Source: Acidobacteriota bacterium
GTDB lineage: Bacteria > Acidobacteriota > UBA6911 > RPQK01 > JADFOI01
Length of the DNA stretch: 64,000 bases
Assembly: GCA_963663035.1 (NCBI GenBank)
Contig: OY760074.1
Span: 2,624,001 to 2,688,000, forward strand
Direction: 5' to 3'
In this document: in pieces, positions 1 to 64,000 of the stretch
Layout of the letters: the number at the start of each line of letters is the position of its first letter
How positions within the stretch are numbered: position 1 is the first letter of the stretch
Made by a program: the position numbers and the translations under genes
The notes under the pieces: generated by a model
The model's input: only the letters and a program-made list of their open reading frames with translations
Told to the model about the DNA's origin: nothing
Database searches by the model: none

Positions 1-332
1 AAACTTCCAACGGCAGCCGTCTCATCATCAAAGCTATCGAATACAGTGAGCAACTTCGTGATGGCCAGCAGTTCCCTGATCTTCTTGGTCAAGTTCAGCA
101 ATTTGAACTGTCCGCCCTGATTGGTGACCGTGGTATACGAACTGACCAGTTCACCAATTCCGGCACTATCGACATAAGAGACGTCGCCAAGATTCATGAG
201 AATATTCTTGTTCTCATTCTTCAGGAGCTCACGGATGGTCTCACGGACTTCCCGACTCCCCTCCCCGATGGTCACCTTTCCGTGGAGATCAAGGACGGTA
301 ACACCGTTCACACTTCGAGTATCAATTGTCAT
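1..332 (-). CDS. STAS-domain anti-sigma factor antagonist (RsbV/SpoIIAA-like), runs off window start
   Basis: Not in ORF track. Manual translation from ATG at 332: MTIDTRSVNGVTVLDLHGKVTIGEGS...LGDVSYVDSAGIGELVSSY (conserved DS phospho-Ser motif). Overlaps 3' end of the RsbW-like gene. Confidence 0.9.
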   Translation of the reverse strand, partial: MTIDTRSVNGVTVLDLHGKVTIGEGSREVRETIRELLKNENKNILMNLGDVSYVDSAGIGELVSSYTTVTNQGGQFKLLNLTKKIRELLAITKLLTVFDSFDDETAAVGS

Positions 333-810
333 TTTCTTCCTCTCCTTGCTTTTTATGATTCAATCTTTTCTCCATCCTCATTTGCAGCCCACCTCCGGGT
401 AGAGGTTCAAAGCCCACCTCATCCATAAATGACCGCACAAAGAAAACTCCTCTCCCACCGGGCTTGAGCAGGTTTTTGGGGTCCAGAGGATCACGGACCT
501 GCGACTCATCAAAGCCTTCTCCTTCATCTTGAACCAAGATCACCAGGCGATCGGGAAAGCTTTCAAATTGAATCCCAACCTTCTTGTTCTCATCCATCTT
601 ATTACCATGTTGAATGGCATTGGATACAGACTCTCGGATGGATAAACAGATCCAATAGCGGGTATCTTCATCAAATCCCACCATTCGGCTGATCGAGTCA
701 CAAACCTCTTGAACAAGATCAAGATAGCCGAACTGGCTTCCGAAGGAAAGGTGCAGATCTGCCTTTCCCAGACTGTGAACCTGATTATCCTTTCTGATTT
801 CCTCGCCCAT
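322..810 (-). CDS. Anti-sigma factor Ser kinase (RsbW/SpoIIAB-like HATPase)
   Basis: ESVSNAIQHGN (N box), DEGEGFD (G1), GGRGVFFVRSFMDEV (G2). Start uncertain; ATG at 810 chosen. Confidence 0.9.
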   Translation of the reverse strand: MGEEIRKDNQVHSLGKADLHLSFGSQFGYLDLVQEVCDSISRMVGFDEDTRYWICLSIRESVSNAIQHGNKMDENKKVGIQFESFPDRLVILVQDEGEGFDESQVRDPLDPKNLLKPGGRGVFFVRSFMDEVGFEPLPGGGLQMRMEKRLNHKKQGEEENDN

Positions 811-1014
811 CAAAAGTGGTAAATCATAATCAGGATCTCCAATCTTTGTCAACCGCTCGGACTCAACTGTCAGCCGTCGTTGACATGGGTGAAAGAATGG
901 GAGCTCTCCCGATTCGCCCAGATCCCACAAAGAAAAGCACTTGAGCAGATTATACCCTTCCCGGCCTCCACTGGAACGGAAATTGCTTTATGAGTAGTGG
1001 AAGGAGATTCATTA

Positions 1015-1479
1015 ATGACGCCCCGAATTCAAGCTCAACATTCCCACCTCGGTGATCGAAAAAGAACCAAGCGGACCAAGGCAAGATGGCTGCTCCTGAC
1101 ATCTTCCCTGCTTTTACTTCTGATGGGAATGCCTGTGACCGTCGTCGCTCGAGAAAAACCCTTCTTTGCGCCTGCCGAGTTTTCCCATCCGACAGAAGAA
1201 TTGCCTCTCCTTCTGCTAGCTCGCCGCTATGGCGTTACCGAGGCGGTGAATCTTTCTTTTCAAGCTCAAGCACAGGAACAAGCTCGCCGGGAGATGGCGC
1301 GACTCAAGGAAGCTCAACGACGGGACGAGGAACTTCGGAAGAAAGTGACAGAGCTGGCCCAAACCTCACTTCAACTCTATCAGAGGTTCTCAGACCCGTC
1401 GAAAGTCTATGCCGACACTCCCCAACTCGCCAAACGGTGTGAGGAGCTGGCCCAGGACATCAAAAAACTCCTGCGCTAG
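1015..1479 (+). CDS. Hypothetical exported/membrane-anchored helical protein
   Basis: AAGGAG RBS before ATG 1015; hydrophobic segment then charged coiled-coil-like region. Confidence 0.6.
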   Translation: MTPRIQAQHSHLGDRKRTKRTKARWLLLTSSLLLLLMGMPVTVVAREKPFFAPAEFSHPTEELPLLLLARRYGVTEAVNLSFQAQAQEQARREMARLKEAQRRDEELRKKVTELAQTSLQLYQRFSDPSKVYADTPQLAKRCEELAQDIKKLLR

Positions 1480-1568
1480 ACAGTCCCCCCCCTTCCGGCT
1501 TGTGTGTCGTCTCCCCTGCACAGTACAATCCCCTTGAAATAGTCCTGACCTAAACTGGCAGGACAAGA

Positions 1569-2708
1569 ATGCCCATGCAACCAGCTGTTGACCTGAATAG
1601 CGCCCAAGACCTGGAACAGATGTGTGCGGATGCCGCCAGGATTCGGGACCGCGCCAAGGGTCGGATCATCAGCTTCTCCCCAAAGGTCTTTATCCCCCTC
1701 ACCCAACTTTGCCGGGATGTCTGCACTTATTGCACCTTCCGAGAAGCTCCGCAGCAGGCCAAGAGAATTTACATGACTCCTGAGGAGGTGTTGGAAGTGG
1801 CCCGCGCGGGCCAACGGGCAGGCTGTCGAGAAGCTCTTTTTGTCCTGGGAGAAAGACCCGAGCAACGCTATCCGGAGGCGAGAAGCTGGCTGCGGACTGA
1901 AGGCTATGACAGCACCATCGAATACCTGGTCAAGATGTGCGAGCTGGTGCTCAAGGAGACAGATCTTTATCCTCACAGCAATCCCGGAACAATGACTCGA
2001 GGTGAGCTGGAGGCTCTCAAAGACAGCAACGTATCCATGGGCTTGATGCTGGAAAACACCAGTGCCCGGCTAGCTGGGCCCGGTGGTCCCCACCAGCACG
2101 CCCCCAGCAAACGTCCCGAGGTACGTCTGAGAACCCTTGAGCTTGCCGGAGAGCTGCAAATCCCTTTTACGACCGGTCTTCTGATCGGGATAGGGGAGAC
2201 GCCCGAAGAGCGAATCGAGACCTTGCTGGCCATCAAGGATCTACAGGATCGCTATGGCCACATCCAGGAAGTGATCCTTCAGAACTTTCGCGCCAAGCCC
2301 GCAACGAAGATGGAAAAGGCCTCTGAGCCCTCTCATCTGGAAATGCTGGAAACAGTTGCCCAGGCCCGAATCATTCTGGGTGCCCAGATGAATATCCAGG
2401 TGCCACCCAACCTCTCCTCGCAGTACCTGGATTATCTGGACGCCGGAATCAACGACTGGGGAGGAATCTCACCGGTCACCCGAGATTATGTCAACCCCGA
2501 AGCCTCCTGGCCCCATCTCATCCAGCTGAAACAGGAAATGCACACTCGCGGATATGAGCTGCGAGCCCGCTTTCCCGTCTACCCAGAGTACATTCTGCAG
2601 AGATCTCACTTTCTCCCCCCATCACTCCTGGAGCAACTTCGCCGCGAAGCCGATTCACAAGGTTACTTTGCAGGCAATGAGAGGCACGATCATGAGAGAA
2701 CGGCTTGA
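1569..2708 (+). CDS. cofG: FO synthase subunit CofG (radical SAM)
   Basis: SFSPKVFIPLTQLCRDVCTYCTF (CxxxCxxC), PFTTGLLIGIGET, IQVPPNL, DWGGISPVT motifs. Confidence 0.9.
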   Translation: MPMQPAVDLNSAQDLEQMCADAARIRDRAKGRIISFSPKVFIPLTQLCRDVCTYCTFREAPQQAKRIYMTPEEVLEVARAGQRAGCREALFVLGERPEQRYPEARSWLRTEGYDSTIEYLVKMCELVLKETDLYPHSNPGTMTRGELEALKDSNVSMGLMLENTSARLAGPGGPHQHAPSKRPEVRLRTLELAGELQIPFTTGLLIGIGETPEERIETLLAIKDLQDRYGHIQEVILQNFRAKPATKMEKASEPSHLEMLETVAQARIILGAQMNIQVPPNLSSQYLDYLDAGINDWGGISPVTRDYVNPEASWPHLIQLKQEMHTRGYELRARFPVYPEYILQRSHFLPPSLLEQLRREADSQGYFAGNERHDHERTA

Positions 2709-3975
2709 GCGCTGCCTGAAAGTAGCCGGGAAGCAGGTTGCCGGCATTCTGGACCGATCGCTTCAAGATCAGGATCTGACCGAGGACCAGATCGTTGACC
2801 TGTTTGATTCCAGGGGTGAGGATTTCTGGGCCCTGCTGTCGGCTGCCGACCATCTGCGCCAGGAAACGGTTGGCGAGCAGGTCAGCTATGTGATTAATCG
2901 CAACATCAATTTCACCAACGTGTGCATCAAGCGCTGCAGCTTCTGTGCTTTCAGCCGAACCTATCGCAGTGAAGAGGGATATTTCCTTCCCCAGGAGGAA
3001 ATTCTTAGAAGGGCCCGCGAGGCCTATGAATATGGTGCTACTGAAGTGTGTATTCAAGCAGGTCTCCCTCCCGACATGGAAGGCGATCTCTACATCCGCC
3101 TGTGCCGCGCCATTAAAGAAGCCCTACCCGAGCTCCACATCCATGCCTTCTCCCCCGAGGAGATCCTCTACGGTAGCCAGCGCTCCGGCAGACCGATCCG
3201 CGAGTACCTGTCTGAGCTCAAGAGCGCCGGCCTCGGGAGTCTGCCTGGAACCTCTGCCGAGATACTGGACCAGTCGGTACGGGATCGGATCTCACCGGGA
3301 CGAATCACCACCAGCCAGTGGATAGAAGTGATTCAAACGGCTCATTCCCTGGAGATACCCACCACCTCAACCATCATGTACGGTCACCTGGAGACGAGTC
3401 GGGATTGCGCCCGCCATCTCCTGCTGCTCAGGAACTTACAGCGCCAGAGTCAAGGCTTCACGGAGTTTGTTCCACTGAGCCTGATTCATAGCGAAGCTCC
3501 CATGTACAGGGACGGGTTGATCAAAGGGGTGCGAGCAGGCGCCACCGGCAGGGAAGTTCTGAAAATGCATGCCGTGTCGCGCTTGGTTCTGAATCGGGAC
3601 ATACCCAACATCCAGGTTTCGTGGGTCAAAGAGGGATTGAAGTTGTCCCAGATCTGCCTGACGTCGGGTGCCAATGATCTGGGCGGGACGCTGATTAACG
3701 AAAGCATCTCCACCTCCGCCGGAGCCGCCCATGGACAACTGGTACGTCCCATCGATCTGCGCCGCTGCATCCGAGATGCCGGACGCATTCCAGTGGAGCG
3801 ATCAACCCTCTACCAGGAGCTGCACCGGTTTGAAACTGAAGAAGATGAGTTGCTGAACCCTCTGGACCGCCTCTCTGCCGAAGAAGCCAGCCGCTTCGGC
3901 TCCTACCATCAACTCACCAAGATGGATCGCTTCCGTTTTCTGGGCACCAAGAGGGTCCCAGAATTAGTTCCATGA
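2692..3975 (+). CDS. cofH: FO synthase subunit CofH (radical SAM)
   Basis: NRNINFTNVCIKRCSFCAF, SLPGTSAEILD, NIQVSWVKEG, ANDLGGTLINESIS; overlaps cofG. Confidence 0.88.
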   Translation: MRERLERCLKVAGKQVAGILDRSLQDQDLTEDQIVDLFDSRGEDFWALLSAADHLRQETVGEQVSYVINRNINFTNVCIKRCSFCAFSRTYRSEEGYFLPQEEILRRAREAYEYGATEVCIQAGLPPDMEGDLYIRLCRAIKEALPELHIHAFSPEEILYGSQRSGRPIREYLSELKSAGLGSLPGTSAEILDQSVRDRISPGRITTSQWIEVIQTAHSLEIPTTSTIMYGHLETSRDCARHLLLLRNLQRQSQGFTEFVPLSLIHSEAPMYRDGLIKGVRAGATGREVLKMHAVSRLVLNRDIPNIQVSWVKEGLKLSQICLTSGANDLGGTLINESISTSAGAAHGQLVRPIDLRRCIRDAGRIPVERSTLYQELHRFETEEDELLNPLDRLSAEEASRFGSYHQLTKMDRFRFLGTKRVPELVP

Positions 3976-3989
3976 CTCGGTTCCACTGA

Positions 3990-4523
3990 GTGATGGCCAA
4001 CACGCTCACGATCCTTCGACTGCTCTTGCTGTTCCCCTTTGCCTTCCTCATGGCGCGAGGAGACGCCTTCTCTGCAGCCTTGGCTGGCATCCTTATTGTC
4101 GCCGCAATAGCAAGTGATCTCCTGGATGGGGCCATCGCCCGCCATCGGGGAACCGAGAGTGCAGCAGGCCGAGTCTCCGACCACACCACCGACTTTCTCT
4201 TCGTCACCAGTGGCCTGGTGGCGGGAGCCACGCGCGGTGTCTTTCCCTGGATCCTGCCGCTGGTGATCGCGGCAGCCTTTGCCCAGTACGTTATCGACTC
4301 CTACCTGCTTCACCAGCAGCGGGAACTCCGCATGAGCCGCCTCGGTCGATACAACGGAATCCTCTACTTTGTTCCTCTTTGCGGTGACATTTTGATTCGC
4401 ATGGGTCTCGGCTTCTTGCAGCCTCTCCTCGAGCCAGTGGTGTGGGTACTGGTTGCGAGCACGGTGCTTTCCATCGGTGAACGCCTGTTTATCCTGAGGA
4501 GCCGAAGCCGGGATAATTCATAG
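3990..4523 (+). CDS. CDP-alcohol phosphatidyltransferase family protein
   Basis: ANTLTILR and DLLDGAIARHRG...GRVSDHTTD signature; hydrophobic. Stop codon supplied by the MITE end. Confidence 0.85.
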   Translation: MMANTLTILRLLLLFPFAFLMARGDAFSAALAGILIVAAIASDLLDGAIARHRGTESAAGRVSDHTTDFLFVTSGLVAGATRGVFPWILPLVIAAAFAQYVIDSYLLHQQRELRMSRLGRYNGILYFVPLCGDILIRMGLGFLQPLLEPVVWVLVASTVLSIGERLFILRSRSRDNS

Positions 4524-4705
4524 GTTCTCGTTACGAAGCGGGGAAAACGCCGGAAAACAGAGCCGTGGGCTAAAGCCCACGGGCCCGCAGGCTAAAGCCT
4601 GCGGCTCCGACTGGCGCGCGAGGGGTACCCGCTTGCGGGTCGCGCAACGCCGTCAGGTTGGATGGTTTCGCAGCTGCAGTAGAGAATTTATGAATAGTCC
4701 CGGCT
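4506..4705. mobile_element. MITE family A, copy 1 (with nested REP doublet)
   Basis: Imperfect TIR AGCCGGGATAATTCATA / TATGAATAGTCCCGGCT; interior homologous to 14069-14327 and 26363-26572. Confidence 0.8.
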
Positions 4706-5680
4706 ACCGAAGAGCTCTCGATTGGCCCGCCGGAGAAACAGAAGACCGATCGCCGCGTTAAAGAAGATAAAAAAATTGTGCTGGACGAAACCGAAGCTGG
4801 TCATCTCACCTGGCCTTTCCGGGAAGAGCAGCACCCAGAGAAGGATTGCCACCGAGCGCATGGGCCCCGGCGTGGCCGCGCCGAAGAAGATCACGGGCAG
4901 ATAGCCCAGCATGTCGACGAAGTTGGCTGATATACCGAACAGTCTCAGGGCCAGCGTATAGACCACCACAGCCCCCAACAGGGTGGGCGAGCGGAGCACC
5001 ATAACGGCGCCGTAGTGCCAGAGCTTGGCCATCCGGAAGGAGTGAAAAATGGGTCTCTGGCGCAAGGCCATCTCCGAGCCGATTCTCCCGCTGAAGAAAA
5101 GATGGAAGAGGGCAAAGAATGCAGCGGCTCCCAGCGCAATCCAGGGGATCATGTGAAAGATCTCTGGGAAGTGATCCCACCGGAGTACCACCCCGATGGT
5201 GGCCCAGGTGAGCAGATAGTAAAACTCGCAGAGCATGATGAAGAGCATGCTGGAGCCGACTTCCCAACCCGGTACGCCGTCTCGGCGGTTGAGGTAGAGC
5301 GCCATGGCGCCCTTGCCGACCTGCTCGTTGAAGATGGACAGAATGTAGGCACTGGCACGGATGGGAAGGATGTCTCTATAACCGACCCGGGCATTGAACC
5401 AGTTGATCACACACCACAAGACCAGGCTGTCGATGACGAAAAAAAGCAGAGAATAGGGGACCATCAACCCCAGCCAGCGCCACCAGCTCACGCTCCCGAA
5501 GATCCCCGCAAGATAGGAGAGCAGCCCGCTTCCCTGCTCCGCCGCTGCGCGCTCGAGAAGAGTGTAGAGATAGAAAAAGCAAGCAGCCGTGATCAGCCAG
5601 GGAAGGAGTCGCTGCCAGAGTGGGAGCTTTCCCACCGGGACGGAAACAGGGTCGCTCTGGGACTCTCCAGGGACCCTCAT
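4688..5680 (-). CDS. Integral membrane protein, lysylphosphatidylglycerol-synthase TM/flippase-like
   Basis: About 8 hydrophobic segments; family assignment by overall pattern only. Confidence 0.6.
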   Translation of the reverse strand: MRVPGESQSDPVSVPVGKLPLWQRLLPWLITAACFFYLYTLLERAAAEQGSGLLSYLAGIFGSVSWWRWLGLMVPYSLLFFVIDSLVLWCVINWFNARVGYRDILPIRASAYILSIFNEQVGKGAMALYLNRRDGVPGWEVGSSMLFIMLCEFYYLLTWATIGVVLRWDHFPEIFHMIPWIALGAAAFFALFHLFFSGRIGSEMALRQRPIFHSFRMAKLWHYGAVMVLRSPTLLGAVVVYTLALRLFGISANFVDMLGYLPVIFFGAATPGPMRSVAILLWVLLFPERPGEMTSFGFVQHNFFIFFNAAIGLLFLRRANRELFGSRDYS

Positions 5681-6591
5681 TTTTCCTCTCCTTTCTCCAG
5701 GCTGTGTTTGATCATCTCATCTAGTCCTGTGAGCCGGATTCCCAGTTCACCAGCGGCAGGCGCCGGGTCCAGCTTGGTGTCCATCGTGATCACTTCCAAG
5801 GCATCCAGCGAAAATCCAGCCTTCCCGATTCGCTGTCCAAGGGCCAGTGCAAGCCGGACCAGCCCTTTTGGAATCGACGAGATCCGGATCTCGCGACCTG
5901 CCAGGGAAGCAGCGCGCTCGACCATTTCACGATCCGGCAGTGAGACCGGGCCCACCAGATTCAGCGTGCAGTCTTTAGCTACTTGGGGCTGGGAGGCGAG
6001 TGTGGCAGCACGCGCCAGGTCTTCCACCTCCAATGGCTGGTGCAGATTCCGACCTCCTGCGATGAGCCTTGCTCTGGACCGGCTCAGGTAGCGCCGCAGG
6101 GCCGCCGCCCCCTGAGTTCCGCGCCCCAGCAGCAGCGGCGCTCTCAGCACCGTATAGGAAAGCGCGGAGGCGCGGACCAGCGCTTCGGCTTCTCCCTTGG
6201 TCTTGAAGTAGCGGTTGGCCGAGGCTTCATCGGCTCCCACTGCGCTCACCAACACCAGCTTCTCCACTGTGGCATGCCTGGCCGCTTCCACCACGGCGCG
6301 CGTCGTCACCACGTTGGCCCTCTCGTAGGTGGAGCCGGGTCGTTCCACCAGGACTCCAGGCAGATGCAAAACCGCCGAAGCTCCCTTGAAGGTCGCCCGC
6401 AGGCTCTCGGGGTCATCATAGGAGATTCGGGCTACCCGGCTCCCATTGCCCGGAAGCGGCGGCAGCTGCCTGGCTGCTTGCTCGGACCTGACAGCGGCTA
6501 CAAAGACCATGGGTAGGCCCGCCTCCTCAGCTCCCTGCCGCAGGATCGCCTGCCCGACTGCGCTATTTGCACCGGTAATCACAACCATCAT
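5677..6591 (-). CDS. NAD(P)-dependent epimerase/dehydratase (atypical SDR, NDUFA9-like)
   Basis: VVITGANSAVG Rossmann start, LVLVSAVGA, YFKTKGEAE (YxxxK). Confidence 0.85.
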   Translation of the reverse strand: MMVVITGANSAVGQAILRQGAEEAGLPMVFVAAVRSEQAARQLPPLPGNGSRVARISYDDPESLRATFKGASAVLHLPGVLVERPGSTYERANVVTTRAVVEAARHATVEKLVLVSAVGADEASANRYFKTKGEAEALVRASALSYTVLRAPLLLGRGTQGAAALRRYLSRSRARLIAGGRNLHQPLEVEDLARAATLASQPQVAKDCTLNLVGPVSLPDREMVERAASLAGREIRISSIPKGLVRLALALGQRIGKAGFSLDALEVITMDTKLDPAPAAGELGIRLTGLDEMIKHSLEKGEEK

Positions 6592-6635
6592 GGCCTGGCC
6601 GGAAACGAGAATAACAGAATTTGGTTATGCACTTT

Positions 6636-6713
6636 GGGGAAATATGGGGACAGTCTACCCGTTCACCTCATTTCGAAATGAGGTGAACGGGTAGACTGTC
6701 CCCATATTTCCCC
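6636..6713. repeat. Perfect 78-bp palindrome between divergent genes
   Basis: 39-nt arm GGGGAAATATGGGGACAGTCTACCCGTTCACCTCATTTC followed directly by its exact reverse complement. Confidence 0.95.
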
Positions 6714-6756
6714 TGTATGATTTTGAAGCAGAGGTTTTCTTGAAGAGGAGCGGAGC

Positions 6757-7290
6757 ATGAGCCAGAGTAGTGGATTTCTAGTGAAGCGAGGGAAAGCCCT
6801 CGAGGACGAGTTTTTCCACCGGGAAAATCAAAGACTTCTTGAAAATCTGCGCCAGATGAAACAGATGGAGGAGTCCAAGGAGGCTCTAGCCGAGGCATCT
6901 GGAATCGACAATGATGCCATCCTGGAAAGTCTGCTGGAACTCAAGATTCGCGCCCAGACTCTGGCTGCGCTAGCCATTATTCCCCTCATTGAAGTGGCCT
7001 GGGCAGACGGGCATCTGGATCAGAAGGAACGGAACGCCATTTTAGCAGCTGCTCATGCTTCGGGCCTTCACAGAGGACACGCAGGTTACGAAATGCTGGA
7101 GACCTGGGAACAGTACATCCAAGAGCTGTGCAACCAAGTGACCGGGGAAGAGCGAGAAACTTTGGAGGTTCAATTTCTGGGACGGGCTCGATCTGTGGCA
7201 GAAGCCAGCGGTGGCTTCCTGGGCCTGGGGTTCAAGATCTCAAAGGCGGAAGCAGACGTGCTCGAGACCCTGAGAAAAGCCTTTCGCTAA
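6757..7290 (+). CDS. Conserved hypothetical protein (TerB-like fold suspected)
   Basis: RGKALEDEFF N-terminus, VAWADGHLDQKER, VAEASGGFLG; GGAG RBS. Confidence 0.7.
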   Translation: MSQSSGFLVKRGKALEDEFFHRENQRLLENLRQMKQMEESKEALAEASGIDNDAILESLLELKIRAQTLAALAIIPLIEVAWADGHLDQKERNAILAAAHASGLHRGHAGYEMLETWEQYIQELCNQVTGEERETLEVQFLGRARSVAEASGGFLGLGFKISKAEADVLETLRKAFR

Positions 7291-7300
7291 GTCTCCAGAG

Positions 7301-7377
7301 GGCCCGCAGGCTAAAGCCTGCGGCTCTGACGGAGCTGCCGAATCTCAAACAGAGCCGTGGGCTTTAGCCCACGGGCC
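7301..7377. repeat. REP-like hairpin doublet
   Basis: CCGCAGGCTAAAGCCTGCGG + spacer + CCGTGGGCTTTAGCCCACGG; reverse-complement copy at 19397-19471. Confidence 0.85.
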
Positions 7378-7386
7378 AGAGCGGCC

Positions 7387-8040
7387 CTACTTTTTGGCCT
7401 CGACCTCAGCCAGAAATGTCAGGAGTTGGCTTTGTTCTTCAGCAGACAGCTGTAGAAACATCAAAGCCACTAAATGGAGATCTTCTCCTTTATCTTTGAC
7501 CGGTTCAGATCGAACGACCCATCCCACCACAGTCACTTCCTGTGACGAAGATAAGCTGAGGTGCATCTCCAGTTTATCCTCCCTTTGCAAGGGAAGTGGG
7601 GTTTCAAAGGCCAACCCGCCGATACTGATATTCTGGATCGTGGAGTTCCGGACTTTCTCGTCAATGAGCTCAGTTTCAGCAGCATCAATGACGGTGAAAG
7701 AGAAAGGGATAGGCAAACGAACCCGGAAGGATTTCCTTCGCTGCAGAGTTGAGCTGCGGCCCACGGCGATGGTCACGTGCCGGCTCTCGGGGCCGGCGAC
7801 CTTGATAACCTGTGAGTCCCAGTAATACAGGACAGCCTTTGTATCCCAGTACTTGATCTCAACCTTCTCCCCTTCTTGGAGAGAGGTCTTTGAGGATGGC
7901 CTGGAAACCTCCAACCGCAGCAAACCCGGGGAGATGGCAACAACGGTAGCTGCCAGCTCCAGCTTTGACTCCCCTTGAACGGATATGGCCATCCCGATCT
8001 TCAGGTAAAGATCGAGGCCTTCAGCGTCCACTTTACTCAT
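7387..8040 (-). CDS. PilZ-domain c-di-GMP receptor (YcgR-like)
   Basis: QRRKSFR (RxxxR) and NISIGG (D/NxSxxG) motifs. Confidence 0.85.
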   Translation of the reverse strand: MSKVDAEGLDLYLKIGMAISVQGESKLELAATVVAISPGLLRLEVSRPSSKTSLQEGEKVEIKYWDTKAVLYYWDSQVIKVAGPESRHVTIAVGRSSTLQRRKSFRVRLPIPFSFTVIDAAETELIDEKVRNSTIQNISIGGLAFETPLPLQREDKLEMHLSLSSSQEVTVVGWVVRSEPVKDKGEDLHLVALMFLQLSAEEQSQLLTFLAEVEAKK

Positions 8041-8085
8041 TGGCCATGCTCTACAGAATGGTACATCAGGACAACGGCCAGGGAT

Positions 8086-8111
8086 AGACCGGATTATGCA
8101 TAATCCGGTCT
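8086..8111. repeat. Perfect 26-bp palindrome matching MITE-A terminal repeats
   Basis: AGACCGGATTATGCATAATCCGGTCT; contains the stop codon of the recombinase. Confidence 0.9.
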
Positions 8112-9164
8112 TTCCCGTTTCTCGTCTTTCTGGGCGCGACTGTAGCGGACCACGTGCTGCAGGGATCGGTGTCCCAGCAGCTTCGCCACCAGGGTCGGGT
8201 CACCGCTCTTTCTGAGCTGCTCCAGGGCAAAGGCATGGCGGAGTCGATGGGGATAGAGCTTCATTGGCGCCCGGTAGTGGATGCGGGCATGCTCGGCCAC
8301 CTTCCGAAGGAGAGCGTGAACATGCTGTCGCGAGATTTTGTTGGCATAGCGGTTTAAAAACAGCCAGCGAGGATCCGGATGTTGCCAGGGAGCCGATTTT
8401 TCGATTCGTCGCCTGGCCTGCTCAGAAAAACCTTCGTATTGAGCACAGAGACGGGCACTCGCCCTCTGCCGAAGGGCCCGATAGCCGTCCAGTTTTGCCC
8501 TGGCCGGCGCGGGCACATAAGCATCACGGAAGTGGCTCCCTTTGGCCGGAAAGCTCCTTAGCCATTCGCCGTCATAATGCTTCACCTCCAGATTGCAGAG
8601 TTCAGTCACTCGCAGGCCCACGGCATAAAGCAGATGGACAATGGCCTCGTCGCGCGCCGCTTCCCAACCGGGCTTCATACGTGAAAGGTCCTGGATGGAT
8701 TTAAACAGCCGCTTCACCTGAAACCGATCCAGACCTTTGGCTTCGGGCGGGTCCCGGGGCACGTTTTTCACACCCCAGACGGGGCACTCCCCGTCAAATG
8801 CCCGCTGCTCCTCACAGTAGCGGCCAAAATGCTTGACCGTGGCCAGAAAACGATTGACCGTGGCCGGCTTATAGCCCTGGGCCAGCAACTCCTCACGAAA
8901 ATTCTCCGTATCCCGCCGGCACCAGAAGGTGATCTCGGAGGATCGATTCCACTCCATGAAAAACCGGTAAAAGAGGGAGAGATCGCGGGCCTTGGCCTTC
9001 CAGGTGTGGAGAGAGCCCACGCCTGCAACGCGCTCGTCCAGATAGCGGCGGATCCAGTAGGCGAGATCCTGGCTGTGCTCCTTTGGGCCGAGGAACGGTT
9101 CCGATCCCTCTAAAATCTTATGTAACCGGAAATCAGCCAGTTGTACCAGGTCGTGTTCAGCCAT
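8094..9164 (-). CDS. Tyrosine recombinase (Xer/integrase family)
   Basis: ATVNRFLATVK, GLRVTEL (R), AKG (K), HRLRH (HxxR), LLGH, RY: full catalytic set present. Confidence 0.92.
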   Translation of the reverse strand: MAEHDLVQLADFRLHKILEGSEPFLGPKEHSQDLAYWIRRYLDERVAGVGSLHTWKAKARDLSLFYRFFMEWNRSSEITFWCRRDTENFREELLAQGYKPATVNRFLATVKHFGRYCEEQRAFDGECPVWGVKNVPRDPPEAKGLDRFQVKRLFKSIQDLSRMKPGWEAARDEAIVHLLYAVGLRVTELCNLEVKHYDGEWLRSFPAKGSHFRDAYVPAPARAKLDGYRALRQRASARLCAQYEGFSEQARRRIEKSAPWQHPDPRWLFLNRYANKISRQHVHALLRKVAEHARIHYRAPMKLYPHRLRHAFALEQLRKSGDPTLVAKLLGHRSLQHVVRYSRAQKDEKRERPDYA

Positions 9165-9188
9165 TTACCCAGCAATCTTACCCACTTC

Positions 9189-9216
9189 GGGTAACATAAG
9201 ATTTATTATGTCAGGC
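9189..9216. other. dif-like recombination site (11-6-11)
   Basis: GGGTAACATAA-GATTTA-TTATGTCAGGC, compared with E. coli dif GGTGCGCATAA-TGTATA-TTATGTTAAAT; 24 bp upstream of the recombinase ATG. Confidence 0.7.
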
Positions 9217-9273
9217 AAAGCACACCCGTAGTGTCTTTTGCTATGATTGATTTCGCAAAAGGAGGCACGATTC

Positions 9274-9612
9274 ATGAAAAAACAATCCATTCTTTTTCTC
9301 TTTCTGATGGTCCCGCTGCTGGGAACTCTCCTGGTCAATCAGGCCCATGCTCAAAGCGCCCAGCGCACAGGAGAGGTCATCATTATCGATGCAGAGAAGA
9401 AATCCTTCGTGGTCAGGACTGCCCGGGGACGGACCAACATCCTGACGACTGACGAAACCGTCTTCAAGAAGGGGGAAGAGGAACTCGGGTTCGAAGACCT
9501 AACGGTTGGTACCAGCCTGCTCGTCATGGGTGTCCGCAGCGGCGCCGATGTGGAGGCTCGAGAGGTGACGGTGCAAGCCGAAGAGGCTGCCCCAGCCGAC
9601 GACAGGATGTGA
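9274..9612 (+). CDS. Small exported beta-rich protein (DUF5666/OB-like)
   Basis: AGGAGG RBS; signal peptide ending AHA. Confidence 0.7.
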   Translation: MKKQSILFLFLMVPLLGTLLVNQAHAQSAQRTGEVIIIDAEKKSFVVRTARGRTNILTTDETVFKKGEEELGFEDLTVGTSLLVMGVRSGADVEAREVTVQAEEAAPADDRM

Positions 9613-9661
9613 CAGCGGATTCCTTATACAGGAGTTGATCGAACGGGGGGGATGGAATCCG

Positions 9662-11128
9662 ATGCCTGTTTTTCTACTACTCTTCTTTCTGTTGCTTCTC
9701 AGTGGCTGTTCCAGTCCCACCCAACAGACCGTTGGCCAGGGCCAGTTGCCAGCGGGAAAGATCGTGCTGACGGGCGGAACGCTCATTGACGGGACCGGCA
9801 GAGGGCCGGTAGAGAACGCCACGGTGGTCATTGCTGGTAACAGGTTCGAAGTGATCCTGAGCGGCGATGGAAACCAATACGAGCTTGAACCCAACACCCG
9901 AGTGATTCAGGTTGAGGGAAAGTATCTGTTACCGGGTCTCATCGATGGGCATGTCCATTATCTGGGTTGGGCCGGTCCCTTATACTTGGCCCAGGGAGTC
10001 ACCTCGGTCCTCGACCTGGGAAACTATACTCCCTGGATCCTGGCCCAGAAGTTTGCTGTTGCCAATGATTTAGTGCCCGGACCCAGAATCTTCACCTCTG
10101 CCGGACAGATCGATAGTCCCCCCGGCACCTTCCCACACAGCGTCAACGCCGCCACCGAAGAGGAAGCCAGAGAGATCGTCAGAGCACACGCTGGCCGGGG
10201 TGCGGATTACATCAAAGCCTACACCATGATCCGGCCGGAACTCTTGGAAGCCATCATCGAGGAAGCCCGTGCTGCGGATCTTGTGGTGAGGGGACACATC
10301 ACCGTCAGCGCCCGAGAGGCTGCTCTCTTTGGCATCGCCAGTCTGGAGCACATGAGTGGCATTGCCATTGCCACCATAGATGATCCGGAGATCCTTCAGG
10401 AGATTGAGCAGAGAAGGACGGAGCCGGAATACGTCATGGAAACTGTTCGTGAACTGGCACCGCTCATGCAGCCCGAATTGTTCGATGACTTGATCGAACT
10501 CATGGTCAGGCAGGGAACCGCCCTTTCCCCCACCCTTGTCAGCTGGTGGATGGGAGTCCATCCCCACACCCGGGAATACGAAGAGCAGGACCAAGCTTTT
10601 CTCCAGGACCCCAGGCTGTCCTTTATCCCCGAAGTTTCTCGACAAAGCATCGTGGGGCGGTATTCTCGCGCCAGGAGCGATCGCTCAGACCCCAAGTTCG
10701 AGGTGGGCTATGCCAGGTCACAGGAGTTTATCAAGGCTTTTTTAGAGGCTGGCGGTACGGTGATCGCGTCTTCGGACACCACTTTGGGAGCCATGCCGGG
10801 TCTGGACCTTCACCGCGAGTTGGAGCTGCTGGTGGACTCCGGACTCTCGCCCCTGCAGGCATTGCAGGCCGTCACCAGAAATCCTGCCCAACTCATTGGT
10901 CAGGGTCACGAGCTGGGAACAATCGAATCAGGCAAACTGGCGGACCTCATTGTCCTGGGAGGCGATCCTCTCCAGGACATCCGCAATACGCAGATGATCG
11001 AGCTGGTCATCAAGGACGGTGAAGTCCTGGACATCGAATTGGACGCCCAGTTCCAGGATCTAATCCCTCGTCCCCTTCCCGCAGACTATCTCAGCCGTTT
11101 TAGCACAGATGAGCAGACCGTTCCCTAG
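9662..11128 (+). CDS. Amidohydrolase family lipoprotein
   Basis: LLSGC lipobox, PGLIDGHVH, SLEH, ASSD, GKLADLIVL. Confidence 0.9.
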   Translation: MPVFLLLFFLLLLSGCSSPTQQTVGQGQLPAGKIVLTGGTLIDGTGRGPVENATVVIAGNRFEVILSGDGNQYELEPNTRVIQVEGKYLLPGLIDGHVHYLGWAGPLYLAQGVTSVLDLGNYTPWILAQKFAVANDLVPGPRIFTSAGQIDSPPGTFPHSVNAATEEEAREIVRAHAGRGADYIKAYTMIRPELLEAIIEEARAADLVVRGHITVSAREAALFGIASLEHMSGIAIATIDDPEILQEIEQRRTEPEYVMETVRELAPLMQPELFDDLIELMVRQGTALSPTLVSWWMGVHPHTREYEEQDQAFLQDPRLSFIPEVSRQSIVGRYSRARSDRSDPKFEVGYARSQEFIKAFLEAGGTVIASSDTTLGAMPGLDLHRELELLVDSGLSPLQALQAVTRNPAQLIGQGHELGTIESGKLADLIVLGGDPLQDIRNTQMIELVIKDGEVLDIELDAQFQDLIPRPLPADYLSRFSTDEQTVP

Positions 11129-11134
11129 CGAGCC

Positions 11135-11479
11135 CTAGTGCTCGTGGGTCAGGGAAACGGAGCTGACTTTGATGGTCTGGGTATCCGGATTGAGCTCGCC
11201 CTTTACCACCACTGGGTGACCCAGAAATTGTTGAGCTTCAGTGCCATCAATCTCCAGGATAAAGGCGCCATCTTCCACCGACAGGGCCCACTCGGCCCCA
11301 CCCTTCAGGCACATGTTGAGACAGGCAACATGGTCTTCAGTGGCGGACTTGGCGTGATCAGCAGCACAGTGGGAATCTGAAAGCCAACCCGTCCAGCTTC
11401 CTTCGTCAGCGGCCATAGCAGAGCTGGTGAAACCCAGCAGCATAACCGCGACCAGGGTCAAAAAAAGTGATCTATACAT
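11135..11479 (-). CDS. Small exported Cys/His-containing protein
   Basis: Signal peptide (AMA), SDSHCA...HVACLNMC; GGAGG RBS. Confidence 0.75.
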   Translation of the reverse strand: MYRSLFLTLVAVMLLGFTSSAMAADEGSWTGWLSDSHCAADHAKSATEDHVACLNMCLKGGAEWALSVEDGAFILEIDGTEAQQFLGHPVVVKGELNPDTQTIKVSSVSLTHEH

Positions 11480-11668
11480 AGTTCTCTACCTCCAATTCTG
11501 GTTAGAATATCTGCTCCGCGACAGCACGTCAACTTCACCCCATTTCTTGACCCTCTGGCCTCTAAAACTTACAATTGCATTCCATAAAGCAGCTTCCAAT
11601 CGTCACGGTTTTCTAAGGGAAGGAGAGTGAGTCCAACTTCGTTGGAACCCACGATGTCTTCGTAGCTC

Positions 11669-14068
11669 ATGGGAATTTCCCGGAAACACGTCTCTGGCCT
11701 CCACGGACTGAGAAGGGGCATCCTCCTCGTTGGCTTCCTCACCACCTTCACCACTCTCTTCAGTCAGGAATCCCCGCCCCAGGGCAAAGTGGTGAGCGCC
11801 CACTATACTGAGTCCTTCATTTCCATCGACGGCAGCTTGTCCGAAGCCGCCTGGGCGACAGCCCCGCCCGTCAGAGGCTTTATTCAAACGGATCCATCGG
11901 AAGGAAAACCCGCCACGGAATGGACCGAGGTGAAGGTTCTCTACGATGACAAGAACCTCTATATCAGCGCCTATTGCCACGATCGACAGCCCAAGGACAT
12001 CGTCGTCCACGATATCACCAGAGACTTTGAATGGTTAGAGGAGTTAGAGGAGGATGAGATCGACTACCAAGTCGTGAATAACTGGCTAAACCAGGATCTC
12101 TTCGGTTTCCAACTGGACACCTTCAACGATGACCGAAACGGCTTCGTGATGGCCACCAGCCCCGAGGGGGGACAACGGGATGTTCAATTTTTTAACGAAG
12201 GCCGAAATGTGAACTTTGCCTGGGTAGGAGTCTGGCAGGTCGAAGTGCAAATGCACGACGATGGCTGGACAGCAGAATTCGCTATTCCTTTCGAGACTTT
12301 GAGCTTCAGTAAAGAGGATTTCCAGGTCTGGGGAATCAACTTCTTCCGGCTGCTCCGACGCAGAAATGAGTTAACCTGGTGGTCACCTGTTCCGCGCCGA
12401 TACGGCTTCTTCCAGGTCTCCCGCGCCGGCGAGTTGAGAGCCCTGGAAAGAGTCGACCAGGGTGCCCAACCACCCAGCGATGAGTCCTCGCGGGGGGCAG
12501 CCTCTCAGTGGCAATCCAGTAACTTCCGGATCTCCCCGGCTGGCTTCTTGACCGTCCTGCAAGGGCAAGGACGGGGAGGAGGAGGGCGAGCAGACAGTGA
12601 ACAGGACAGCGGACGCCTGAAGCTCAAACTCTATTCCCTGGCAGGCATGGAACAGTTCCGCTCCCGAGGGCTGCAAACCCAGGAGGTCTTCGATGGGGGC
12701 GTGGATATCAAATACGGCTTGACCTCGGGCCTGACTCTGGACTTGACCTTCAACCCCGATTTTGCCTTCGTAGAGGTGGACGTCAAAAAGAAGGCCAACT
12801 TGACCAAGTTCCCCACCTCTTTCCCTGAAAAACGCGACTTTTTTCGTGAAAATGCCGGGCTCTTTCAATTGGGGGAGACCTACCGCCTGGGGCCTCGCAG
12901 GAAGAAGGAGGCCACTCTTTTCAGAAGCAGGCAGATCGGGCTCTCAGATAGAGGCGCACCCATTCCCATCTGGGGTGGTGCGCGGCTGACTGGCCGGGTT
13001 GGGCCCTACTACCTGGGTTTCATGACCGTTCAGACCAGGTCTGAGGATGATTTACCAGGGGACAACTTCACCGTGGCACGGTTCAAGCGAGACTTTCTGG
13101 CCAACTCCGACATCGGTGTGCTGTTAATCAATCGCCAATCGGAGCACCCCAGCGACTATCACCGAACCTATGCCACCGATGTCAATTTCCAGTTCTTCAA
13201 AGACCTGAAATTTAACGCCGTCCTGGCCAAAACCGAAAACCCCAACAGCAGCGGTCAAAATGGGATGGCCACGGCGGAGATGAAATGGCAGAGTAATCTC
13301 TTCCGTGTTCTGGGGGCCTATTCGGAGATTCAGGAAAATTTCGACCCCCAACTGGGATCGGCCAAACGCACCGGGAGGAGGATCGTTCACGCCGAAATGG
13401 GGCTCAGTGCCCGTCTCCAGGAAGAGAGGAACCTGGGATCCCTCATTCGAGATATTTTCCCCCTGCTCATCTCCGATTTCGTGACCCTTCCCAACGGCGA
13501 GACCGAGGTCAAGTTATTGCGTCCCCAGGTGGAGGTCAAATTTCAAGATGGCGGCGGCTTTGTAACCCAGTACATTCAGAACTACAAGCGGGCAGAGAGG
13601 AGGCCCTGCTCCATTTCGCTGTCCCGAGGAGATTACAGGTTCAATGAAGTCCAGGTCCGATATTTCTCCGACAAGAGTAAGGTCCTTTCCTTCGACGCCC
13701 GATTCAAGAAGTGCGACGTCTTTATGCTCGAGAAAAAGACATTCACACTGGCAGGAAAAGTCCAACCCAGTTCCCGCTTTAACATCAGCGGGGACTACGT
13801 GAGAAACCAATTCCAATTGCAGGACGGAGGCCTGGCCACCTATGAGGTGGGCTTTAACATAAAGTACACCTTCACTCCCAAGATGTTTTTGAATGCTGCG
13901 ATCCGCTACAACAATGACAAAAGCCAGGTCGACTCCCACATCCGATTCCGCCTGATCCACCGGACCTCGAGCGATCTGTTTTTTGTCTACAACCAACAGC
14001 GGGATATCGAAGACGAGAGGACCGATCGAGTCCTGGCTCTCAAGTACACCTACCTCTTGGTTTTTTAA
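11669..14068 (+). CDS. CBM9-like + DUF5916 outer-membrane protein
   Basis: IDGSLSEAAW, GWTAEFAIPF, LTFNPDF, FPEKRDFF; C-terminal Phe; paralogue at 49695. Confidence 0.8.
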   Translation: MGISRKHVSGLHGLRRGILLVGFLTTFTTLFSQESPPQGKVVSAHYTESFISIDGSLSEAAWATAPPVRGFIQTDPSEGKPATEWTEVKVLYDDKNLYISAYCHDRQPKDIVVHDITRDFEWLEELEEDEIDYQVVNNWLNQDLFGFQLDTFNDDRNGFVMATSPEGGQRDVQFFNEGRNVNFAWVGVWQVEVQMHDDGWTAEFAIPFETLSFSKEDFQVWGINFFRLLRRRNELTWWSPVPRRYGFFQVSRAGELRALERVDQGAQPPSDESSRGAASQWQSSNFRISPAGFLTVLQGQGRGGGGRADSEQDSGRLKLKLYSLAGMEQFRSRGLQTQEVFDGGVDIKYGLTSGLTLDLTFNPDFAFVEVDVKKKANLTKFPTSFPEKRDFFRENAGLFQLGETYRLGPRRKKEATLFRSRQIGLSDRGAPIPIWGGARLTGRVGPYYLGFMTVQTRSEDDLPGDNFTVARFKRDFLANSDIGVLLINRQSEHPSDYHRTYATDVNFQFFKDLKFNAVLAKTENPNSSGQNGMATAEMKWQSNLFRVLGAYSEIQENFDPQLGSAKRTGRRIVHAEMGLSARLQEERNLGSLIRDIFPLLISDFVTLPNGETEVKLLRPQVEVKFQDGGGFVTQYIQNYKRAERRPCSISLSRGDYRFNEVQVRYFSDKSKVLSFDARFKKCDVFMLEKKTFTLAGKVQPSSRFNISGDYVRNQFQLQDGGLATYEVGFNIKYTFTPKMFLNAAIRYNNDKSQVDSHIRFRLIHRTSSDLFFVYNQQRDIEDERTDRVLALKYTYLLVF

Positions 14069-14327
14069 AACCCGGACTATGCATAGGTTCTCGTCACGAA
14101 GCGGCGAAAGCGCCGAAAAACAGAGCCGTGGGCTTTAGCCCACGGGCCCGCAGGCTAAAGCCTGCGGCTCCGACTGGCGCGCGAGGGGTACCCGCCACGG
14201 GTCGCCCCCCGCAAACGTACTCTTGAGTACGTTGAGGAGCCGAGGGGTACCCGCTTGCGGGTCGTGCAACGCAGTCAGGGTGGATGATTTCGGCGCTGCA
14301 GTAGAGAATTTATGCATAGTCCGGGTT
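14069..14327. mobile_element. MITE family A, copy 2 (longest; nested REP doublet)
   Basis: Perfect 17-bp TIR AACCCGGACTATGCATA / TATGCATAGTCCGGGTT. Confidence 0.85.
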
Positions 14328-15664
14328 AAGGTTACCTCGGACGGTTACCCCAGCCGTTCCAGCAAATGGTCGGTCACACGCAGGGCATTGGCCATAATGG
14401 TTAGGGCCGGGTTCACGGCTGAACTGGAGACAAAGAAACTCCCATCCACAACGTACAGGTTGTCCAGATCATGAGCTTTGCAATTCAGATCCAGAGCTGA
14501 AGTCTTCGGATCGGGACCGAAGCGGATGGTGCCATTCTGGTGCGCTGTACCAGCCAGGGGAATCTTCTTGCCCAGATAAAGAGCAGTGGGAATCAGGTGA
14601 CTCTCGCAATTGATCTCCTTGAGCATACCCTTGAGTTTGGCAACCAGGCGCTTATGCCCCTCCTCGTAATTTTCCTTATAGCGCAGCACGATCTCCCCTT
14701 GAGAGTTGAGGCTCACACGATTCTCCGGATCCGGCAGGTCTTCTGAAGTGATCCAGAAATCAAGCGCATGTCGGGCCATTAAATCGAGTGTCATCCCGGG
14801 CACCAGCGGCGGTGCTTCAGCTTTGAGCATCTCGCCATTGGACTTTCCCAGCATCTGCAGATGGCCCAACGGATACTCAAAGTCGTCCGATCCAAAGTAG
14901 TAATCATTCAGGCCGATCGTCTTTTGAAAGATGGTGGGATTGGGTCTTTTTGAAATAGCCAGAAAGGCTGAATTGTTGTGGGCCATATAGTGCCTGCCGA
15001 CCATGTCAGAACTGTTGGCCAGGCCATTGGGATGCTGATCGTTGGCCGAGCGCAGCAGCAGTGCGGCGGAATTGACGGCACCACAGGCCACCACCACGAT
15101 ATCCGCTGAGAAGGCTTGGCTTCCGCCCTCGCCTTGGGCGACGACCTTGGCGACCTCACGCCCCGAGGGGTTGGTTTCCAGGCGAATAACCTTGGTGTGG
15201 GTGAGAAGGGTGACGTTTTCGTGTTGTAGAGCCGGCTCGACACACAGGACGTGTGCGTCGGATTTGGCGTGAATCAGGCAAGGGAATCCGTCGCAGGTAT
15301 CGCATCGGATACAGCGGCTCTTCTGGGGATCGGCCTCATCCAGCATGATCCCCACCGGCAGAGGAAATGGGGTGTGACCGATGCGTCTCAAATCATCCGC
15401 CAGCTCCTGAATGCGCGGCTCGTGACTCACAGCCGGATAAGGATAGGGTTTACCTGCGGGCGGCTCCGTGGGATCGCTCCCGCGCTCCCCGTGCACTTGA
15501 TAGAGCTGCTCGGCCCGGGTGTAGTAGGGCTCGAAGTCTTCATAGCTCAGCGGCCAGGCGGGAGAAAGCCCCCCGTGGTGCTGGATCTCCCCGAAATCTT
15601 CCTTGCGCAAACGAAACAAAACGGCACCATACACCTGACCTGCCCCCACGAACGAGTCCACCCT

Positions 15665-16561
15665 CTATGCTAGACCCGGGACCATTTGAAGTCCACTCCA
15701 AGGGATTGGATCCAGTGCCTGCGACCTAGGTAGTTTGGCCTCTGGCGCCGGCGGCCGATAGGCCAAGGCGCTGTGAGGCCGGATCTGATTGTAATCCCTC
15801 CGCCAGCGTTCTACCAACACCTTGGCTTCCCCCAGCGTGTCGAAGATCTCCATGTTCAGCAGCTCATCCCGTAGTTTCCCGTTGAAACTCTCAATGTACC
15901 CATTCTCCCAGGGGCTGCCCGGCTCGATGTACAAGGTCCTTACCCCAACAGCCTGCAGCCAGTCCCGGACCGCCTGTGCCGTAAACTCCGATCCGTTATC
16001 GGACCGGATAAACTCAGGCACTCCCCGATCAACGAATAACTCCGCCAGCCGGTCCAACACGTCTTGGTGATTCATCTGCCGTTTCACATCAATGGCGAGG
16101 CACTCTCTGGTGTACTCATCCAGGATCGTCAATAGCCGAAAGGCTCGCCCATCATGGGTCCGTTCATGCACGAAATCATAGCTCCAGACGTGGTTCTTGC
16201 GAGCCGCTCGTAACCGAACACAGGAACCGTCATTAAGCCACAGCCTCCTTCGTTTCGGCTGTCTGGACGGGACTTTCAGCCCTTCTTGTCTCCACAGCCT
16301 CTCCATCCGCTTAGGATTCCCCTTCCACCCTTCCCCATGAAGTATCGCCGTGACCCGCCGGTAGCCATAACGCCCGTATTGCGTAGCCAACTCCACCATC
16401 CGGGCCACCAATCGGGCCTCATCATCGGGAATTTGCCTTTCCCTTCGCTGGGTCGATCGAACCTGTCCCAGCACTTGGCAGGCCCGACGTTCGGAGACTC
16501 GCTCTGCTCCTAATCGCTCTCGTACCCACATCACCGCTCGTCTCCTGTTCGCCGGGCCTAG
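15665..16561 (-). CDS. IS3 transposase OrfB (DDE integrase core), expressed via frameshift
   Basis: [30 protein letters not shown] motifs. Confidence 0.92.
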
Positions 16562-16836
16562 AAGTTTCCCGAGGACACTTCCTTCAGGATCTGCTTGTCC
16601 AAAGACAGATCCGCCACCAGCTTCTTCAACCGGGTATTCTCCTTCTCCAACACCTTCAACCTCTTGGCCTGGTCCAACCGGAGCCCTCCGTACTCTTTGC
16701 GCCACCGGTAGTAGGTCTGCTCGCTCACCCCCATCTGCTTCGACACCTGTCCCACCCTCTGTCCTTGGGCCAGACCCACCTCTGCCTCACGCAGCTTCAT
16801 GATGATCTGTTCTGCCCTAAACCGCTTCCCTGCCAT
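16558..16836 (-). CDS. IS3 transposase OrfA (HTH)
   Basis: [16 protein letters not shown]...[18 protein letters not shown]; ends at GGGAAAC putative -1 frameshift site. Confidence 0.92.
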
Positions 16837-17171
16837 CCTTGCCTCCTTCCTAAACCGGAAATCCTAACATTCAAACTGGACTCGTTTTAGGGGGCAAGGT
16901 CACACCTTGGTATTGCCACCCACGTAGTAATGGATCCCGGGATGAAATTCCTTGCCATCCTTGTCGTACCAGGTCTCCTGGGCCTTATACTTGGACTGGG
17001 TGAAAACAGCACGAGTTTCCCAGTTGTCTTTCTCCCGTGGCAGGTATCCCCCACGCTCCAGCAGCAAAATGCGCTTGCCCGAGGGGGCCAGAGCGTGAGC
17101 CAGTGTTCCTCCCCCTGCACCGCTGCCAATGATGATCAGATCATAGTGGTTGTTTTCAGGCATTTTTTCCT

Positions 17172-18077
17172 CTAGTGGATCGCCACCGGCGACACCCAGG
17201 CTCCTGTTGCGCCTCGCACTTTGGCATGGGTGAGAATAAACAGAAACTCGTACACGCCCGCCTTGGCCAGCTCTTGAGTAAAGAGATTTTCTACGATGAA
17301 CAGCCCATGACGCACATTGAGTGTCTGGGGCACCTCAAAGGGTCGGGCCGGATCCTCCCCGGGCACCGGACCAAAGCTCCAGGTGTCACAGCCCGTGAGG
17401 GCCACCTTCTTCTCCACCAGCCACAGGGCCAGTTCCAACCCAGGCCCCGGCTCACCTGACAGGTAGGTCTCGCTGTCCTCCATCCACAAATTCCCCCAGC
17501 CCGTGTGAAAGAGAAGCGCATCGCCCTTCCTGATTTGCACCGCTTGCTGCTCGAGAGCTTGGGTCACATCCGAGACCGGGATGGCATAGCCCGCTTCCAA
17601 ACGTTCCACCCCATGCAACTTGGCGACATCGACCAGGACTCCTCGGGAGATGATCTGGGGAACGGTTTCCACCCCAAGTTGGTTAGTGCCCCACTCTTCG
17701 GCAATGTCGGTGAGGCGGTGACCGTTGTAGAGGCGATCACCGATTTGAAGGTGGTTGAGGGCATCCAGGTGAGTACCCAGCTGCGAGGTGCTGGAGAAGA
17801 TTTCGATGATCCAGTTGACGTCGTTCTCTCCCCAACCTGCCGACCCAGCATCAGGACGGCGCCGGTTCAAAAGATGGGCGCTGGTGATGAGGCTTTGGCG
17901 AAAGCTTCGGCCTGCAAAAGCAGGGACGTCTTGATCCAGAACACGTCCCAGGTCGAAAACCCGACCCTCCTGGACCAGGCGAGCGGCCTCCACCACCTGC
18001 TGAGGAGTGATTTCATTGAGCATTCCGATTTGGTCCTCTGCCCCGTAAGGAGAGAGCCACCAAACGTCTTGGGTCAT
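17172..18077 (-). CDS. Cyclase family protein (kynurenine formamidase-like metal hydrolase)
   Basis: QLGTHLDALNH, RGVLVD, GDALLFHTGW, IVENL. Confidence 0.85.
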   Translation of the reverse strand: MTQDVWWLSPYGAEDQIGMLNEITPQQVVEAARLVQEGRVFDLGRVLDQDVPAFAGRSFRQSLITSAHLLNRRRPDAGSAGWGENDVNWIIEIFSSTSQLGTHLDALNHLQIGDRLYNGHRLTDIAEEWGTNQLGVETVPQIISRGVLVDVAKLHGVERLEAGYAIPVSDVTQALEQQAVQIRKGDALLFHTGWGNLWMEDSETYLSGEPGPGLELALWLVEKKVALTGCDTWSFGPVPGEDPARPFEVPQTLNVRHGLFIVENLFTQELAKAGVYEFLFILTHAKVRGATGAWVSPVAIH

Positions 18078-19273
18078 ACTGCCTCCTGGGCTGCCTGAAT
18101 TGACTTCTTGGTTCGGGTCAAATACACAACGATGGCGGCCATACAAAGAGCATAGAGGCTGGAGAGTCGGAAGATCAGCGGGAGACCCATCATCTCGCGG
18201 ACAAAGCCCACCAGGGTGGCGCTAAAGCCAATGCCCAGCATGAGCGCAGCCACCAGGGTGCCGGACACCGCCGTGGTTAATTCGGGCTCCTCAGCCGAAG
18301 CCAGGCTCACAGAGAGGGGAAAGAAGAAAGAGAGCGCCAGACCCGCCAGGGCCATTCCCAGCATACTGGGCAAGAAGCCGGCAACAGAGGGCAGAGCCAG
18401 GAAGGCAACGACCACCACAAAAGGAGACACCACATGCAACGCCTGCGGTCTGAACCAGATCGCCATCAACACAAACAGCGCGCGGCCGGCGGTGACCATA
18501 CCCCAAAAGACGGACAGCGCCACAGCCGCCTCGCTCATGCTCAGCCCGGCATCCTGCTCCAGGTAAATGGGACTCCAGTTGCCAAAGGTGGCTTCACACA
18601 CACCGTAGAGAAATACCACAGCTGCATACAGCCAGATCCGCCCGGGCAGTGGACCTCTTCTGACTCTCTCAGCCGGGGCCACCCTTTCCCTGGACAGTTC
18701 CATGGGGAGTCCCCATTGAAACGCCATCATCAGCACCAGGGCCACGCCTATCGCCAGCGGCGCTCCCCACCAAAAACCCAGACTGAGAAAGAGCCCTAAA
18801 ATCAGGGAGGAACCGACCTGACCCAGGCCAGTCAGGACGTGCAACCCGGTAATGGCGGCGTCGGCTCGATCCTGGAAAAGATCAAAGGCGTAAGCATTCA
18901 GGGAACTGATGGTGAAACCGAATCCTGCCCCTACCGCAGCTGTCGCCGCCAGTAAGAGCAGAAAAGCCAGGCTGCCCAGACCAATCAACCAGTGACTGGC
19001 TGCCAGTAAAACCATGGCCAGGAGGTTGGCCGTCAAGCCCAACCACAATACCCGCTTCATCCCATAGTCGGTGGCACAACGAGCCGCCAGGGCCGAGGCC
19101 GCTATGGCGGTAATGATCTGGGGTGTGAAAAGCAAACCGAACTGGCTGCTGCTCAGAGCGTGAAAACTGGGATGGGTAAAGAGAGGACCAGAGGCGGGAA
19201 AGAGAATGAGAGCAACACCCTGCAGAAATCCACTGAGGTAAACAGCCGCTACGGTCTTTTTTTTCTGGGTCAC
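18074..19273 (-). CDS. MFS transporter (FucP/sugar permease-like)
   Basis: About 12 TM segments; FLYGVCE..FGNW motif. Confidence 0.85.
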   Translation of the reverse strand: MTQKKKTVAAVYLSGFLQGVALILFPASGPLFTHPSFHALSSSQFGLLFTPQIITAIAASALAARCATDYGMKRVLWLGLTANLLAMVLLAASHWLIGLGSLAFLLLLAATAAVGAGFGFTISSLNAYAFDLFQDRADAAITGLHVLTGLGQVGSSLILGLFLSLGFWWGAPLAIGVALVLMMAFQWGLPMELSRERVAPAERVRRGPLPGRIWLYAAVVFLYGVCEATFGNWSPIYLEQDAGLSMSEAAVALSVFWGMVTAGRALFVLMAIWFRPQALHVVSPFVVVVAFLALPSVAGFLPSMLGMALAGLALSFFFPLSVSLASAEEPELTTAVSGTLVAALMLGIGFSATLVGFVREMMGLPLIFRLSSLYALCMAAIVVYLTRTKKSIQAAQEAV

Positions 19274-19396
19274 ACCGCCAAACTGTTCCTTTGGTCCGGA
19301 TTAGTCATAAATGCCACAGGTTTTAGAGACTGTCGTAAAACTTGTAGCGGCCATTCTGTGAACGGCTCGAAATGACGCCTTGCAGCACCGGAGCCT

Positions 19397-19471
19397 GGCT
19401 CGTGGGCTAAAGCCCACGGCTCTGTTTGAGACTCGTCAGTTCCGTCAGAGCCGCAGGCTAGCCTACGGGCC
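19397..19471. repeat. REP-like hairpin doublet (degenerate, inverted relative to 7301)
   Basis: CGTGGGCTAAAGCCCACGGCTCTGTTTGAGA...CCGTCAGAGCCGCAGGCTAGCCT. Confidence 0.8.
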
Positions 19472-19495
19472 GGCGACAATCAAAGAGCACCGCCC

Positions 19496-20305
19496 TTATT
19501 CCGAGGACCAGGCACTGCGAAAGTCAGGATAGAGGGTCAGCCCCCCATCCACGAACAGGGTTTGGCCAGTGATATAGGCAGCTTCATCGGAAGCCAGAAA
19601 GGCCGTCACGGCCGCCATCTCTTCGGAGGTCCCGGCTCGTCCCATGGGTATATGTTTCTCCACCTCGGCCCGTTTCTCAGGGTCATCAATCCAGGCCCTA
19701 TTAATGGGGGTAATGGTGGCACCGGGCCCCACGGCATTGACGCGAATTTTCTTGCCGGCATATTCCAGGGCCAGGGTGCGGGTCAGGTTCTGTATTCCCC
19801 CCTTGCTGACGGAATAACCGATGTACTTGGGCTTGGGAATAATCTGATGAACGCTGGAGACGTTGATGATGGCTCCCTCTTTATCCTGGGCTAAAAAGTA
19901 TTTGATGGCTTCTCGGGCACAGATGTAGGCTCCTCTCAGATTCACAGCAATCACTCGATCAAAGGACTCGATCTCGATCTCATCGGATGCGCCTGAGGTT
20001 TGAATGCCGGCGTTGTTGACAAGAATATCCAGCCCTCCTAATCCCTCAATGGTCGTCTCTACCATCTGAAGGATGTCCCCCTCCTTTGAGACATCGCCTC
20101 TGACAAGCAGGTCTCGGACACCGCACTCGCGGACTTTCCTGATGCAAATTTGCACCATTTCTTCAGTCTTCTTGGCCTCTTCGATACTGCTCCGATAGTT
20201 GATGGCGACATTGGCCCCTTCCTGAGCAAAACGGATGGCAATGGACTGACCGATGCCGGTACTGCCACCGGTCACTAAGACATTCTTTCCTCTGAGTCCT
20301 TCCAT
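19496..20305 (-). CDS. Glucose 1-dehydrogenase-like SDR
   Basis: TGGSTGIG, NNAG, SSVHQIIP, YSVSKGG, LFVDGGLTLYPDF. Confidence 0.85.
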   Translation of the reverse strand: MEGLRGKNVLVTGGSTGIGQSIAIRFAQEGANVAINYRSSIEEAKKTEEMVQICIRKVRECGVRDLLVRGDVSKEGDILQMVETTIEGLGGLDILVNNAGIQTSGASDEIEIESFDRVIAVNLRGAYICAREAIKYFLAQDKEGAIINVSSVHQIIPKPKYIGYSVSKGGIQNLTRTLALEYAGKKIRVNAVGPGATITPINRAWIDDPEKRAEVEKHIPMGRAGTSEEMAAVTAFLASDEAAYITGQTLFVDGGLTLYPDFRSAWSSE

Positions 20306-20421
20306 GCAATGAACCTCCAAGCCTGATTTTTCGCAGGCAGTAGGGTACTGGACCTGCCCTCAGGTTTGCAAATGCCCGGGGTTTTCAAGTGCTGGTCCCA
20401 GAAGCTATGATCATGCTTCTA

Positions 20422-21756
20422 ATGCCTGAGACACGAGATCAGCTGATTGAGCAGGCCAAGTCGATCCTAGATGGAAACTGGCTGGGCCAATCCACCAAGC
20501 CCTCTCCCCACCTCTATCCCCATCAGTGGAATTGGGATTCGGGATTTATCGCCATCGGATACGCGCGATACGATCAGAGTCGCGCCCAGCAGGAGCTCTC
20601 TTCACTTTTCGCCGCTCAATGGCAAAACGGCATGCTTCCCCAGATCGTTTTCAACCCCGACGCTTTAGGCGGCTACTTTCCCGAGCCGGACTTCTGGCAG
20701 GCTGAGCGCTCCCCCCACTACCCGCAGAGCGTACTGACCTCTGGGATAACCATGCCTCCAGTGCATGCCATGGCTGCCCTTCGGGTCTTGCAGCAGGCAA
20801 CCGATGGCAGTGCGGCTCGAGAGTGGCTGCAAGACCTCTACCCGCGCCTCTTTGCCCTGCACCAGTATTTCTACCGCGATCGAGATCCACTGAGGGAGGG
20901 ACTCGTTTACATCCGTCACCCCTGGGAGTCCGGCTTGGACAATGCCCTCACCTGGGATCCACCTTTACAAGCGATGAAGATCAACAAAGACAAGCTTCCC
21001 CCTTACCAGCGCCTGGACTTGAAAAAGGGCATCCCCAAGTCTCAGCGGCCCTCCGATGAGGACTACGATCGTTACGTCAACCTGGTCGATCTTTTCAGAA
21101 GGTTGGACTACAACGAAAAGGAGATCTACAGCCAGTGTCCCTTTCTCATCCAGGATCCCCTACTCAACAGCATTCTCTGCAAGTCCAACGAGGATCTGAT
21201 CGAAATCGGAGAGACCCTGGGAGAAGACACCGCTCAACTCCAGGAATGGTATGCCCAAACCACTCAGGCTCTGCGGGAAAAGCTCTGGGATGAGCGCCAC
21301 GGAGCCTTTGATGTCTTTGATCTCTATGCCAACGAGCCCATCGGGACACGCACTGCAGCCGGTTTTATGCCCCTGCTCTGTGGCGCTCCCACCTCGGATC
21401 AAGCCCAGGTCATGTACGATTTTCTGGAGTCCAACGCCTTCTGCAAAATGGGGGATCACCGCTGCTTCTCCATCCCCAATTATGATCTGGGAGGGGATTC
21501 CCTGGAGACCTCCAATTACTGGAGAGGACCGGTCTGGATCAACACCAACTGGCTGTTGTGGCAAGGACTGCGCCGCTATGGCTTTCAGGAGAAGGCGGAA
21601 AACGTACGTGCTGACATCCTCAAGCTGGTCCAAAGCTGCGGCTTCCATGAGTACTTCGATCCTTACCAAGGCTTCGGCTACGGAACCGACAATTTTTCCT
21701 GGACCGCGGCACTGTTCCTCGATGTGATGTTAGAAGAGCAGGAGTCAGCTTCATGA
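20422..21756 (+). CDS. GH63/MGH1-like glycoside hydrolase (glucosyl/mannosylglycerate hydrolase-like)
   Basis: YPHQWNWDS, HPWESGLDN, YWRGPVW, FHEYF, FSWTAAL. Confidence 0.85.
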   Translation: MPETRDQLIEQAKSILDGNWLGQSTKPSPHLYPHQWNWDSGFIAIGYARYDQSRAQQELSSLFAAQWQNGMLPQIVFNPDALGGYFPEPDFWQAERSPHYPQSVLTSGITMPPVHAMAALRVLQQATDGSAAREWLQDLYPRLFALHQYFYRDRDPLREGLVYIRHPWESGLDNALTWDPPLQAMKINKDKLPPYQRLDLKKGIPKSQRPSDEDYDRYVNLVDLFRRLDYNEKEIYSQCPFLIQDPLLNSILCKSNEDLIEIGETLGEDTAQLQEWYAQTTQALREKLWDERHGAFDVFDLYANEPIGTRTAAGFMPLLCGAPTSDQAQVMYDFLESNAFCKMGDHRCFSIPNYDLGGDSLETSNYWRGPVWINTNWLLWQGLRRYGFQEKAENVRADILKLVQSCGFHEYFDPYQGFGYGTDNFSWTAALFLDVMLEEQESAS

Positions 21757-21804
21757 TCGGTCACTGAGCTGATCCCCATAATGCTGCTTGAGTAGAGCGA
21801 AAGG

Positions 21805-23163
21805 GTGCTGTTTGTGACCCCACAGCAAGTGATTCGCAATTATCGGGCTATCGCCGGGCTCTACACCCTCTCTGCTTCCCTGATCTGGGGCGTCAACACC
21901 CTCTTTCTCCTGGATGCCGGGCTCGACATCCTGGAGGTTTTCATCGCCAATGCCACCTTCACTGCCAGCATGGCTCTCTTCGAGATTCCCACAGGTGTTG
22001 TCGCCGACACGGTTGGCCGACGAGTCTCTTTTCTGATGAGTGTCGTCATCGTGTGGGCCGGCACCCTGGGCTATGTTGGAGCAGCTGCAGCCGGGGGCGG
22101 TTTATTACTGTTTTGTGCAGTCTCGGTGCTGCTGGGGCTGGGGTACACCTTCTACTCGGGTGCGGTGGAAGCCTGGTTGGTGGATGCACTAAAAGCAACA
22201 GGATTCGACGGCCAGCTGGACCGAGTTTTTGCTCGCGGTTCGATGGTCACGGGAGCGGCCATGCTGGTCGGCACGCTGGGCGGAGGTCTATTGGGCAGCC
22301 GCAATCTGGCTTTCCCCTTCCTGCTTCGCGCCCTGCTGCTGATGATCGTCTTCGGCCTGGCCTGTCGCAGCATGCACGACCTGGGCTTCACTCCTCGAAC
22401 CTTTCGCTTCTCAGCCCTGCCCGCAGAGATGCAAGGCGTGGGTCGAGCCAGCATGATCTACGGTTGGCAGAAGCGGTCGGTCCGATTGTTGATGATCGCG
22501 TCCTTCTTCCAATGGGGCTTTCTCTCCTGGGGCTTTTACGCCTGGCAACCCTACTTCCTCGACCTGCTGGGTCGTGATGCAGTATGGGTGGCAGGAGTGA
22601 TTGCGGCGCTGATCGCCCTATCGACTATTGCCGGCAACGCCCTGGTGGAAAGGCTTGCCCGTTACTGCGGCCGACGCACCACACTCTTACTTTGGGCCGC
22701 CGCCATCCAGACTGGGGCCGCCATAGGAGTCGGCCTTGCTGGAACCTTTTGGCTGGCCGTAGCCCTTTTTCTTGTCGTAGCAGCCTGCATGGGTGTGACG
22801 GTCCCGGTGAAACAGGCTTACCTCCACCAGGTTGTCCCCACTGAGAAGCGAGCCACCGTCATCTCCTTTCACTCGATGTTTGGAGGTGGTGGAAGCGTAG
22901 CCGGTCAAGTGGGCCTGGGCTATCTTGCCCGCGTCCATTCCATACCTCTCGGTTACATCGTTGGAGGACTGCTCACGCTAGGCGTCCTCCCGGTACTGGG
23001 AAGCCTTCGTGCTTCGAGTGAGTCGGCTGACCTCATCATCGGAACCGCCGGAAGGAAGGGCTCTTGTGCCGCTGCAGGACTTCCCAGCGTGACCTCTCTG
23101 AATACGACTCCTGCCCACCCGCCTGAAGCCGGGTCACACGAAGGAAGTAATCTTGACTCCTGA
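21805..23163 (+). CDS. MFS transporter
   Basis: FEIPTGVVADTVGRR motif A; about 12 TM. Confidence 0.88.
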   Translation: MLFVTPQQVIRNYRAIAGLYTLSASLIWGVNTLFLLDAGLDILEVFIANATFTASMALFEIPTGVVADTVGRRVSFLMSVVIVWAGTLGYVGAAAAGGGLLLFCAVSVLLGLGYTFYSGAVEAWLVDALKATGFDGQLDRVFARGSMVTGAAMLVGTLGGGLLGSRNLAFPFLLRALLLMIVFGLACRSMHDLGFTPRTFRFSALPAEMQGVGRASMIYGWQKRSVRLLMIASFFQWGFLSWGFYAWQPYFLDLLGRDAVWVAGVIAALIALSTIAGNALVERLARYCGRRTTLLLWAAAIQTGAAIGVGLAGTFWLAVALFLVVAACMGVTVPVKQAYLHQVVPTEKRATVISFHSMFGGGGSVAGQVGLGYLARVHSIPLGYIVGGLLTLGVLPVLGSLRASSESADLIIGTAGRKGSCAAAGLPSVTSLNTTPAHPPEAGSHEGSNLDS

Positions 23164-23219
23164 TCAGTGCAGTATTAGGCTCATAAGCCTTCATTCAAAC
23201 TGAAAGGAGTACCCGCCAT

Positions 23220-24629
23220 ATGCTCAGCTTGAAGAAGTCCTCGCCTTTGCTTATTTGCTTCCTGATGGCAGCTGGATTGAGTTTGCCGGCCCGGGGACAG
23301 ACAACCCCCACCCTACCGGTCAGCACCGCGTCCCTTGTTGCCGTGGAGGGCGCGACCCTGATTGACGGGACAGGAGCGGCGCCGGTTCCCAATACCACCC
23401 TGCTCATTGAAGATGGCCGCATTCGCCAGATCGGCAGGCGCGGGGAGGTGCCGATTCCCCCCGGCGCACAGATCATTCAAGCTGACGGCAAATACCTTAT
23501 CCCCGGCTTAATCGATGCTCATGTTCATTACAACGCCCCATTTCTGCATCGGCTCTATCTGGCCCACGGAGTCACCACGGTTCGCGATGTGGGCACTTCC
23601 CTGGAGCGAATCCTCACCCTGCGTGAAGAAATTGCCACGGGCAATATCCTGGCCCCCCGCTTGTTTACCACCGGAGGATCCATCAACACTCGCTCGCTCA
23701 GAGCCGCCGGTGTGAGTGCCCGCGAGATGACCGAAAGGCTGGCGGAAGCGGGGGTGAACGGAATCAAGGTCACGGGTTACAACGAAGAGGAACTCAAGGA
23801 CATTCTGGAAGTTGCCCACGCCCATGGATTGCTGGTTTTTGGACATACCCGTCTTGATCCCGGTGCCCTCCGGGCTGTCCAGATCGGACTGGACGGGATC
23901 GAGCATGTCACCGATTTACTGGAGGATTGCGTTGAAGAAAACCCTCCCTTTCCTATGGATTTCGACTGGGACCGCCGCGACCATTTCTTCCGTTACTACT
24001 ACAGCCAGCTTCATCGCGCCGTCAACCGCACCAAGATGGATGAAATCATCCAGTTGATGGTTCAAAACGACGTCTACCTGGATCCCACCCTGGTGAACTA
24101 CAATCGCGGCTTTGTCCAGCGCGGCACAGCGCAACTGGTGGCAGATCCAGCTTTTCGATACATGCCGGAAGAATATGATCGCTCCGATCGTTATGGGGAG
24201 TATGGACCGCTGGACCGAGAGCACTGGACCAAGACCTTCGCGCTGATGCAGGAAGCCACTTACAAGTTTTTCAAGGCGGGCGGGTTCCTGCTCATGGGAA
24301 CCGATTCTCAAGCCGCCGCCCCCGATGGCGCCCTTCCCGGCTGGAGCATGCATCAGGAGCTGGAGTTTTTCGTCGATGCCGGTCTCACTCCCATGGAAGC
24401 ACTGCAGACGGCCACTTTCAATAACGCCAAGGTGATGAAGCAGGAAAAGGACCTGGGCTCGCTGGAAACAGGAAAATATGCTGATCTGGTCATCCTGGAC
24501 GCCAACCCTCTAGAAAACATCAGTAACACCCAGAAGATCCATCTGGTCATCAAAGATGGTCTGGTGCTCGATCCGCAGGCTCTCCTGCGGGAACACATCA
24601 AGCACTTCGGAGAAAGGGAAATGCCTTAG
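23220..24629 (+). CDS. Exported amidohydrolase family protein
   Basis: Signal peptide, PGLIDAHVH, GIEH, MGTD, GKYADLVIL. Confidence 0.9.
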   Translation: MLSLKKSSPLLICFLMAAGLSLPARGQTTPTLPVSTASLVAVEGATLIDGTGAAPVPNTTLLIEDGRIRQIGRRGEVPIPPGAQIIQADGKYLIPGLIDAHVHYNAPFLHRLYLAHGVTTVRDVGTSLERILTLREEIATGNILAPRLFTTGGSINTRSLRAAGVSAREMTERLAEAGVNGIKVTGYNEEELKDILEVAHAHGLLVFGHTRLDPGALRAVQIGLDGIEHVTDLLEDCVEENPPFPMDFDWDRRDHFFRYYYSQLHRAVNRTKMDEIIQLMVQNDVYLDPTLVNYNRGFVQRGTAQLVADPAFRYMPEEYDRSDRYGEYGPLDREHWTKTFALMQEATYKFFKAGGFLLMGTDSQAAAPDGALPGWSMHQELEFFVDAGLTPMEALQTATFNNAKVMKQEKDLGSLETGKYADLVILDANPLENISNTQKIHLVIKDGLVLDPQALLREHIKHFGEREMP

Positions 24630-24898
24630 TACTCCCTTTCATAAATACGGTAGCGTTTGCGGATGGGGCTTGTGAGGCGAGGTCGCGAAGATGAGGAGAA
24701 GGCGATGCAGGGACATCGACGACGACGAGAGACAAAGAGATCGCCCGCAACCCCCATCCGCCCGAAGGGTTGGGGCGGGACGGGCCCATCTCTTTGTTGC
24801 TCCTCCTCGCCGATGTCTAGACATCGACTCGTCGTCGCGCCTCGATCTGGGCCCGTCCCGTTCCAAACAAACGTCATCGTATTTATGAAAGTGAGTAC
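24629..24898. mobile_element. MITE family B (270 bp)
   Basis: 21-bp TIR with one mismatch: GTACTCCCTTTCATAAATACG / CGTATTTATGAAAGTGAGTAC; interior rich in inverted repeats; no credible ORF. Confidence 0.75.
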
Positions 24899-24933
24899 AT
24901 AGCGGGCAGCTGGCTTGCCCCAGGGGTGCACCA

Positions 24934-26364
24934 ATGGCTCTTGACCGCCGAAGATTCTTGCTCTCTCTTGCCGCCGCTGGTGGAATGATAACCAGCCAGA
25001 GGCCGGCGCTTGCTTCCGGGATTCTGCCCCAGGGTCAGGGTGGGGTGCAGCCGGGGGACTGGCCGGTTTCGACCTACGATATACGAGGAACCCGATTCAA
25101 TCCGCACGAGAACATCATTGGCCCAGGAAATGTCGAGCGTCTGAAGGTCAAGTGGATCTTTGAGGGGGCAGGGAGTTTCAACCAGACGACCCCCAGCGTG
25201 GTGGGCGACAGCCTTTACTTTCCGGCCAACGATGGCTATGTCTACGCACTGGATTCCAGGTCAGGAGCTCTGAAGTGGAAGTTCAACGCCTGGGAGGGCA
25301 TCCAGCCCAATGCGCCCGGGACCTGGCAGAGAGAGATTAACGCGGACCCGGTAGGGGAGATGCGGGGTTCGGTCGGTTATGCCAACGGCCGACTCTTCGT
25401 GGGTGACGGCACCGCCAGGATGCACTGCCTGGAGGCAGCCACCGGCCGGGAGATCTGGCGGACCCAGATGGACCCACCGGCGGGAGTCAACCGCAGCAAG
25501 ATCTCCTCCTCTCCCATTATCTACGACGGGAAAGTTTACTTTGGTACCTCCACGGTGGCCGGGCGTTCTCAGATTGCCTGCCTGGACGCAGGAACGGGTG
25601 CCGTCCGCTGGAACTTTCACATCATTGCCGATTCCAAAGTACTCGGTGGAGGTGCCGCCTGGACCGCTTCCGCTCTGGATGTGGAGTTCGGAATCGTCTA
25701 CAACGTGACGGGAAGCGTGCATGGACGTGTGGCCGGGCCCATGCTCTTTAGCGAGAGTATGCTCGCCAACGACATGGAATCAGGCGAACTGTTGTGGTAC
25801 GACCAGTTGCGTTCCAGGGATCCCTTTGATCTGGATTACAGCTGTCACCCCACTCTCTTTGAAGCCAGCCATCCGACCCGCCCGGGAGCCCTGCGAAGCT
25901 GTGTGGGAGCAGGCAGCAAGACCGGCTTTCACACCTTCGATCGCTATTCGGGAGAGCACTTATGGACCGCTTCCGTGACCAACGGCGGTCCCACGCTCAA
26001 CAGCACCGCCTATGGCTACGACAAGATCTATATGGTCTCCAATTCCGCAGCCAATCACCGCCTCATCGCTCAATCGACCACCGTGGCGCTCCATGCCTAT
26101 ACGGGAGAAGTGCTGTGGTGGACACCCAATGAGTCCATTATTCAGGGAGCGGTGAGCGTGGCCAACGGCCTTTTTTACCAGGGCTTCAGAGACGGCACCC
26201 TGCAGGCCCTGGATGTGGAAACGGGAGCGCCGCTGTGGACCTATCAGCTCCCGGGCAGCCGGCGTGGCGGAATCAGCATCTCCAACGGGACCCTCTACAC
26301 CAGCTGCGGAGGGGGAAATCCTCCCTCCTACCCGCTCTATGCCTTCAGTCTGGATGGTCGCTAG
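24934..26364 (+). CDS. Tat-exported PQQ-binding beta-propeller dehydrogenase (PVA-dehydrogenase-like)
   Basis: DRRRFL Tat motif; repeated ALDxxTGxxxW blades. Confidence 0.85.
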   Translation: MALDRRRFLLSLAAAGGMITSQRPALASGILPQGQGGVQPGDWPVSTYDIRGTRFNPHENIIGPGNVERLKVKWIFEGAGSFNQTTPSVVGDSLYFPANDGYVYALDSRSGALKWKFNAWEGIQPNAPGTWQREINADPVGEMRGSVGYANGRLFVGDGTARMHCLEAATGREIWRTQMDPPAGVNRSKISSSPIIYDGKVYFGTSTVAGRSQIACLDAGTGAVRWNFHIIADSKVLGGGAAWTASALDVEFGIVYNVTGSVHGRVAGPMLFSESMLANDMESGELLWYDQLRSRDPFDLDYSCHPTLFEASHPTRPGALRSCVGAGSKTGFHTFDRYSGEHLWTASVTNGGPTLNSTAYGYDKIYMVSNSAANHRLIAQSTTVALHAYTGEVLWWTPNESIIQGAVSVANGLFYQGFRDGTLQALDVETGAPLWTYQLPGSRRGGISISNGTLYTSCGGGNPPSYPLYAFSLDGR

Positions 26365-26572
26365 CCGGAATTATGCATAGGTTTTCGTGACGAAGTGCCG
26401 CTGGCGCCGCGATGACCAGGCATGCGAGGGGTACCCGCCACGGGTCGGGCCCCGCAGGCGTACTCTTGCAGTACGCCGAGGAGCCCAAGGGGTACCCGCT
26501 TGCGGGTCGCACAACGCAGTCAGCGTGGATGATTGCGGCACTGCAGTAGAAACTTTATGCATAATACCGGTT
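26363..26572. mobile_element. MITE family A, copy 3 (no REP doublet)
   Basis: TIR AGCCGGAATTATGCATA / TATGCATAATACCGGTT; shares GAGGGGTACCCG and CGTACTCTTG..GTACG interior. Confidence 0.8.
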
Positions 26573-26575
26573 AGG

Positions 26576-27223
26576 CTAATTCGCGAAAGAGATGACCAGT
26601 TGGTCGTTTTCCACCTGAATGTTCCCAATCTCCGGCGGCAATCTGAACTGATCTCGGTTCTGGGGTGAGTCAAAAAGACGCTGAACTGCTCGGTCCAGTG
26701 CCATCTGTGGAATGGGGAGAGAGCCCAATTGACCTGCTGTCGCTTCAGAACCCAGCTGACCCTCCTGTACCTGGAGACGCCCTTCCAAGATCAAGGAGAG
26801 GTCCTGCCCATAAAAATCGAAAAGAACATAGGCTTGCACTCGGTCACCTGTTAAATCGATCTTGAGATCCCGCACGGCGGATCGGACCCCTGCGATGTCG
26901 GCAGAGGCGCCTACGGCTGTTTCTGTCCCATCCTCTAAAGCTTTGGGTGAGAGAGCCAGGTTTTCATTCACCCAGGAGTTGACCTCCGTTTCTGCCAGAC
27001 GAAGCGTGTGGGATCTACCCGCCCGAAGCGAGTTTTGCAGATCACGCATCTTGCGCTCCAGACGGAGTCCCGCAGCGGGATCCACATCCACCTGAGGAGG
27101 GGATGCCTGGCGCAAAATCAGGATAACTACGACAATCGTCCCGGCCAGCGCTCCCCATCGAAAGACTCGATAGGAGCGTCTGAAAGTACTCCTCCAGGAA
27201 CGACTTGACTGGGCGATTGCCAT
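26576..27223 (-). CDS. Membrane-anchored hypothetical protein
   Basis: Single N-terminal TM followed by an alpha/beta domain. Confidence 0.65.
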   Translation of the reverse strand: MAIAQSSRSWRSTFRRSYRVFRWGALAGTIVVVILILRQASPPQVDVDPAAGLRLERKMRDLQNSLRAGRSHTLRLAETEVNSWVNENLALSPKALEDGTETAVGASADIAGVRSAVRDLKIDLTGDRVQAYVLFDFYGQDLSLILEGRLQVQEGQLGSEATAGQLGSLPIPQMALDRAVQRLFDSPQNRDQFRLPPEIGNIQVENDQLVISFAN

Positions 27224-27241
27224 GGAGCCACTGACCTTTCT

Positions 27242-28055
27242 TTACCGGACTGGTATCAAACGCGTCTGGATCGTTTCCATGACAGAGTCCATGAGCAGGA
27301 CAGATGCCAAACCGGAATTCTCCTCGAAAACTATCCGCGGCTGTCCTGATCTGAGAGCTCACAGCAACGTCGCGAAAGGGGACGTAGGATGTGACCATGC
27401 CAATCAGATAGGCGCTGTCCACTGCCTGTGTCCCGTGAATGGCCACATCCTCCGGTTTGGTCACGACGGGTCCACCGCTATTGCCAGGAAAAACAGGAGC
27501 GTCAATCAAAAGTTCCCTGCTGGAGCCCAAGAGGGCATCTCGAATCCTTGCAATACAGCCTGAGCGCACGATGACGAAAGACCTTTCCTTGCCCACAAGA
27601 CCCATGGGAAAACCCAGCACGAAAATGGTGTCACCTTCGGTAAAACCCAGTTCCGATGCCCTTTTCCGATCCACCAGGTGCTCATCACTCCTGAAATAGT
27701 TAAACTGAATATCGTTCTTCCTCAAGAACCGCGCGTTGATCGAAATGACAGCGACATCGACATCGAGATCTGGATGTGCGTGCCATTTCACTTCTCCCGA
27801 CTCCACAAGCATGAGCTCGTAATCACGAGCGGCTTCATCCGCCTTGGGATTAAAGCGAATGAAAGCTTTCTCATAACCCTCAAACACATGCCTGTTTGTG
27901 ACCAAAAACAGTTCGTAGGTTTTTTCTTCAGCGGATTCATCCGCCACCAATTTCCCATAAAGGAATCCCGAGGCAGTCCATTTCTTCTTCCCAGCGGCCT
28001 CTGGAAAGCCGATAGCAACAACACAATCCAGAAAAAAGGGTGGAATTAAAGCCAT
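27242..28055 (-). pseudogene. Trypsin-like serine protease with 1-nt insertion near C-terminus
   Basis: LVTNRHV (His), DVAV (Asp), FPGNSGGP (Ser). After a shift at about 27349 the other frame reads GQPRIVFEENSGLASV...PVR* and stops just before the next gene. Confidence 0.75.
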
Positions 28056-28131
28056 GACTTCCTGAGATGTAAATCCTGGAAAATCGTCATGAAACGAGGG
28101 AGCACAACGCGGGCAGCGCTGAGCGTGTCGG

Positions 28132-28608
28132 TTAGGTAACCTGGCCAGCCAGCTCAGGCTCAGCTGTACTGCCTGGCGAACCCTTCTCCTGAGCCAGTCT
28201 CGCTGCCAACTCCTCATTTTGAGCTTCCAGACCCTCTTTCAACTCCTTAAGCTCCTTGATCTCTTTCTTCAAACGGTCAGCTATTTTTCCAACCGCGCCT
28301 CCCGTCAGGATCAAAAAACTGGACCAGGCCAGGATATTCATCCACAGGTCGAGTGCCGTGAAATTGGGAAGGAAGGAGTTGGGGAAATGGTAGACGTAAA
28401 TGACAACCAGTAAAGTTGTGAGAACACCGCCCATCAGTGCCCTGTGCGCCTCCAGGAAGTAGACCGCGAGCAGAATGACGATGAAAAAGAAATTCAGGAA
28501 AACTAACTTGTAGGGAAGAAGATAGGTGATTGCGGGAACACTGACCAGAATGGTGAGAGCCAACATCTGCTCAGCATTTTTGAGCAAGTACTCCTTGAGA
28601 GTTTTCAT
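28132..28608 (-). CDS. Small membrane protein with C-terminal coiled coil
   Basis: Four hydrophobic segments, then LKKEIKELKELK. Confidence 0.7.
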   Translation of the reverse strand: MKTLKEYLLKNAEQMLALTILVSVPAITYLLPYKLVFLNFFFIVILLAVYFLEAHRALMGGVLTTLLVVIYVYHFPNSFLPNFTALDLWMNILAWSSFLILTGGAVGKIADRLKKEIKELKELKEGLEAQNEELAARLAQEKGSPGSTAEPELAGQVT

Positions 28609-28682
28609 GAATCCAATCCTCCGCTTTCTAAATAAGGCACCATTCAGGCCAGAACCTGAAGGAGATAGATCAGAGGCTCTCC

Positions 28683-28708
28683 GAAGAAAGGGTTCACCTT
28701 TCTTCTTT
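28683..28708. terminator. Hairpin/terminator after the small zinc-finger gene
   Basis: GAAGAAAGG-GTTCA-CCTTTCTTC stem. Confidence 0.45.
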
Positions 28709-28712
28709 CAGC

Positions 28713-28853
28713 TTAACCTTTTCCTATTCTGAACATCTTGGTGCCACAGACTGGGCAGACACCTTTCGTTGCTGGTCTGCCATTCTTCATGGTTATCGTT
28801 TGGGTATCCTTCATTTCTCTCTTTTCTCGACATTTCACACAATAGGCTTGCAT
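28713..28853 (-). CDS. 46-aa zinc-ribbon protein (DUF5679-like)
   Basis: Below ORF-track cutoff. MQAYCVKCREKREMKDTQTITMKNGRPATKGVCPVCGTKMFRIGKG, two CxxC. Confidence 0.88.
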   Translation of the reverse strand: MQAYCVKCREKREMKDTQTITMKNGRPATKGVCPVCGTKMFRIGKG

Positions 28854-28919
28854 CCTGCTTTCCCCTTTCCTTGTTGTCCGTGTCAAAGAGAAGCTTAACC
28901 CACAACATCACGGAAGTGT

Positions 28920-28935
28920 TGTGATCGCACTCACA
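28920..28935. promoter_or_regulatory. CRP/FNR-family binding box
   Basis: TGTGA-TCGCAC-TCACA, exact TGTGA-N6-TCACA consensus, about 65 bp upstream of the zinc-ribbon gene. Confidence 0.55.
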
Positions 28936-29023
28936 CAATCAGTTTTGTGCCTTGAAGGGCAAAAAGGGTATTCCCAGGGCAGGCGAACCGACCTGACGCC
29001 CACCCCCTCACCTTCGATTCAGA

Positions 29024-29356
<333 letters not shown>

Positions 29357-29819
29357 GTTCTCCTCCTTCAGAGAATGTTCTTGTCATCAACCCTGAAATA
29401 CTGACCACGAAAGGAGCAGAACACGGGAACTGACTCGGTGTCGCGATTCTGGTCGGTTGTTCCTTGGGGGATCTTCGCAAGGTGAGACGCTACTCAAGGC
29501 CTTCTATTTTTTTTAATAGTACTCACCCACAACCTCAGGAGGCCTTCAACTGAAGTCATCATTTTAACTATATCCCGCCTTTTCCCAACATGTCAATGCA
29601 ACCCACTCCCCCAGAATGTCCACCCCCGTTGACGCTTAGAGCCATTTCAAACATTTCGGGGTCTTTTTGGCCCTTTTTAGAAACAGAGTCAATCTTTTTT
29701 AAACTATTATGGCAAAAGGAGATAGACTCATAGATACGCCTCTCTCTCAGACTTTTGGAACGTCTCTTGCTAATACCTCTACGTGAGGACCAGAATGTCG
29801 AATTTCTGAGGATCAAAAC

Positions 29820-30257
29820 ATGACTAGGAACTCTCAATCAGGCTTTACCATTCTCGAAGCCATGGTGGTCGTCGTCTTTGCCAGCGTCATTCTCAGTATC
29901 GCCGTCCCCAAGCTTCAGGTCATCCTGGATTACTACAGTCTGACCTCTTCGGCAAACCTGGTGGCCAGTGAATTAAGTGCAGGTCGCGCCCTGGCCGTCT
30001 CACGAAACTGGATCTACGACGTGAGCCTGGACACCGGGAATAGCACCATTCAGATTATCGATCCCAACGACCCTGACAATTCCCCACGAACGGAGAAAAA
30101 CCTCGAGTCAGGAGACTCCTTTTCAACAGTGCCGGCAACCTCGATACGGTTTTATTCGCGCGGTCATGCCCGAGGTGGGACCATTGTTCTGGTGAACGAA
30201 TCGGGTTACACCATCTCGATCATCGTCAGCCCTTCGGGGAAGATCGAGAAGAGCTGA
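29820..30257 (+). CDS. Type IV minor pilin FimT/GspH-like
   Basis: G|FTILE prepilin cleavage motif. Confidence 0.85.
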   Translation: MTRNSQSGFTILEAMVVVVFASVILSIAVPKLQVILDYYSLTSSANLVASELSAGRALAVSRNWIYDVSLDTGNSTIQIIDPNDPDNSPRTEKNLESGDSFSTVPATSIRFYSRGHARGGTIVLVNESGYTISIIVSPSGKIEKS

Positions 30258-30263
30258 TCTGTT

Positions 30264-30695
30264 ATGAGACCATCAAGGATCTCGAAGGAAAAAGGCTTTA
30301 GCTTAATCGAGAATATGCTGGCCGTGGCAGTTCTAGCCATCAGCGTGCTGGCACTCGGTCAACTGATGTCAGTGGCAGTTCGGCAAAACGCCTTCACCCG
30401 GGTCGAGACCATGAGCACCGCTATCGCTCAAGAGAAGTTGGAGACACTCAGAGCGGTGTACAACCGGGAGCTGGAAACGGAGACTGCTTCGGCTGACCTC
30501 ACCACCGGTTTGCACGGGCCGCAAATGATGACGATGCAGGCACCCGCAGAGAGCAGCATGGGAGACAGCGAGTTTCAGGTCTCCTGGACGGTCACGATAG
30601 CAGGAACAACCAAAACCGTCGATGTGACCATAGAGCCCCAGGACTCAAACGAGCTGAACAGCGACTTGAACCTGACGACCGTTCTTGTGCCATGA
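30264..30695 (+). CDS. Type IV minor pilin PilV-like
   Basis: G|FSLIE motif; operon position. Confidence 0.85.
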   Translation: MRPSRISKEKGFSLIENMLAVAVLAISVLALGQLMSVAVRQNAFTRVETMSTAIAQEKLETLRAVYNRELETETASADLTTGLHGPQMMTMQAPAESSMGDSEFQVSWTVTIAGTTKTVDVTIEPQDSNELNSDLNLTTVLVP

Positions 30696-31351
30696 CCCCA
30701 TCGCGTTCCGGATTCCACACCTGCAGTCGCGGCTTCACCCTGATCGAAATGCTCGTCTCCAGCGCGGTGCTCGTTTTGATCGCGGGGGCCCTTGGTTCCA
30801 TTCTGTCCCAGAGTCAACACTCCTACAAGTCCCAGCAATCTATCCTGGAAGTAACTCAAGAAGCCCGGGCCGCCATGGATCAGCTTTGCGCCTATCTGCG
30901 ACAGGCAGGCAATGATCCGCAGGCCTATATGAGAACCAACAACATCCCACCCATTGAACTCCTGGGCGTCGACCACATCCGCATTAACAGCGACATTACC
31001 GGATCTGTGCCGGCTGCCGGAGGCGATCCTCTGGAGGCCACCGGAGACCCCGACGGGTCTTTGGACAACCTCTATGAACGGGTGGAGGTCCGCTACAATC
31101 CTCTCCTGGAGAACCTTCAATTGGACATCGGCCATGGAGTGGAGGTGCTGGCTGAAAACCTATACTGCGACTTCACTTTTTTTGATATCAACGGCAATGT
31201 CACCGCTGTAGAGGACGACATTGTTCGGGTTCGAGTCGAGATGGTGGCAGAGACCGAAGACATCGATCTACAGACAGGTAAGATCCACAGTATCACCCTG
31301 GAATCGGAAGTGATGCTGCGAAGTCAATCTTTTGACCTCTTTGCAAACTAG
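30692..31351 (+). CDS. Type IV minor pilin PilW-like
   Basis: G|FTLIEML motif, LRQAG; ATGA overlap. Confidence 0.85.
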   Translation: MTPSRSGFHTCSRGFTLIEMLVSSAVLVLIAGALGSILSQSQHSYKSQQSILEVTQEARAAMDQLCAYLRQAGNDPQAYMRTNNIPPIELLGVDHIRINSDITGSVPAAGGDPLEATGDPDGSLDNLYERVEVRYNPLLENLQLDIGHGVEVLAENLYCDFTFFDINGNVTAVEDDIVRVRVEMVAETEDIDLQTGKIHSITLESEVMLRSQSFDLFAN

Positions 31352-31374
31352 GACGAGTTTCTCGGAGAAATCTC

Positions 31375-32847
31375 ATGCAACATTTAAAGGATGAATCGGG
31401 TGTCTCTCTTTTGATCGTGACCATCGTTTCGATTCTGATGGCCCTCCTGGGAATGTCAATGATCTTTGACAGCATGACTGAGGTGACCATAAGCAATGAA
31501 CTGGAAAACCAAAAGAAGGCCCGACTGAATGCCGAAACAGGTTTTAGTACTGTCAAAGATGCACTGCGACAGACCAATCTGACTGCCGTTTTGCAGTCCA
31601 CAACCGACGTTCCAAGATACATGAACTACTCGGTTCCTGGCGCGGGCACGGTGGCTGAGGATTATTTTCTGCGCAACCCCATCGCTCCCAAGGAAGCGAT
31701 GAATATTGACTTCGAGAGTCCGCCCGCCCGATTGGCCACCCGAACCGTCAACGGCTTTCTGACACCTGGAGAGGGCACACCGCTGGCTTCTGGCGGGAGA
31801 TACTGGGCCAAGATCACTGATAACGACGACGGAGATGGTAATCTGACCACCGATGTGGATGGCATCGTCTATCTTCGTACCATCGGGATCCAAAGACTGG
31901 GAGCGGGTCAGATCACAACTTATGGGGGAACCGTCAAGAACTCTGTGGGCATCATTCAGTCCACCTTGAAGCGGGACCAGACTTTAGCTGCCAAAGCACC
32001 CTTCACCATCTATGGCCCCAACGCTGTGCCCTCACAGGGAGCGAACCTGTTTGCGGGAAACTCTTTTAATATCGATGGATTTGACCACCCCACCATGACG
32101 CTGGCCGACCTTCAAGCCGGGATCCATTCTCACACCACAGATGCAGATGGTGATGGCTTTCCCGATGATACGGCCGGTATTGACGCGGTTTTTGACAACG
32201 CCGGAGGTGGAGATGGCACCCCCCTCAGAGACACGATTCACGGTGATCTGAATGGAGGCCAGCTCGACAATATTGAGGGCAACCAGTCAGATTACGGTGG
32301 GGAACCTTCCCTGCGGGATGGCACCGACAGGGTCCGTAACGACCCCAACCCGGACGCCACCAATATCTTCAATGCAAGCTACCTGATGAACTTCATCACC
32401 AACACGGCAGCCGTGGCCGATGTCACGCTAGCGGACGGAACCAACTTCGGCGGCAGCGATCTTGGGACCGATGCAGCCCCCCAGATCACCTACTGCGAAG
32501 GGGATTGTAGACTGGGAGGAAACTCCAGCGGCGCCGGCCTGTTGATCGTCCGGGGAGAACTGCGCTTTCAAGCGGGCTTCTCCTATCACGGGTTGATTCT
32601 GGTGGTGGGAGAAGGAGACTTTAATATGACTGGCTCCAACGTGGGCATTTTAGGCGGGCTCCTTGTGGCCAAGACGATCTACAATGCTGGAGATGGCACC
32701 TGGAGCTACGGCACCCCCTCTTTTACCGTCGCCGGCAACAGCAACTTCTACTATCAGGAAGGCGGCGTTGGGCTGGGCTACGGTCTTCTGCCCATCAGAA
32801 AATTGAGTTGGCGGGAAGTGTATCCGGAGATCGAGCCACCCTATTAA
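31375..32847 (+). CDS. PilX-like protein with large Gly/Asp-rich C-terminal domain
   Basis: ESG|VSLL (no Glu5), ARLNAETG, C-terminal SWREV. Confidence 0.8.
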   Translation: MQHLKDESGVSLLIVTIVSILMALLGMSMIFDSMTEVTISNELENQKKARLNAETGFSTVKDALRQTNLTAVLQSTTDVPRYMNYSVPGAGTVAEDYFLRNPIAPKEAMNIDFESPPARLATRTVNGFLTPGEGTPLASGGRYWAKITDNDDGDGNLTTDVDGIVYLRTIGIQRLGAGQITTYGGTVKNSVGIIQSTLKRDQTLAAKAPFTIYGPNAVPSQGANLFAGNSFNIDGFDHPTMTLADLQAGIHSHTTDADGDGFPDDTAGIDAVFDNAGGGDGTPLRDTIHGDLNGGQLDNIEGNQSDYGGEPSLRDGTDRVRNDPNPDATNIFNASYLMNFITNTAAVADVTLADGTNFGGSDLGTDAAPQITYCEGDCRLGGNSSGAGLLIVRGELRFQAGFSYHGLILVVGEGDFNMTGSNVGILGGLLVAKTIYNAGDGTWSYGTPSFTVAGNSNFYYQEGGVGLGYGLLPIRKLSWREVYPEIEPPY

Positions 32848-32869
32848 TCCAGAGCCCCACCCTTCAGGT

Positions 32870-33403
32870 TCAGTTCGAGTGGACCGGATCGAGATCCGCC
32901 GGATCAAGATCCACCGGCTCGAGGTCTGCCGACTCGACGTCAGCCGACTCGAGGTTTTCCTTGGCCGTGCTCTGAACGGGGAAGTCTACAGCCTGTAATT
33001 CGTTCAAGACCTCCTCGAGCAGCTTGGAAAAGTCGTGAAAATAATCACCTTGCCGTAAGTTGCAGACCACTATCTCATCGGGATACTTCCTCTTGTGCTT
33101 GAGAACGATCTCAAACCGGCGCATCGGACCAAAAATCAGATGGCTGAACAAGACGCTGGTCATTGCAATAAAAAAGAGAGAAAGCAGAGCTACCCACCAG
33201 TGGCGGATACAAAAAATGAGAAATTCACCCATCATGGGCTGTATGCCTGCTGCGTCTTCACCGATCAACAGTGCCGAAAGAGCAGGGGATATCGATAAGC
33301 CCAGAAAGAGAACGGGAAAGAGCAGCGAGAAAAATGCGACAGTGATAGCAAAGCGCACCTGCTGCTTTTTGTCTATGAACTGAATCTTCCGTTTCGTTGT
33401 CAT
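32870..33403 (-). CDS. Two-TM membrane protein with acidic pentapeptide tail
   Basis: KRKIQFIDKKQQ, SHLIFGPMRR, LRQGDYF; tail LESAD-VESAD-LEPVD-LDPAD. Confidence 0.75.
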   Translation of the reverse strand: MTTKRKIQFIDKKQQVRFAITVAFFSLLFPVLFLGLSISPALSALLIGEDAAGIQPMMGEFLIFCIRHWWVALLSLFFIAMTSVLFSHLIFGPMRRFEIVLKHKRKYPDEIVVCNLRQGDYFHDFSKLLEEVLNELQAVDFPVQSTAKENLESADVESADLEPVDLDPADLDPVHSN

Positions 33404-33579
33404 AACCTCTCCTATCCTTCAGGCGCCTGCCTTGTGGCCAGGATTTCCCTCCGCCTGATCACTAAATACAGTGTAACAACAATTTCTCGGTGTTAGTGGA
33501 AATCGGCCCCGCTAGAGGCGTAATTCGGAGGTGTTGAATACGGCTGCTGGTTAGGAATAAAGAGCGTGCATAATTCCCC

Positions 33580-34158
33580 TTACTCTTTCGGGTTTGGTGG
33601 TAGATAGGCCCACATTGCTACTAGCAAGGCTGTTGTCCATAGGAGCAAGGTATGAAGCAGAAAGGCTGCAAAGCCTCGGAAAACCTCGAAGGAACCTGTC
33701 TCGTCGTTCCACACTTCAACTCTCTGGTTGGCCACTGCGTACGCCAGAAAGCTAAGGAAGCCCTGCGGGGCGTCGCCACCTCCTGACTCTAAGTAAAGAA
33801 CAAGATAGGGCAGATTGATCGCCACAAGAGTACCGATCAGCACCAGCGCTGTAGGTATTTTCCCAGGAGGATGCTCTTTCCGAGGAGGATACCAAAGCCG
33901 AACTAAGTCACCGATGAGATAGCCGATTAGGGCGGCAAAGATATTGGGGATCGCCAGGAAATGACTCACTCTGGGATACAACCACGCGAGTAGGATAACT
34001 GTACCGAATCGGGCGAGAGTCGGACTCCACCGGCCGCCATTCGTATCCCCAGGACCGCGCACAGGACCGACTGACAAACGATCCACTAAGTCCATGTGAC
34101 TGTCGGAACACCGAGTGAACCAAGCATGGTGTTCCGCTTTGCATTTAGGGCAGAACAT
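33580..34158 (-). CDS. Membrane protein with degenerate N-terminal zinc ribbon
   Basis: GAGG RBS; MFCPKC...RCSDS followed by about 4 TM. Confidence 0.65.
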   Translation of the reverse strand: MFCPKCKAEHHAWFTRCSDSHMDLVDRLSVGPVRGPGDTNGGRWSPTLARFGTVILLAWLYPRVSHFLAIPNIFAALIGYLIGDLVRLWYPPRKEHPPGKIPTALVLIGTLVAINLPYLVLYLESGGGDAPQGFLSFLAYAVANQRVEVWNDETGSFEVFRGFAAFLLHTLLLWTTALLVAMWAYLPPNPKE

Positions 34159-34213
34159 GGTCACCTCTCTTTCTGCGATTGGGTTAAGGTTGAGCCGGGC
34201 TTCGAAAACGGCC

Positions 34214-34240
34214 AAAAAAAAAGATCACCTTCCGGTGACC
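34214..34240 (-). terminator. Intrinsic terminator
   Basis: GGTCACC-GGAA-GGTGATC followed by T9 on the minus strand. Confidence 0.75.
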
Positions 34241-34343
34241 TGGGTCGCTTGGGTGGTCGTGGGGCCTTTGGCCCCCTGACCTTTGGTTCATTGGCCAAAG
34301 GTCTTCACGCTCCTTTTGATCTTAACCTGTCCTGACATCGTAA

Positions 34344-34868
34344 TCAGTCTTCCCGGTGCTGATTGACAATATTCTGGAAGATCTCCCGTATATGGGGCGC
34401 TTCCTCGGGAAATCGCCAGGAATCATTGCTCAAGACAGTCGGGTTTAGAAAAAACACTTCGCTCACTTCATGTAGCCAGTCCACGGGAACTGGCACCTGA
34501 TCCTTCGGGATTCTGATGATTGCCTCGTTGGTAACAGAGCAACGGAACAAATAGAACTGATTGTCGAATTCCTTCAGTAGTCTCCCAACGGTAACTTCAA
34601 CACCCGTTTCCTCCCAGGTTTCACGGTGAGCGGTACATTGGGCACTTTCTCCCGCTCTTGCCGTTCCTGCGGGGAGACTTAACTTTCCCGTCTGGCGCTG
34701 TCTTACGATGAGCATCTTGTTATCAATTACAACCATGCAACCCGAGTTACCTTGAAGCTGAGACTCCAGACCAGGAGCAATTTGGCATTCGGGCACCGCA
34801 TTTTGTGCAACACACTGGACACTTTCCAAGGAAAGGAGCAAAAGTAGACAGGCCGTTAGACTGCGCAT
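34344..34868 (-). CDS. NUDIX hydrolase with signal peptide
   Basis: PAGTARAGESAQCTAHRETWEETG Nudix box; GGAGG RBS; hydrophobic N-terminus. Confidence 0.85.
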   Translation of the reverse strand: MRSLTACLLLLLSLESVQCVAQNAVPECQIAPGLESQLQGNSGCMVVIDNKMLIVRQRQTGKLSLPAGTARAGESAQCTAHRETWEETGVEVTVGRLLKEFDNQFYLFRCSVTNEAIIRIPKDQVPVPVDWLHEVSEVFFLNPTVLSNDSWRFPEEAPHIREIFQNIVNQHRED

Positions 34869-35426
34869 GGCACCTCCAGATCGTTGTTTGAAAATAGGGG
34901 AAGGAGAGCGACTCCGACGGGCTAAGTACCGCAATCGCCCGGGAAACATGTGCGGATTGATTCGATAAAGCTTGAGAAGGAAATCGGTAGCAGAAAAAAT
35001 AGGGATGCTACAAGCAGGATTTGGACGGCTGGACTCCCAGCCTGCTAGCAGCCAAGAGATCACTTAAAGGGCTACTATACCACGAGACGGCCTCCAACAC
35101 ATAGACATTAATCTGACGCCCTTTCTGCGACTCAAGGCTCGAGGTTCATCCGCTTTGCCTACAAAAAGCCGCCAAAGAAGCCCGAACACCAAGGAGACAA
35201 AACTGACTTCCAAATGGCCTTAAATAAAAAATCTATTACCATTGCGCAACTCTCCCGCCTGGGTTAGAATGGAGTTGTCGAGGGGGGCAGTTTTTCGAGT
35301 TTGTTCACTCGACGCCCGGTAACGGCGCGGTGCAGTAGAGATCGCGAACCGCCGTGGGGGATCCCGAAAAGCCGAACGGGCAACACGCAATCGCTGCCGC
35401 CCTCACTCTTCTCCCCATCAACTTCA

Positions 35427-36994
35427 ATGAACCGGTTCCAGGAGCTACGCGGCACGACCTTCGATGTAATCGTGATCGGCGCTGGAATCATTGGCGCCGG
35501 CATTGCCAGAGACGCTGCTCTGCGCGGTTTGAAGGTGGCCCTGTTTGAAAAAAGTGATTTCGGCAGCGGCACCACCGCCGGATCCACGGCGGACTGCGTT
35601 ATCTGGAAATGCTCGACTTTCGATTGGTGCGTCTGGATCTACGGGAAAGAGAAACTCTGCTTCGCATAGCTCCCCATCTGGTCAAACCGCTCGATTTCCT
35701 CCTTCCCTTTTATGATCGCAGCCTCTCCTACCGGACGAAGATCAAGTTGGGAATGATGCTCTACGACGTTTTGAGCTATGACAAGACTCTCCCCAACCAT
35801 CGCTTTCTGGGCCCTTCCGAAGTCACCAGCATGGAACCGCGTCTCAAAAAAGACGGTTTAGGTGGAGCGGTCCTTTACTCAGATGCCAAGGTGGATTCAC
35901 CGGAAAGACTCTGCTTGGAGAATGTCATCGATGCTCGTCAAAACGGCGCTTGCACGCTCAACTACGCCGAGGTAGTGGGAGCCCTCCGCTCCGGCAGCAC
36001 GGTGGAAGGGGTGGCGGTTCGCGACCGCCTGGGCAGCGAAGAGCTGGAGGTCAGAGCCCACCTTGTGGTCAACGCCACCGGTCCCTGGTTTGATCGGATG
36101 GCCAGGGTCCTGACTGAGGCCCCTCAAGCCATGGTGCGCACCACCAAGGGCATTCACATTATCTGTCCCGCGCTGACCCAGCGAGCCCTGGTACTTGTTT
36201 CAAGAATAGACAAACGGCTCTTTTTCGTCATTCCCTGGCATGGCCACAGCTTGATTGGTACTACAGATACGGATTTTGACCAGGATCCGGCTCAGGCCCG
36301 GGCCACCGGGATGGATGTAAACTACCTGCTCCAGTCGCTGGAGGAGTTCTTTCCCCATGTGGGTTCCCAGATCTATTTCAGTGACGCGGGTGTACGGGCT
36401 CTGGTGATGAAAGGGGGCAGCGCATCCTCCGTTTCGAGACTGCATAAAGTTGTTGATGGGGAGGAGATGGAAGTTGGTGGTCTCGTCTCGGTGTTGGGAG
36501 GAAAGATCACAGGCTATCGAGCCATTGCCGAGGAGGTCACCAACCTGGTCTGTTCGAAGCTGCGAGTGAAACGATCCTGTGAGACGGCGACCCTTCCGCT
36601 ACCCGGGGCCAGCGGGACCCGGGTCACTTCTGTTCACGCCGGTATGACCCAGGAGGTGATGGAGCACTTGGATTCACTTTATGGAAGTCGAGCCCACCAG
36701 GTCTTGGAACTGGCCGACTCGGATCCAGAACTTCAGAGACCCCTGGCCGATGACTACCCGGATATTGCAGCTCAGGTGGTTTTTGCCGTTCGCCAGGAGC
36801 AGTGCCTGCACCTGGAGGACTTCTTGTTGCGTCGAACCCTGCTCGGTTTCACCCACGATCAGGGAAGTCAGGCCCTTGAGAAGACGGTCTCCCACATGGC
36901 CAGGGAGCTTTCCTGGTCAGAGGCACAAACCTCGGCAGAACTGCGATCTTATGAGCACTACAGAGCCCGAACTCAAAAGTTCCAGACGGACTGA
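35427..36994 (+). pseudogene. glpD: FAD glycerol-3-phosphate dehydrogenase, frameshifted
   Basis: VIGAGIIG...DFGSGTTAGST continues in another frame as IHGGLRYLE; VVNATGPW, KGIHI, GGKITGYR. Confidence 0.88.
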
Positions 36995-37043
36995 GCTCCG
37001 TCAGAGCCGTAGGCTTCGGGCGCGCCCGTTTAGCCTGCGGGCC
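36994..37043. repeat. Partial REP-like hairpin
   Basis: AGCTCCGTCAGAGCCGTAGGCT...TTTAGCCTGCGGGCC, homologous to 7301 and 19397. Confidence 0.65.
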
Positions 37044-37067
37044 AGGTGAGCGGCTCCGGTGCTGCTG

Positions 37068-37976
37068 CTACTTGCGGGGAAATTGATCGGGGTTGTCGGT
37101 AAAGAGAGCGTCGATGTCCAGGGTATCCAGGTAGTAGGCCATCTCATCTCGCACTTCGGAGAATCCTTTTCCCACCTCAGAGGCTCGAAAAGTGTAAGCA
37201 GTCACACTGAGGCTGGCCTTATGGGCCCAGTCTACAATAGCGGGTTTGGCCTGCAGAAACCTCTTGTTAGGGCCAATCCCGACGGCAAACTCCTGAACCC
37301 TCTGAAGTGCCGCCGGGGAGAGCCACTTTCTATTGCTTAGTCCCATCAGCAGCACCTGAGGCAGGACAGCTTTCCTTTCCATCGCCATCTTCTGCAAACT
37401 CTCAGCACTGAAGGATTGAATCACGACGGGAGTGTTTGAATCTGCGCCGGGTTGATCCAGACCATTCCTCTGGAGTTCCGCCAGCACCAGCTGTTCCATG
37501 TCGAAACCCTGTTCACGGTAGATCTCAGGGCTTTTGATTTCGGGAAACAGACCCGCCTTGCCGCGGATCTCGTCGATGGCCTCCTGCCAGGTTGGAATCT
37601 GCGCGCGGGAGAAGGGGGCCTCTCCCTCCCTGGACTGTCCCCTTTTTCCCTTAAACCAGGAACCAGCATCCAGCTTTTTGAGCTCCTCCAGCTTGAAATC
37701 GTGAACGAACCATTTCTTCCGAGCCACCCAAGCATGCCTGACTTTACGGTACCGGTCGGGAAAAACTTCTTTAACATTGGTGGTGCGTTCCAGAGTCAAA
37801 TCATGAAGGCAAACCAGAACACCGTCTTTGGTGATTTGCAAATCTTGATCCACGAAGTCAGCGCCCTGCTCGATGGCCAAACGGTAGGCCTCCAGTGTGT
37901 GCTCCGGGGCATACCCAGAGGCGCCTCTATGAGCGATCACCGTTTTCTTCTTGTAGGGAGCAAAGGCTTCAGCCAT
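37068..37976 (-). CDS. glpQ: Glycerophosphodiester phosphodiesterase
   Basis: [36 protein letters not shown]. Confidence 0.88.
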
Positions 37977-37991
37977 CTCGTAAATTTCCCC

Positions 37992-38288
37992 CTATCCCTT
38001 AACCCCCAGAATCCCTCCCGACCACACCAGCAGCACAAGATAGATCACTACAAGAACCCAAGTTGCCCCGGCAGCAGCATAACCACACCCCCTTTTGATC
38101 GACAGCTTCCGTCGCCAGAAGACCAAGAAGAGAACGAAATACACCAGTGACCAAATCATCCACGGGATGAGCAACAGCAGGTCCTTTTCTCCCCCACCAA
38201 AGTTCAGGTAACTATCGGCGATGAGAAAGCCCAACAGCGGCGTAAGGGCAAGTGGAAGGATACAGAGGATCAGGCGAAGAATAAGCAT
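37992..38288 (-). CDS. Small 3-TM membrane protein
   Basis: LNFGGGEKD loop between hydrophobic helices. Confidence 0.7.
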   Translation of the reverse strand: MLILRLILCILPLALTPLLGFLIADSYLNFGGGEKDLLLLIPWMIWSLVYFVLFLVFWRRKLSIKRGCGYAAAGATWVLVVIYLVLLVWSGGILGVKG

Positions 38289-38391
38289 ATCTGAGCAAAG
38301 TTTAGAGTATCAGCTCCCAGGAAAATGTGGGGACGTCTCCCATCTTTCCTTGCTGTCGTGGGAGGCACCTCAGGTGCCGAATTTTCAACCG

Positions 38392-39612
38392 CTACCCTAC
38401 CCCGTTCCGACTCAACTGGAACACTCGCCGCACCCACCCGCCCTTGAGACGAGTCAATGGTTTCCAGCCTTTGATGGTCAGCGATTCAAGATCCGTCGGG
38501 TAATGAGACAACAACTCACAGCCCCCTTTGGTGACAAGAACCGTGTCGGAATGCCGGAGGCCACCCACTCCTTTCAGGTAGATTCCCGGCTCAATGCTGA
38601 TTACCATATTCTCAGCCAGAATATCCGGGCTACCCTCCGCGATCCAGGGGGCCTCGTGATTTCCCAGACCGATCCCATGGCCGGTTCGGTGCAGCCGCAC
38701 CTCTTCGCCGCTGTACCCCTCCTGAGCAAGGAAACGATTGACGGCCGAATCCACTTCGCTGCAAGGAACGCCTGCCCGAACCTTCTTGAGGGCTATACGG
38801 CGGGCCTGTCTCATCGCCTCGAAGGTCTCCCTAATCTCCGCGGATGGCGGAGTGGTGAAGTAGGTCCGCTCACTCTCGGCCGCATAGCCATTTACCCGGC
38901 TGAGCACCAAGGCTACATGCGGGCCTCCCTCCAGCCGATCGCGCAAGTCGGGAACCGAATGCGGTTGTGCGCTGCGAGGGGCGGTCCACGTCGCCATAGT
39001 CACTTTCGTTGTCAACGGCTCCCAATCATCCACCTCGCGGATGATCCTCAAGGTGACGCCCCGGGTTTGTGCAAAGCCCTCGGCAACGGTGGCACCGTAG
39101 TACGAAGCCGCCAAGAGACGCTCAACCCCGGAATCTGCATAGCCAGCCGCGCGTCGGATCAACGCGATCTCGGTGTCAGACTTGATCAGGCGCAACCGTT
39201 CCACCAGTGCCTCGATGCGAAGTGTGTAGTCCTTCAGTTGTAATGCAATCTCCTGGGGGAGAGTGGGCTCCACTCCAATCTCTCTGGCATCGTCAATCAG
39301 CTCGCGAAGCTTCTCTGGCCATCCACGAGCAGACGGGGCCGGATATTCCCAGTAGGTTCGGATGTCCTGATCCTTGATGTTGTGAGCCTCCCTCATGTGC
39401 TCCTCTTCAAGCTTTGGAACCAACAGGATGGGAGCCTGTCGAGGACAAATCAGGAGAAAGAACGGCCTCTCCAGCGGTTCGAATCCGGCACCGGTCAGGT
39501 AGTAGATGCTGTCGAGCGCCGAAACGATGAACAGATCCAGGCCGGCTTCCGCCACGCTGGCCTGGAGTGATTCCAGGCGCCCTTGATATTCGTGAGTGGT
39601 GATTCGCAGCAT
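38392..39612 (-). CDS. Xaa-Pro peptidase family (M24) protein
   Basis: RLIKS..EI, HRTGHGIGLGNHEAP, ISIEPGIY, RHSDTV. Confidence 0.9.
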   Translation of the reverse strand: MLRITTHEYQGRLESLQASVAEAGLDLFIVSALDSIYYLTGAGFEPLERPFFLLICPRQAPILLVPKLEEEHMREAHNIKDQDIRTYWEYPAPSARGWPEKLRELIDDAREIGVEPTLPQEIALQLKDYTLRIEALVERLRLIKSDTEIALIRRAAGYADSGVERLLAASYYGATVAEGFAQTRGVTLRIIREVDDWEPLTTKVTMATWTAPRSAQPHSVPDLRDRLEGGPHVALVLSRVNGYAAESERTYFTTPPSAEIRETFEAMRQARRIALKKVRAGVPCSEVDSAVNRFLAQEGYSGEEVRLHRTGHGIGLGNHEAPWIAEGSPDILAENMVISIEPGIYLKGVGGLRHSDTVLVTKGGCELLSHYPTDLESLTIKGWKPLTRLKGGWVRRVFQLSRNGVG

Positions 39613-39632
39613 TTGTCTATCCTTTCGCTACC

Positions 39633-41102
39633 TCACCCTGCCGAATTGCGAATCTGTTGGATAAAAAAGCGGATGATTTCCAGATAGTTTTCTACCGCGA
39701 TGCGCTCGTTGACTCCGTGAAGCAGGGTAAGACTTTCATTGTTCAGCCGGGTGGGAATGAACCGAAAAGTATTCTCTGTAATTTCTCCATACTTTCGCGA
39801 ATCGGTGGCACCGGTTGTTATAAAAGGAGCAACCAGAACACCGGGGAAAACTTCGCCAATCGTCCGCTGCAATGTTTTGAAAGCCACCGATTCGGTATCG
39901 GAGACCGCGGGTGCTTCCCAGGTCTTTCCGCTCTCGCCGTACTCAACGCGAAAATCATTCACGGTGGCCTGCACGTGCTCCAGCACTTGGGCAGAAGTGT
40001 GACCAGGCAACATTCGAAAGTTGACCACGGCCCGAGCGCGGGTCGGCAAGACATTTCTGGCGATGCCACCCTCCATCATGGTGGCTGCAGTCGTCGTACG
40101 GATGATCGCATTCGTGGAAAGGCTTTCTGCAAATTGACGCTTGATGAGCGGACCAAACAACCAGCGGTTTGAAATGACCATTCTCTGGGCGATGGCCATT
40201 TCGGGACCCAGGTAGTCCAGCATCAGCCCTGTGGCACCTCCCAACTGGGAGGGAAATGGGTTGGACTCCAGCTCTTGAATAGCGGCGGCAACAATACCCA
40301 CGGCAGTTTGGGGTGGTGGCATCGAGGAGTGGCCTCCAGTACCTTGGGCGGTCAAGGTAAGATCGAGGTAACCCTTCTCTGCAACCGCCACATAGGCAAC
40401 CGGCACGGCAATTCCGGGAAGAAGGTCCTCTCCCAGAATCCCGCCCTCATCGATTACATATTCCAGTCGGACGCCCCGCTCCTTGAGTGTGGCGGCCATT
40501 CGCGCATTACCATTCGCCCCACCCACTTCTTCGTCGTGGCCAAATGCCAGATAGATATCACGGGAGGGCTGGAACCCTTCGGTAAGAAGAAATTCCACCG
40601 CTTCCAGAATCCCTACGGCTCCGCACTTAATATCCAGAGTACCCCGACCCCAAATAAGCCCGTCGGCCAGATCTCCTCCAAAAGGAGGGTGTTCCCACTC
40701 GTCCCGGGTTGCAGGATCTACGGGAACCACATCGATGTGGGACATGAGAAGAATCGGTTGGCGTGAGGAATCACTTCCCTTCCAGGAATAAAGGAGACTG
40801 TAATCCCCGATGACTTCCCTCTCTAGAGTGGTATGCACCTTGGGAAAGGCTTGCGCCAAGTAGGCATGCAGAGCCAGGAAGGGCTCAGCATTGAACTTCG
40901 AGGAGTCCTCATAGGAAACCGTTTCAAATTGCAAAACCCGACGGAAACGGCCCACTGCTCCCTCCTCATCCAGGTCCACCGCTTCGATCGGCTGCACCGC
41001 CATCTGCTTGCTGGTCAAAAGCACCGTGTTGATGGCTACGACTACAATCAAAATGACGATGATCACAACTCCTGCAAGGAACAATTTCTTTATGCTACTC
41101 AT
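39633..41102 (-). CDS. M20 peptidase (carboxypeptidase S/PM20D1-like)
   Basis: SHIDVVP, GRGTLDIK, GHDEE, DEGG, GGHSS, HGVNE. Confidence 0.9.
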   Translation of the reverse strand: MSSIKKLFLAGVVIIVILIVVVAINTVLLTSKQMAVQPIEAVDLDEEGAVGRFRRVLQFETVSYEDSSKFNAEPFLALHAYLAQAFPKVHTTLEREVIGDYSLLYSWKGSDSSRQPILLMSHIDVVPVDPATRDEWEHPPFGGDLADGLIWGRGTLDIKCGAVGILEAVEFLLTEGFQPSRDIYLAFGHDEEVGGANGNARMAATLKERGVRLEYVIDEGGILGEDLLPGIAVPVAYVAVAEKGYLDLTLTAQGTGGHSSMPPPQTAVGIVAAAIQELESNPFPSQLGGATGLMLDYLGPEMAIAQRMVISNRWLFGPLIKRQFAESLSTNAIIRTTTAATMMEGGIARNVLPTRARAVVNFRMLPGHTSAQVLEHVQATVNDFRVEYGESGKTWEAPAVSDTESVAFKTLQRTIGEVFPGVLVAPFITTGATDSRKYGEITENTFRFIPTRLNNESLTLLHGVNERIAVENYLEIIRFFIQQIRNSAG

Positions 41103-41147
41103 GACTCTAGCCTCCTTTGGTAAAAAGGGACTGTCCCCTCTTTCCTA

Positions 41148-42331
41148 CTACTCACCCATCACACTTCCCAAAAACTCCCGCACCGCCGCCTCATATTTCT
41201 CAGGATTCATGTTCCAAGACCTAACGTGGGTGGCATCGCGAACACGACGATAGGTCACGATATCCGGACGCGCTTGGGCCAGTGAGTCACTCGTCTCAAC
41301 GGGAACCACCGCGTCCGCATCGCCATGGAACAAGAGAATGGGGACATCCAGTTCCTCTGCACGGTTCAGGTAGTTCAGAGCCTTCCAATCGATGCCAAAG
41401 CGCACTCGCACCAGGAACTTTCCGATCCCGGCCAGGAAGCTAGGCAGGCCCCGCTCGCGAACTCCAAGATCAATAGCAGCACCGAGGTCAAGCATGGGCG
41501 CATCCAGGATGGCCCCACGAACTTTCTGAGCAAGCTGAGAGCGGTAGAGGAAGTTAGTCACGATAGCCCCACCCATACTGTAGCCAACCAGAATGAGATC
41601 CTCAGCTCCCTGCTCCAGGGCATACCTGGCAGCTCCCTCCAGATCTTCCCATTCGGTCAGTCCATACCTGTGGAAACCATCCGGATTGGGGAGTTCTCCC
41701 ACATCGTTGCGGTAGGTGATGATCAGAAAAGGGAGTCCTAATTCTGCCACTGTAGGAAGGATGGGATAGGCAATCGGAGCCTTTCGTGGAGGGAGCTTCC
41801 CATGGACAAAGATCACCCAAGTGTTGGAAGTACCGTCGAAAAAATAAGCGGGAAACTCTCCCAAAGGAGAGGAGTAGGAGACTTTGAGAGTGGCAAGACC
41901 AAAGACCTTAGAAGGTTCATCGGCATAGGGCCAGAGTTCCGTTCGGACCCGGTCCCCGGGCTTCAGGCTTCCCATCATGGGAGAAAACTCACGCACCACC
42001 TGCTGCTCGTCGAGCTTGAGAATCTCACCCACCTGAGCATAGCCTTCATCCCAGCGCAATCCCCAAAGACCGCTCTTCTTCCACTCATCCCGCACCTGTT
42101 GATATGCCTCGATCTCGGGGATCACACCCAGGGTGATTCGATCTTCTGCCAGCTCATGATTCGATCTTCTGCCAGCTCGATCACCTCCAGATCAAGGGGA
42201 CGGACACCTTGTCTGGGTCTTAGCACTTCGTCTCTGATCAGGTTCCACATAGAGATCCCGGCTCCTACCAGAATAGTGCTCGCGAGCAGCATGACCGCGA
42301 AGACTTTCCAAATTGTAGCTCTACCACGCAT
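41148..42331 (-). pseudogene. Membrane-anchored alpha/beta hydrolase frameshifted by a tandem duplication
   Basis: GYSMGG, HGDADAVVP, HVRSWN. 22-nt direct repeat (23-nt period) at 42134-42178 splits the N-terminal ORF from the catalytic ORF. Confidence 0.85.
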
Positions 42332-42352
42332 AATCAACCAAAACTGGCTCGG

Positions 42353-42730
42353 TCATGCCACAAGTAGTGCGCTAATCCCCACTATTACACTCAAGACCGG
42401 GATAACAAAGCACACCTTTGCCCACACCTTCCACGCACTGAGAAAGCAGGAAAGGGGCATAGTGAACGCTCCCAGACTGAAGCACAGTGAGGCGACGTTC
42501 ACAGCAACCCCTTGCGTCTGGAACAACTGGGTGCTGAGAGCGAAGAGAATGTTGATGATCCCCAGCCCAAAAAAAGACATGTGCCCCAGGCGAACAAGTC
42601 GTCTCGGAAATGAATCGTAGCCTCCAAGCCAGTCGCTCCGGTGGAAAAATTGACCGATGATCGCCCCCGATAAGGCCCCACAAAGAAAAAGGGCCCATCC
42701 CACATACAGGTTCGTTAAAGGATTTGTCAT
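42353..42730 (-). CDS. Conserved 4-TM membrane protein
   Basis: WLGGYDSFPRRLVRLGH motif; 3 bp downstream of the radical SAM gene. Confidence 0.75.
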   Translation of the reverse strand: MTNPLTNLYVGWALFLCGALSGAIIGQFFHRSDWLGGYDSFPRRLVRLGHMSFFGLGIINILFALSTQLFQTQGVAVNVASLCFSLGAFTMPLSCFLSAWKVWAKVCFVIPVLSVIVGISALLVA

Positions 42731-42733
42731 TGC

Positions 42734-44086
42734 TTATACTCCTACTAATTCTTCCAGGTTATTGTGAGCCTTGGCCCGAGCTTCACGACGCAGAGCCTCA
42801 AAGAATCGGCTTCGCCGTCGATTGACCGTCTCTGGCTCGTAGAGGCTGCTCACAAGGGAGTGGAGTCCCTGTCGAAGCTCCTCCCGAGACATCTTCTTGG
42901 GAACAAAGTTGACATCAAACAAGGTACAGCGGCTCCAGTTGGTGGGCTCAAGGAGTCTTCCTTCCGCTAACAGCCTGTCGTAAAGCGGTGTTCCCGGAAA
43001 TGGCGTGAGAACGGTCACCTGGACCTCGAACAAGTTTGACCTCAGGACGAAGTCATGGACCTGTTCAAATATGGCCGGCGTGTGGTTATCCAGACCCAGG
43101 ACCAAGCAGCCATTAACGGTAATCCCAAAAGACTGAATCCGACGGATCGACTCCAGGTAAGAGTTGGCGCTTCGTGCCTTGAAGTTTGCTTTCGTCTCGA
43201 TACCTTCCAGAGATGCGGCGTCAGGACTCTCCAGCCCGATCAGGACTTGCCGGCATCCTGCCTGCGCCATCAGCTCCAGAAGCTCAGGATCATCGGCGAC
43301 AGTGATGTCCGTTTCGGTGAACCATTTGATGCCAAGAGGAACCAGTGCCCTGCACAGTTGTTTGCCCCACCGCTTGTCCACAAATGTATTGTCATCAGCA
43401 AACTCAATAAAAGGGTGTGCCCTCAACTCCAATATCGCCTGAATATCGCGGACGATCTTGCTTACCGGCCGCTTGCGGTAACCCAACCCCAGTGTCACCG
43501 TTGAGGCGCAAAAGTCGCACAGCCAGGGACAGCCTCTGGAGGTTTGAACAGTGAAGCGATTGTAGGGCCTCTGCTCGAGCAGGTCATAACGCGGAATAGG
43601 CAAGATGTCGAGATTCACCAAACCCTCCTTTGCCGAATCCCATTGTTCACCCGTTCTTCCCTGTTCCACTGACCTCACCACAGCAGGCCATACCCGCTCT
43701 CCCTCTCCCACAATGACATGATCAACATAACGCGCAGCCTCCTCGGGCACAGCGGAAACATGCAGCCCGCCCATGGCGACCACCACGCCCCTTTTCCTCA
43801 AGCGGGAAGCGATGCGATAGGCTTCCTGAACCTGGGCTGAGAACGTACTGATGGCAACCAGGTCACAGCCGTAGATCTCCTCCGGCTCGCTGAGGTCACC
43901 CTCAGCCTCGAAGTAATGGAGCTCGTGGCCCGCAGGCGTCACTGCTGCCAGGTAAAGGAGTCCCAAGCTCGGCAGCGTGGCAATCACTCGGCTTCGCTCC
44001 ACAAATCCGGGCAATGTGAGACCCAGTTTCATCAACTCTTCGTCTCGCACCCGTACACCACTCATGGCCAGAAATCCGATTTTCAT
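42734..44086 (-). CDS. B12-binding radical SAM protein
   Basis: PSLGLLYLAA, GGLHVS, VGEGE, TSRGCPWLCDFC, FADDN, IGLES, TPFPGT. Confidence 0.92.
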   Translation of the reverse strand: MKIGFLAMSGVRVRDEELMKLGLTLPGFVERSRVIATLPSLGLLYLAAVTPAGHELHYFEAEGDLSEPEEIYGCDLVAISTFSAQVQEAYRIASRLRKRGVVVAMGGLHVSAVPEEAARYVDHVIVGEGERVWPAVVRSVEQGRTGEQWDSAKEGLVNLDILPIPRYDLLEQRPYNRFTVQTSRGCPWLCDFCASTVTLGLGYRKRPVSKIVRDIQAILELRAHPFIEFADDNTFVDKRWGKQLCRALVPLGIKWFTETDITVADDPELLELMAQAGCRQVLIGLESPDAASLEGIETKANFKARSANSYLESIRRIQSFGITVNGCLVLGLDNHTPAIFEQVHDFVLRSNLFEVQVTVLTPFPGTPLYDRLLAEGRLLEPTNWSRCTLFDVNFVPKKMSREELRQGLHSLVSSLYEPETVNRRRSRFFEALRREARAKAHNNLEELVGV

Positions 44087-44180
44087 CTTTTCTCCTTTCC
44101 TCCCCGATACTTGAGGAGCGTTCCCTTTTTCGGCAGCTCGGTTCCCTTTGCAGACCCAAACCCGAGAAGCCTCCCACTAA

Positions 44181-44198
44181 TGAGTGAACATTCACTCA
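44181..44198. promoter_or_regulatory. TetR-type operator upstream of the radical SAM gene
   Basis: TGAGTGAACATTCACTCA palindrome; similar site at 44770-44791. Confidence 0.75.
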
Positions 44199-44220
44199 CA
44201 ACCCAAGCCCAAAAAAAAAA

Positions 44221-44790
44221 TCAACCTTCCAGCACTCGCCAGGCTGCCGCTGAAAGGGTATCGGCCAGACTTGTCAGACTCTGTTCGATTCTGCCGTAGA
44301 TCTTGATTACCGCTATTTGCAGCACAAGACCGACCACCATTGAACTGGCCACATAGACATCCATTCGCGGAATTTTGCCTTCATCCATTCCTCGTCCGAT
44401 GACCTCCCGCATCACATCTACAGGTTTCTTCATCTCCGGCGGAATGCTTTTATTGTGTTCATGCTGCGAGAGTAATAAGTAACTGAACATCACCCAGTCC
44501 TCGTCGAACTTGTGGCAAAAGTAGTGGATCATGGCATCCAGTTTTTCTTGAAGAGTTTGTTCCTTCTTCTGCACTTCGTCGAGTGCTCGGGTAAAGCTTC
44601 GTAAATTCGTGATAAACAGATCCCAGGACAGCGCTTCTTTGCTTTTGTAGTGCCGATAAAGAGTCCCCTCAGCAATCTGAGCCGCTGCTGCGATGTCGCG
44701 GATCCTGGTTTCCTTAATTCCTTTCTCAACAAAAAGCTTCAGCGCAGTCCGGGCGATCAGCTCTTTTGTTGTGAGTGAGCGTTCATTCAC
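44221..44790 (-). CDS. TetR/AcrR family regulator (probably leaderless, GTG start)
   Basis: LFVEKGIKETRIRDIAAAAQIAEGTLYRHYKSKE HTH. Confidence 0.92.
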   Translation of the reverse strand: MNERSLTTKELIARTALKLFVEKGIKETRIRDIAAAAQIAEGTLYRHYKSKEALSWDLFITNLRSFTRALDEVQKKEQTLQEKLDAMIHYFCHKFDEDWVMFSYLLLSQHEHNKSIPPEMKKPVDVMREVIGRGMDEGKIPRMDVYVASSMVVGLVLQIAVIKIYGRIEQSLTSLADTLSAAAWRVLEG

Positions 44791-44826
44791 ATTCAGAGTG
44801 TAGCTGGGGCTCGTTTCTCTTGTCAA
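44770..44826 (-). promoter_or_regulatory. sigma70 promoter and operator of the TetR gene
   Basis: TTGACA-18 nt-TACACT-6 nt-GTG; palindrome TGTGAATGAACGCTCACTCACA covers the start codon. Confidence 0.7.
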
Positions 44827-44897
44827 CCACTTTTTAAATTATTTTTTGATCAGAAGGCCACCTGAATAATCTTCTGGGGTTCTACACACAGAACTTC

Positions 44898-45770
44898 TTA
44901 CAATCCAGTCGTGTCCAGAAGACCCTGTTCTAGAGCTTCTAGTAACAGCAAGTTTTCATCGAATGAGTCCGAATAAGGTCCTTTTGTCATGTTTTCAGCC
45001 AATCGGAATTGATCGCGCTTCCCCGTTTCTTGGGCAGGTATGTCAATGAGAACTTGCTTCGTCTCCTCTGTTGCCAACTGAGCAATGTCTCGCCCAAGAA
45101 GGCGTGCTCCAGCCCGCTCATAATCAAACTCGTCAGCCTTTAAAAGATCATCATGCTCACGAAATAACCGCTCTTGGTGAGTACCAATGTCCATGTAGAC
45201 TCTTAAAAGAAAAGCTAAGTCGAGAGCATCCTTCCCGCGCTCCATGGGTCGGTCGCTCCAGGCAATGAGTTTAAGCGTAGCAAGACCAGCCGGGGTTGCC
45301 ACGAGCACATCTAGTGTTGGGTTAGACCGTAGTCGAACCAAGTGGGCATTTTGATATGCGTCCTCAAATCCGACCACCCTCATTCTTATACTCTGATCTG
45401 GAGGCCAGGCGATTTCGTTTTCCTGTCCCTGAATGTCGCCAAAAGGAACAATGTCTACAGGAATGCCGTTCTGGTAAAGGAGCCGTTGGGTTTCCCTGGT
45501 CGACTCAAAGCCGTCGATCTGGAGCAGCTCCTCTTTTAAGCGTCCAAATTCGGCCCAGTCAGAGACTTGAACCGCTAAATCGATATTCTCGGTTGCCCGT
45601 CCAACAGCAATTCCGTACCCATAGTGAAGGATTAGATCTCGGGCGGTGGCTCCGACAAGAAAAAAACGCATGTCATTCGCAAGAGCAATCGTCACGATCG
45701 CATCCAATATTGCGAGGGTCAACGCGTCAATCTTCCCTGATAAGTCCAGTAAGTTCGCGCTCATAGACAA
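44898..45770 (-). CDS. AbiEii/AbiGii-family nucleotidyltransferase (type IV TA toxin)
   Basis: LVGATARD, RATENID, VDIVPFG, LKLIAWSDR, KDALD; overlaps the antitoxin gene. Confidence 0.85.
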   Translation of the reverse strand: MSMSANLLDLSGKIDALTLAILDAIVTIALANDMRFFLVGATARDLILHYGYGIAVGRATENIDLAVQVSDWAEFGRLKEELLQIDGFESTRETQRLLYQNGIPVDIVPFGDIQGQENEIAWPPDQSIRMRVVGFEDAYQNAHLVRLRSNPTLDVLVATPAGLATLKLIAWSDRPMERGKDALDLAFLLRVYMDIGTHQERLFREHDDLLKADEFDYERAGARLLGRDIAQLATEETKQVLIDIPAQETGKRDQFRLAENMTKGPYSDSFDENLLLLEALEQGLLDTTGL

Positions 45771-46794
45771 GTTGTGCTGTTTCGATGTTCCTCGGGTCTC
45801 CGGTGGCTAAAAGGTCCGCATAGACGAGCAAAGGGGGGACCATTTCTCGGTTAACCCGATCCCATTCTACATCCCAGAAGGCCCTTAATAGCTCTATATT
45901 GCCATCTGGGTCTTTTCGGAGCCTATAAGCGAGTTGTAGCTCAGCAGTCGGTTCTCTGGCATAGATTGTGATCATTTCCGGCTTGAGGTATTGAGTCAGC
46001 TGCCGGGCTGCAACCTCACCACCCCAATAGGCCTTGAAATCGTTTAACGGTGCCTCTTTCCACCAATCAGTGTCTGTAGTGCAGAATCTTCCCATGAGCA
46101 ACTTGGGTCTCAACCGCTCGGGGTAAGTTGTCACCCAACGGTCCATGAGTTTCTTCCGATTTACAAGTTTACGACCACGTTTCCCCATGTCCACAAGGTA
46201 GCCCAGTTCCTTCAGGTCGGTGACCACCCAACCAACGGTGCCTAACGCCACATCGGCTGCTTTTGCAATTTCACGATAAGGAGCGGCTACAAGCGCAGGG
46301 TTGCAAAGAAATGCGAAAACCACCCTCAACCCAGTCTGCTGGAATGCGCGCGTCATTGGCTTTTTCGCTAATTTTTCAGGAGGCCTGTTACCCTTTATAA
46401 ATATAAACACAGGCGGTACGTTCAGATAGGCGTTTCCCGCGGCATCAAGAAAGGGGAGATCCATCTGCTTCAATCTGTCCGCCATGCGTGGATTCACATA
46501 GTTTGTAACAAGCATCCCTTGCTGAGGGAATCCAGTCAGACGCTGGGTCACCGCACCCAAGATAGTGTTGGTCAAACGGAGCTTCAATTCGACTATGAAC
46601 TCTTCGTCTATTTCGCGGGTCCTGAGCCGAACTAAGGCATCGACTTTGTGACCGTGGTAGTCCAGTTGCGCATTCTGCTGTTCCACCTCAATGCGAAGAC
46701 CGGTGGCTGCACGAAAGGCGTTTATAGCGCGTTCGAGGAGTTCTGCTTCCTGAAGATGTGTTTTTGCAAGATGACGATGCATGAGCTTGTACAC
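45727..46794 (-). CDS. AbiEi-family antitoxin (type IV TA)
   Basis: FLDAAGNAYL, HTH YREIAKAADVALGTV, WGGEVAA, LLVYADLLATGDPRNIETA. Confidence 0.85.
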   Translation of the reverse strand: MYKLMHRHLAKTHLQEAELLERAINAFRAATGLRIEVEQQNAQLDYHGHKVDALVRLRTREIDEEFIVELKLRLTNTILGAVTQRLTGFPQQGMLVTNYVNPRMADRLKQMDLPFLDAAGNAYLNVPPVFIFIKGNRPPEKLAKKPMTRAFQQTGLRVVFAFLCNPALVAAPYREIAKAADVALGTVGWVVTDLKELGYLVDMGKRGRKLVNRKKLMDRWVTTYPERLRPKLLMGRFCTTDTDWWKEAPLNDFKAYWGGEVAARQLTQYLKPEMITIYAREPTAELQLAYRLRKDPDGNIELLRAFWDVEWDRVNREMVPPLLVYADLLATGDPRNIETAQLVYERELTGLIRED

Positions 46795-46801
46795 TATTCA
46801 T

Positions 46802-46964
46802 ACATGTTCATTATTAATGAACATAGATTAAGAATGAACAAACGAAATCGTTTCGTTCGTTACTGTCTGTAGATTACGGACAGTAACACTAAATTAAACA
46901 ACAAGTTACATATGTACTTAGGACTACACGTTCATTATTCTAACATGTTCATTATTAATGAACA
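46802..46964. promoter_or_regulatory. Two identical palindromic operators upstream of AbiEi
   Basis: ACATGTTCATTATTAATGAACA at 46802-46823 and 46943-46964, plus half-sites, in an AT-rich stretch. Confidence 0.8.
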
Positions 46965-47100
46965 ATAACAAATAATGGACATGGGAGCGGAAGGGGCCAA
47001 AAAAATTGGGACTCAGTCCTGCACGAAAACCAAACGCCCACTATTTTCTAGAATCCCCCACTTTATCGTTGCTGCCCAGCACTCGATCTGCGTTTAATCC

Positions 47101-48282
47101 TTATAAGGGATCAAACTTATTGGCTCCAGCCATGGCCACACCGATGGGGTGGAGCGTATGCAGCACTTCAATGGTCGGATTATGGAACTCCAGAACCTCG
47201 GGCAGCCGCTTGTAGCAGTGAGGAGATTCGTCTGTCCCGGCACCACGCAAGACAACGCCTGCCTTGGAGATCCAATCCATCATCATTTTTTGGCTGATGG
47301 CCCCTTCAGACATTTTGATGCGCTTGCCTCTCTTCCAGCGAAACTTGCCAGCCGCTTGTCGTCTAGACATGACTCGCCCGGCACCGTGAACCGTCGAATA
47401 GAGAGCCTTCTTGCTTTCCTCGCTCTCGACCCCCTGCACGATCACGGAGATATCTCCCATGCTTCCACCGATGAACCCCTTCTGGCCGGGAAAGGCAGGA
47501 GTCGCTCCTTTGCGCACCACCCACAGGTCCTTGCCGTTGTGGTTCTCTCTCCAGGCAAAGTTATGATGGTTATGAACCTCTTCCAGGATATGGGCCCCCA
47601 AGATGGAGGCTACCTTGGAGCAGACCCAATCACGGCCCGCATACGCATAGCGTCCGGCAAGCTTCATCCCTGCCACATATTCCTGACCTTCCTGGCTATC
47701 CACGGATAGCAAGGCCGGATCGACATGCATTCCATCCTGGCCTCCTGCCAAGCGAAGGAAGTGGGTGGCGATCTTATGTCCCATGCCGCGAGATCCGAAA
47801 TGAACCCCGCACCACACTCGCCCGGATTCATCCAGGAACAGATCGACATAGTGATTTCCGCTTCCCACAGTTCCCAACTGGCTCCGAGCAAGATCCTTCA
47901 AGTGACCCACCGCCTTGATATCCCAAGCCGGGTCGTCCTCGAACAACTCGTGCTCCACTCTTTCTTTGTTCTTTTGGCCCACACCAAAGGAGATCTCCTT
48001 CCAGATATTATCCATGAGGGTGTCAATGTTGGCGCGCACCTCACCGGCCTCCGCATCCAGAAGAACCGCTTTGTTCCCACAGGCGATGTCAAACCCAACT
48101 CCGGACGGACTCACCTGATCTTGGTAGGCAACCACTCCACCAATCGGAACGGCATACCCTAAATGACAGTCAGCCATCAGCGCACAGTAGTCCGCTGTCT
48201 TTTGACAATTGAGAATCTGCTTAAACGCGTTGTCCTCGGGTTCTCCCCAAATGGGAATTCCGTTTCTTTCAATAAATGGCAT
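47101..48282 (-). CDS. rtcB: RtcB family RNA ligase
   Basis: DCHLGY, GFDIACG, LGTVGSGNHY, HFGSRG, HNHHN, RKGATPA, HGAGR, DESPHCYK. Confidence 0.93.
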   Translation of the reverse strand: MPFIERNGIPIWGEPEDNAFKQILNCQKTADYCALMADCHLGYAVPIGGVVAYQDQVSPSGVGFDIACGNKAVLLDAEAGEVRANIDTLMDNIWKEISFGVGQKNKERVEHELFEDDPAWDIKAVGHLKDLARSQLGTVGSGNHYVDLFLDESGRVWCGVHFGSRGMGHKIATHFLRLAGGQDGMHVDPALLSVDSQEGQEYVAGMKLAGRYAYAGRDWVCSKVASILGAHILEEVHNHHNFAWRENHNGKDLWVVRKGATPAFPGQKGFIGGSMGDISVIVQGVESEESKKALYSTVHGAGRVMSRRQAAGKFRWKRGKRIKMSEGAISQKMMMDWISKAGVVLRGAGTDESPHCYKRLPEVLEFHNPTIEVLHTLHPIGVAMAGANKFDPL

Positions 48283-48770
48283 TGCTCTTCTTCTTGCCAG
48301 TGCAAACTCGGGGTGAGATGTTCCGGTTTGAACCGGGAGAATCTGATCCCAATCTTACACCCCATTTCGTTATAGAGATCATGAGAAAGCAAAGCCAGCG
48401 AGACAGTGACGCTTTTTTAGGTGTCACAAGGCGCCAAAGTGTGAACAATCATTGCAAATAGCACCCACCCACCCGGACTGTTTGGACATGAAGTTGGACA
48501 TCCGCATTGTCAAAGACAGCGAAGTCACCGACCTGGTCTTGTGCGATTTGGTTGCCCACCGTCGAGTTCGGGCCCGGAAGCTAGTTCCCTATCGACTGGT
48601 TTCAGCCGCCTGCCTGAAACAATCGTCGACAGCAATGGAAGCTTGAGTTTGGGGAGATGTGGAAAATCGACACGTTTCTCGAAAATTCGGTAAATGTGTG
48701 GAGACGTCCCAAATCTTCCATCATGGCGTCTGGGTGCGAAAGACAAGCGGGCAGAAGGCGGCCGTCTTTC

Positions 48771-48915
48771 ATGAAAAACGGTGACAGGCCCTGAAAAATT
48801 ATTTTTCACAGATGATTCCATGAAAAACCGTGACCTTCCGTGAAATACACTGATCTCATCCACCAATCGGTGAAAAACGGTTGCACAAGCTCAATCGCAT
48901 GAAAAACGATGACCA
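48771..48915 (+). repeat. Array of degenerate TGAAAAACSGTGAC direct repeats
   Basis: TGAAA starts at 48772, 48792, 48821, 48841, 48871, 48900. Confidence 0.6.
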
Positions 48916-49017
48916 GCTCTGCGAAAGAGACAGAAGTATTCTGGCTTCTCTGAACAGAGGTTGCAGTAATACATTACACTCAGTAGCCAGATCAAAAACA
49001 AGAGGAGGAGAACCACG

Positions 49018-49593
49018 GTGATTCTTACAAAACGCTTCCTCGATGCAGTTGAGTATGCTTTTTACCTTCATGCGGGACAGAAGAGAAAAGGCACGAAAAC
49101 TCCTTACATTTCCCACCTCATGGGTGTTTTTTCCCTCGTGCTTGAGCATGGAGGCAGCCAGGATGAAGCCATCGCGGCCTTGCTTCATGATGCTGTTGAG
49201 GATCAGGGTGGGAAGGACACTTTGGAGGCGATCCACACCCTTTTTGGTGCTAAGGTAGCGACCATCGTTAAAGGATGCACGGATGCCTTTGACACTCCCA
49301 AGCCTCCCTGGAAACAGCGCAAGGAGAAGTATCTTAAGCATCTGCGCAAGACCAGAAACAAGTCTGTGCGACTGGTCTCTGCGTCAGACAAATTACACAA
49401 TGCCAGAGCGATCCTGGCTGACTATCGGCAGCTCAAGGAGAAACTCTGGAAGCGGTTTAATGTCGGTAAGGACGAGCACTTATGGTATTACCGGGAACTG
49501 GTGAAGGTCTTTAGAAGAAAGGGGCCTCGTTCCCTGGCGGTCGAACTGGAATTCGTGGTGACTGAATTGAAGGTCCTCACCGACGACGAGTGA
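49018..49593 (+). CDS. Stand-alone HD-domain hydrolase (RelA/SpoT hydrolase-like)
   Basis: HAGQKRKG, PYISH, LLHDAVED, SDKLHN; GAGGAG RBS. Confidence 0.9.
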   Translation: MILTKRFLDAVEYAFYLHAGQKRKGTKTPYISHLMGVFSLVLEHGGSQDEAIAALLHDAVEDQGGKDTLEAIHTLFGAKVATIVKGCTDAFDTPKPPWKQRKEKYLKHLRKTRNKSVRLVSASDKLHNARAILADYRQLKEKLWKRFNVGKDEHLWYYRELVKVFRRKGPRSLAVELEFVVTELKVLTDDE

Positions 49594-49694
49594 AAACACA
49601 TCTGATTCCTCCTGACCTCGCTGCTGCATACCAAGCGCTTTTCGAGCTGAGATCCATTAGCCTCAAGAACCCAATTCCTATATCCTACGTCCTC

Positions 49695-51863
49695 ATGAAA
49701 TTGTCCTTTGGCACCCGTTGTCTCATTTTCATCCTCTTTGCCGGGTGTTCCCAGCTCTTTTCTGCTCCCCAGGGAACGGTGGAGCGCGAGCTGCTGGCCG
49801 TTCGCGTCCAGGAACCTCCGGTTTTAGATGGCGTTCTGGACGAGGCCCTTTGGGACTCTGCCCAGAGTACGGAAGTCTTCAGGCAAAAAGAACCCACCGA
49901 AGGTCAAGACAGCTCGGAGCCCACCTCTGTGAAGGTCGTCTATACCGAGGACGCCTTGTTCATCGGTATCGTTTGCCTCGATTCCTCGCCTGCCGGGATT
50001 GTGCCTTCGGAACTCCGGAGGGATGGAGATCTCAACAAAGACGATAGTGTTTGGATTCTCCTGGATTCGTTCCACGATCACCGTAACGCCTTTCTCTTTG
50101 CCACCAATACACTGGGAACTCAGTACGATGCACTGGTGATCAACGAAGGGGAAGAAACCAACACAGGCTGGGATGAGGTGTGGACAGTGGCGTCCCATCG
50201 CAACGAAGAGGGGTGGAGCGCTGAATTTGAGATCCCCTTTGAGATTCTGAGGCTGGGAGGCTCGGATAACCTGGTTGGAATCGAATTTCAACGCGTGATC
50301 CGGCGCAAGAATGAGATTGTTTTTTGGAATTCATGGGAGCGGGATTTTCGATTCGAGGAAGTTTCGCGGGCCGGCCATCTGGCCGGACTGGAGAACTTTG
50401 AACTCGCTCACCCCTGGCGCATGAAGGGCTATCTTCTGGGCGGAGCCGGGGAAAGGGGTGACGCCGGCTGGGAGAACCGCTCGGATGTGGGCATCGACGA
50501 CCTGAAATGGAGAATGACTCCCACCCTCACTGCGGATATGACCCTGAACACGGATTTTGGCCAGGTCGAGGTGGATGCTCAGCAAGCCAACTTCTCCACT
50601 CCCCGCGACCAGCTCTTTTTCCCCGAAAAGAGGGAGTTTTTTCTGGAAGGAGCGGGATTTTTTGATGTCAGCGCCCGCACCGAGGAGAACCGATTCGAGT
50701 CCACCTTTCAGAACTTCTTCAGCCGCCGGATCGGCATTTCTGCTCAGGAGAACATCATCACACCCATCTGGGGGGGCGCCAAACTCACAGGCAGACTGGG
50801 CGGGGTGTCCATCGGGGCACTGAACATGCAGACCCAGGAGGAGGGGCTAACAGCCGGCAACAATTACAGCGTTTTTCGAATCCGCCAGGATCTCTTTTCC
50901 CGCTCCAGCATCGGGGGTATTTTTACCAACCGTTCCGGTGGCGGGAGTTTCAATCGGACCTCTGGGTTGGATACTCGCGTAATCTTGCTCGACAACGTGA
51001 CACTGGAGGGATTCTTTCTTCGTTCGAGCACACCAGGAGTCTCAGGAGAAGAGGATGCCTACCATGGCAAGGGGTACTGGAGAAGCGACTTGTGGGATCT
51101 CGGAGTGGGTCATTTGGTCCTGGAACCCAATTTCAATGCGGAGATGGGCTTTGTGACGCGCTCCAGCACCCGCAAGACGATCGGCGACATTGCCTTCAAA
51201 CCCCGCCCCCCCGTCAGCTGGCTCCGCCAGATTCAGCTGCGGGCCTTTTACGAATACTACGCAACTCCGGACAATAAAGTGACACAAAAGGTGATTCACT
51301 ATCCGATGCTGTTTCAATTTGAAAGTGGAGACAGCATACGAGTTGCACCACACTACCGGGCCGATCGTCTCTTTCAATCGATCGAACTGGCTCCCGGTGT
51401 TGTGGTGCCTCCCGGGGACTACGCTGGAACGAGTGTGTCCTTCCGCTATACCGTTGATCCCTCACGTCAGCTGGCCGGGGACGTCACTTACTTCTTTCAA
51501 ACCAACTATTTTGGAGGCAAACGCTGGTTCCTGCGTTTCATCCCTCAGTGGAAACCCACTCCTTCCCTGATCGTGGATCTGACCTACAATATGGACTCGA
51601 TCGAGGTGCCGATTGCCGAGAGGTTTTACAGCCATATCGTCAATCTGGGCGTGAACTATTCTCTGAGTACCCGCCTCTTGACCAGTACCATCGTTCAATA
51701 CAACAACACCCGTGAGATCAAAGGGATCAATTTCCGGCTAAACTACATCTACAGGCCCGGGGACGATTTCTTCCTGGTTTACAGAGATACCCGCAACGGG
51801 CTCAATCCCCAGTTCAGCGACCGAGCTTTCCTGGTCAAGTTCACGCGCTCCTTTGATTTCTGA
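49695..51863 (+). CDS. CBM9-like + DUF5916 outer-membrane protein
   Basis: LDGVLDEALW, GWSAEFEIPF, NTDFGQVEVD, FPEKREFFLEG; C-terminal Phe. Confidence 0.85.
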   Translation: MKLSFGTRCLIFILFAGCSQLFSAPQGTVERELLAVRVQEPPVLDGVLDEALWDSAQSTEVFRQKEPTEGQDSSEPTSVKVVYTEDALFIGIVCLDSSPAGIVPSELRRDGDLNKDDSVWILLDSFHDHRNAFLFATNTLGTQYDALVINEGEETNTGWDEVWTVASHRNEEGWSAEFEIPFEILRLGGSDNLVGIEFQRVIRRKNEIVFWNSWERDFRFEEVSRAGHLAGLENFELAHPWRMKGYLLGGAGERGDAGWENRSDVGIDDLKWRMTPTLTADMTLNTDFGQVEVDAQQANFSTPRDQLFFPEKREFFLEGAGFFDVSARTEENRFESTFQNFFSRRIGISAQENIITPIWGGAKLTGRLGGVSIGALNMQTQEEGLTAGNNYSVFRIRQDLFSRSSIGGIFTNRSGGGSFNRTSGLDTRVILLDNVTLEGFFLRSSTPGVSGEEDAYHGKGYWRSDLWDLGVGHLVLEPNFNAEMGFVTRSSTRKTIGDIAFKPRPPVSWLRQIQLRAFYEYYATPDNKVTQKVIHYPMLFQFESGDSIRVAPHYRADRLFQSIELAPGVVVPPGDYAGTSVSFRYTVDPSRQLAGDVTYFFQTNYFGGKRWFLRFIPQWKPTPSLIVDLTYNMDSIEVPIAERFYSHIVNLGVNYSLSTRLLTSTIVQYNNTREIKGINFRLNYIYRPGDDFFLVYRDTRNGLNPQFSDRAFLVKFTRSFDF

Positions 51864-52190
51864 GCTGCGTCTTCATTGGCCCATCAAAACACTTCTATTC
51901 CCAACGAAGTTGGTGAGTCATGGATTGCTTTTTTGCCCGTTTTAGGACATAGTGCACGACCGTTAGGAGCGTCCGTCAGCGATTTTCGAGCTGTATTGGT
52001 TGCAGCCTTTCTGATGCGAGACCTCCGCTATTGTGATGGTTTGGTGGGAGGTGGCCGTGAGCGAATCGTCTGCCCCTGCCCGATATTCCTGGGCATAGAG
52101 AGAGACAATCAGTCCAGGGCCGTACCAGGGTGTCCGGCCCTGGACCTATAAATTCAAACTTTTCCGGGGGAACCCCTGATCGGAACAACA

Positions 52191-53261
52191 TTGCCTTCGA
52201 CAACCGAACAGCAAGTCGGGCCCGACTTCAGCTTCAAAGAACTCCGTGGCCGGATCCACGCCTGCCTCGAAGAAAACGATCTTCAACTCAAAGGATCCTG
52301 GGGCATGTGTCGCAAGGCCATTTTCATCGCCACCAGCTGGATCCTGGTTTATTCCACCATCATGACCTACGGGCCGGAGTCGTTCTGGCTCGCTGCCCCC
52401 CTGACCTTGGTCCTGGTCGTGTTCACTCTGGCAATGGAACTCGGGGTCATGCACGATGCCAGTCACCGGGCGTTCTCCCGTAGCCATGTTCTCAACAACA
52501 TCGCCAACCTGACGCTCACATTCATGGGTGGTTCAACGATCGTCTGGTACCACGACCACGTCATTTCCCACCACGGACACACGAACATTCCCGGGAAGGA
52601 CCCGGATATCCACACCAACGGGATTTTCCGATTCTCACCGAGTGATCAGTACAGGTGGTACCACCGCTTCCAGCACCTGTATGCTGTGCCGCTCTACTGC
52701 ACGAAGGCCTTGGTCTGGATTTGGTACGAAGACATGAACATACTTGCGACAAACAAGTACAAGCTGCGCGGCAAGCGTCTCTTCATGCTCTTTGTGGAAA
52801 TCTTAGCTTCGCGCACCAGCCACATCATGCTGTTTATCCTCGTGCCCTATTTTTTCTTCCAAAGCTGGGCATGGACTGCCGCCTTCTACCTCTCTCACTG
52901 GCTTCTGTTTAGCATCAGCATGGTGTTGATCTTTGAAGTCGCGCACGTCGCCAACTGCCAGGAGTTCTTTCCCGAGCAGGACAAGTTGGAGATGGACTGG
53001 GCGCTCCACCAACTGTTGACGACCGCGAACTTCAAGACCAACGCCTTCATGGTCTGGCTCGTCGGTGGGCTCAACCAGCAGATTGAGCACCACATTTTCC
53101 CGACGATGACCAGTATCCATTACCCCTTGATACGGCCCATCGTCATGGACTACGCCAAAGAGCACGGCGTTCCGTATCTCGAGTATCCGAAGTTCCGCGC
53201 GTCACTCGCCGCCCATTTTCGGCACCTCAAGAACCTGTCGAAACGACCTGCGGCCGCTTGA
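52191..53261 (+). CDS. Membrane fatty acid desaturase
   Basis: His boxes HDASH, HVISHH, QIEHHIFP. Confidence 0.92.
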   Translation: MPSTTEQQVGPDFSFKELRGRIHACLEENDLQLKGSWGMCRKAIFIATSWILVYSTIMTYGPESFWLAAPLTLVLVVFTLAMELGVMHDASHRAFSRSHVLNNIANLTLTFMGGSTIVWYHDHVISHHGHTNIPGKDPDIHTNGIFRFSPSDQYRWYHRFQHLYAVPLYCTKALVWIWYEDMNILATNKYKLRGKRLFMLFVEILASRTSHIMLFILVPYFFFQSWAWTAAFYLSHWLLFSISMVLIFEVAHVANCQEFFPEQDKLEMDWALHQLLTTANFKTNAFMVWLVGGLNQQIEHHIFPTMTSIHYPLIRPIVMDYAKEHGVPYLEYPKFRASLAAHFRHLKNLSKRPAAA

Positions 53262-53366
53262 GCAATCGCTCTTGAAGAGGAAATCGCCTCCGAGATCTGC
53301 TCCTACGATCTGACAAAGTCCGATCTGGGCATCTATTGCACGGGGTGGGTGTTTCACCCGTCCCAA

Positions 53367-53464
53367 CCTGAAAATCCTAACCCTATGCTTGGTACAGTTT
53401 TCCGGGGCAGGTCAGTGGTCCCAGGTCTAACTTAGAAGGTGGACTCGTTCGTGGGGGCGGGTCA
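53367..53464. mobile_element. Two stacked IS3 end remnants
   Basis: Minus strand 53464-53415 TGACCCGCCCCCACGAACGAGTCCACC... resembles the right end of the resident IS3. 53414-53367 TGACCTGCCCC...GTTAGGATTTTC resembles a left end. Confidence 0.8.
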
Positions 53465-53866
53465 CTCTTGATTATTTTTGAACCACCTTCGCATGGCTTC
53501 TTCGCCTTCATGGCCAAACGGCGGATTGCCAAAGTCATGCGCCAAGCCAACAGCGCTGAGCAGCGCTGGAATACTTCTCTCCGGAGACTCCACTCCTTCA
53601 AACAAGCCCTTGTGTTCAAAGGCAAGCTCCGAACCAATGTCTCGCGCTAACGTGGAAACTTCGAGGGAGTGAGTCAACCTCGTTCGAATGCTATCATTAC
53701 GTTCTAATGGGAAGACTTGTGTTTTATCTGCCAACCTCCTTGTAGGTGTCGAGAAAAGAAGCCGATCGTAATCACGTTCGAATTCCGTTCCTATTCGCCC
53801 CAGTATTTTTACAGTTGATCTTCTCTTTTGTCTTCGTGCTTCATTTAAAAGGCCTGTCCACTCCAT
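53462..53866 (-). pseudogene. dgt: dGTPase (dNTP triphosphohydrolase) N-terminal fragment
   Basis: RDYDR, RRLADKTQVF, RTRLTHSLEV, AHDFGNPPFGH; cut at 134 aa by the TGA of the IS end. Confidence 0.88.
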
Positions 53867-54264
53867 CCCTATAACTCGATTCTGTGGGTCTCCTGCCTAG
53901 CTTCGCCGGCAATCTGCCCATTTGAGAGGTTCTTGAAACCTTCCTAGTATTAGAATACAGTCAAAGAACCTCAAATACATTCTTGGCATAGATTGGAACT
54001 CTTCTCCGTTTTTTTACCAGAGTTCTTTCCCGGCTCCGTGATTAGTCGGGGATTCGTGGGACCTCGCTCATTCTGTCCCACCCTGCCGAACTGGCACTCA
54101 CACCCTCGAGAGATCTGGACCCCTGACTTATCTCCACTACAGAGACACCAGGTGAACGATATTCAGGCATCTGTTACTAAGATCCATGCAGTCTCTTTCT
54201 CGTTTTGCGTGATAGCAGGATGTTTTTTCACACCATCTCCCAAAAAAACTTCCTCATGAAGACC

Positions 54265-55457
54265 TCAACTCGGTTCTATAACTTCGTAGAATCTCGCCAT
54301 CCAATAGGGCAAGATGAAGTCGATACCCGCTTCCTGGACGATTCCTGTACCGCCTCCGAAAAGCTGGAACGGACTGCGCTGCCATAGAAAGTCGGTGGTC
54401 ACGCGCCGCTCCACCGGGATCGCCTCGCAGGCCCGATCCGGTTGGCCGCAAGAGGGGAACTCATCTCTCAAGTCGACGAATTCGTCTCGGAGTGGCCTAA
54501 GAAGCCAGCCTCAAGCAGAGCACGTGTCTCGGTGTCCCGTTTACTGTTGGGCCCCTTGAGCACACGGTCGAGCATGTTGAAGTGGGCGTTTCCGTGATCA
54601 TCCGTGGTACGACGAAGGACTTTGTATGCCCTCATATACTTTCGGCGATACCAGCTGAGAAAGAAGGAACTCTCTTCGAGGCGAATCAGGTTAAAGAGGT
54701 TGATGGTATCCAGGTTGAATTTGAAGTATGAATTATGATCGTCCAGCACCTCGAACGCGATGGGAAGAATCACGAAAGCGGAATGCTTTCTGCGTTCGCT
54801 TTTGTAAGTGTCACTGAACCGGCTGGGGTTGACGCGCCGCCCCACCTGAAGGAAGGACAATCTCTGATCAGGCCGGTGTAAAAAGACGGTACTGAGCTTG
54901 CCGTTGGGCATGAACACGACCCAGTGGTGTTTCAAGAGGAATTCGAGTAATCGTGTGACTAGATTTTTTACTCCAGAGCGCACCTCTGAATCGTCCACCC
55001 TGTCATAGGCGACCCCCAGGCCGAAGAAGACACCCGAGTATTGATCGCGTGAGGTGTTGCCGATCCAGTGATACTCACGATCCCCTAACGTTCCCGGAAA
55101 GACACCGTGTCCCCCCTCTTCCTTGGTGATGTCGTCAGCGTAGGGAGAATCGATCGGCACCAGGGCACGTGCCAAAACATCGTTTCCAGAAATATCGACC
55201 AGGGAGCGAACCCCAGCCAGCGCGCGCTTGACCACTTCAAGATCCTCTTGGGAACGGGTGACGGCGTAGCGGTATGCCTCCGCCGCCAAGTAGTGGCCGG
55301 TCCATATAGCGGAGTCGCCTGCTCGAGTATAGGTCACGAGTTGGTCGCTATCGGGAGCTGCAAACATCGCCCCCAAAATGGTTCCGTGGGGCAGGTGTTG
55401 CTCCTGGATCCGCTGGGAGATGGCGAGGGCAGCGTCCTTCAGTTCTTGCGGCGTCAT
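54265..55457 (-). pseudogene. Conserved hypothetical protein with 1-nt deletion
   Basis: GDSAIWTGHY, NTSRDQYSG. At about 54508 continues in another frame as WLLRPLRDEF...TDFLWQRSPF...IDFILPYWMAR. Confidence 0.7.
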
Positions 55458-55666
55458 CTGAACTTCGCCTCTAGCAGTGCCATGAGGAAAGTTTCCCATA
55501 TTTCTTCTCTTTTTAATAGGATCAATCCCGCTCCATCCTCACTTTGGCAGAGTGAGATTGTAAGATGGGAGGGTTGCTAGTGACGAGAAAAGTTCTACTG
55601 AAGCAATCTGTTGTCCCTGAGTTCAGCTGCCCACAGTTCGTCGTTTACTGGACAGACTGATTAAAG

Positions 55667-55767
55667 GTGAGGCTTCCGATTGTTCTGGCCCACGGTATCG
55701 CCCCTTTTGACGAGATCTACCAGACCTTTGCCAAGGGTTTTCGCTACTTCCTGGGATCGATCGGCTT
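55667..55767 (+). pseudogene. Lipase/alpha-beta hydrolase N-terminal stub truncated by IS3
   Basis: RLPIVLAHGIAPFD oxyanion-type motif; runs into the IS end. Confidence 0.6.
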
Positions 55768-57034
55768 TGACCTGCCCCCACGAACGAGTCCACCCTCTAT
55801 GCTAGACCCGGGACCATTTGAAGTCCACTCCAAGGGATTGGATCCAGTGCCTGCGACCTAGGTAGTTTGGCCTCTGGCGCCGGCGGCCGATAGGCCAAGG
55901 CGCTGTGAGGCCGGATCTGATTGTAATCCCTCCGCCAGCGTTCTACCAACACCTTGGCTTCCCCCAGCGTGTCGAAGATCTCCATGTTCAGCAGCTCATC
56001 CCGTAGTTTCCCGTTGAAACTCTCAATGTACCCATTCTCCCAGGGGCTGCCCGGCTCGATGTACAAGGTCCTTACCCCAACAGCCTGCAGCCAGTCCCGG
56101 ACCGCCTGTGCCGTAAACTCCGATCCGTTATCGGACCGGATAAACTCAGGCACTCCCCGATCAACGAATAACTCCGCCAGCCGGTCCAACACGTCTTGGT
56201 GATTCATCTGCCGTTTCACATCAATGGCGAGGCACTCTCTGGTGTACTCATCCAGGATCGTCAATAGCCGAAAGGCTCGCCCATCATGGGTCCGTTCATG
56301 CACGAAATCATAGCTCCAGACGTGGTTCTTGCGAGCCGCTCGTAACCGAACACAGGAACCGTCATTAAGCCACAGCCTCCTTCGTTTCGGCTGTCTGGAC
56401 GGGACTTTCAGCCCTTCTTGTCTCCACAGCCTCTCCACCCGCTTAGGATTCACCTTCCACCCTTCCCCATGAAGTATCGCCGTGACCCGCCGGTAGCCAT
56501 AACGCCCGTATTGCGTAGCCAACTCCACCATCCGGGCCACCAATCGGGCCTCATCATCGGGAATTTGCCTTTCCCTTCGCTGGGTCGATCGAACCTGTCC
56601 CAGCACTTGGCAGGCCCGACGTTCGGAGACTCGCTCTGCTCCTAATCGCTCTCGTACCCACATCACCGCTCGTCTCCTGTTCGCCGGGCCTAGAAGTTTC
56701 CCGAGGACACTTCCTTCAGGATCTGCTTGTCCAAAGACAGATCCGCCACCAGCTTCTTCAACCGGGTATTCTCCTTCTCCAACACCTTCAACCTCTTGGC
56801 CTGGTCCAACCGGAGCCCTCCGTACTCTTTGCGCCACCGGTAGTAGGTCTGCTCGCTCACCCCCATCTGCTTCGACACCTGTCCCACCCTCTGTCCTTGG
56901 GCCAGACCCACCTCTGCCTCACGCAGCTTCATGATGATCTGTTCTGCCCTAAACCGCTTCCCTGCCATCCTTGCCTCCTTCCTAAACCGGAAATCCTAAC
57001 ATTCAAACTGGACTCGTTTTAGGGGGCAAGGTCA
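55768..57034 (-). mobile_element. IS3-family insertion sequence, copy 2 (orfA 56690-56968, orfB ending 55797)
   Basis: Same ends and length as copy 1; two amino-acid differences seen; no target duplication (GCTT vs GTTG). Confidence 0.95.
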
Positions 57035-58135
57035 GTTGGCCTCATAAACAATCTGGCTGCCATCGGGTGATACCGCCACAAGCGGGCGCGAGCCGTTCGA
57101 AAACACCTGGTCTTCGGGGAGCTCATGATAGAAGCGAGCAGTTAGGGGCTGTAGGTCTGTCGGCTTCAGGTTCCAGACAGCAACGCCAGTGATCACAGCT
57201 AAGACTAGGGCTGCAACCCACGGCAGTATGTGTCGCTGCGGTGCCTGGACGGCATCCGCGTCTGGTTGGGTCAACTGCTCAACGGGATCGGCCAGATATT
57301 CCTGCAAGGTAATGCGGACATCCCCAATGGCCTGAAGTCGCAGCGTTGGATCTTTGCGCAGGCACCGCTCTAAAAGATCTCGAAGACGGGGTGAAAGGTC
57401 CGCCGGAAGTTTCTCCCAGTTGGGTTCATGGCTGAGTACGTGGGCCAGAACCAGTGAGACATCTTCAGCCTCAAAGGCACGTGTTCCAGACAGCATCTCG
57501 AAAAGGACAACACCGATGGCCCAAATGTCAGCACGCCGGTCGGTTGGTTTGCCTCTGGCCTGCTCAGGACTCATATAGGCGGCAGTGCCCAGGATGACCC
57601 CCGCCTGGGTGGCCGCATTGGTCAGTGTCGGGGATTGGGAGAGGCTTGAGGCGGGCAGCTCAGCCTCCAGTGCTTTGGCTAAACCAAAATCCAGAATCTT
57701 GACCTGGCCTTCCGGAGTAATCTTGATGTTCGCAGGCTTGAGGTCTCGATGAATCACACCCTTCTCATGGGCAGCCTCCACTCCCTCTGTAATTTGAAGG
57801 GCGATCTTGAGGGCTTCCTCAAGCGGGATCGGTCCCTGGGAAATTCTTTCCGCCAGGGTGGGGCCTTCGATGAGCTGGAGAATCAGGGCCTTGGTCTGGC
57901 CAGCGTCTTCAATCCCGTAAATCTGCCCGATGTTGGGATGATCCAGGGAGGCCAGCACTTCCGCTTCCCGCTGGAACCTGCCCATCCGCTGGGGATCCGA
58001 AGCGAACTGCTCGGGCAGGATCTTGAGCGCCACGTCCCGGTTCAGCTTGGTGTCGGTGGCCCGGTAGACCTCACCCATGCCGCCCTGGCCGATCTTTTCG
58101 ATGACCTTGTAATGGCTAATGGTCGTGCCGAGCAT
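57032..58135 (-). pseudogene. Hanks-type Ser/Thr kinase truncated by IS3
   Basis: IGQGGMGEVY, VALK, HRDLKPAN, DFG, YMSPE, TM; stops at first AVSPDGSQIVY propeller blade on the TGA of the IS. Confidence 0.85.
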
Positions 58136-58160
58136 GGAGCTCCCCCTCTCCGTGATTCAA

Positions 58161-60074
58161 CTACTCGGGCAGCGCGAAGGCGATCAGGGCTTGATCCTCG
58201 GGCGGGCTGGGGGTGTCGACCGAGGAGGCCCCGGACGCCGTTACTGCCACGTACTGCCTTCCGTCTTTGCCCAGATAGGTTATGGGTATGGCGCGCGCGC
58301 TCATGTCGATCTTGGTGACCCAGAGCTCCTGGCCCGTCTTGGAGTCAAAGGCGCGAAAGCGCCGGTCGTTGGTGGCGCCGATAAAGACCAGGCCTGCCGC
58401 TGTGGTCATGGGCCCGCCAAAACTTATCCGGCCGGTTTTCTGTTTGTCCTCAGGCAGCTCCTCGGAAATGCCCAAAACGACCTTCCAGGCAATGTCTCCG
58501 GTGGCAGCGTTGACCGCCAGCAGGTGCCCCCAGGGCGGTTTGTTACACAGCCAGGCATCCTCACCCGAATTCATGATGTTGCCGCGGGCCGGATCTCCTT
58601 CGGACCAGTGAAATCGCGAGGTGGGACCGAAGATGCTGTTGCGCCGATAGGGGGAGCGGGCCTCCTCGTTGGGATTCTCTTCAACCCAGCCGATGCTGGC
58701 TTCATCCGAGGTGTTGACAAAGAAGTAGCCCAGGGTTGGGTCGGCTGCGGTACCACCCCAGTTGGCACCACCCGTGGAGCCGGGGAAAAGGACGATCGAG
58801 CGGGGCGGGGCGCCCTCTGCACGGTAGACATAGGGCGTGTACGGCCCTGAGTTGAGGACACCGCCGCTTCGCTCCACCAGCTCACGGCAGAAGCGGGCGT
58901 GCTCCTCGGTCGTATCCTCTGCCGTGACCAGGTCTTGCGGGCTGTAGCTCATCTTGGAGATGGGGGGTGGTTTGACCGGAATGGGTTGGGTGGGCGAGGT
59001 CCACTCACCCGGGGCATCGCTCTTTGGAACCGCCACCTCCTCGATGCCGAAAACCGGCTCACCCGTCTCCCGGTTCAAGATGTACATGTAACCTGTCTTG
59101 GCAACCAGGGCCAGGAGAGGAACCACTTCTCCATCGATGGTGACATCCATCAGTCCCGGCGGTGCCGACAGGTCGTAATCCCAGATATCGTGGTGCACCG
59201 CCTGGAAGTGCCACTTGCGCTCCCCGGTGGTGATGTCCAGCGCTACCAGAGAGTTGGCAAAGAGGTTGTTGCCGGGGCGATTCCCTCCCCAGTAGTCGTG
59301 GGGTCCCGCACTCTCGAAAACCGTATAGAGAAGGCCGCGCTGGGCATCCATGGTCATGGAAAAGCCCCAATGATAGGCGTTGGTTCGTTTGGACGGGTCG
59401 TCGTCCAGCCAGGTTTCGTCGCCGGGTTGGCCCGCTTGAGGCAGCGCGAGAAACTCCCACACCTCTGCTCCGGTGACGGCATCGAAGGCGCGCACGCCAC
59501 CCGGGGCACTGTTGGAACCCACCACCAGGAGGTTTCCATACAAAAAAGGCGCCCCCTGGTAGGAGGCAGCCATGGTCTTTTTACCTCCATCGCTGAATCC
59601 AACGGCAAGCTCTCCAGTCCGGGCCCCCAAACCGATCAACTTCTCATTGGCGGTAAAAAAGATTCGAGCTGGACGCTCGCCATCGCCCGGCCAGTAGGCC
59701 AAGCCGCGTCGGGAAGGTGGGTCATCACCATCCAATTGGTAACGCCAGATCTCCTGCCCGGTCTCGGGTTCCAGGGCCACCACACGATCGGCGGCCGTTA
59801 TGTACATCACGCCATCGATCACCAGTGGTGTGGATTCGGAACCACCGGACAAGGCGCCGGTCGTGGCATTTTCACCCAGCCTGTAGGTCCAGACCAGCTC
59901 CAGGTCAGCCACGTTGGAGGGTTTGATCTGGTCCAGGGGCGAATAGCGGGTACCGGCAAGGTCGCGGTTGAACATGGGCCATTCCCCGGCACTGGTTTGG
60001 GCCTGAGAGACGGCACAAGAAAGGCCCACAAGCATGGCCAGGCCAAGCCAGGGCGCTTGAGGTAAAATCCTCAC
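58161..60074 (-). CDS. PQQ-dependent glucose/quinate dehydrogenase family protein
   Basis: RYSPLDQI, HHDIWDYD, GGANWGG, PPWG, GLVFIG, GRQYV. Confidence 0.9.
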   Translation of the reverse strand: MRILPQAPWLGLAMLVGLSCAVSQAQTSAGEWPMFNRDLAGTRYSPLDQIKPSNVADLELVWTYRLGENATTGALSGGSESTPLVIDGVMYITAADRVVALEPETGQEIWRYQLDGDDPPSRRGLAYWPGDGERPARIFFTANEKLIGLGARTGELAVGFSDGGKKTMAASYQGAPFLYGNLLVVGSNSAPGGVRAFDAVTGAEVWEFLALPQAGQPGDETWLDDDPSKRTNAYHWGFSMTMDAQRGLLYTVFESAGPHDYWGGNRPGNNLFANSLVALDITTGERKWHFQAVHHDIWDYDLSAPPGLMDVTIDGEVVPLLALVAKTGYMYILNRETGEPVFGIEEVAVPKSDAPGEWTSPTQPIPVKPPPISKMSYSPQDLVTAEDTTEEHARFCRELVERSGGVLNSGPYTPYVYRAEGAPPRSIVLFPGSTGGANWGGTAADPTLGYFFVNTSDEASIGWVEENPNEEARSPYRRNSIFGPTSRFHWSEGDPARGNIMNSGEDAWLCNKPPWGHLLAVNAATGDIAWKVVLGISEELPEDKQKTGRISFGGPMTTAAGLVFIGATNDRRFRAFDSKTGQELWVTKIDMSARAIPITYLGKDGRQYVAVTASGASSVDTPSPPEDQALIAFALPE

Positions 60075-60148
60075 TGTTTCTCCCCCTTAAGCGATTGGTG
60101 CAAAGACAAACTTATTCGTGGCCTGAGGCCCCTCCCACGCTCTGTTTT

Positions 60149-62137
60149 TTAGTTCCCCGCATACTTGGCGGCGATCTCAACGAGAGGTGAGCCAATGTGC
60201 ACCACGTCGTCATCGCTGAAATCATAGTGTGGTCCCACGGCCTGGCGTCCGAAATCCCTGGCCAGGGACTCCTGAAGCACAATGAGCTTGCCGCCCACCA
60301 TGGTCATCAAAGGATGCACCTTTAGGATGTCGTCCACTGGGATGCTCAGGTAGTCGCGGTCGATGACCAGGAAATCTGCGAATTTGCCCACTTCCAGGGA
60401 ACCGATATTGTCATTTTTTACATATTCGGTGGGCCAGATGGTGTACATCTTTAAAGCGTGCACCCGATCAATCCGTTCATCCGGTTGCCAGATGGTGCCG
60501 TCGTACTCGCGAGTCACAGCCTGCCAGAGCATGAAAAAGGGAGGCGTGAAGGACAGCGTACCCGGCACAGAGGAGGCCCGTCCATAATGCTGCCCCACCA
60601 GCTTGACACCCGAGTCGATCCAGGTCTTAAAGGGCAGAATAAAATCGTTCATTTGCGGTCCGTAGTCTCTTATCCAGTCCGGAGCTTCCCTCAGGAGATC
60701 AGGACCACAGCTCAAGATAATGCCGTAGTCTATGAGACCCTGGATAATATCGGGCTGCTTTCCAACCACGTCGCAATGCTCGCCCGTCATGGCCAGCTGT
60801 CGCACCTCTTCCATGGTCCATCCGTTGACCGCGCGGGCGCTATCGATCATGCGGAAGAAGGCTCTTGCGCTTTCGCTGCCACACATATGCACTCCTGAGA
60901 GGCGCCAACCCGCCTTCATGGCGTTCTCCAGCACATCCCAGGGCAAATCGCCCGGCTTGGGACAGACCTCCCGAGCCTTGATATTGGCTGGAGCCACGGT
61001 ATCGGGCCCGGTGCAGGATTCCGGGTAAATGGAATCCCAGCGCTCCGAGGCCACGCCGTCAATCCAGAGGTAGTCATCTCCTATACCCTGCAGCACTCCT
61101 GTCCTGCGATAGATCTGACGGGTTTGCTGCGGGTCTGTGGGCATACGATGGACCTCGTAGTGAGCCGCAAAACGAATGGGCATCTGGCCCAGACCGGCCA
61201 GCGTGGCGTATCCGCTCATGACCTTGGGAAAAGGAATGCGGCTGGAAAAGGTGGTCACCCCCTTGGAGGCGAATTCCTCTGAGGTGAGCTTGAGCGCCTG
61301 GGCCAGAACGCCCGGGGAGAGCTTCTCCAGAAAAAGCTCCCAGGTGATGACAGCCATCTCCTGGCTGCCCACCCAGCCGATGCCGGCAATGTCCTCGCCA
61401 ATATCATCTCCGTGCATGGTCTCGTGAATGGAAGCAGAGTATCCGGGCAGAAAGTCATTCAAGACTTCCAGAGCACGGGAATTCACCCAGCCTCTGGGCC
61501 CGGGACTGACCAACACGGGGTTATCCGGCGTCCACAGATCAATGGTGTCGCGATTGGTCAGACGTCGGGTAAACCCCCAGAACCTGGCCTCCAGAGGCGC
61601 TTCATCATGACCCTCGATCCGCAGCACCACCCACTCACCCGGATCCACCTTCTTGACCGCGTCCTGGAGGGCTTCGCGCATGATGGCCTGAGTTTTCTCC
61701 AGGTCCCGGTCAGCTTTGGCCGTGACGATCATTCCGTCGGGAGGGTACTTGAAGCCGAGCCGCTCCATGTACTGGATGGCACCTCCGTAAATGTGGCTGT
61801 GGGGTTCGACAATGCCGGGAAGCAGGGTCCGTCCCTGCAGGTCAAGGACCTCGGTGTCGGGTCCCGCCATGGCTCTGACCTGGGCATTGGTCCCCAACTT
61901 CATGATCTTGTCGCCTTTGACTGCCACGGCCTGGTAGATAGTGCCGACGCTGGTGGAGGTGGAAGCATCGTCCATGCTCACAACCTTCCCATTGATAAAG
62001 AGAGTGTCGGCATAGCCCTGTTGGGCCACCTCGGGGGGCAGCTGCTGAGCCAAAGCGCTGGAAAAGTGAAAGAGTAGAAGCAGGGCCGGAACTGGCCACC
62101 CGATGAAAAAAGGATTGAAGAATCGATGGTTTATCAT
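60149..62137 (-). CDS. Amidohydrolase 3 family (YtcJ-like) exported protein
   Basis: DLQGRTLLPGIVEPHSH, GSLEVGKFADFLVID, TMVGG. Confidence 0.85.
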   Translation of the reverse strand: MINHRFFNPFFIGWPVPALLLLFHFSSALAQQLPPEVAQQGYADTLFINGKVVSMDDASTSTSVGTIYQAVAVKGDKIMKLGTNAQVRAMAGPDTEVLDLQGRTLLPGIVEPHSHIYGGAIQYMERLGFKYPPDGMIVTAKADRDLEKTQAIMREALQDAVKKVDPGEWVVLRIEGHDEAPLEARFWGFTRRLTNRDTIDLWTPDNPVLVSPGPRGWVNSRALEVLNDFLPGYSASIHETMHGDDIGEDIAGIGWVGSQEMAVITWELFLEKLSPGVLAQALKLTSEEFASKGVTTFSSRIPFPKVMSGYATLAGLGQMPIRFAAHYEVHRMPTDPQQTRQIYRRTGVLQGIGDDYLWIDGVASERWDSIYPESCTGPDTVAPANIKAREVCPKPGDLPWDVLENAMKAGWRLSGVHMCGSESARAFFRMIDSARAVNGWTMEEVRQLAMTGEHCDVVGKQPDIIQGLIDYGIILSCGPDLLREAPDWIRDYGPQMNDFILPFKTWIDSGVKLVGQHYGRASSVPGTLSFTPPFFMLWQAVTREYDGTIWQPDERIDRVHALKMYTIWPTEYVKNDNIGSLEVGKFADFLVIDRDYLSIPVDDILKVHPLMTMVGGKLIVLQESLARDFGRQAVGPHYDFSDDDVVHIGSPLVEIAAKYAGN

Positions 62138-62176
62138 TGAACTTAACCTCCTAGCAAATTCTTGGTACTGAGAGAC

Positions 62177-63826
62177 TCACTGACAAGTAAAATTAGCCGC
62201 CACCCAGTTGGCGGGATCGTTTTCTCCTCCGGAAGGGCCGCTGTAAACGGCCAGCTCGGGGTAGGCGCAAAGCGGTCGCTCGTTGTCAATCACCCCATCG
62301 GTGCTGTGGGTCGCGACCACGAAGTCCGAGGCATTGCCGTTTTCCACCCAGTCCACCAGTGGGGAGAGCTTGTCCCAGGTATTGGGCCCCGGCCCGCCTC
62401 GGCAGTGGGCCATCCCCGGCGCCATAAAGAGCCGGGCGTGGTTCCTGGCAGCTTCCATATCGCCCGCGAAGGTGGTGGTGACCACGTCCTTATAGTAATC
62501 AACCGTGGGCTCGGTGTGGCTCCCGGGATCACTCCAGCCGTGGTAAAGGATCAACTTGCCGTCGTTTTTGAGCAGAAATCGCTCCAGGTCGGGGTCAGTG
62601 GCATCGGTGATCGACCTCATCAGGTCGGCCTTACCTGCCGTGAAGTCGTCGATGTTGAATTCCCACCAGGCCCACTCGGGCGGCATCCGTGTTTTATCCG
62701 GGGTCTGGGAGAGATCCATGAGGTCCGGCACGGTCACACCCGGGTCGGTCTCGTAGAACAGATAGTTGAGGTGATCACCGGAGACGCCCAACTCGGACGG
62801 GGTCCGACCCGAATGAGGAATGAGTTGATTGGCCCACCCGAATTCCGAACCCTTGGCTTTGCCCTTGAGAATGGAAACACCCCTACTATCGTATGCACCC
62901 GAATAGATATCCTTGATGGTCTGTATCTGCGCTGTGGTAAAGCAGGCATCGGCGTCCACATTTCCAGCGCACATCATCTCGGCTAAATCCACCTCGGGAT
63001 CAAAATCGCAGCTGAGCGGATCATCGATCACGCCGTCGGTGATCCCGTCATTGGCGTCGCATTTGTCCAGGACTGCCTCCTCCAGAATCTCCAGCTTGGT
63101 AAGGCTGTCAAAGCTACCATCCCCGTCGGTGTCAAAGGCCAGGGCGCCCGCAAAGTCATTTTGAAACACCCTTTGCAGCATCCACACATGGCTTGCATTC
63201 AAGGCCTGGTAGTTCTTCACCGGAGCACCGGCAACGATCCCGTCAAAATCATAGGGGTAACGCTGGGCTTCCATCAACCCCTGCAGACCACCCGTCGAGC
63301 AGCCCTCAAAGTAGGAGTATTCCGGCTCCTGGTCGTAATAGGCTTCGATCACGGTCTTGGCCGCGTTGGCGGTGAGATGCACCGCCCGGTAGCCAAAATC
63401 GATTTCTGCCTGCCGGTTGTTAAAGCCAAAGGAGGCTCTGGGTTCCGCTCCGCTGTCGTGACCGTTATTACTGTTGGCCACCGCATATCCTTCGGCCACG
63501 CGGTGATCGGCAAGACTCAAGGACCCGCCCTTGCCGCCATCTCCCCACTTGAGAAACCGGCCGTTCCAGCTCTCGGGCAGGGGCAACTGGACGTGATAAA
63601 GAATGGCCGAAGAAATGGCTCCCTTGACGTAACAGTAGGCCGGCGTCGAGTCGGCGGCCGGGACCAATTCAGCCGATGTAATGGTGAGATTGCGTATCTC
63701 GGTGAGCGCCAGGCAAGCCAGCTCCTCTTCCGAGAAGGCCTGGTCTCCGATCAGGCCACCGCAACCTGCCAGCCCCAATGCAAAGGCGGCCAAAAAAAGT
63801 GTGATTGAGTAGTATTGGCGACTCAT
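62177..63826 (-). CDS. Tannase/feruloyl esterase family lipoprotein
   Basis: LAGC lipobox, WNGRF, GCSTGG, DFDGIVAGAP, YHGWSD, PGMAHC. Confidence 0.92.
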   Translation of the reverse strand: MSRQYYSITLFLAAFALGLAGCGGLIGDQAFSEEELACLALTEIRNLTITSAELVPAADSTPAYCYVKGAISSAILYHVQLPLPESWNGRFLKWGDGGKGGSLSLADHRVAEGYAVANSNNGHDSGAEPRASFGFNNRQAEIDFGYRAVHLTANAAKTVIEAYYDQEPEYSYFEGCSTGGLQGLMEAQRYPYDFDGIVAGAPVKNYQALNASHVWMLQRVFQNDFAGALAFDTDGDGSFDSLTKLEILEEAVLDKCDANDGITDGVIDDPLSCDFDPEVDLAEMMCAGNVDADACFTTAQIQTIKDIYSGAYDSRGVSILKGKAKGSEFGWANQLIPHSGRTPSELGVSGDHLNYLFYETDPGVTVPDLMDLSQTPDKTRMPPEWAWWEFNIDDFTAGKADLMRSITDATDPDLERFLLKNDGKLILYHGWSDPGSHTEPTVDYYKDVVTTTFAGDMEAARNHARLFMAPGMAHCRGGPGPNTWDKLSPLVDWVENGNASDFVVATHSTDGVIDNERPLCAYPELAVYSGPSGGENDPANWVAANFTCQ

Positions 63827-64000
63827 GATTCCCCTCCCTTGATAAGACCCTTTGACGCTTACCCGTTTCAGGTCTGTGATGTGAGGGAATAGTACTACCG
63901 ACAGTGCACAATCACAACTTTCTAATGCTCCTCAGGGAAGTGGAGACGGTGCCGCTATTTCGGCGGCAGTGACAAGGCCAGGGTCATGGCCAGGGTGAGC

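Follow-up and report, generated by a model that had tools for sequence, protein, structure and literature searches.

Organization of the locus

In the 64-kb stretch of DNA analyzed here (henceforth the window), a gene coding for a Xer-like tyrosine recombinase is directly preceded by a 28-bp dif-like site. The two are bordered by a downstream PilZ-domain gene, given here only as context, and by a divergently oriented gene for a small protein. Conservation was assessed across three loci, namely the window together with L001 and L002, the two related loci for which DNA was examined. The features of the locus are:

7387..8040, minus strand: downstream PilZ-domain gene (Pfam), syntenic in L001 and L002
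8094..9164, minus strand: recombinase gene P0001, Xer-like tyrosine recombinase of 356 aa (ORF, Pfam, NCBIfam, structure model)
8376..8462, minus strand: basic insert of 29 aa in the recombinase, codons 235-263 (alignment, structure model)
9113..9131, minus strand: third half-site-like copy, GGTTACATAA, at codons F12-I17 of the coding sequence (inverted-repeat search)
9165..9194, both strands: three window-specific copies of GGGTAA/TTACCC, at 9165-9170 (minus), 9178-9183 (minus) and 9189-9194 (plus)
9175..9180, minus strand: TAAGAT, candidate -10 box, invariant in the three loci and 10-11 nt before the ATG
9189..9216, minus strand: dif-like core site of 28 bp, identified from sequence and conserved in L001 and L002; left arm 9216-9206, central 6 bp TAAATC 9205-9200, right arm 9199-9189
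9192..9213, no strand assigned: inner palindrome TGACATAA-N6-TTATGT(T/C)A (arm comparison)
9274..9612, plus strand: divergent gene for a small protein with a weak DUF5666 match, syntenic in L001 and L002

Read on the minus strand, positions 9216-9189 are GCCTGACATAA-TAAATC-TTATGTTACCC, followed by GAAGT-GGGTAA-GATTGCT-GGGTAA-ATG; this sequence, given in a preliminary description of the locus, matched exactly on re-reading. A gap of 24 nt separates the site from the start codon of the recombinase. The site lies in a divergent intergenic region of 109 bp, on the other side of which the DUF5666-like gene carries a GGAGG 8 nt upstream of its ATG. With a G+C content of 0.36, against about 0.56 for the window, the site shares with the dif sites described in PMC2731167 both low G+C and an intergenic position.

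A recombinase outside the XerC, XerD, XerA, XerS and integron integrase equivalogs

The recombinase matches the Pfam models Phage_integrase (PF00589; E = 6.7e-23) and Phage_int_SAM_1 (PF02899; E = 4.6e-06). All six catalytic residues are present (R185, K208, H306, R309, H332 and Y341), in agreement with the preliminary description, which had reported a complete R-K-H-R-H-Y set. In a 96-row alignment R185 and K208 are invariant and H306, R309 and Y341 at least 90% conserved, and H332 is at least 90% conserved in a 10-row alignment of the family. The presence of the R-K-H-R-H/W-Y residues together with a two-domain fold places the protein in the tyrosine recombinase superfamily (PF00589). Its AlphaFold2 model was computed with the 96-row alignment (mean pLDDT 91.1) in place of the 10-row one, which reached only 57.3. 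Foldseek searches with this model returned XerA, XerH, IntI4, Cre and lambda Int, each with a probability of 1.00. An ESM Atlas search with the recombinase recovered generic integrase clusters only.

Two regions set the protein apart from XerC/XerD. Its N-terminus is longer than theirs by about 32 residues. Further, the extra basic segment of some 30 residues that had been noted in the preliminary description proved to be 29 residues long (235-263) and is missing from P0010, the nearest relative without the insert. The region corresponding to residues 215-275 measures 61-63 aa in nine of the 96 aligned relatives, the modal length being 33 aa. In the predicted structure the insert extends a helix (219-245) and adds another one (248-257).

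We then placed the recombinase by means of NCBIfam, in which membership requires a score that reaches the curated equivalog cut-off. The best-scoring models were XerC (TIGR02224, 118.3 bits against a cut-off of 335.15), XerD (TIGR02225, 109.2 against 329.6) and then XerA (NF040815, 104.7 against 220), such that the XerC and XerD scores amount to about one-third of their cut-offs. The XerS model (NF003462) gave 47.8 bits against 267, over residues 264-351 only, and the integron integrase models TIGR02249 and NF011946 gave 33.4 against 265 and 20.7 against 435, respectively. In a quick IQ-TREE phylogeny of 98 rows, midpoint-rooted for drawing only, a clade of 12 rows (SH-aLRT 99) contains XerC and XerD of E. 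coli, and P0001 belongs to a separate clade of 72 rows (97). The tree proposed in the preliminary description was thus realized with E. coli XerC and XerD, the NCBIfam scores being used in place of XerS, XerH, XerA, IntI and TnpI references. P0001 is therefore outside the XerC, XerD, XerA, XerS and IntI equivalogs, and the deflationary possibility raised earlier, that it is simply the XerC or XerD of the host, is at odds with both the scores and the tree. No second tyrosine recombinase is encoded in the 64-kb window.

A conserved dif-like site adjoining the recombinase gene

The preliminary description had proposed an 11-6-11 core with inner CATAA/TTATG arms, and this is borne out: the pattern CATAA-N6-TTATG occurs once in 64 kb, against 0.02 matches expected, and only two of 100 shuffled sequences had at least one match. 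The 11-6-11 layout is read from sequence symmetry. The two matches with one mismatch, at 26560 and 36443, are both devoid of arms, and no second site or attL/attR partner was found in the 64 kb with up to three mismatches in 16 specified positions, so that the window contains a single site.

Alignment with E. coli dif (fetched as L006) revealed identity at 17 of 28 positions, rising to eight of 11 in the right arm, where TTATGTTA is shared. When compared with each other, the two arms match at 8-9 of 11 positions, 6-8 of them contiguous from the center, as against six of 11 and five contiguous in E. coli dif. This near-symmetry, greater than that of E. coli dif, fits a single protein binding both arms. 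The 8-bp arms of the inner palindrome are perfect in L001 and L002 and match at seven of eight positions in the window. Assignment of the arms to the E. coli XerC or XerD arm types was also attempted and does not discriminate between them (6-7 versus 7-8 of 11).

The recombinases of L001 and L002 are respectively 91% and 72% identical to P0001 at the protein level. Bases 1-23 of the site, counted from its left arm, belong to a 26-nt block that all three loci share without change, all six central bases included, and site and ATG are always separated by 24-25 nt. Elsewhere the intergenic DNA diverges, to the point of being unalignable in L002, and the distance from the site to the divergent gene varies among the loci. 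Accordingly, gene and 28-bp site constitute a conserved unit, and conservation of the site upstream of homologs, suggested as a check in the preliminary description, holds in every locus counted. Further family proteins (P0003-P0007, P0009 and P0038) show 39-88% identity, with P0007, P0009 and P0038 among the more distant ones. Three further loci from Nitrospirae (L003-L005) were considered as family members and left out of this count: they offer 28% identity or a 27-residue fragment, have no dif-like core and lie in a different context.

Relationship to known Xer/dif systems

The location of dif next to the recombinase gene may, according to the literature, be a hallmark of XerS, XerH and some archaeal xerA/dif pairs (PMC5357621, PMC2731167). 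In each of the three loci studied here, a low-G+C intergenic site with inverted arms adjoins the recombinase gene, as expected of a single-recombinase Xer/dif module, and we accordingly compared the locus with each of the known systems.

In XerS/difSL of streptococci and lactococci, the sole Xer-type tyrosine recombinase is 356 aa long, as is P0001, and its gene directly adjoins a dif-type site to form one genetic module (PMC5357621). However, P0001 matches the XerS model only in the aforementioned C-terminal stretch, and difSL is 31 bp long with an 11-bp center (PMC5357621), in contrast to the 11-6-11 arrangement and classical inner arms found here. For XerS/difSL, location at the terminus (PMC2731167) and dependence on FtsK (PMC2965235) have been reported.

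XerH/difH of Campylobacter and Helicobacter also combines a single recombinase with a site often tens of bp from its gene, the distances tabulated in PMC2731167 for four species being 16, 52, 66 and 125 bp. It has palindromic arms around a 6-bp center, and the XerH-difH complex 5jjv_A gives the best TM-score to the predicted structure of P0001 (0.66). Nevertheless, P0001 is related in sequence to XerH only in its C-terminal catalytic region (residues 264-351; profile E = 1.1e-10), and the difH arms, of TGAAAAC/TTTTCAA type in PMC2731167, are unrelated to those of our site.

In the case of XerC/XerD and dif, as known from E. coli and most bacteria, the resemblance lies in the classical type of site, with its identical right-arm segment, and in the XerC and XerD models being the best-scoring ones. 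Setting P0001 apart are its N-terminal extension and insert, its low scores and its position outside the E. coli XerC/XerD clade; additionally, there is one recombinase gene rather than two within 64 kb, and it abuts the site, whereas the two genes of the classical system are said to be dispersed over the chromosome (PMC2731167). Archaeal XerA/dif resembles the module in having a single recombinase and a 28-bp dif (PMC5357621), and XerA structures give the best Foldseek E-values to the model (5hxy_A, 2.7e-11); yet the XerA score is less than half of its cut-off and the host here is bacterial (Acidobacteria). According to PMC5357621, some archaea possess a xerA/dif module, and dif is not always opposite the origin.

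Finally, TnpI/IRS of Tn4430 and IntI/attI of integrons share the adjacency of recombinase gene and site. In TnpI/IRS, a core of two inverted motifs is accompanied by extra recombinase-binding motifs (PMC2847244), and the third half-site-like copy in our coding sequence is a potential parallel. Unlike these systems, the module lies outside any transposon or integron, its GGGTAA repeats are unconserved, and P0001 scores far below the integron integrase cut-offs.

Based on these comparisons, we propose, with a probability of roughly 0.5, that the locus is a lineage-specific single-recombinase Xer/dif-type module with a layout like that of xerS/difSL or xerH/difH, which probably serves in chromosome dimer resolution and is perhaps autoregulated. 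Part of this explanation is that the module is chromosomal and vertically inherited in an uncultured lineage of Acidobacteria, the phylum to which the host of L001 and P0008 belongs. By analogy with XerS/difSL, XerH/difH and XerA/dif, the Xer-like recombinase would recognize the near-palindromic 28-bp site upstream of its own start codon with one monomer per arm (TGACATAA and TTATGT[C/T]A), two sites would synapse in a homotetramer, and strands would be exchanged across the 6-bp center TAAATC. As there is only one full site per locus, the productive reaction would take place between the copies carried by a chromosome dimer or by sister chromosomes. Once bound to the site, the recombinase would probably also lower expression of its own gene. 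These activities, from binding and recombination to dimer resolution and autoregulation, are what we infer for the module. Of the self-contained module envisaged in the preliminary description, the conserved gene-site unit stands in all three loci, and its GGGTAA accessory part and the option of an integrative element, both taken up below, find no support.

Promoter candidates and a potential operator

The intergenic sequence also bears on transcription. TAAGAT is a candidate -10 box of the recombinase gene, judging from its invariance and position; were this the case, the mRNA would be nearly leaderless and the dif-like site would lie over the -35/spacer region. With the likely promoter elements on one side of the site and the gene on the other, the bound recombinase probably represses its own transcription. 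A simple consensus scan of positions 7900-9700 returned no sigma-70 promoter, and no Shine-Dalgarno sequence before the recombinase ATG is conserved across the three loci. The GGGTAA repeats are present in the window as first described, and we rejected them as accessory sites: with 19 matches against 17.5 expected they show no enrichment in the window, L001 keeps one copy, a Shine-Dalgarno-like GAGGAA replacing the second, and L002 has none.

It is conceivable that the palindrome is mainly a transcriptional operator for the recombinase gene, and perhaps for the divergent gene, bound by the recombinase or by an unrelated dimeric regulator, with no relevant recombination taking place. The short divergent intergenic region, the proximity of the site to the ATG, the conserved TAAGAT without a conserved Shine-Dalgarno sequence and the absence of a terminus signal in the window (see below) would all suit such a role. 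We regard it as unlikely, since ordinary operators rarely hold the spacer invariant, whereas here the six central bases are the same in every locus, and since the sequence is dif-like and stands beside a Xer-like gene with intact catalytic residues. The varying distance to the divergent gene also argues against it. Furthermore, an operator function is compatible with recombination, and autoregulation is already included in the dimer-resolution module proposed above.

Replication terminus and the possibility of a second Xer system

From one end of the window to the other, the cumulative G-C skew declines monotonically without reaching an extremum at 9.2 kb. After separation of gene orientation, the replication-type component of the third-position GC skew is about -0.07 for the 9 genes to the left of the site and -0.08 for the 39 genes to its right; the same sign on both sides implies that any switch is more than 9 kb to the left or more than 55 kb to the right. 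In PMC2731167, the median distance from dif to the skew switch is 7.3 kb in proteobacteria, and among the difH rows considered from that source it ranges from 16 to 90 kb. Given these distances, the absence of a nearby switch is compatible with a dif site and lends no positive support to one.

All three Acidobacteria genomes covered in PMC3025954 have XerCD orthologs and a predicted dif, suggesting that the present host lineage may carry XerCD too. The site could then be the ordinary chromosomal dif of a canonical XerC/XerD pair encoded elsewhere, the recombinase being a passenger, such as a relic, since become fixed, of an element that inserted at dif in the past, or else an enzyme with an auxiliary role. 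The classical type of the site, unlike difSL or difH, is in keeping with this scenario, as is the statement in PMC2731167 that mobile-element genes are often found near dif. Nonetheless, the site keeps its distance from the start codon even at 72% protein identity, unlike the drifting flank on its other side, the window contains no second or degenerate site of the kind expected after integration of a dif-exploiting element, the arms are more symmetric than those of E. coli dif, and a terminus signal is lacking for this scenario as well. These observations lead us to consider it improbable. Literature searches on Xer/dif in Acidobacteria retrieved no description of such a module, and those on single-recombinase Xer/dif across phyla, from 2018 onwards, found nothing.

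Together with 9186-9204, the copy in the coding sequence (9113-9131) forms a 19-nt inverted repeat (17 of 19 positions) whose two arms bracket the start codon. Although the copy is found in all three loci, its 15-nt identical run is only the fourth longest shared by the three recombinase genes, whose codon identity is 58% (135 of 233), and its conservation is therefore no more than expected of coding DNA. The peptide motif that it encodes recurs in distant relatives, and we accordingly set aside a constraint at the nucleotide level. In favor of a half-site there are only the exact half-site match and the rare Leu codon TTA, which makes up 3.7% of Leu codons.

A more elaborate version of the single-recombinase reading would have the locus represent an independent dimer-resolution lineage of uncultured Acidobacteria, with a classical-type dif, near-symmetric arms and a 29-aa helical insert. 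The coding half-site and the promoter-overlapping core would in this version bring about autoregulation and perhaps an accessory-site selectivity of the TnpI/IRS kind, rather than one based on the terminus and FtsK. Such selectivity would explain a site away from the skew switch; we nevertheless hold the composite scenario to be doubtful, and offer it speculatively.

Genomic context and mobility

The recombinase lies in a housekeeping-type neighborhood that is collinear in L001 over about 10 kb (5-15.6 kb of the window) and, to either side of the locus, in L002. None of the 56 window ORFs scanned against Pfam is a phage or ICE gene, in line with the preliminary description, and no phage, conjugation or transposition genes adjoin the recombinase; an IS3-family element of 1267 bp lies 6.4 kb away. 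There are no tRNA genes in the 64-kb window, and a tRNA integration target was rejected on this ground. No flanking direct repeat was found around the recombinase and site, and no gene-cassette array beside the site, the neighbors being ordinary syntenic genes. Searches for relatives on plasmids matched 307 records and those in phages 30, all below 60% identity (26-31% for the best 15 plasmid and 25-28% for the best 10 phage records).

A broader form of the other option entertained in the preliminary description, namely that the locus is the core of an uncharacterized integrative or transposable element, comprising an integrase and an attP- or attL-like site, is hard to reconcile with this collinearity, with the want of a second site, flanking direct repeat or tRNA gene in the window and of an adjoining mobility gene, and with the absence of close plasmid or phage relatives. 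Integrons, Tn4430 and many integrative elements typically have a recombinase gene beside its site (PMC2847244), and the IS3-family copy is not far off; even so, we deem this explanation very unlikely. An RNA hairpin pairing the upstream arm with codons 12-17 so as to enclose the start codon and control translation, as the 19-nt inverted repeat and the window leader (-37.7 kcal/mol, z-score -3.25) might suggest, is set aside as most improbable, since the long stem is predicted in the window only, a local palindrome hairpin taking its place in L001 (z = -1.51) and L002 (z = -0.54), the coding-side copy is accounted for by the conserved peptide motif and the upstream arm would be untranscribed if TAAGAT is the -10 box.

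Implications

Recombination at the site by the one protein, and filamentation or segregation defects upon its deletion, are open to experiments of the kind reported for XerL (PMC9765430). The compact pair of gene and site described here would be directly testable in E. coli.

Xer systems with a single recombinase have come to light on a few occasions, as XerS, XerH, XerA and XerL, and each has informed our understanding of the control of dimer resolution and of the exploitation of dif by mobile elements. If our proposal is correct, the list would be extended to a poorly studied phylum by a sequence-distinct family with a classical-type dif. Should the site truly lie away from the terminus, the question would arise as to how resolution is limited to dimers. 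If, on the other hand, the host also has XerCD and a dif at the terminus, the module would be an unexplained second dif-like system, of narrower interest.

A tyrosine recombinase outside the named Xer families

The features central to the analysis are:

8094-9164, minus strand: recombinase gene, an open frame of 356 codons (protein P0001)
9113-9131, within that gene: half-site copy
9189-9216, minus strand: 28-bp dif-like site
9274-9612, plus strand: small divergent gene with a weak match to DUF5666

P0001 matches the Pfam Phage_integrase domain (E 6.7e-23) and, at its N-terminus, a SAM-like domain (E 4.6e-06). The preliminary description had recognized a complete R-K-H-R-H-Y recombinase, and all six residues (R185, K208, H306, R309, H332 and Y341) are indeed present and conserved: across a 96-row alignment of relatives, R185 and K208 never vary and H306, R309 and Y341 are kept in at least 90% of rows, and H332 reaches at least 90% conservation in the family alignment of 10 rows. 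An AlphaFold2 model built with 10 sequences was poor (pLDDT 57.3); rerun with 96 sequences, it reached a mean pLDDT of 91.1 and a pTM of 0.85. Foldseek searches of the PDB with this model recovered an ordinary tyrosine-recombinase fold, the best E-value being to the archaeal XerA (5hxy_A, 2.7e-11) and the best TM-score to the XerH-difH complex (5jjv_A, 0.66), followed by IntI4, Cre, lambda Int and the Tn1549 integrase.

Scores against the NCBIfam models for XerC (118.3 bits, cut-off 335), XerD (109.2, cut-off 330), XerA (104.7, cut-off 220), XerS (47.8, cut-off 267) and the integron integrase (33.4, cut-off 265) are all far too low and, by these curated cut-offs, place P0001 outside all the named families tested. 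A word-indexed protein search returned 36 proteins at E <=1e-3 from 3290 candidates, only eight of which (P0002-P0009) are 42-92% identical to P0001, with the next best at 33%. An exhaustive search of 50%-identity representatives gave 12731 proteins at E <=1e-3, 679 at <=1e-10 and 15 at <=1e-30. The preliminary description had envisaged a tree with XerC, XerD, XerS, XerH, XerA, IntI and TnpI; our quick maximum-likelihood tree of 98 rows combines 96 relatives with E. coli XerC and XerD as its only reference sequences, the midpoint root serving for drawing only. E. coli XerC and XerD fall within one 12-row clade (SH-aLRT 99) that excludes P0001. The nine insert-bearing proteins and P0039 form a 10-row group (SH-aLRT 93) nested in a separate 72-row clade of unnamed recombinases (SH-aLRT 97).

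The insert in question had been noticed as an extra segment, and proves real: residues 235-263 (29 aa) are an insertion relative to P0010, the nearest relative without the segment (33% identity). The region equivalent to residues 215-275 spans 61-63 aa in 9 of 96 rows (P0001-P0007, P0009, P0038), 57 aa in one and 30-50 aa in 86, with a mode of 33. Profile matches of the family to XerD and other solved recombinases are broken into two stretches around the insert, which in the model is predicted to lengthen helix 219-245 and add helix 248-257. In the PDB, the family profile finds its best sequence match in 9i5v chain 14 (401 residues), whose alignment is that of a Xer-like tyrosine recombinase (E 1.8e-21); the chain's label, 'Ribosome-associated translation inhibitor RaiA', looks at odds with its sequence.

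A dif-like site conserved with its recombinase gene

The minus strand from 9216 to 9189 reads GCCTGACATAA-TAAATC-TTATGTTACCC, and downstream of it GAAGT-GGGTAA-GATTGCT-GGGTAA precedes the ATG at 9164, just as first quoted. A gap of 24 nt separates the site from the start codon, and the intergenic stretch that holds the site, 109 bp long, lies between the recombinase gene and the small gene transcribed divergently from it. Its CATAA-N6-TTATG core occurs exactly once on both strands of the 64-kb window, where dinucleotide-preserving shuffles predict 0.02 copies (any match in 2 of 100 shuffles), and a relaxed search allowing up to 3 mismatches found no second 8-6-8 palindrome in the window. Compared with E. 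coli dif, taken from MG1655, 17 of 28 positions are identical; the left arm contributes 6 of these, the centre 3 and the right arm 8, including TTATGTTA. At 0.36, the G+C content of the site is below that of the window (about 0.56). Between its two arms, 8 of 11 positions agree (9 of 11 in the related loci L001 and L002), 6-8 of them contiguous from the centre, whereas the arms of E. coli dif are less symmetric (6 of 11, 5 contiguous). The site is thus a look-alike of the classical type of dif, with arms of unusual symmetry. It is unlike the difH sequences printed in the accessible part of PMC2731167, where difH is described as similar to difSL.

A scan of genome contigs with the recombinase matched 49 stretches, which resolved into five loci. 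L001, from an Acidobacteria MAG, encodes a recombinase 91% identical to P0001, and L002, a locus of just 2.3 kb from an uncultured-bacterium MAG, one that is 72% identical. L003 and L004 (Nitrospirae, 28% identical) and L005 (a 27-residue fragment) lack a dif-like core and sit in a different context; they were rejected as family members, and conservation was counted over the three loci with DNA, namely the window, L001 and L002. Conservation of the site upstream of homologues, a check put forward in the preliminary description, was borne out: 26 consecutive nucleotides, TTTGCCTGACATAATAAATCTTATGT, are invariant in all three, covering 3 bases upstream of the site and its first 23 bases, while the remainder of the right arm has one or two differing positions. 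The gap to the ATG is 24, 24 and 25 nt. The other intergenic DNA of L002 cannot be aligned with the window, and about 50 additional nt are present in L001 on the divergent-gene side. Between about 5 and 15.6 kb of the window, gene order is shared with L001 (epimerase, TerB-like, PilZ, recombinase, DUF5666-like, amidohydrolase, CBM9/DUF5916 and GMC oxidoreductase genes), and in L002 both flanking genes of the recombinase are the same. The invariant block, the near-constant gap, the diverged flanks and the shared gene order point to a site that is tied to the recombinase gene, under selection and inherited with a stable chromosomal neighbourhood.

A proposed single-recombinase module and the alternatives

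The best explanation appears to be a lineage-specific single-recombinase Xer/dif-type module, to which we assign a probability of about 0.5; one Xer-like recombinase would act with a dif-type site that lies within a few tens of bases of the start of the recombinase gene. This reading draws on a complete recombinase and a unique, conserved, low-G+C, intergenic dif-type site near the start codon, as in XerS and XerH. Against it weigh its basis in three loci with DNA and the missing terminus signal: cumulative G-C skew declines steadily from one end of the window to the other, with no extremum near 9.2 kb. Once the effect of gene orientation was separated by third-codon-position skew in 48 ORFs, the replication-type component was equal in sign and size on either side of the site: about -0.07 to the left (9 ORFs; plus genes -0.109, minus genes -0.032) and about -0.08 to the right (39 ORFs; plus genes -0.169, minus genes +0.009). 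Hence, any skew switch must be over 9 kb away from the site on the left or over 55 kb away on the right. In the accessible part of PMC2731167, the distance from dif to the skew peak in proteobacteria has a median of 7.3 kb and a third quartile of 21 kb, and xerH/difH distances are 16-90 kb among the rows listed. The comparison of the site with the skew switch, proposed earlier, thus finds none nearby in the window; a terminus location gains no support from skew, yet is compatible with the published distances, which allow a farther switch.

A further doubt is that three Acidobacteria genomes in print are all counted with XerCD and a predicted dif in the accessible part of PMC3025954. That the site is an ordinary XerCD dif with the recombinase as a passenger nonetheless seems unlikely to us. 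We regard with the same reserve the proposal that the palindrome is an operator only. Downstream of the site, all three loci keep TAAGAT, placed 10-11 nt ahead of the ATG. It may be a -10 box; a simple scan found no sigma-70 promoter in 7900-9700, so this assignment stays a candidate. If it is correct, the recombinase mRNA would be nearly leaderless. The GGGTAA motifs had been taken for accessory repeats, a view that did not survive: three copies cluster at 9165-9194, but the motif is not enriched in the window (19 matches, 17.5 expected), L001 keeps one copy, with GAGGAA, a plausible ribosome-binding site, replacing the second, and L002 has none. With the cluster lost in both related loci, the repeats appear to be a feature of the window's genome only.

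That recombinase and site belong to an integrative element is improbable. Gene order is kept in L001 and L002, and tblastn found no close relatives of P0001 on plasmids (307 records matched, all below 60% identity; 15 listed at 26-31%) or phages (30 records, all below 60%; 10 listed at 25-28%). Pfam scans of 56 window ORFs show metabolic, transport, pilin-like and regulatory genes with no phage, conjugation or integron genes, in agreement with the first reading of the neighbourhood; the window also has no tRNA gene, no second site and no other tyrosine recombinase. Of the original proposal, the recombinase/site module stands, gene and site being conserved together in three loci, and the integrative-element option recedes.

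Several other features of the window deserve mention. Two copies of a 1267-bp IS3-family insertion sequence (15636-16902 and 55768-57034, 99.8% identical) carry transposase ORFs (15665-16705, 55797-56837) with rve, rve_3 and HTH_21 domains; the first lies between the C-terminal part (14345-15661) and the N-terminal NAD-binding piece (16900-17163) of a GMC oxidoreductase gene, which it thus appears to split. At 44898-46794, AbiEii (nucleotidyltransferase toxin) and AbiEi (antitoxin/regulator) genes form a type IV toxin-antitoxin or abortive-infection module, with a TetR-family gene to one side and an RtcB ligase (47101-48282) close by. Paralogous pairs comprise large CBM9/DUF5916 proteins (11669-14068 and 49590-51863, 26% identical) and amidohydrolases (9635-11128 and 23220-24629, 34% identical via the L001 orthologue). 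At 29820-32847, a series of small genes encoding N-terminal methylation (prepilin) motifs and a GspH-like pseudopilin, followed by a 490-aa ORF without a Pfam match, is probably the minor-pilin cluster of a type II secretion or type IV pilus system. The radical-SAM ORFs 1569-2708 and 2554-3975, the latter with a CofH/MqnC C-terminal region, overlap by about 150 nt as listed; the second's start or the first's end is probably mis-set in the mechanical ORF list.

Least credible is that the repeats work as RNA structure, which we reject since the long-range stem is predicted in the window alone (-37.7 kcal/mol, z -3.25) and in neither L001 (z -1.51) nor L002 (z -0.54), where the local palindrome self-folds. 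The repeat concerned is a 19-nt inverted repeat (17/19) pairing 9186-9204 (right arm and part of the centre) with 9113-9131, i.e. recombinase codons 12-17 (F-R-L-H-K-I); without mismatch, the half-site GGTWACATAA occurs in the window only in these two places. The coding copy is identical in the window, L001 and L002. It includes TTA, a rare codon for Leu (3.7% of the Leu codons of 33 window genes). Codon identity at conserved degenerate positions is 135/233 (58%) across the three recombinase genes, the 15-nt identical run here is only the fourth longest in the gene, and the peptide motif that it encodes, [H/R]-K-I/K-L/F, is found again among relatives of 34-39% identity (96-row alignment). These observations speak against a signal at the DNA level, and the protein thus accounts for the conservation. 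Separately, a perfect 24-bp palindrome (12+12, without spacer) at 8087-8110 overlaps the recombinase stop codon and contains TTATG joined directly to CATAA. Neither L001 nor L002 has it at the equivalent position, and their C-termini differ there as well; it may represent a small insertion or a hairpin resembling a terminator.

Relation to known Xer systems

Single-recombinase Xer modules are an established scheme. In the accessible parts of PMC5357621 and PMC2731167, a dif beside the recombinase gene appears as a possible hallmark of XerS/difSL and XerH/difH and is also found in some archaeal xerA/dif pairs; P0001 and its site resemble all of these in that the gene adjoins a dif-type site, but differ from difSL and difH in that the site is of the classical type. 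XerL of Legionella, as presented in the accessible part of PMC9765430, shows that the known families do not account for all single-recombinase systems. Our full-text literature search, with most subscription-journal papers outside its coverage, found no module of this kind in Acidobacteria. What appears new, judging from sequence comparison, is a protein beyond the named families by their cut-offs, a classical-type site and a family-specific 29-aa insert, and on these three grounds we consider the module a new form of the single-recombinase Xer scheme. Its function would likely be dimer resolution, with autoregulation a plausible by-product of the position of the site.
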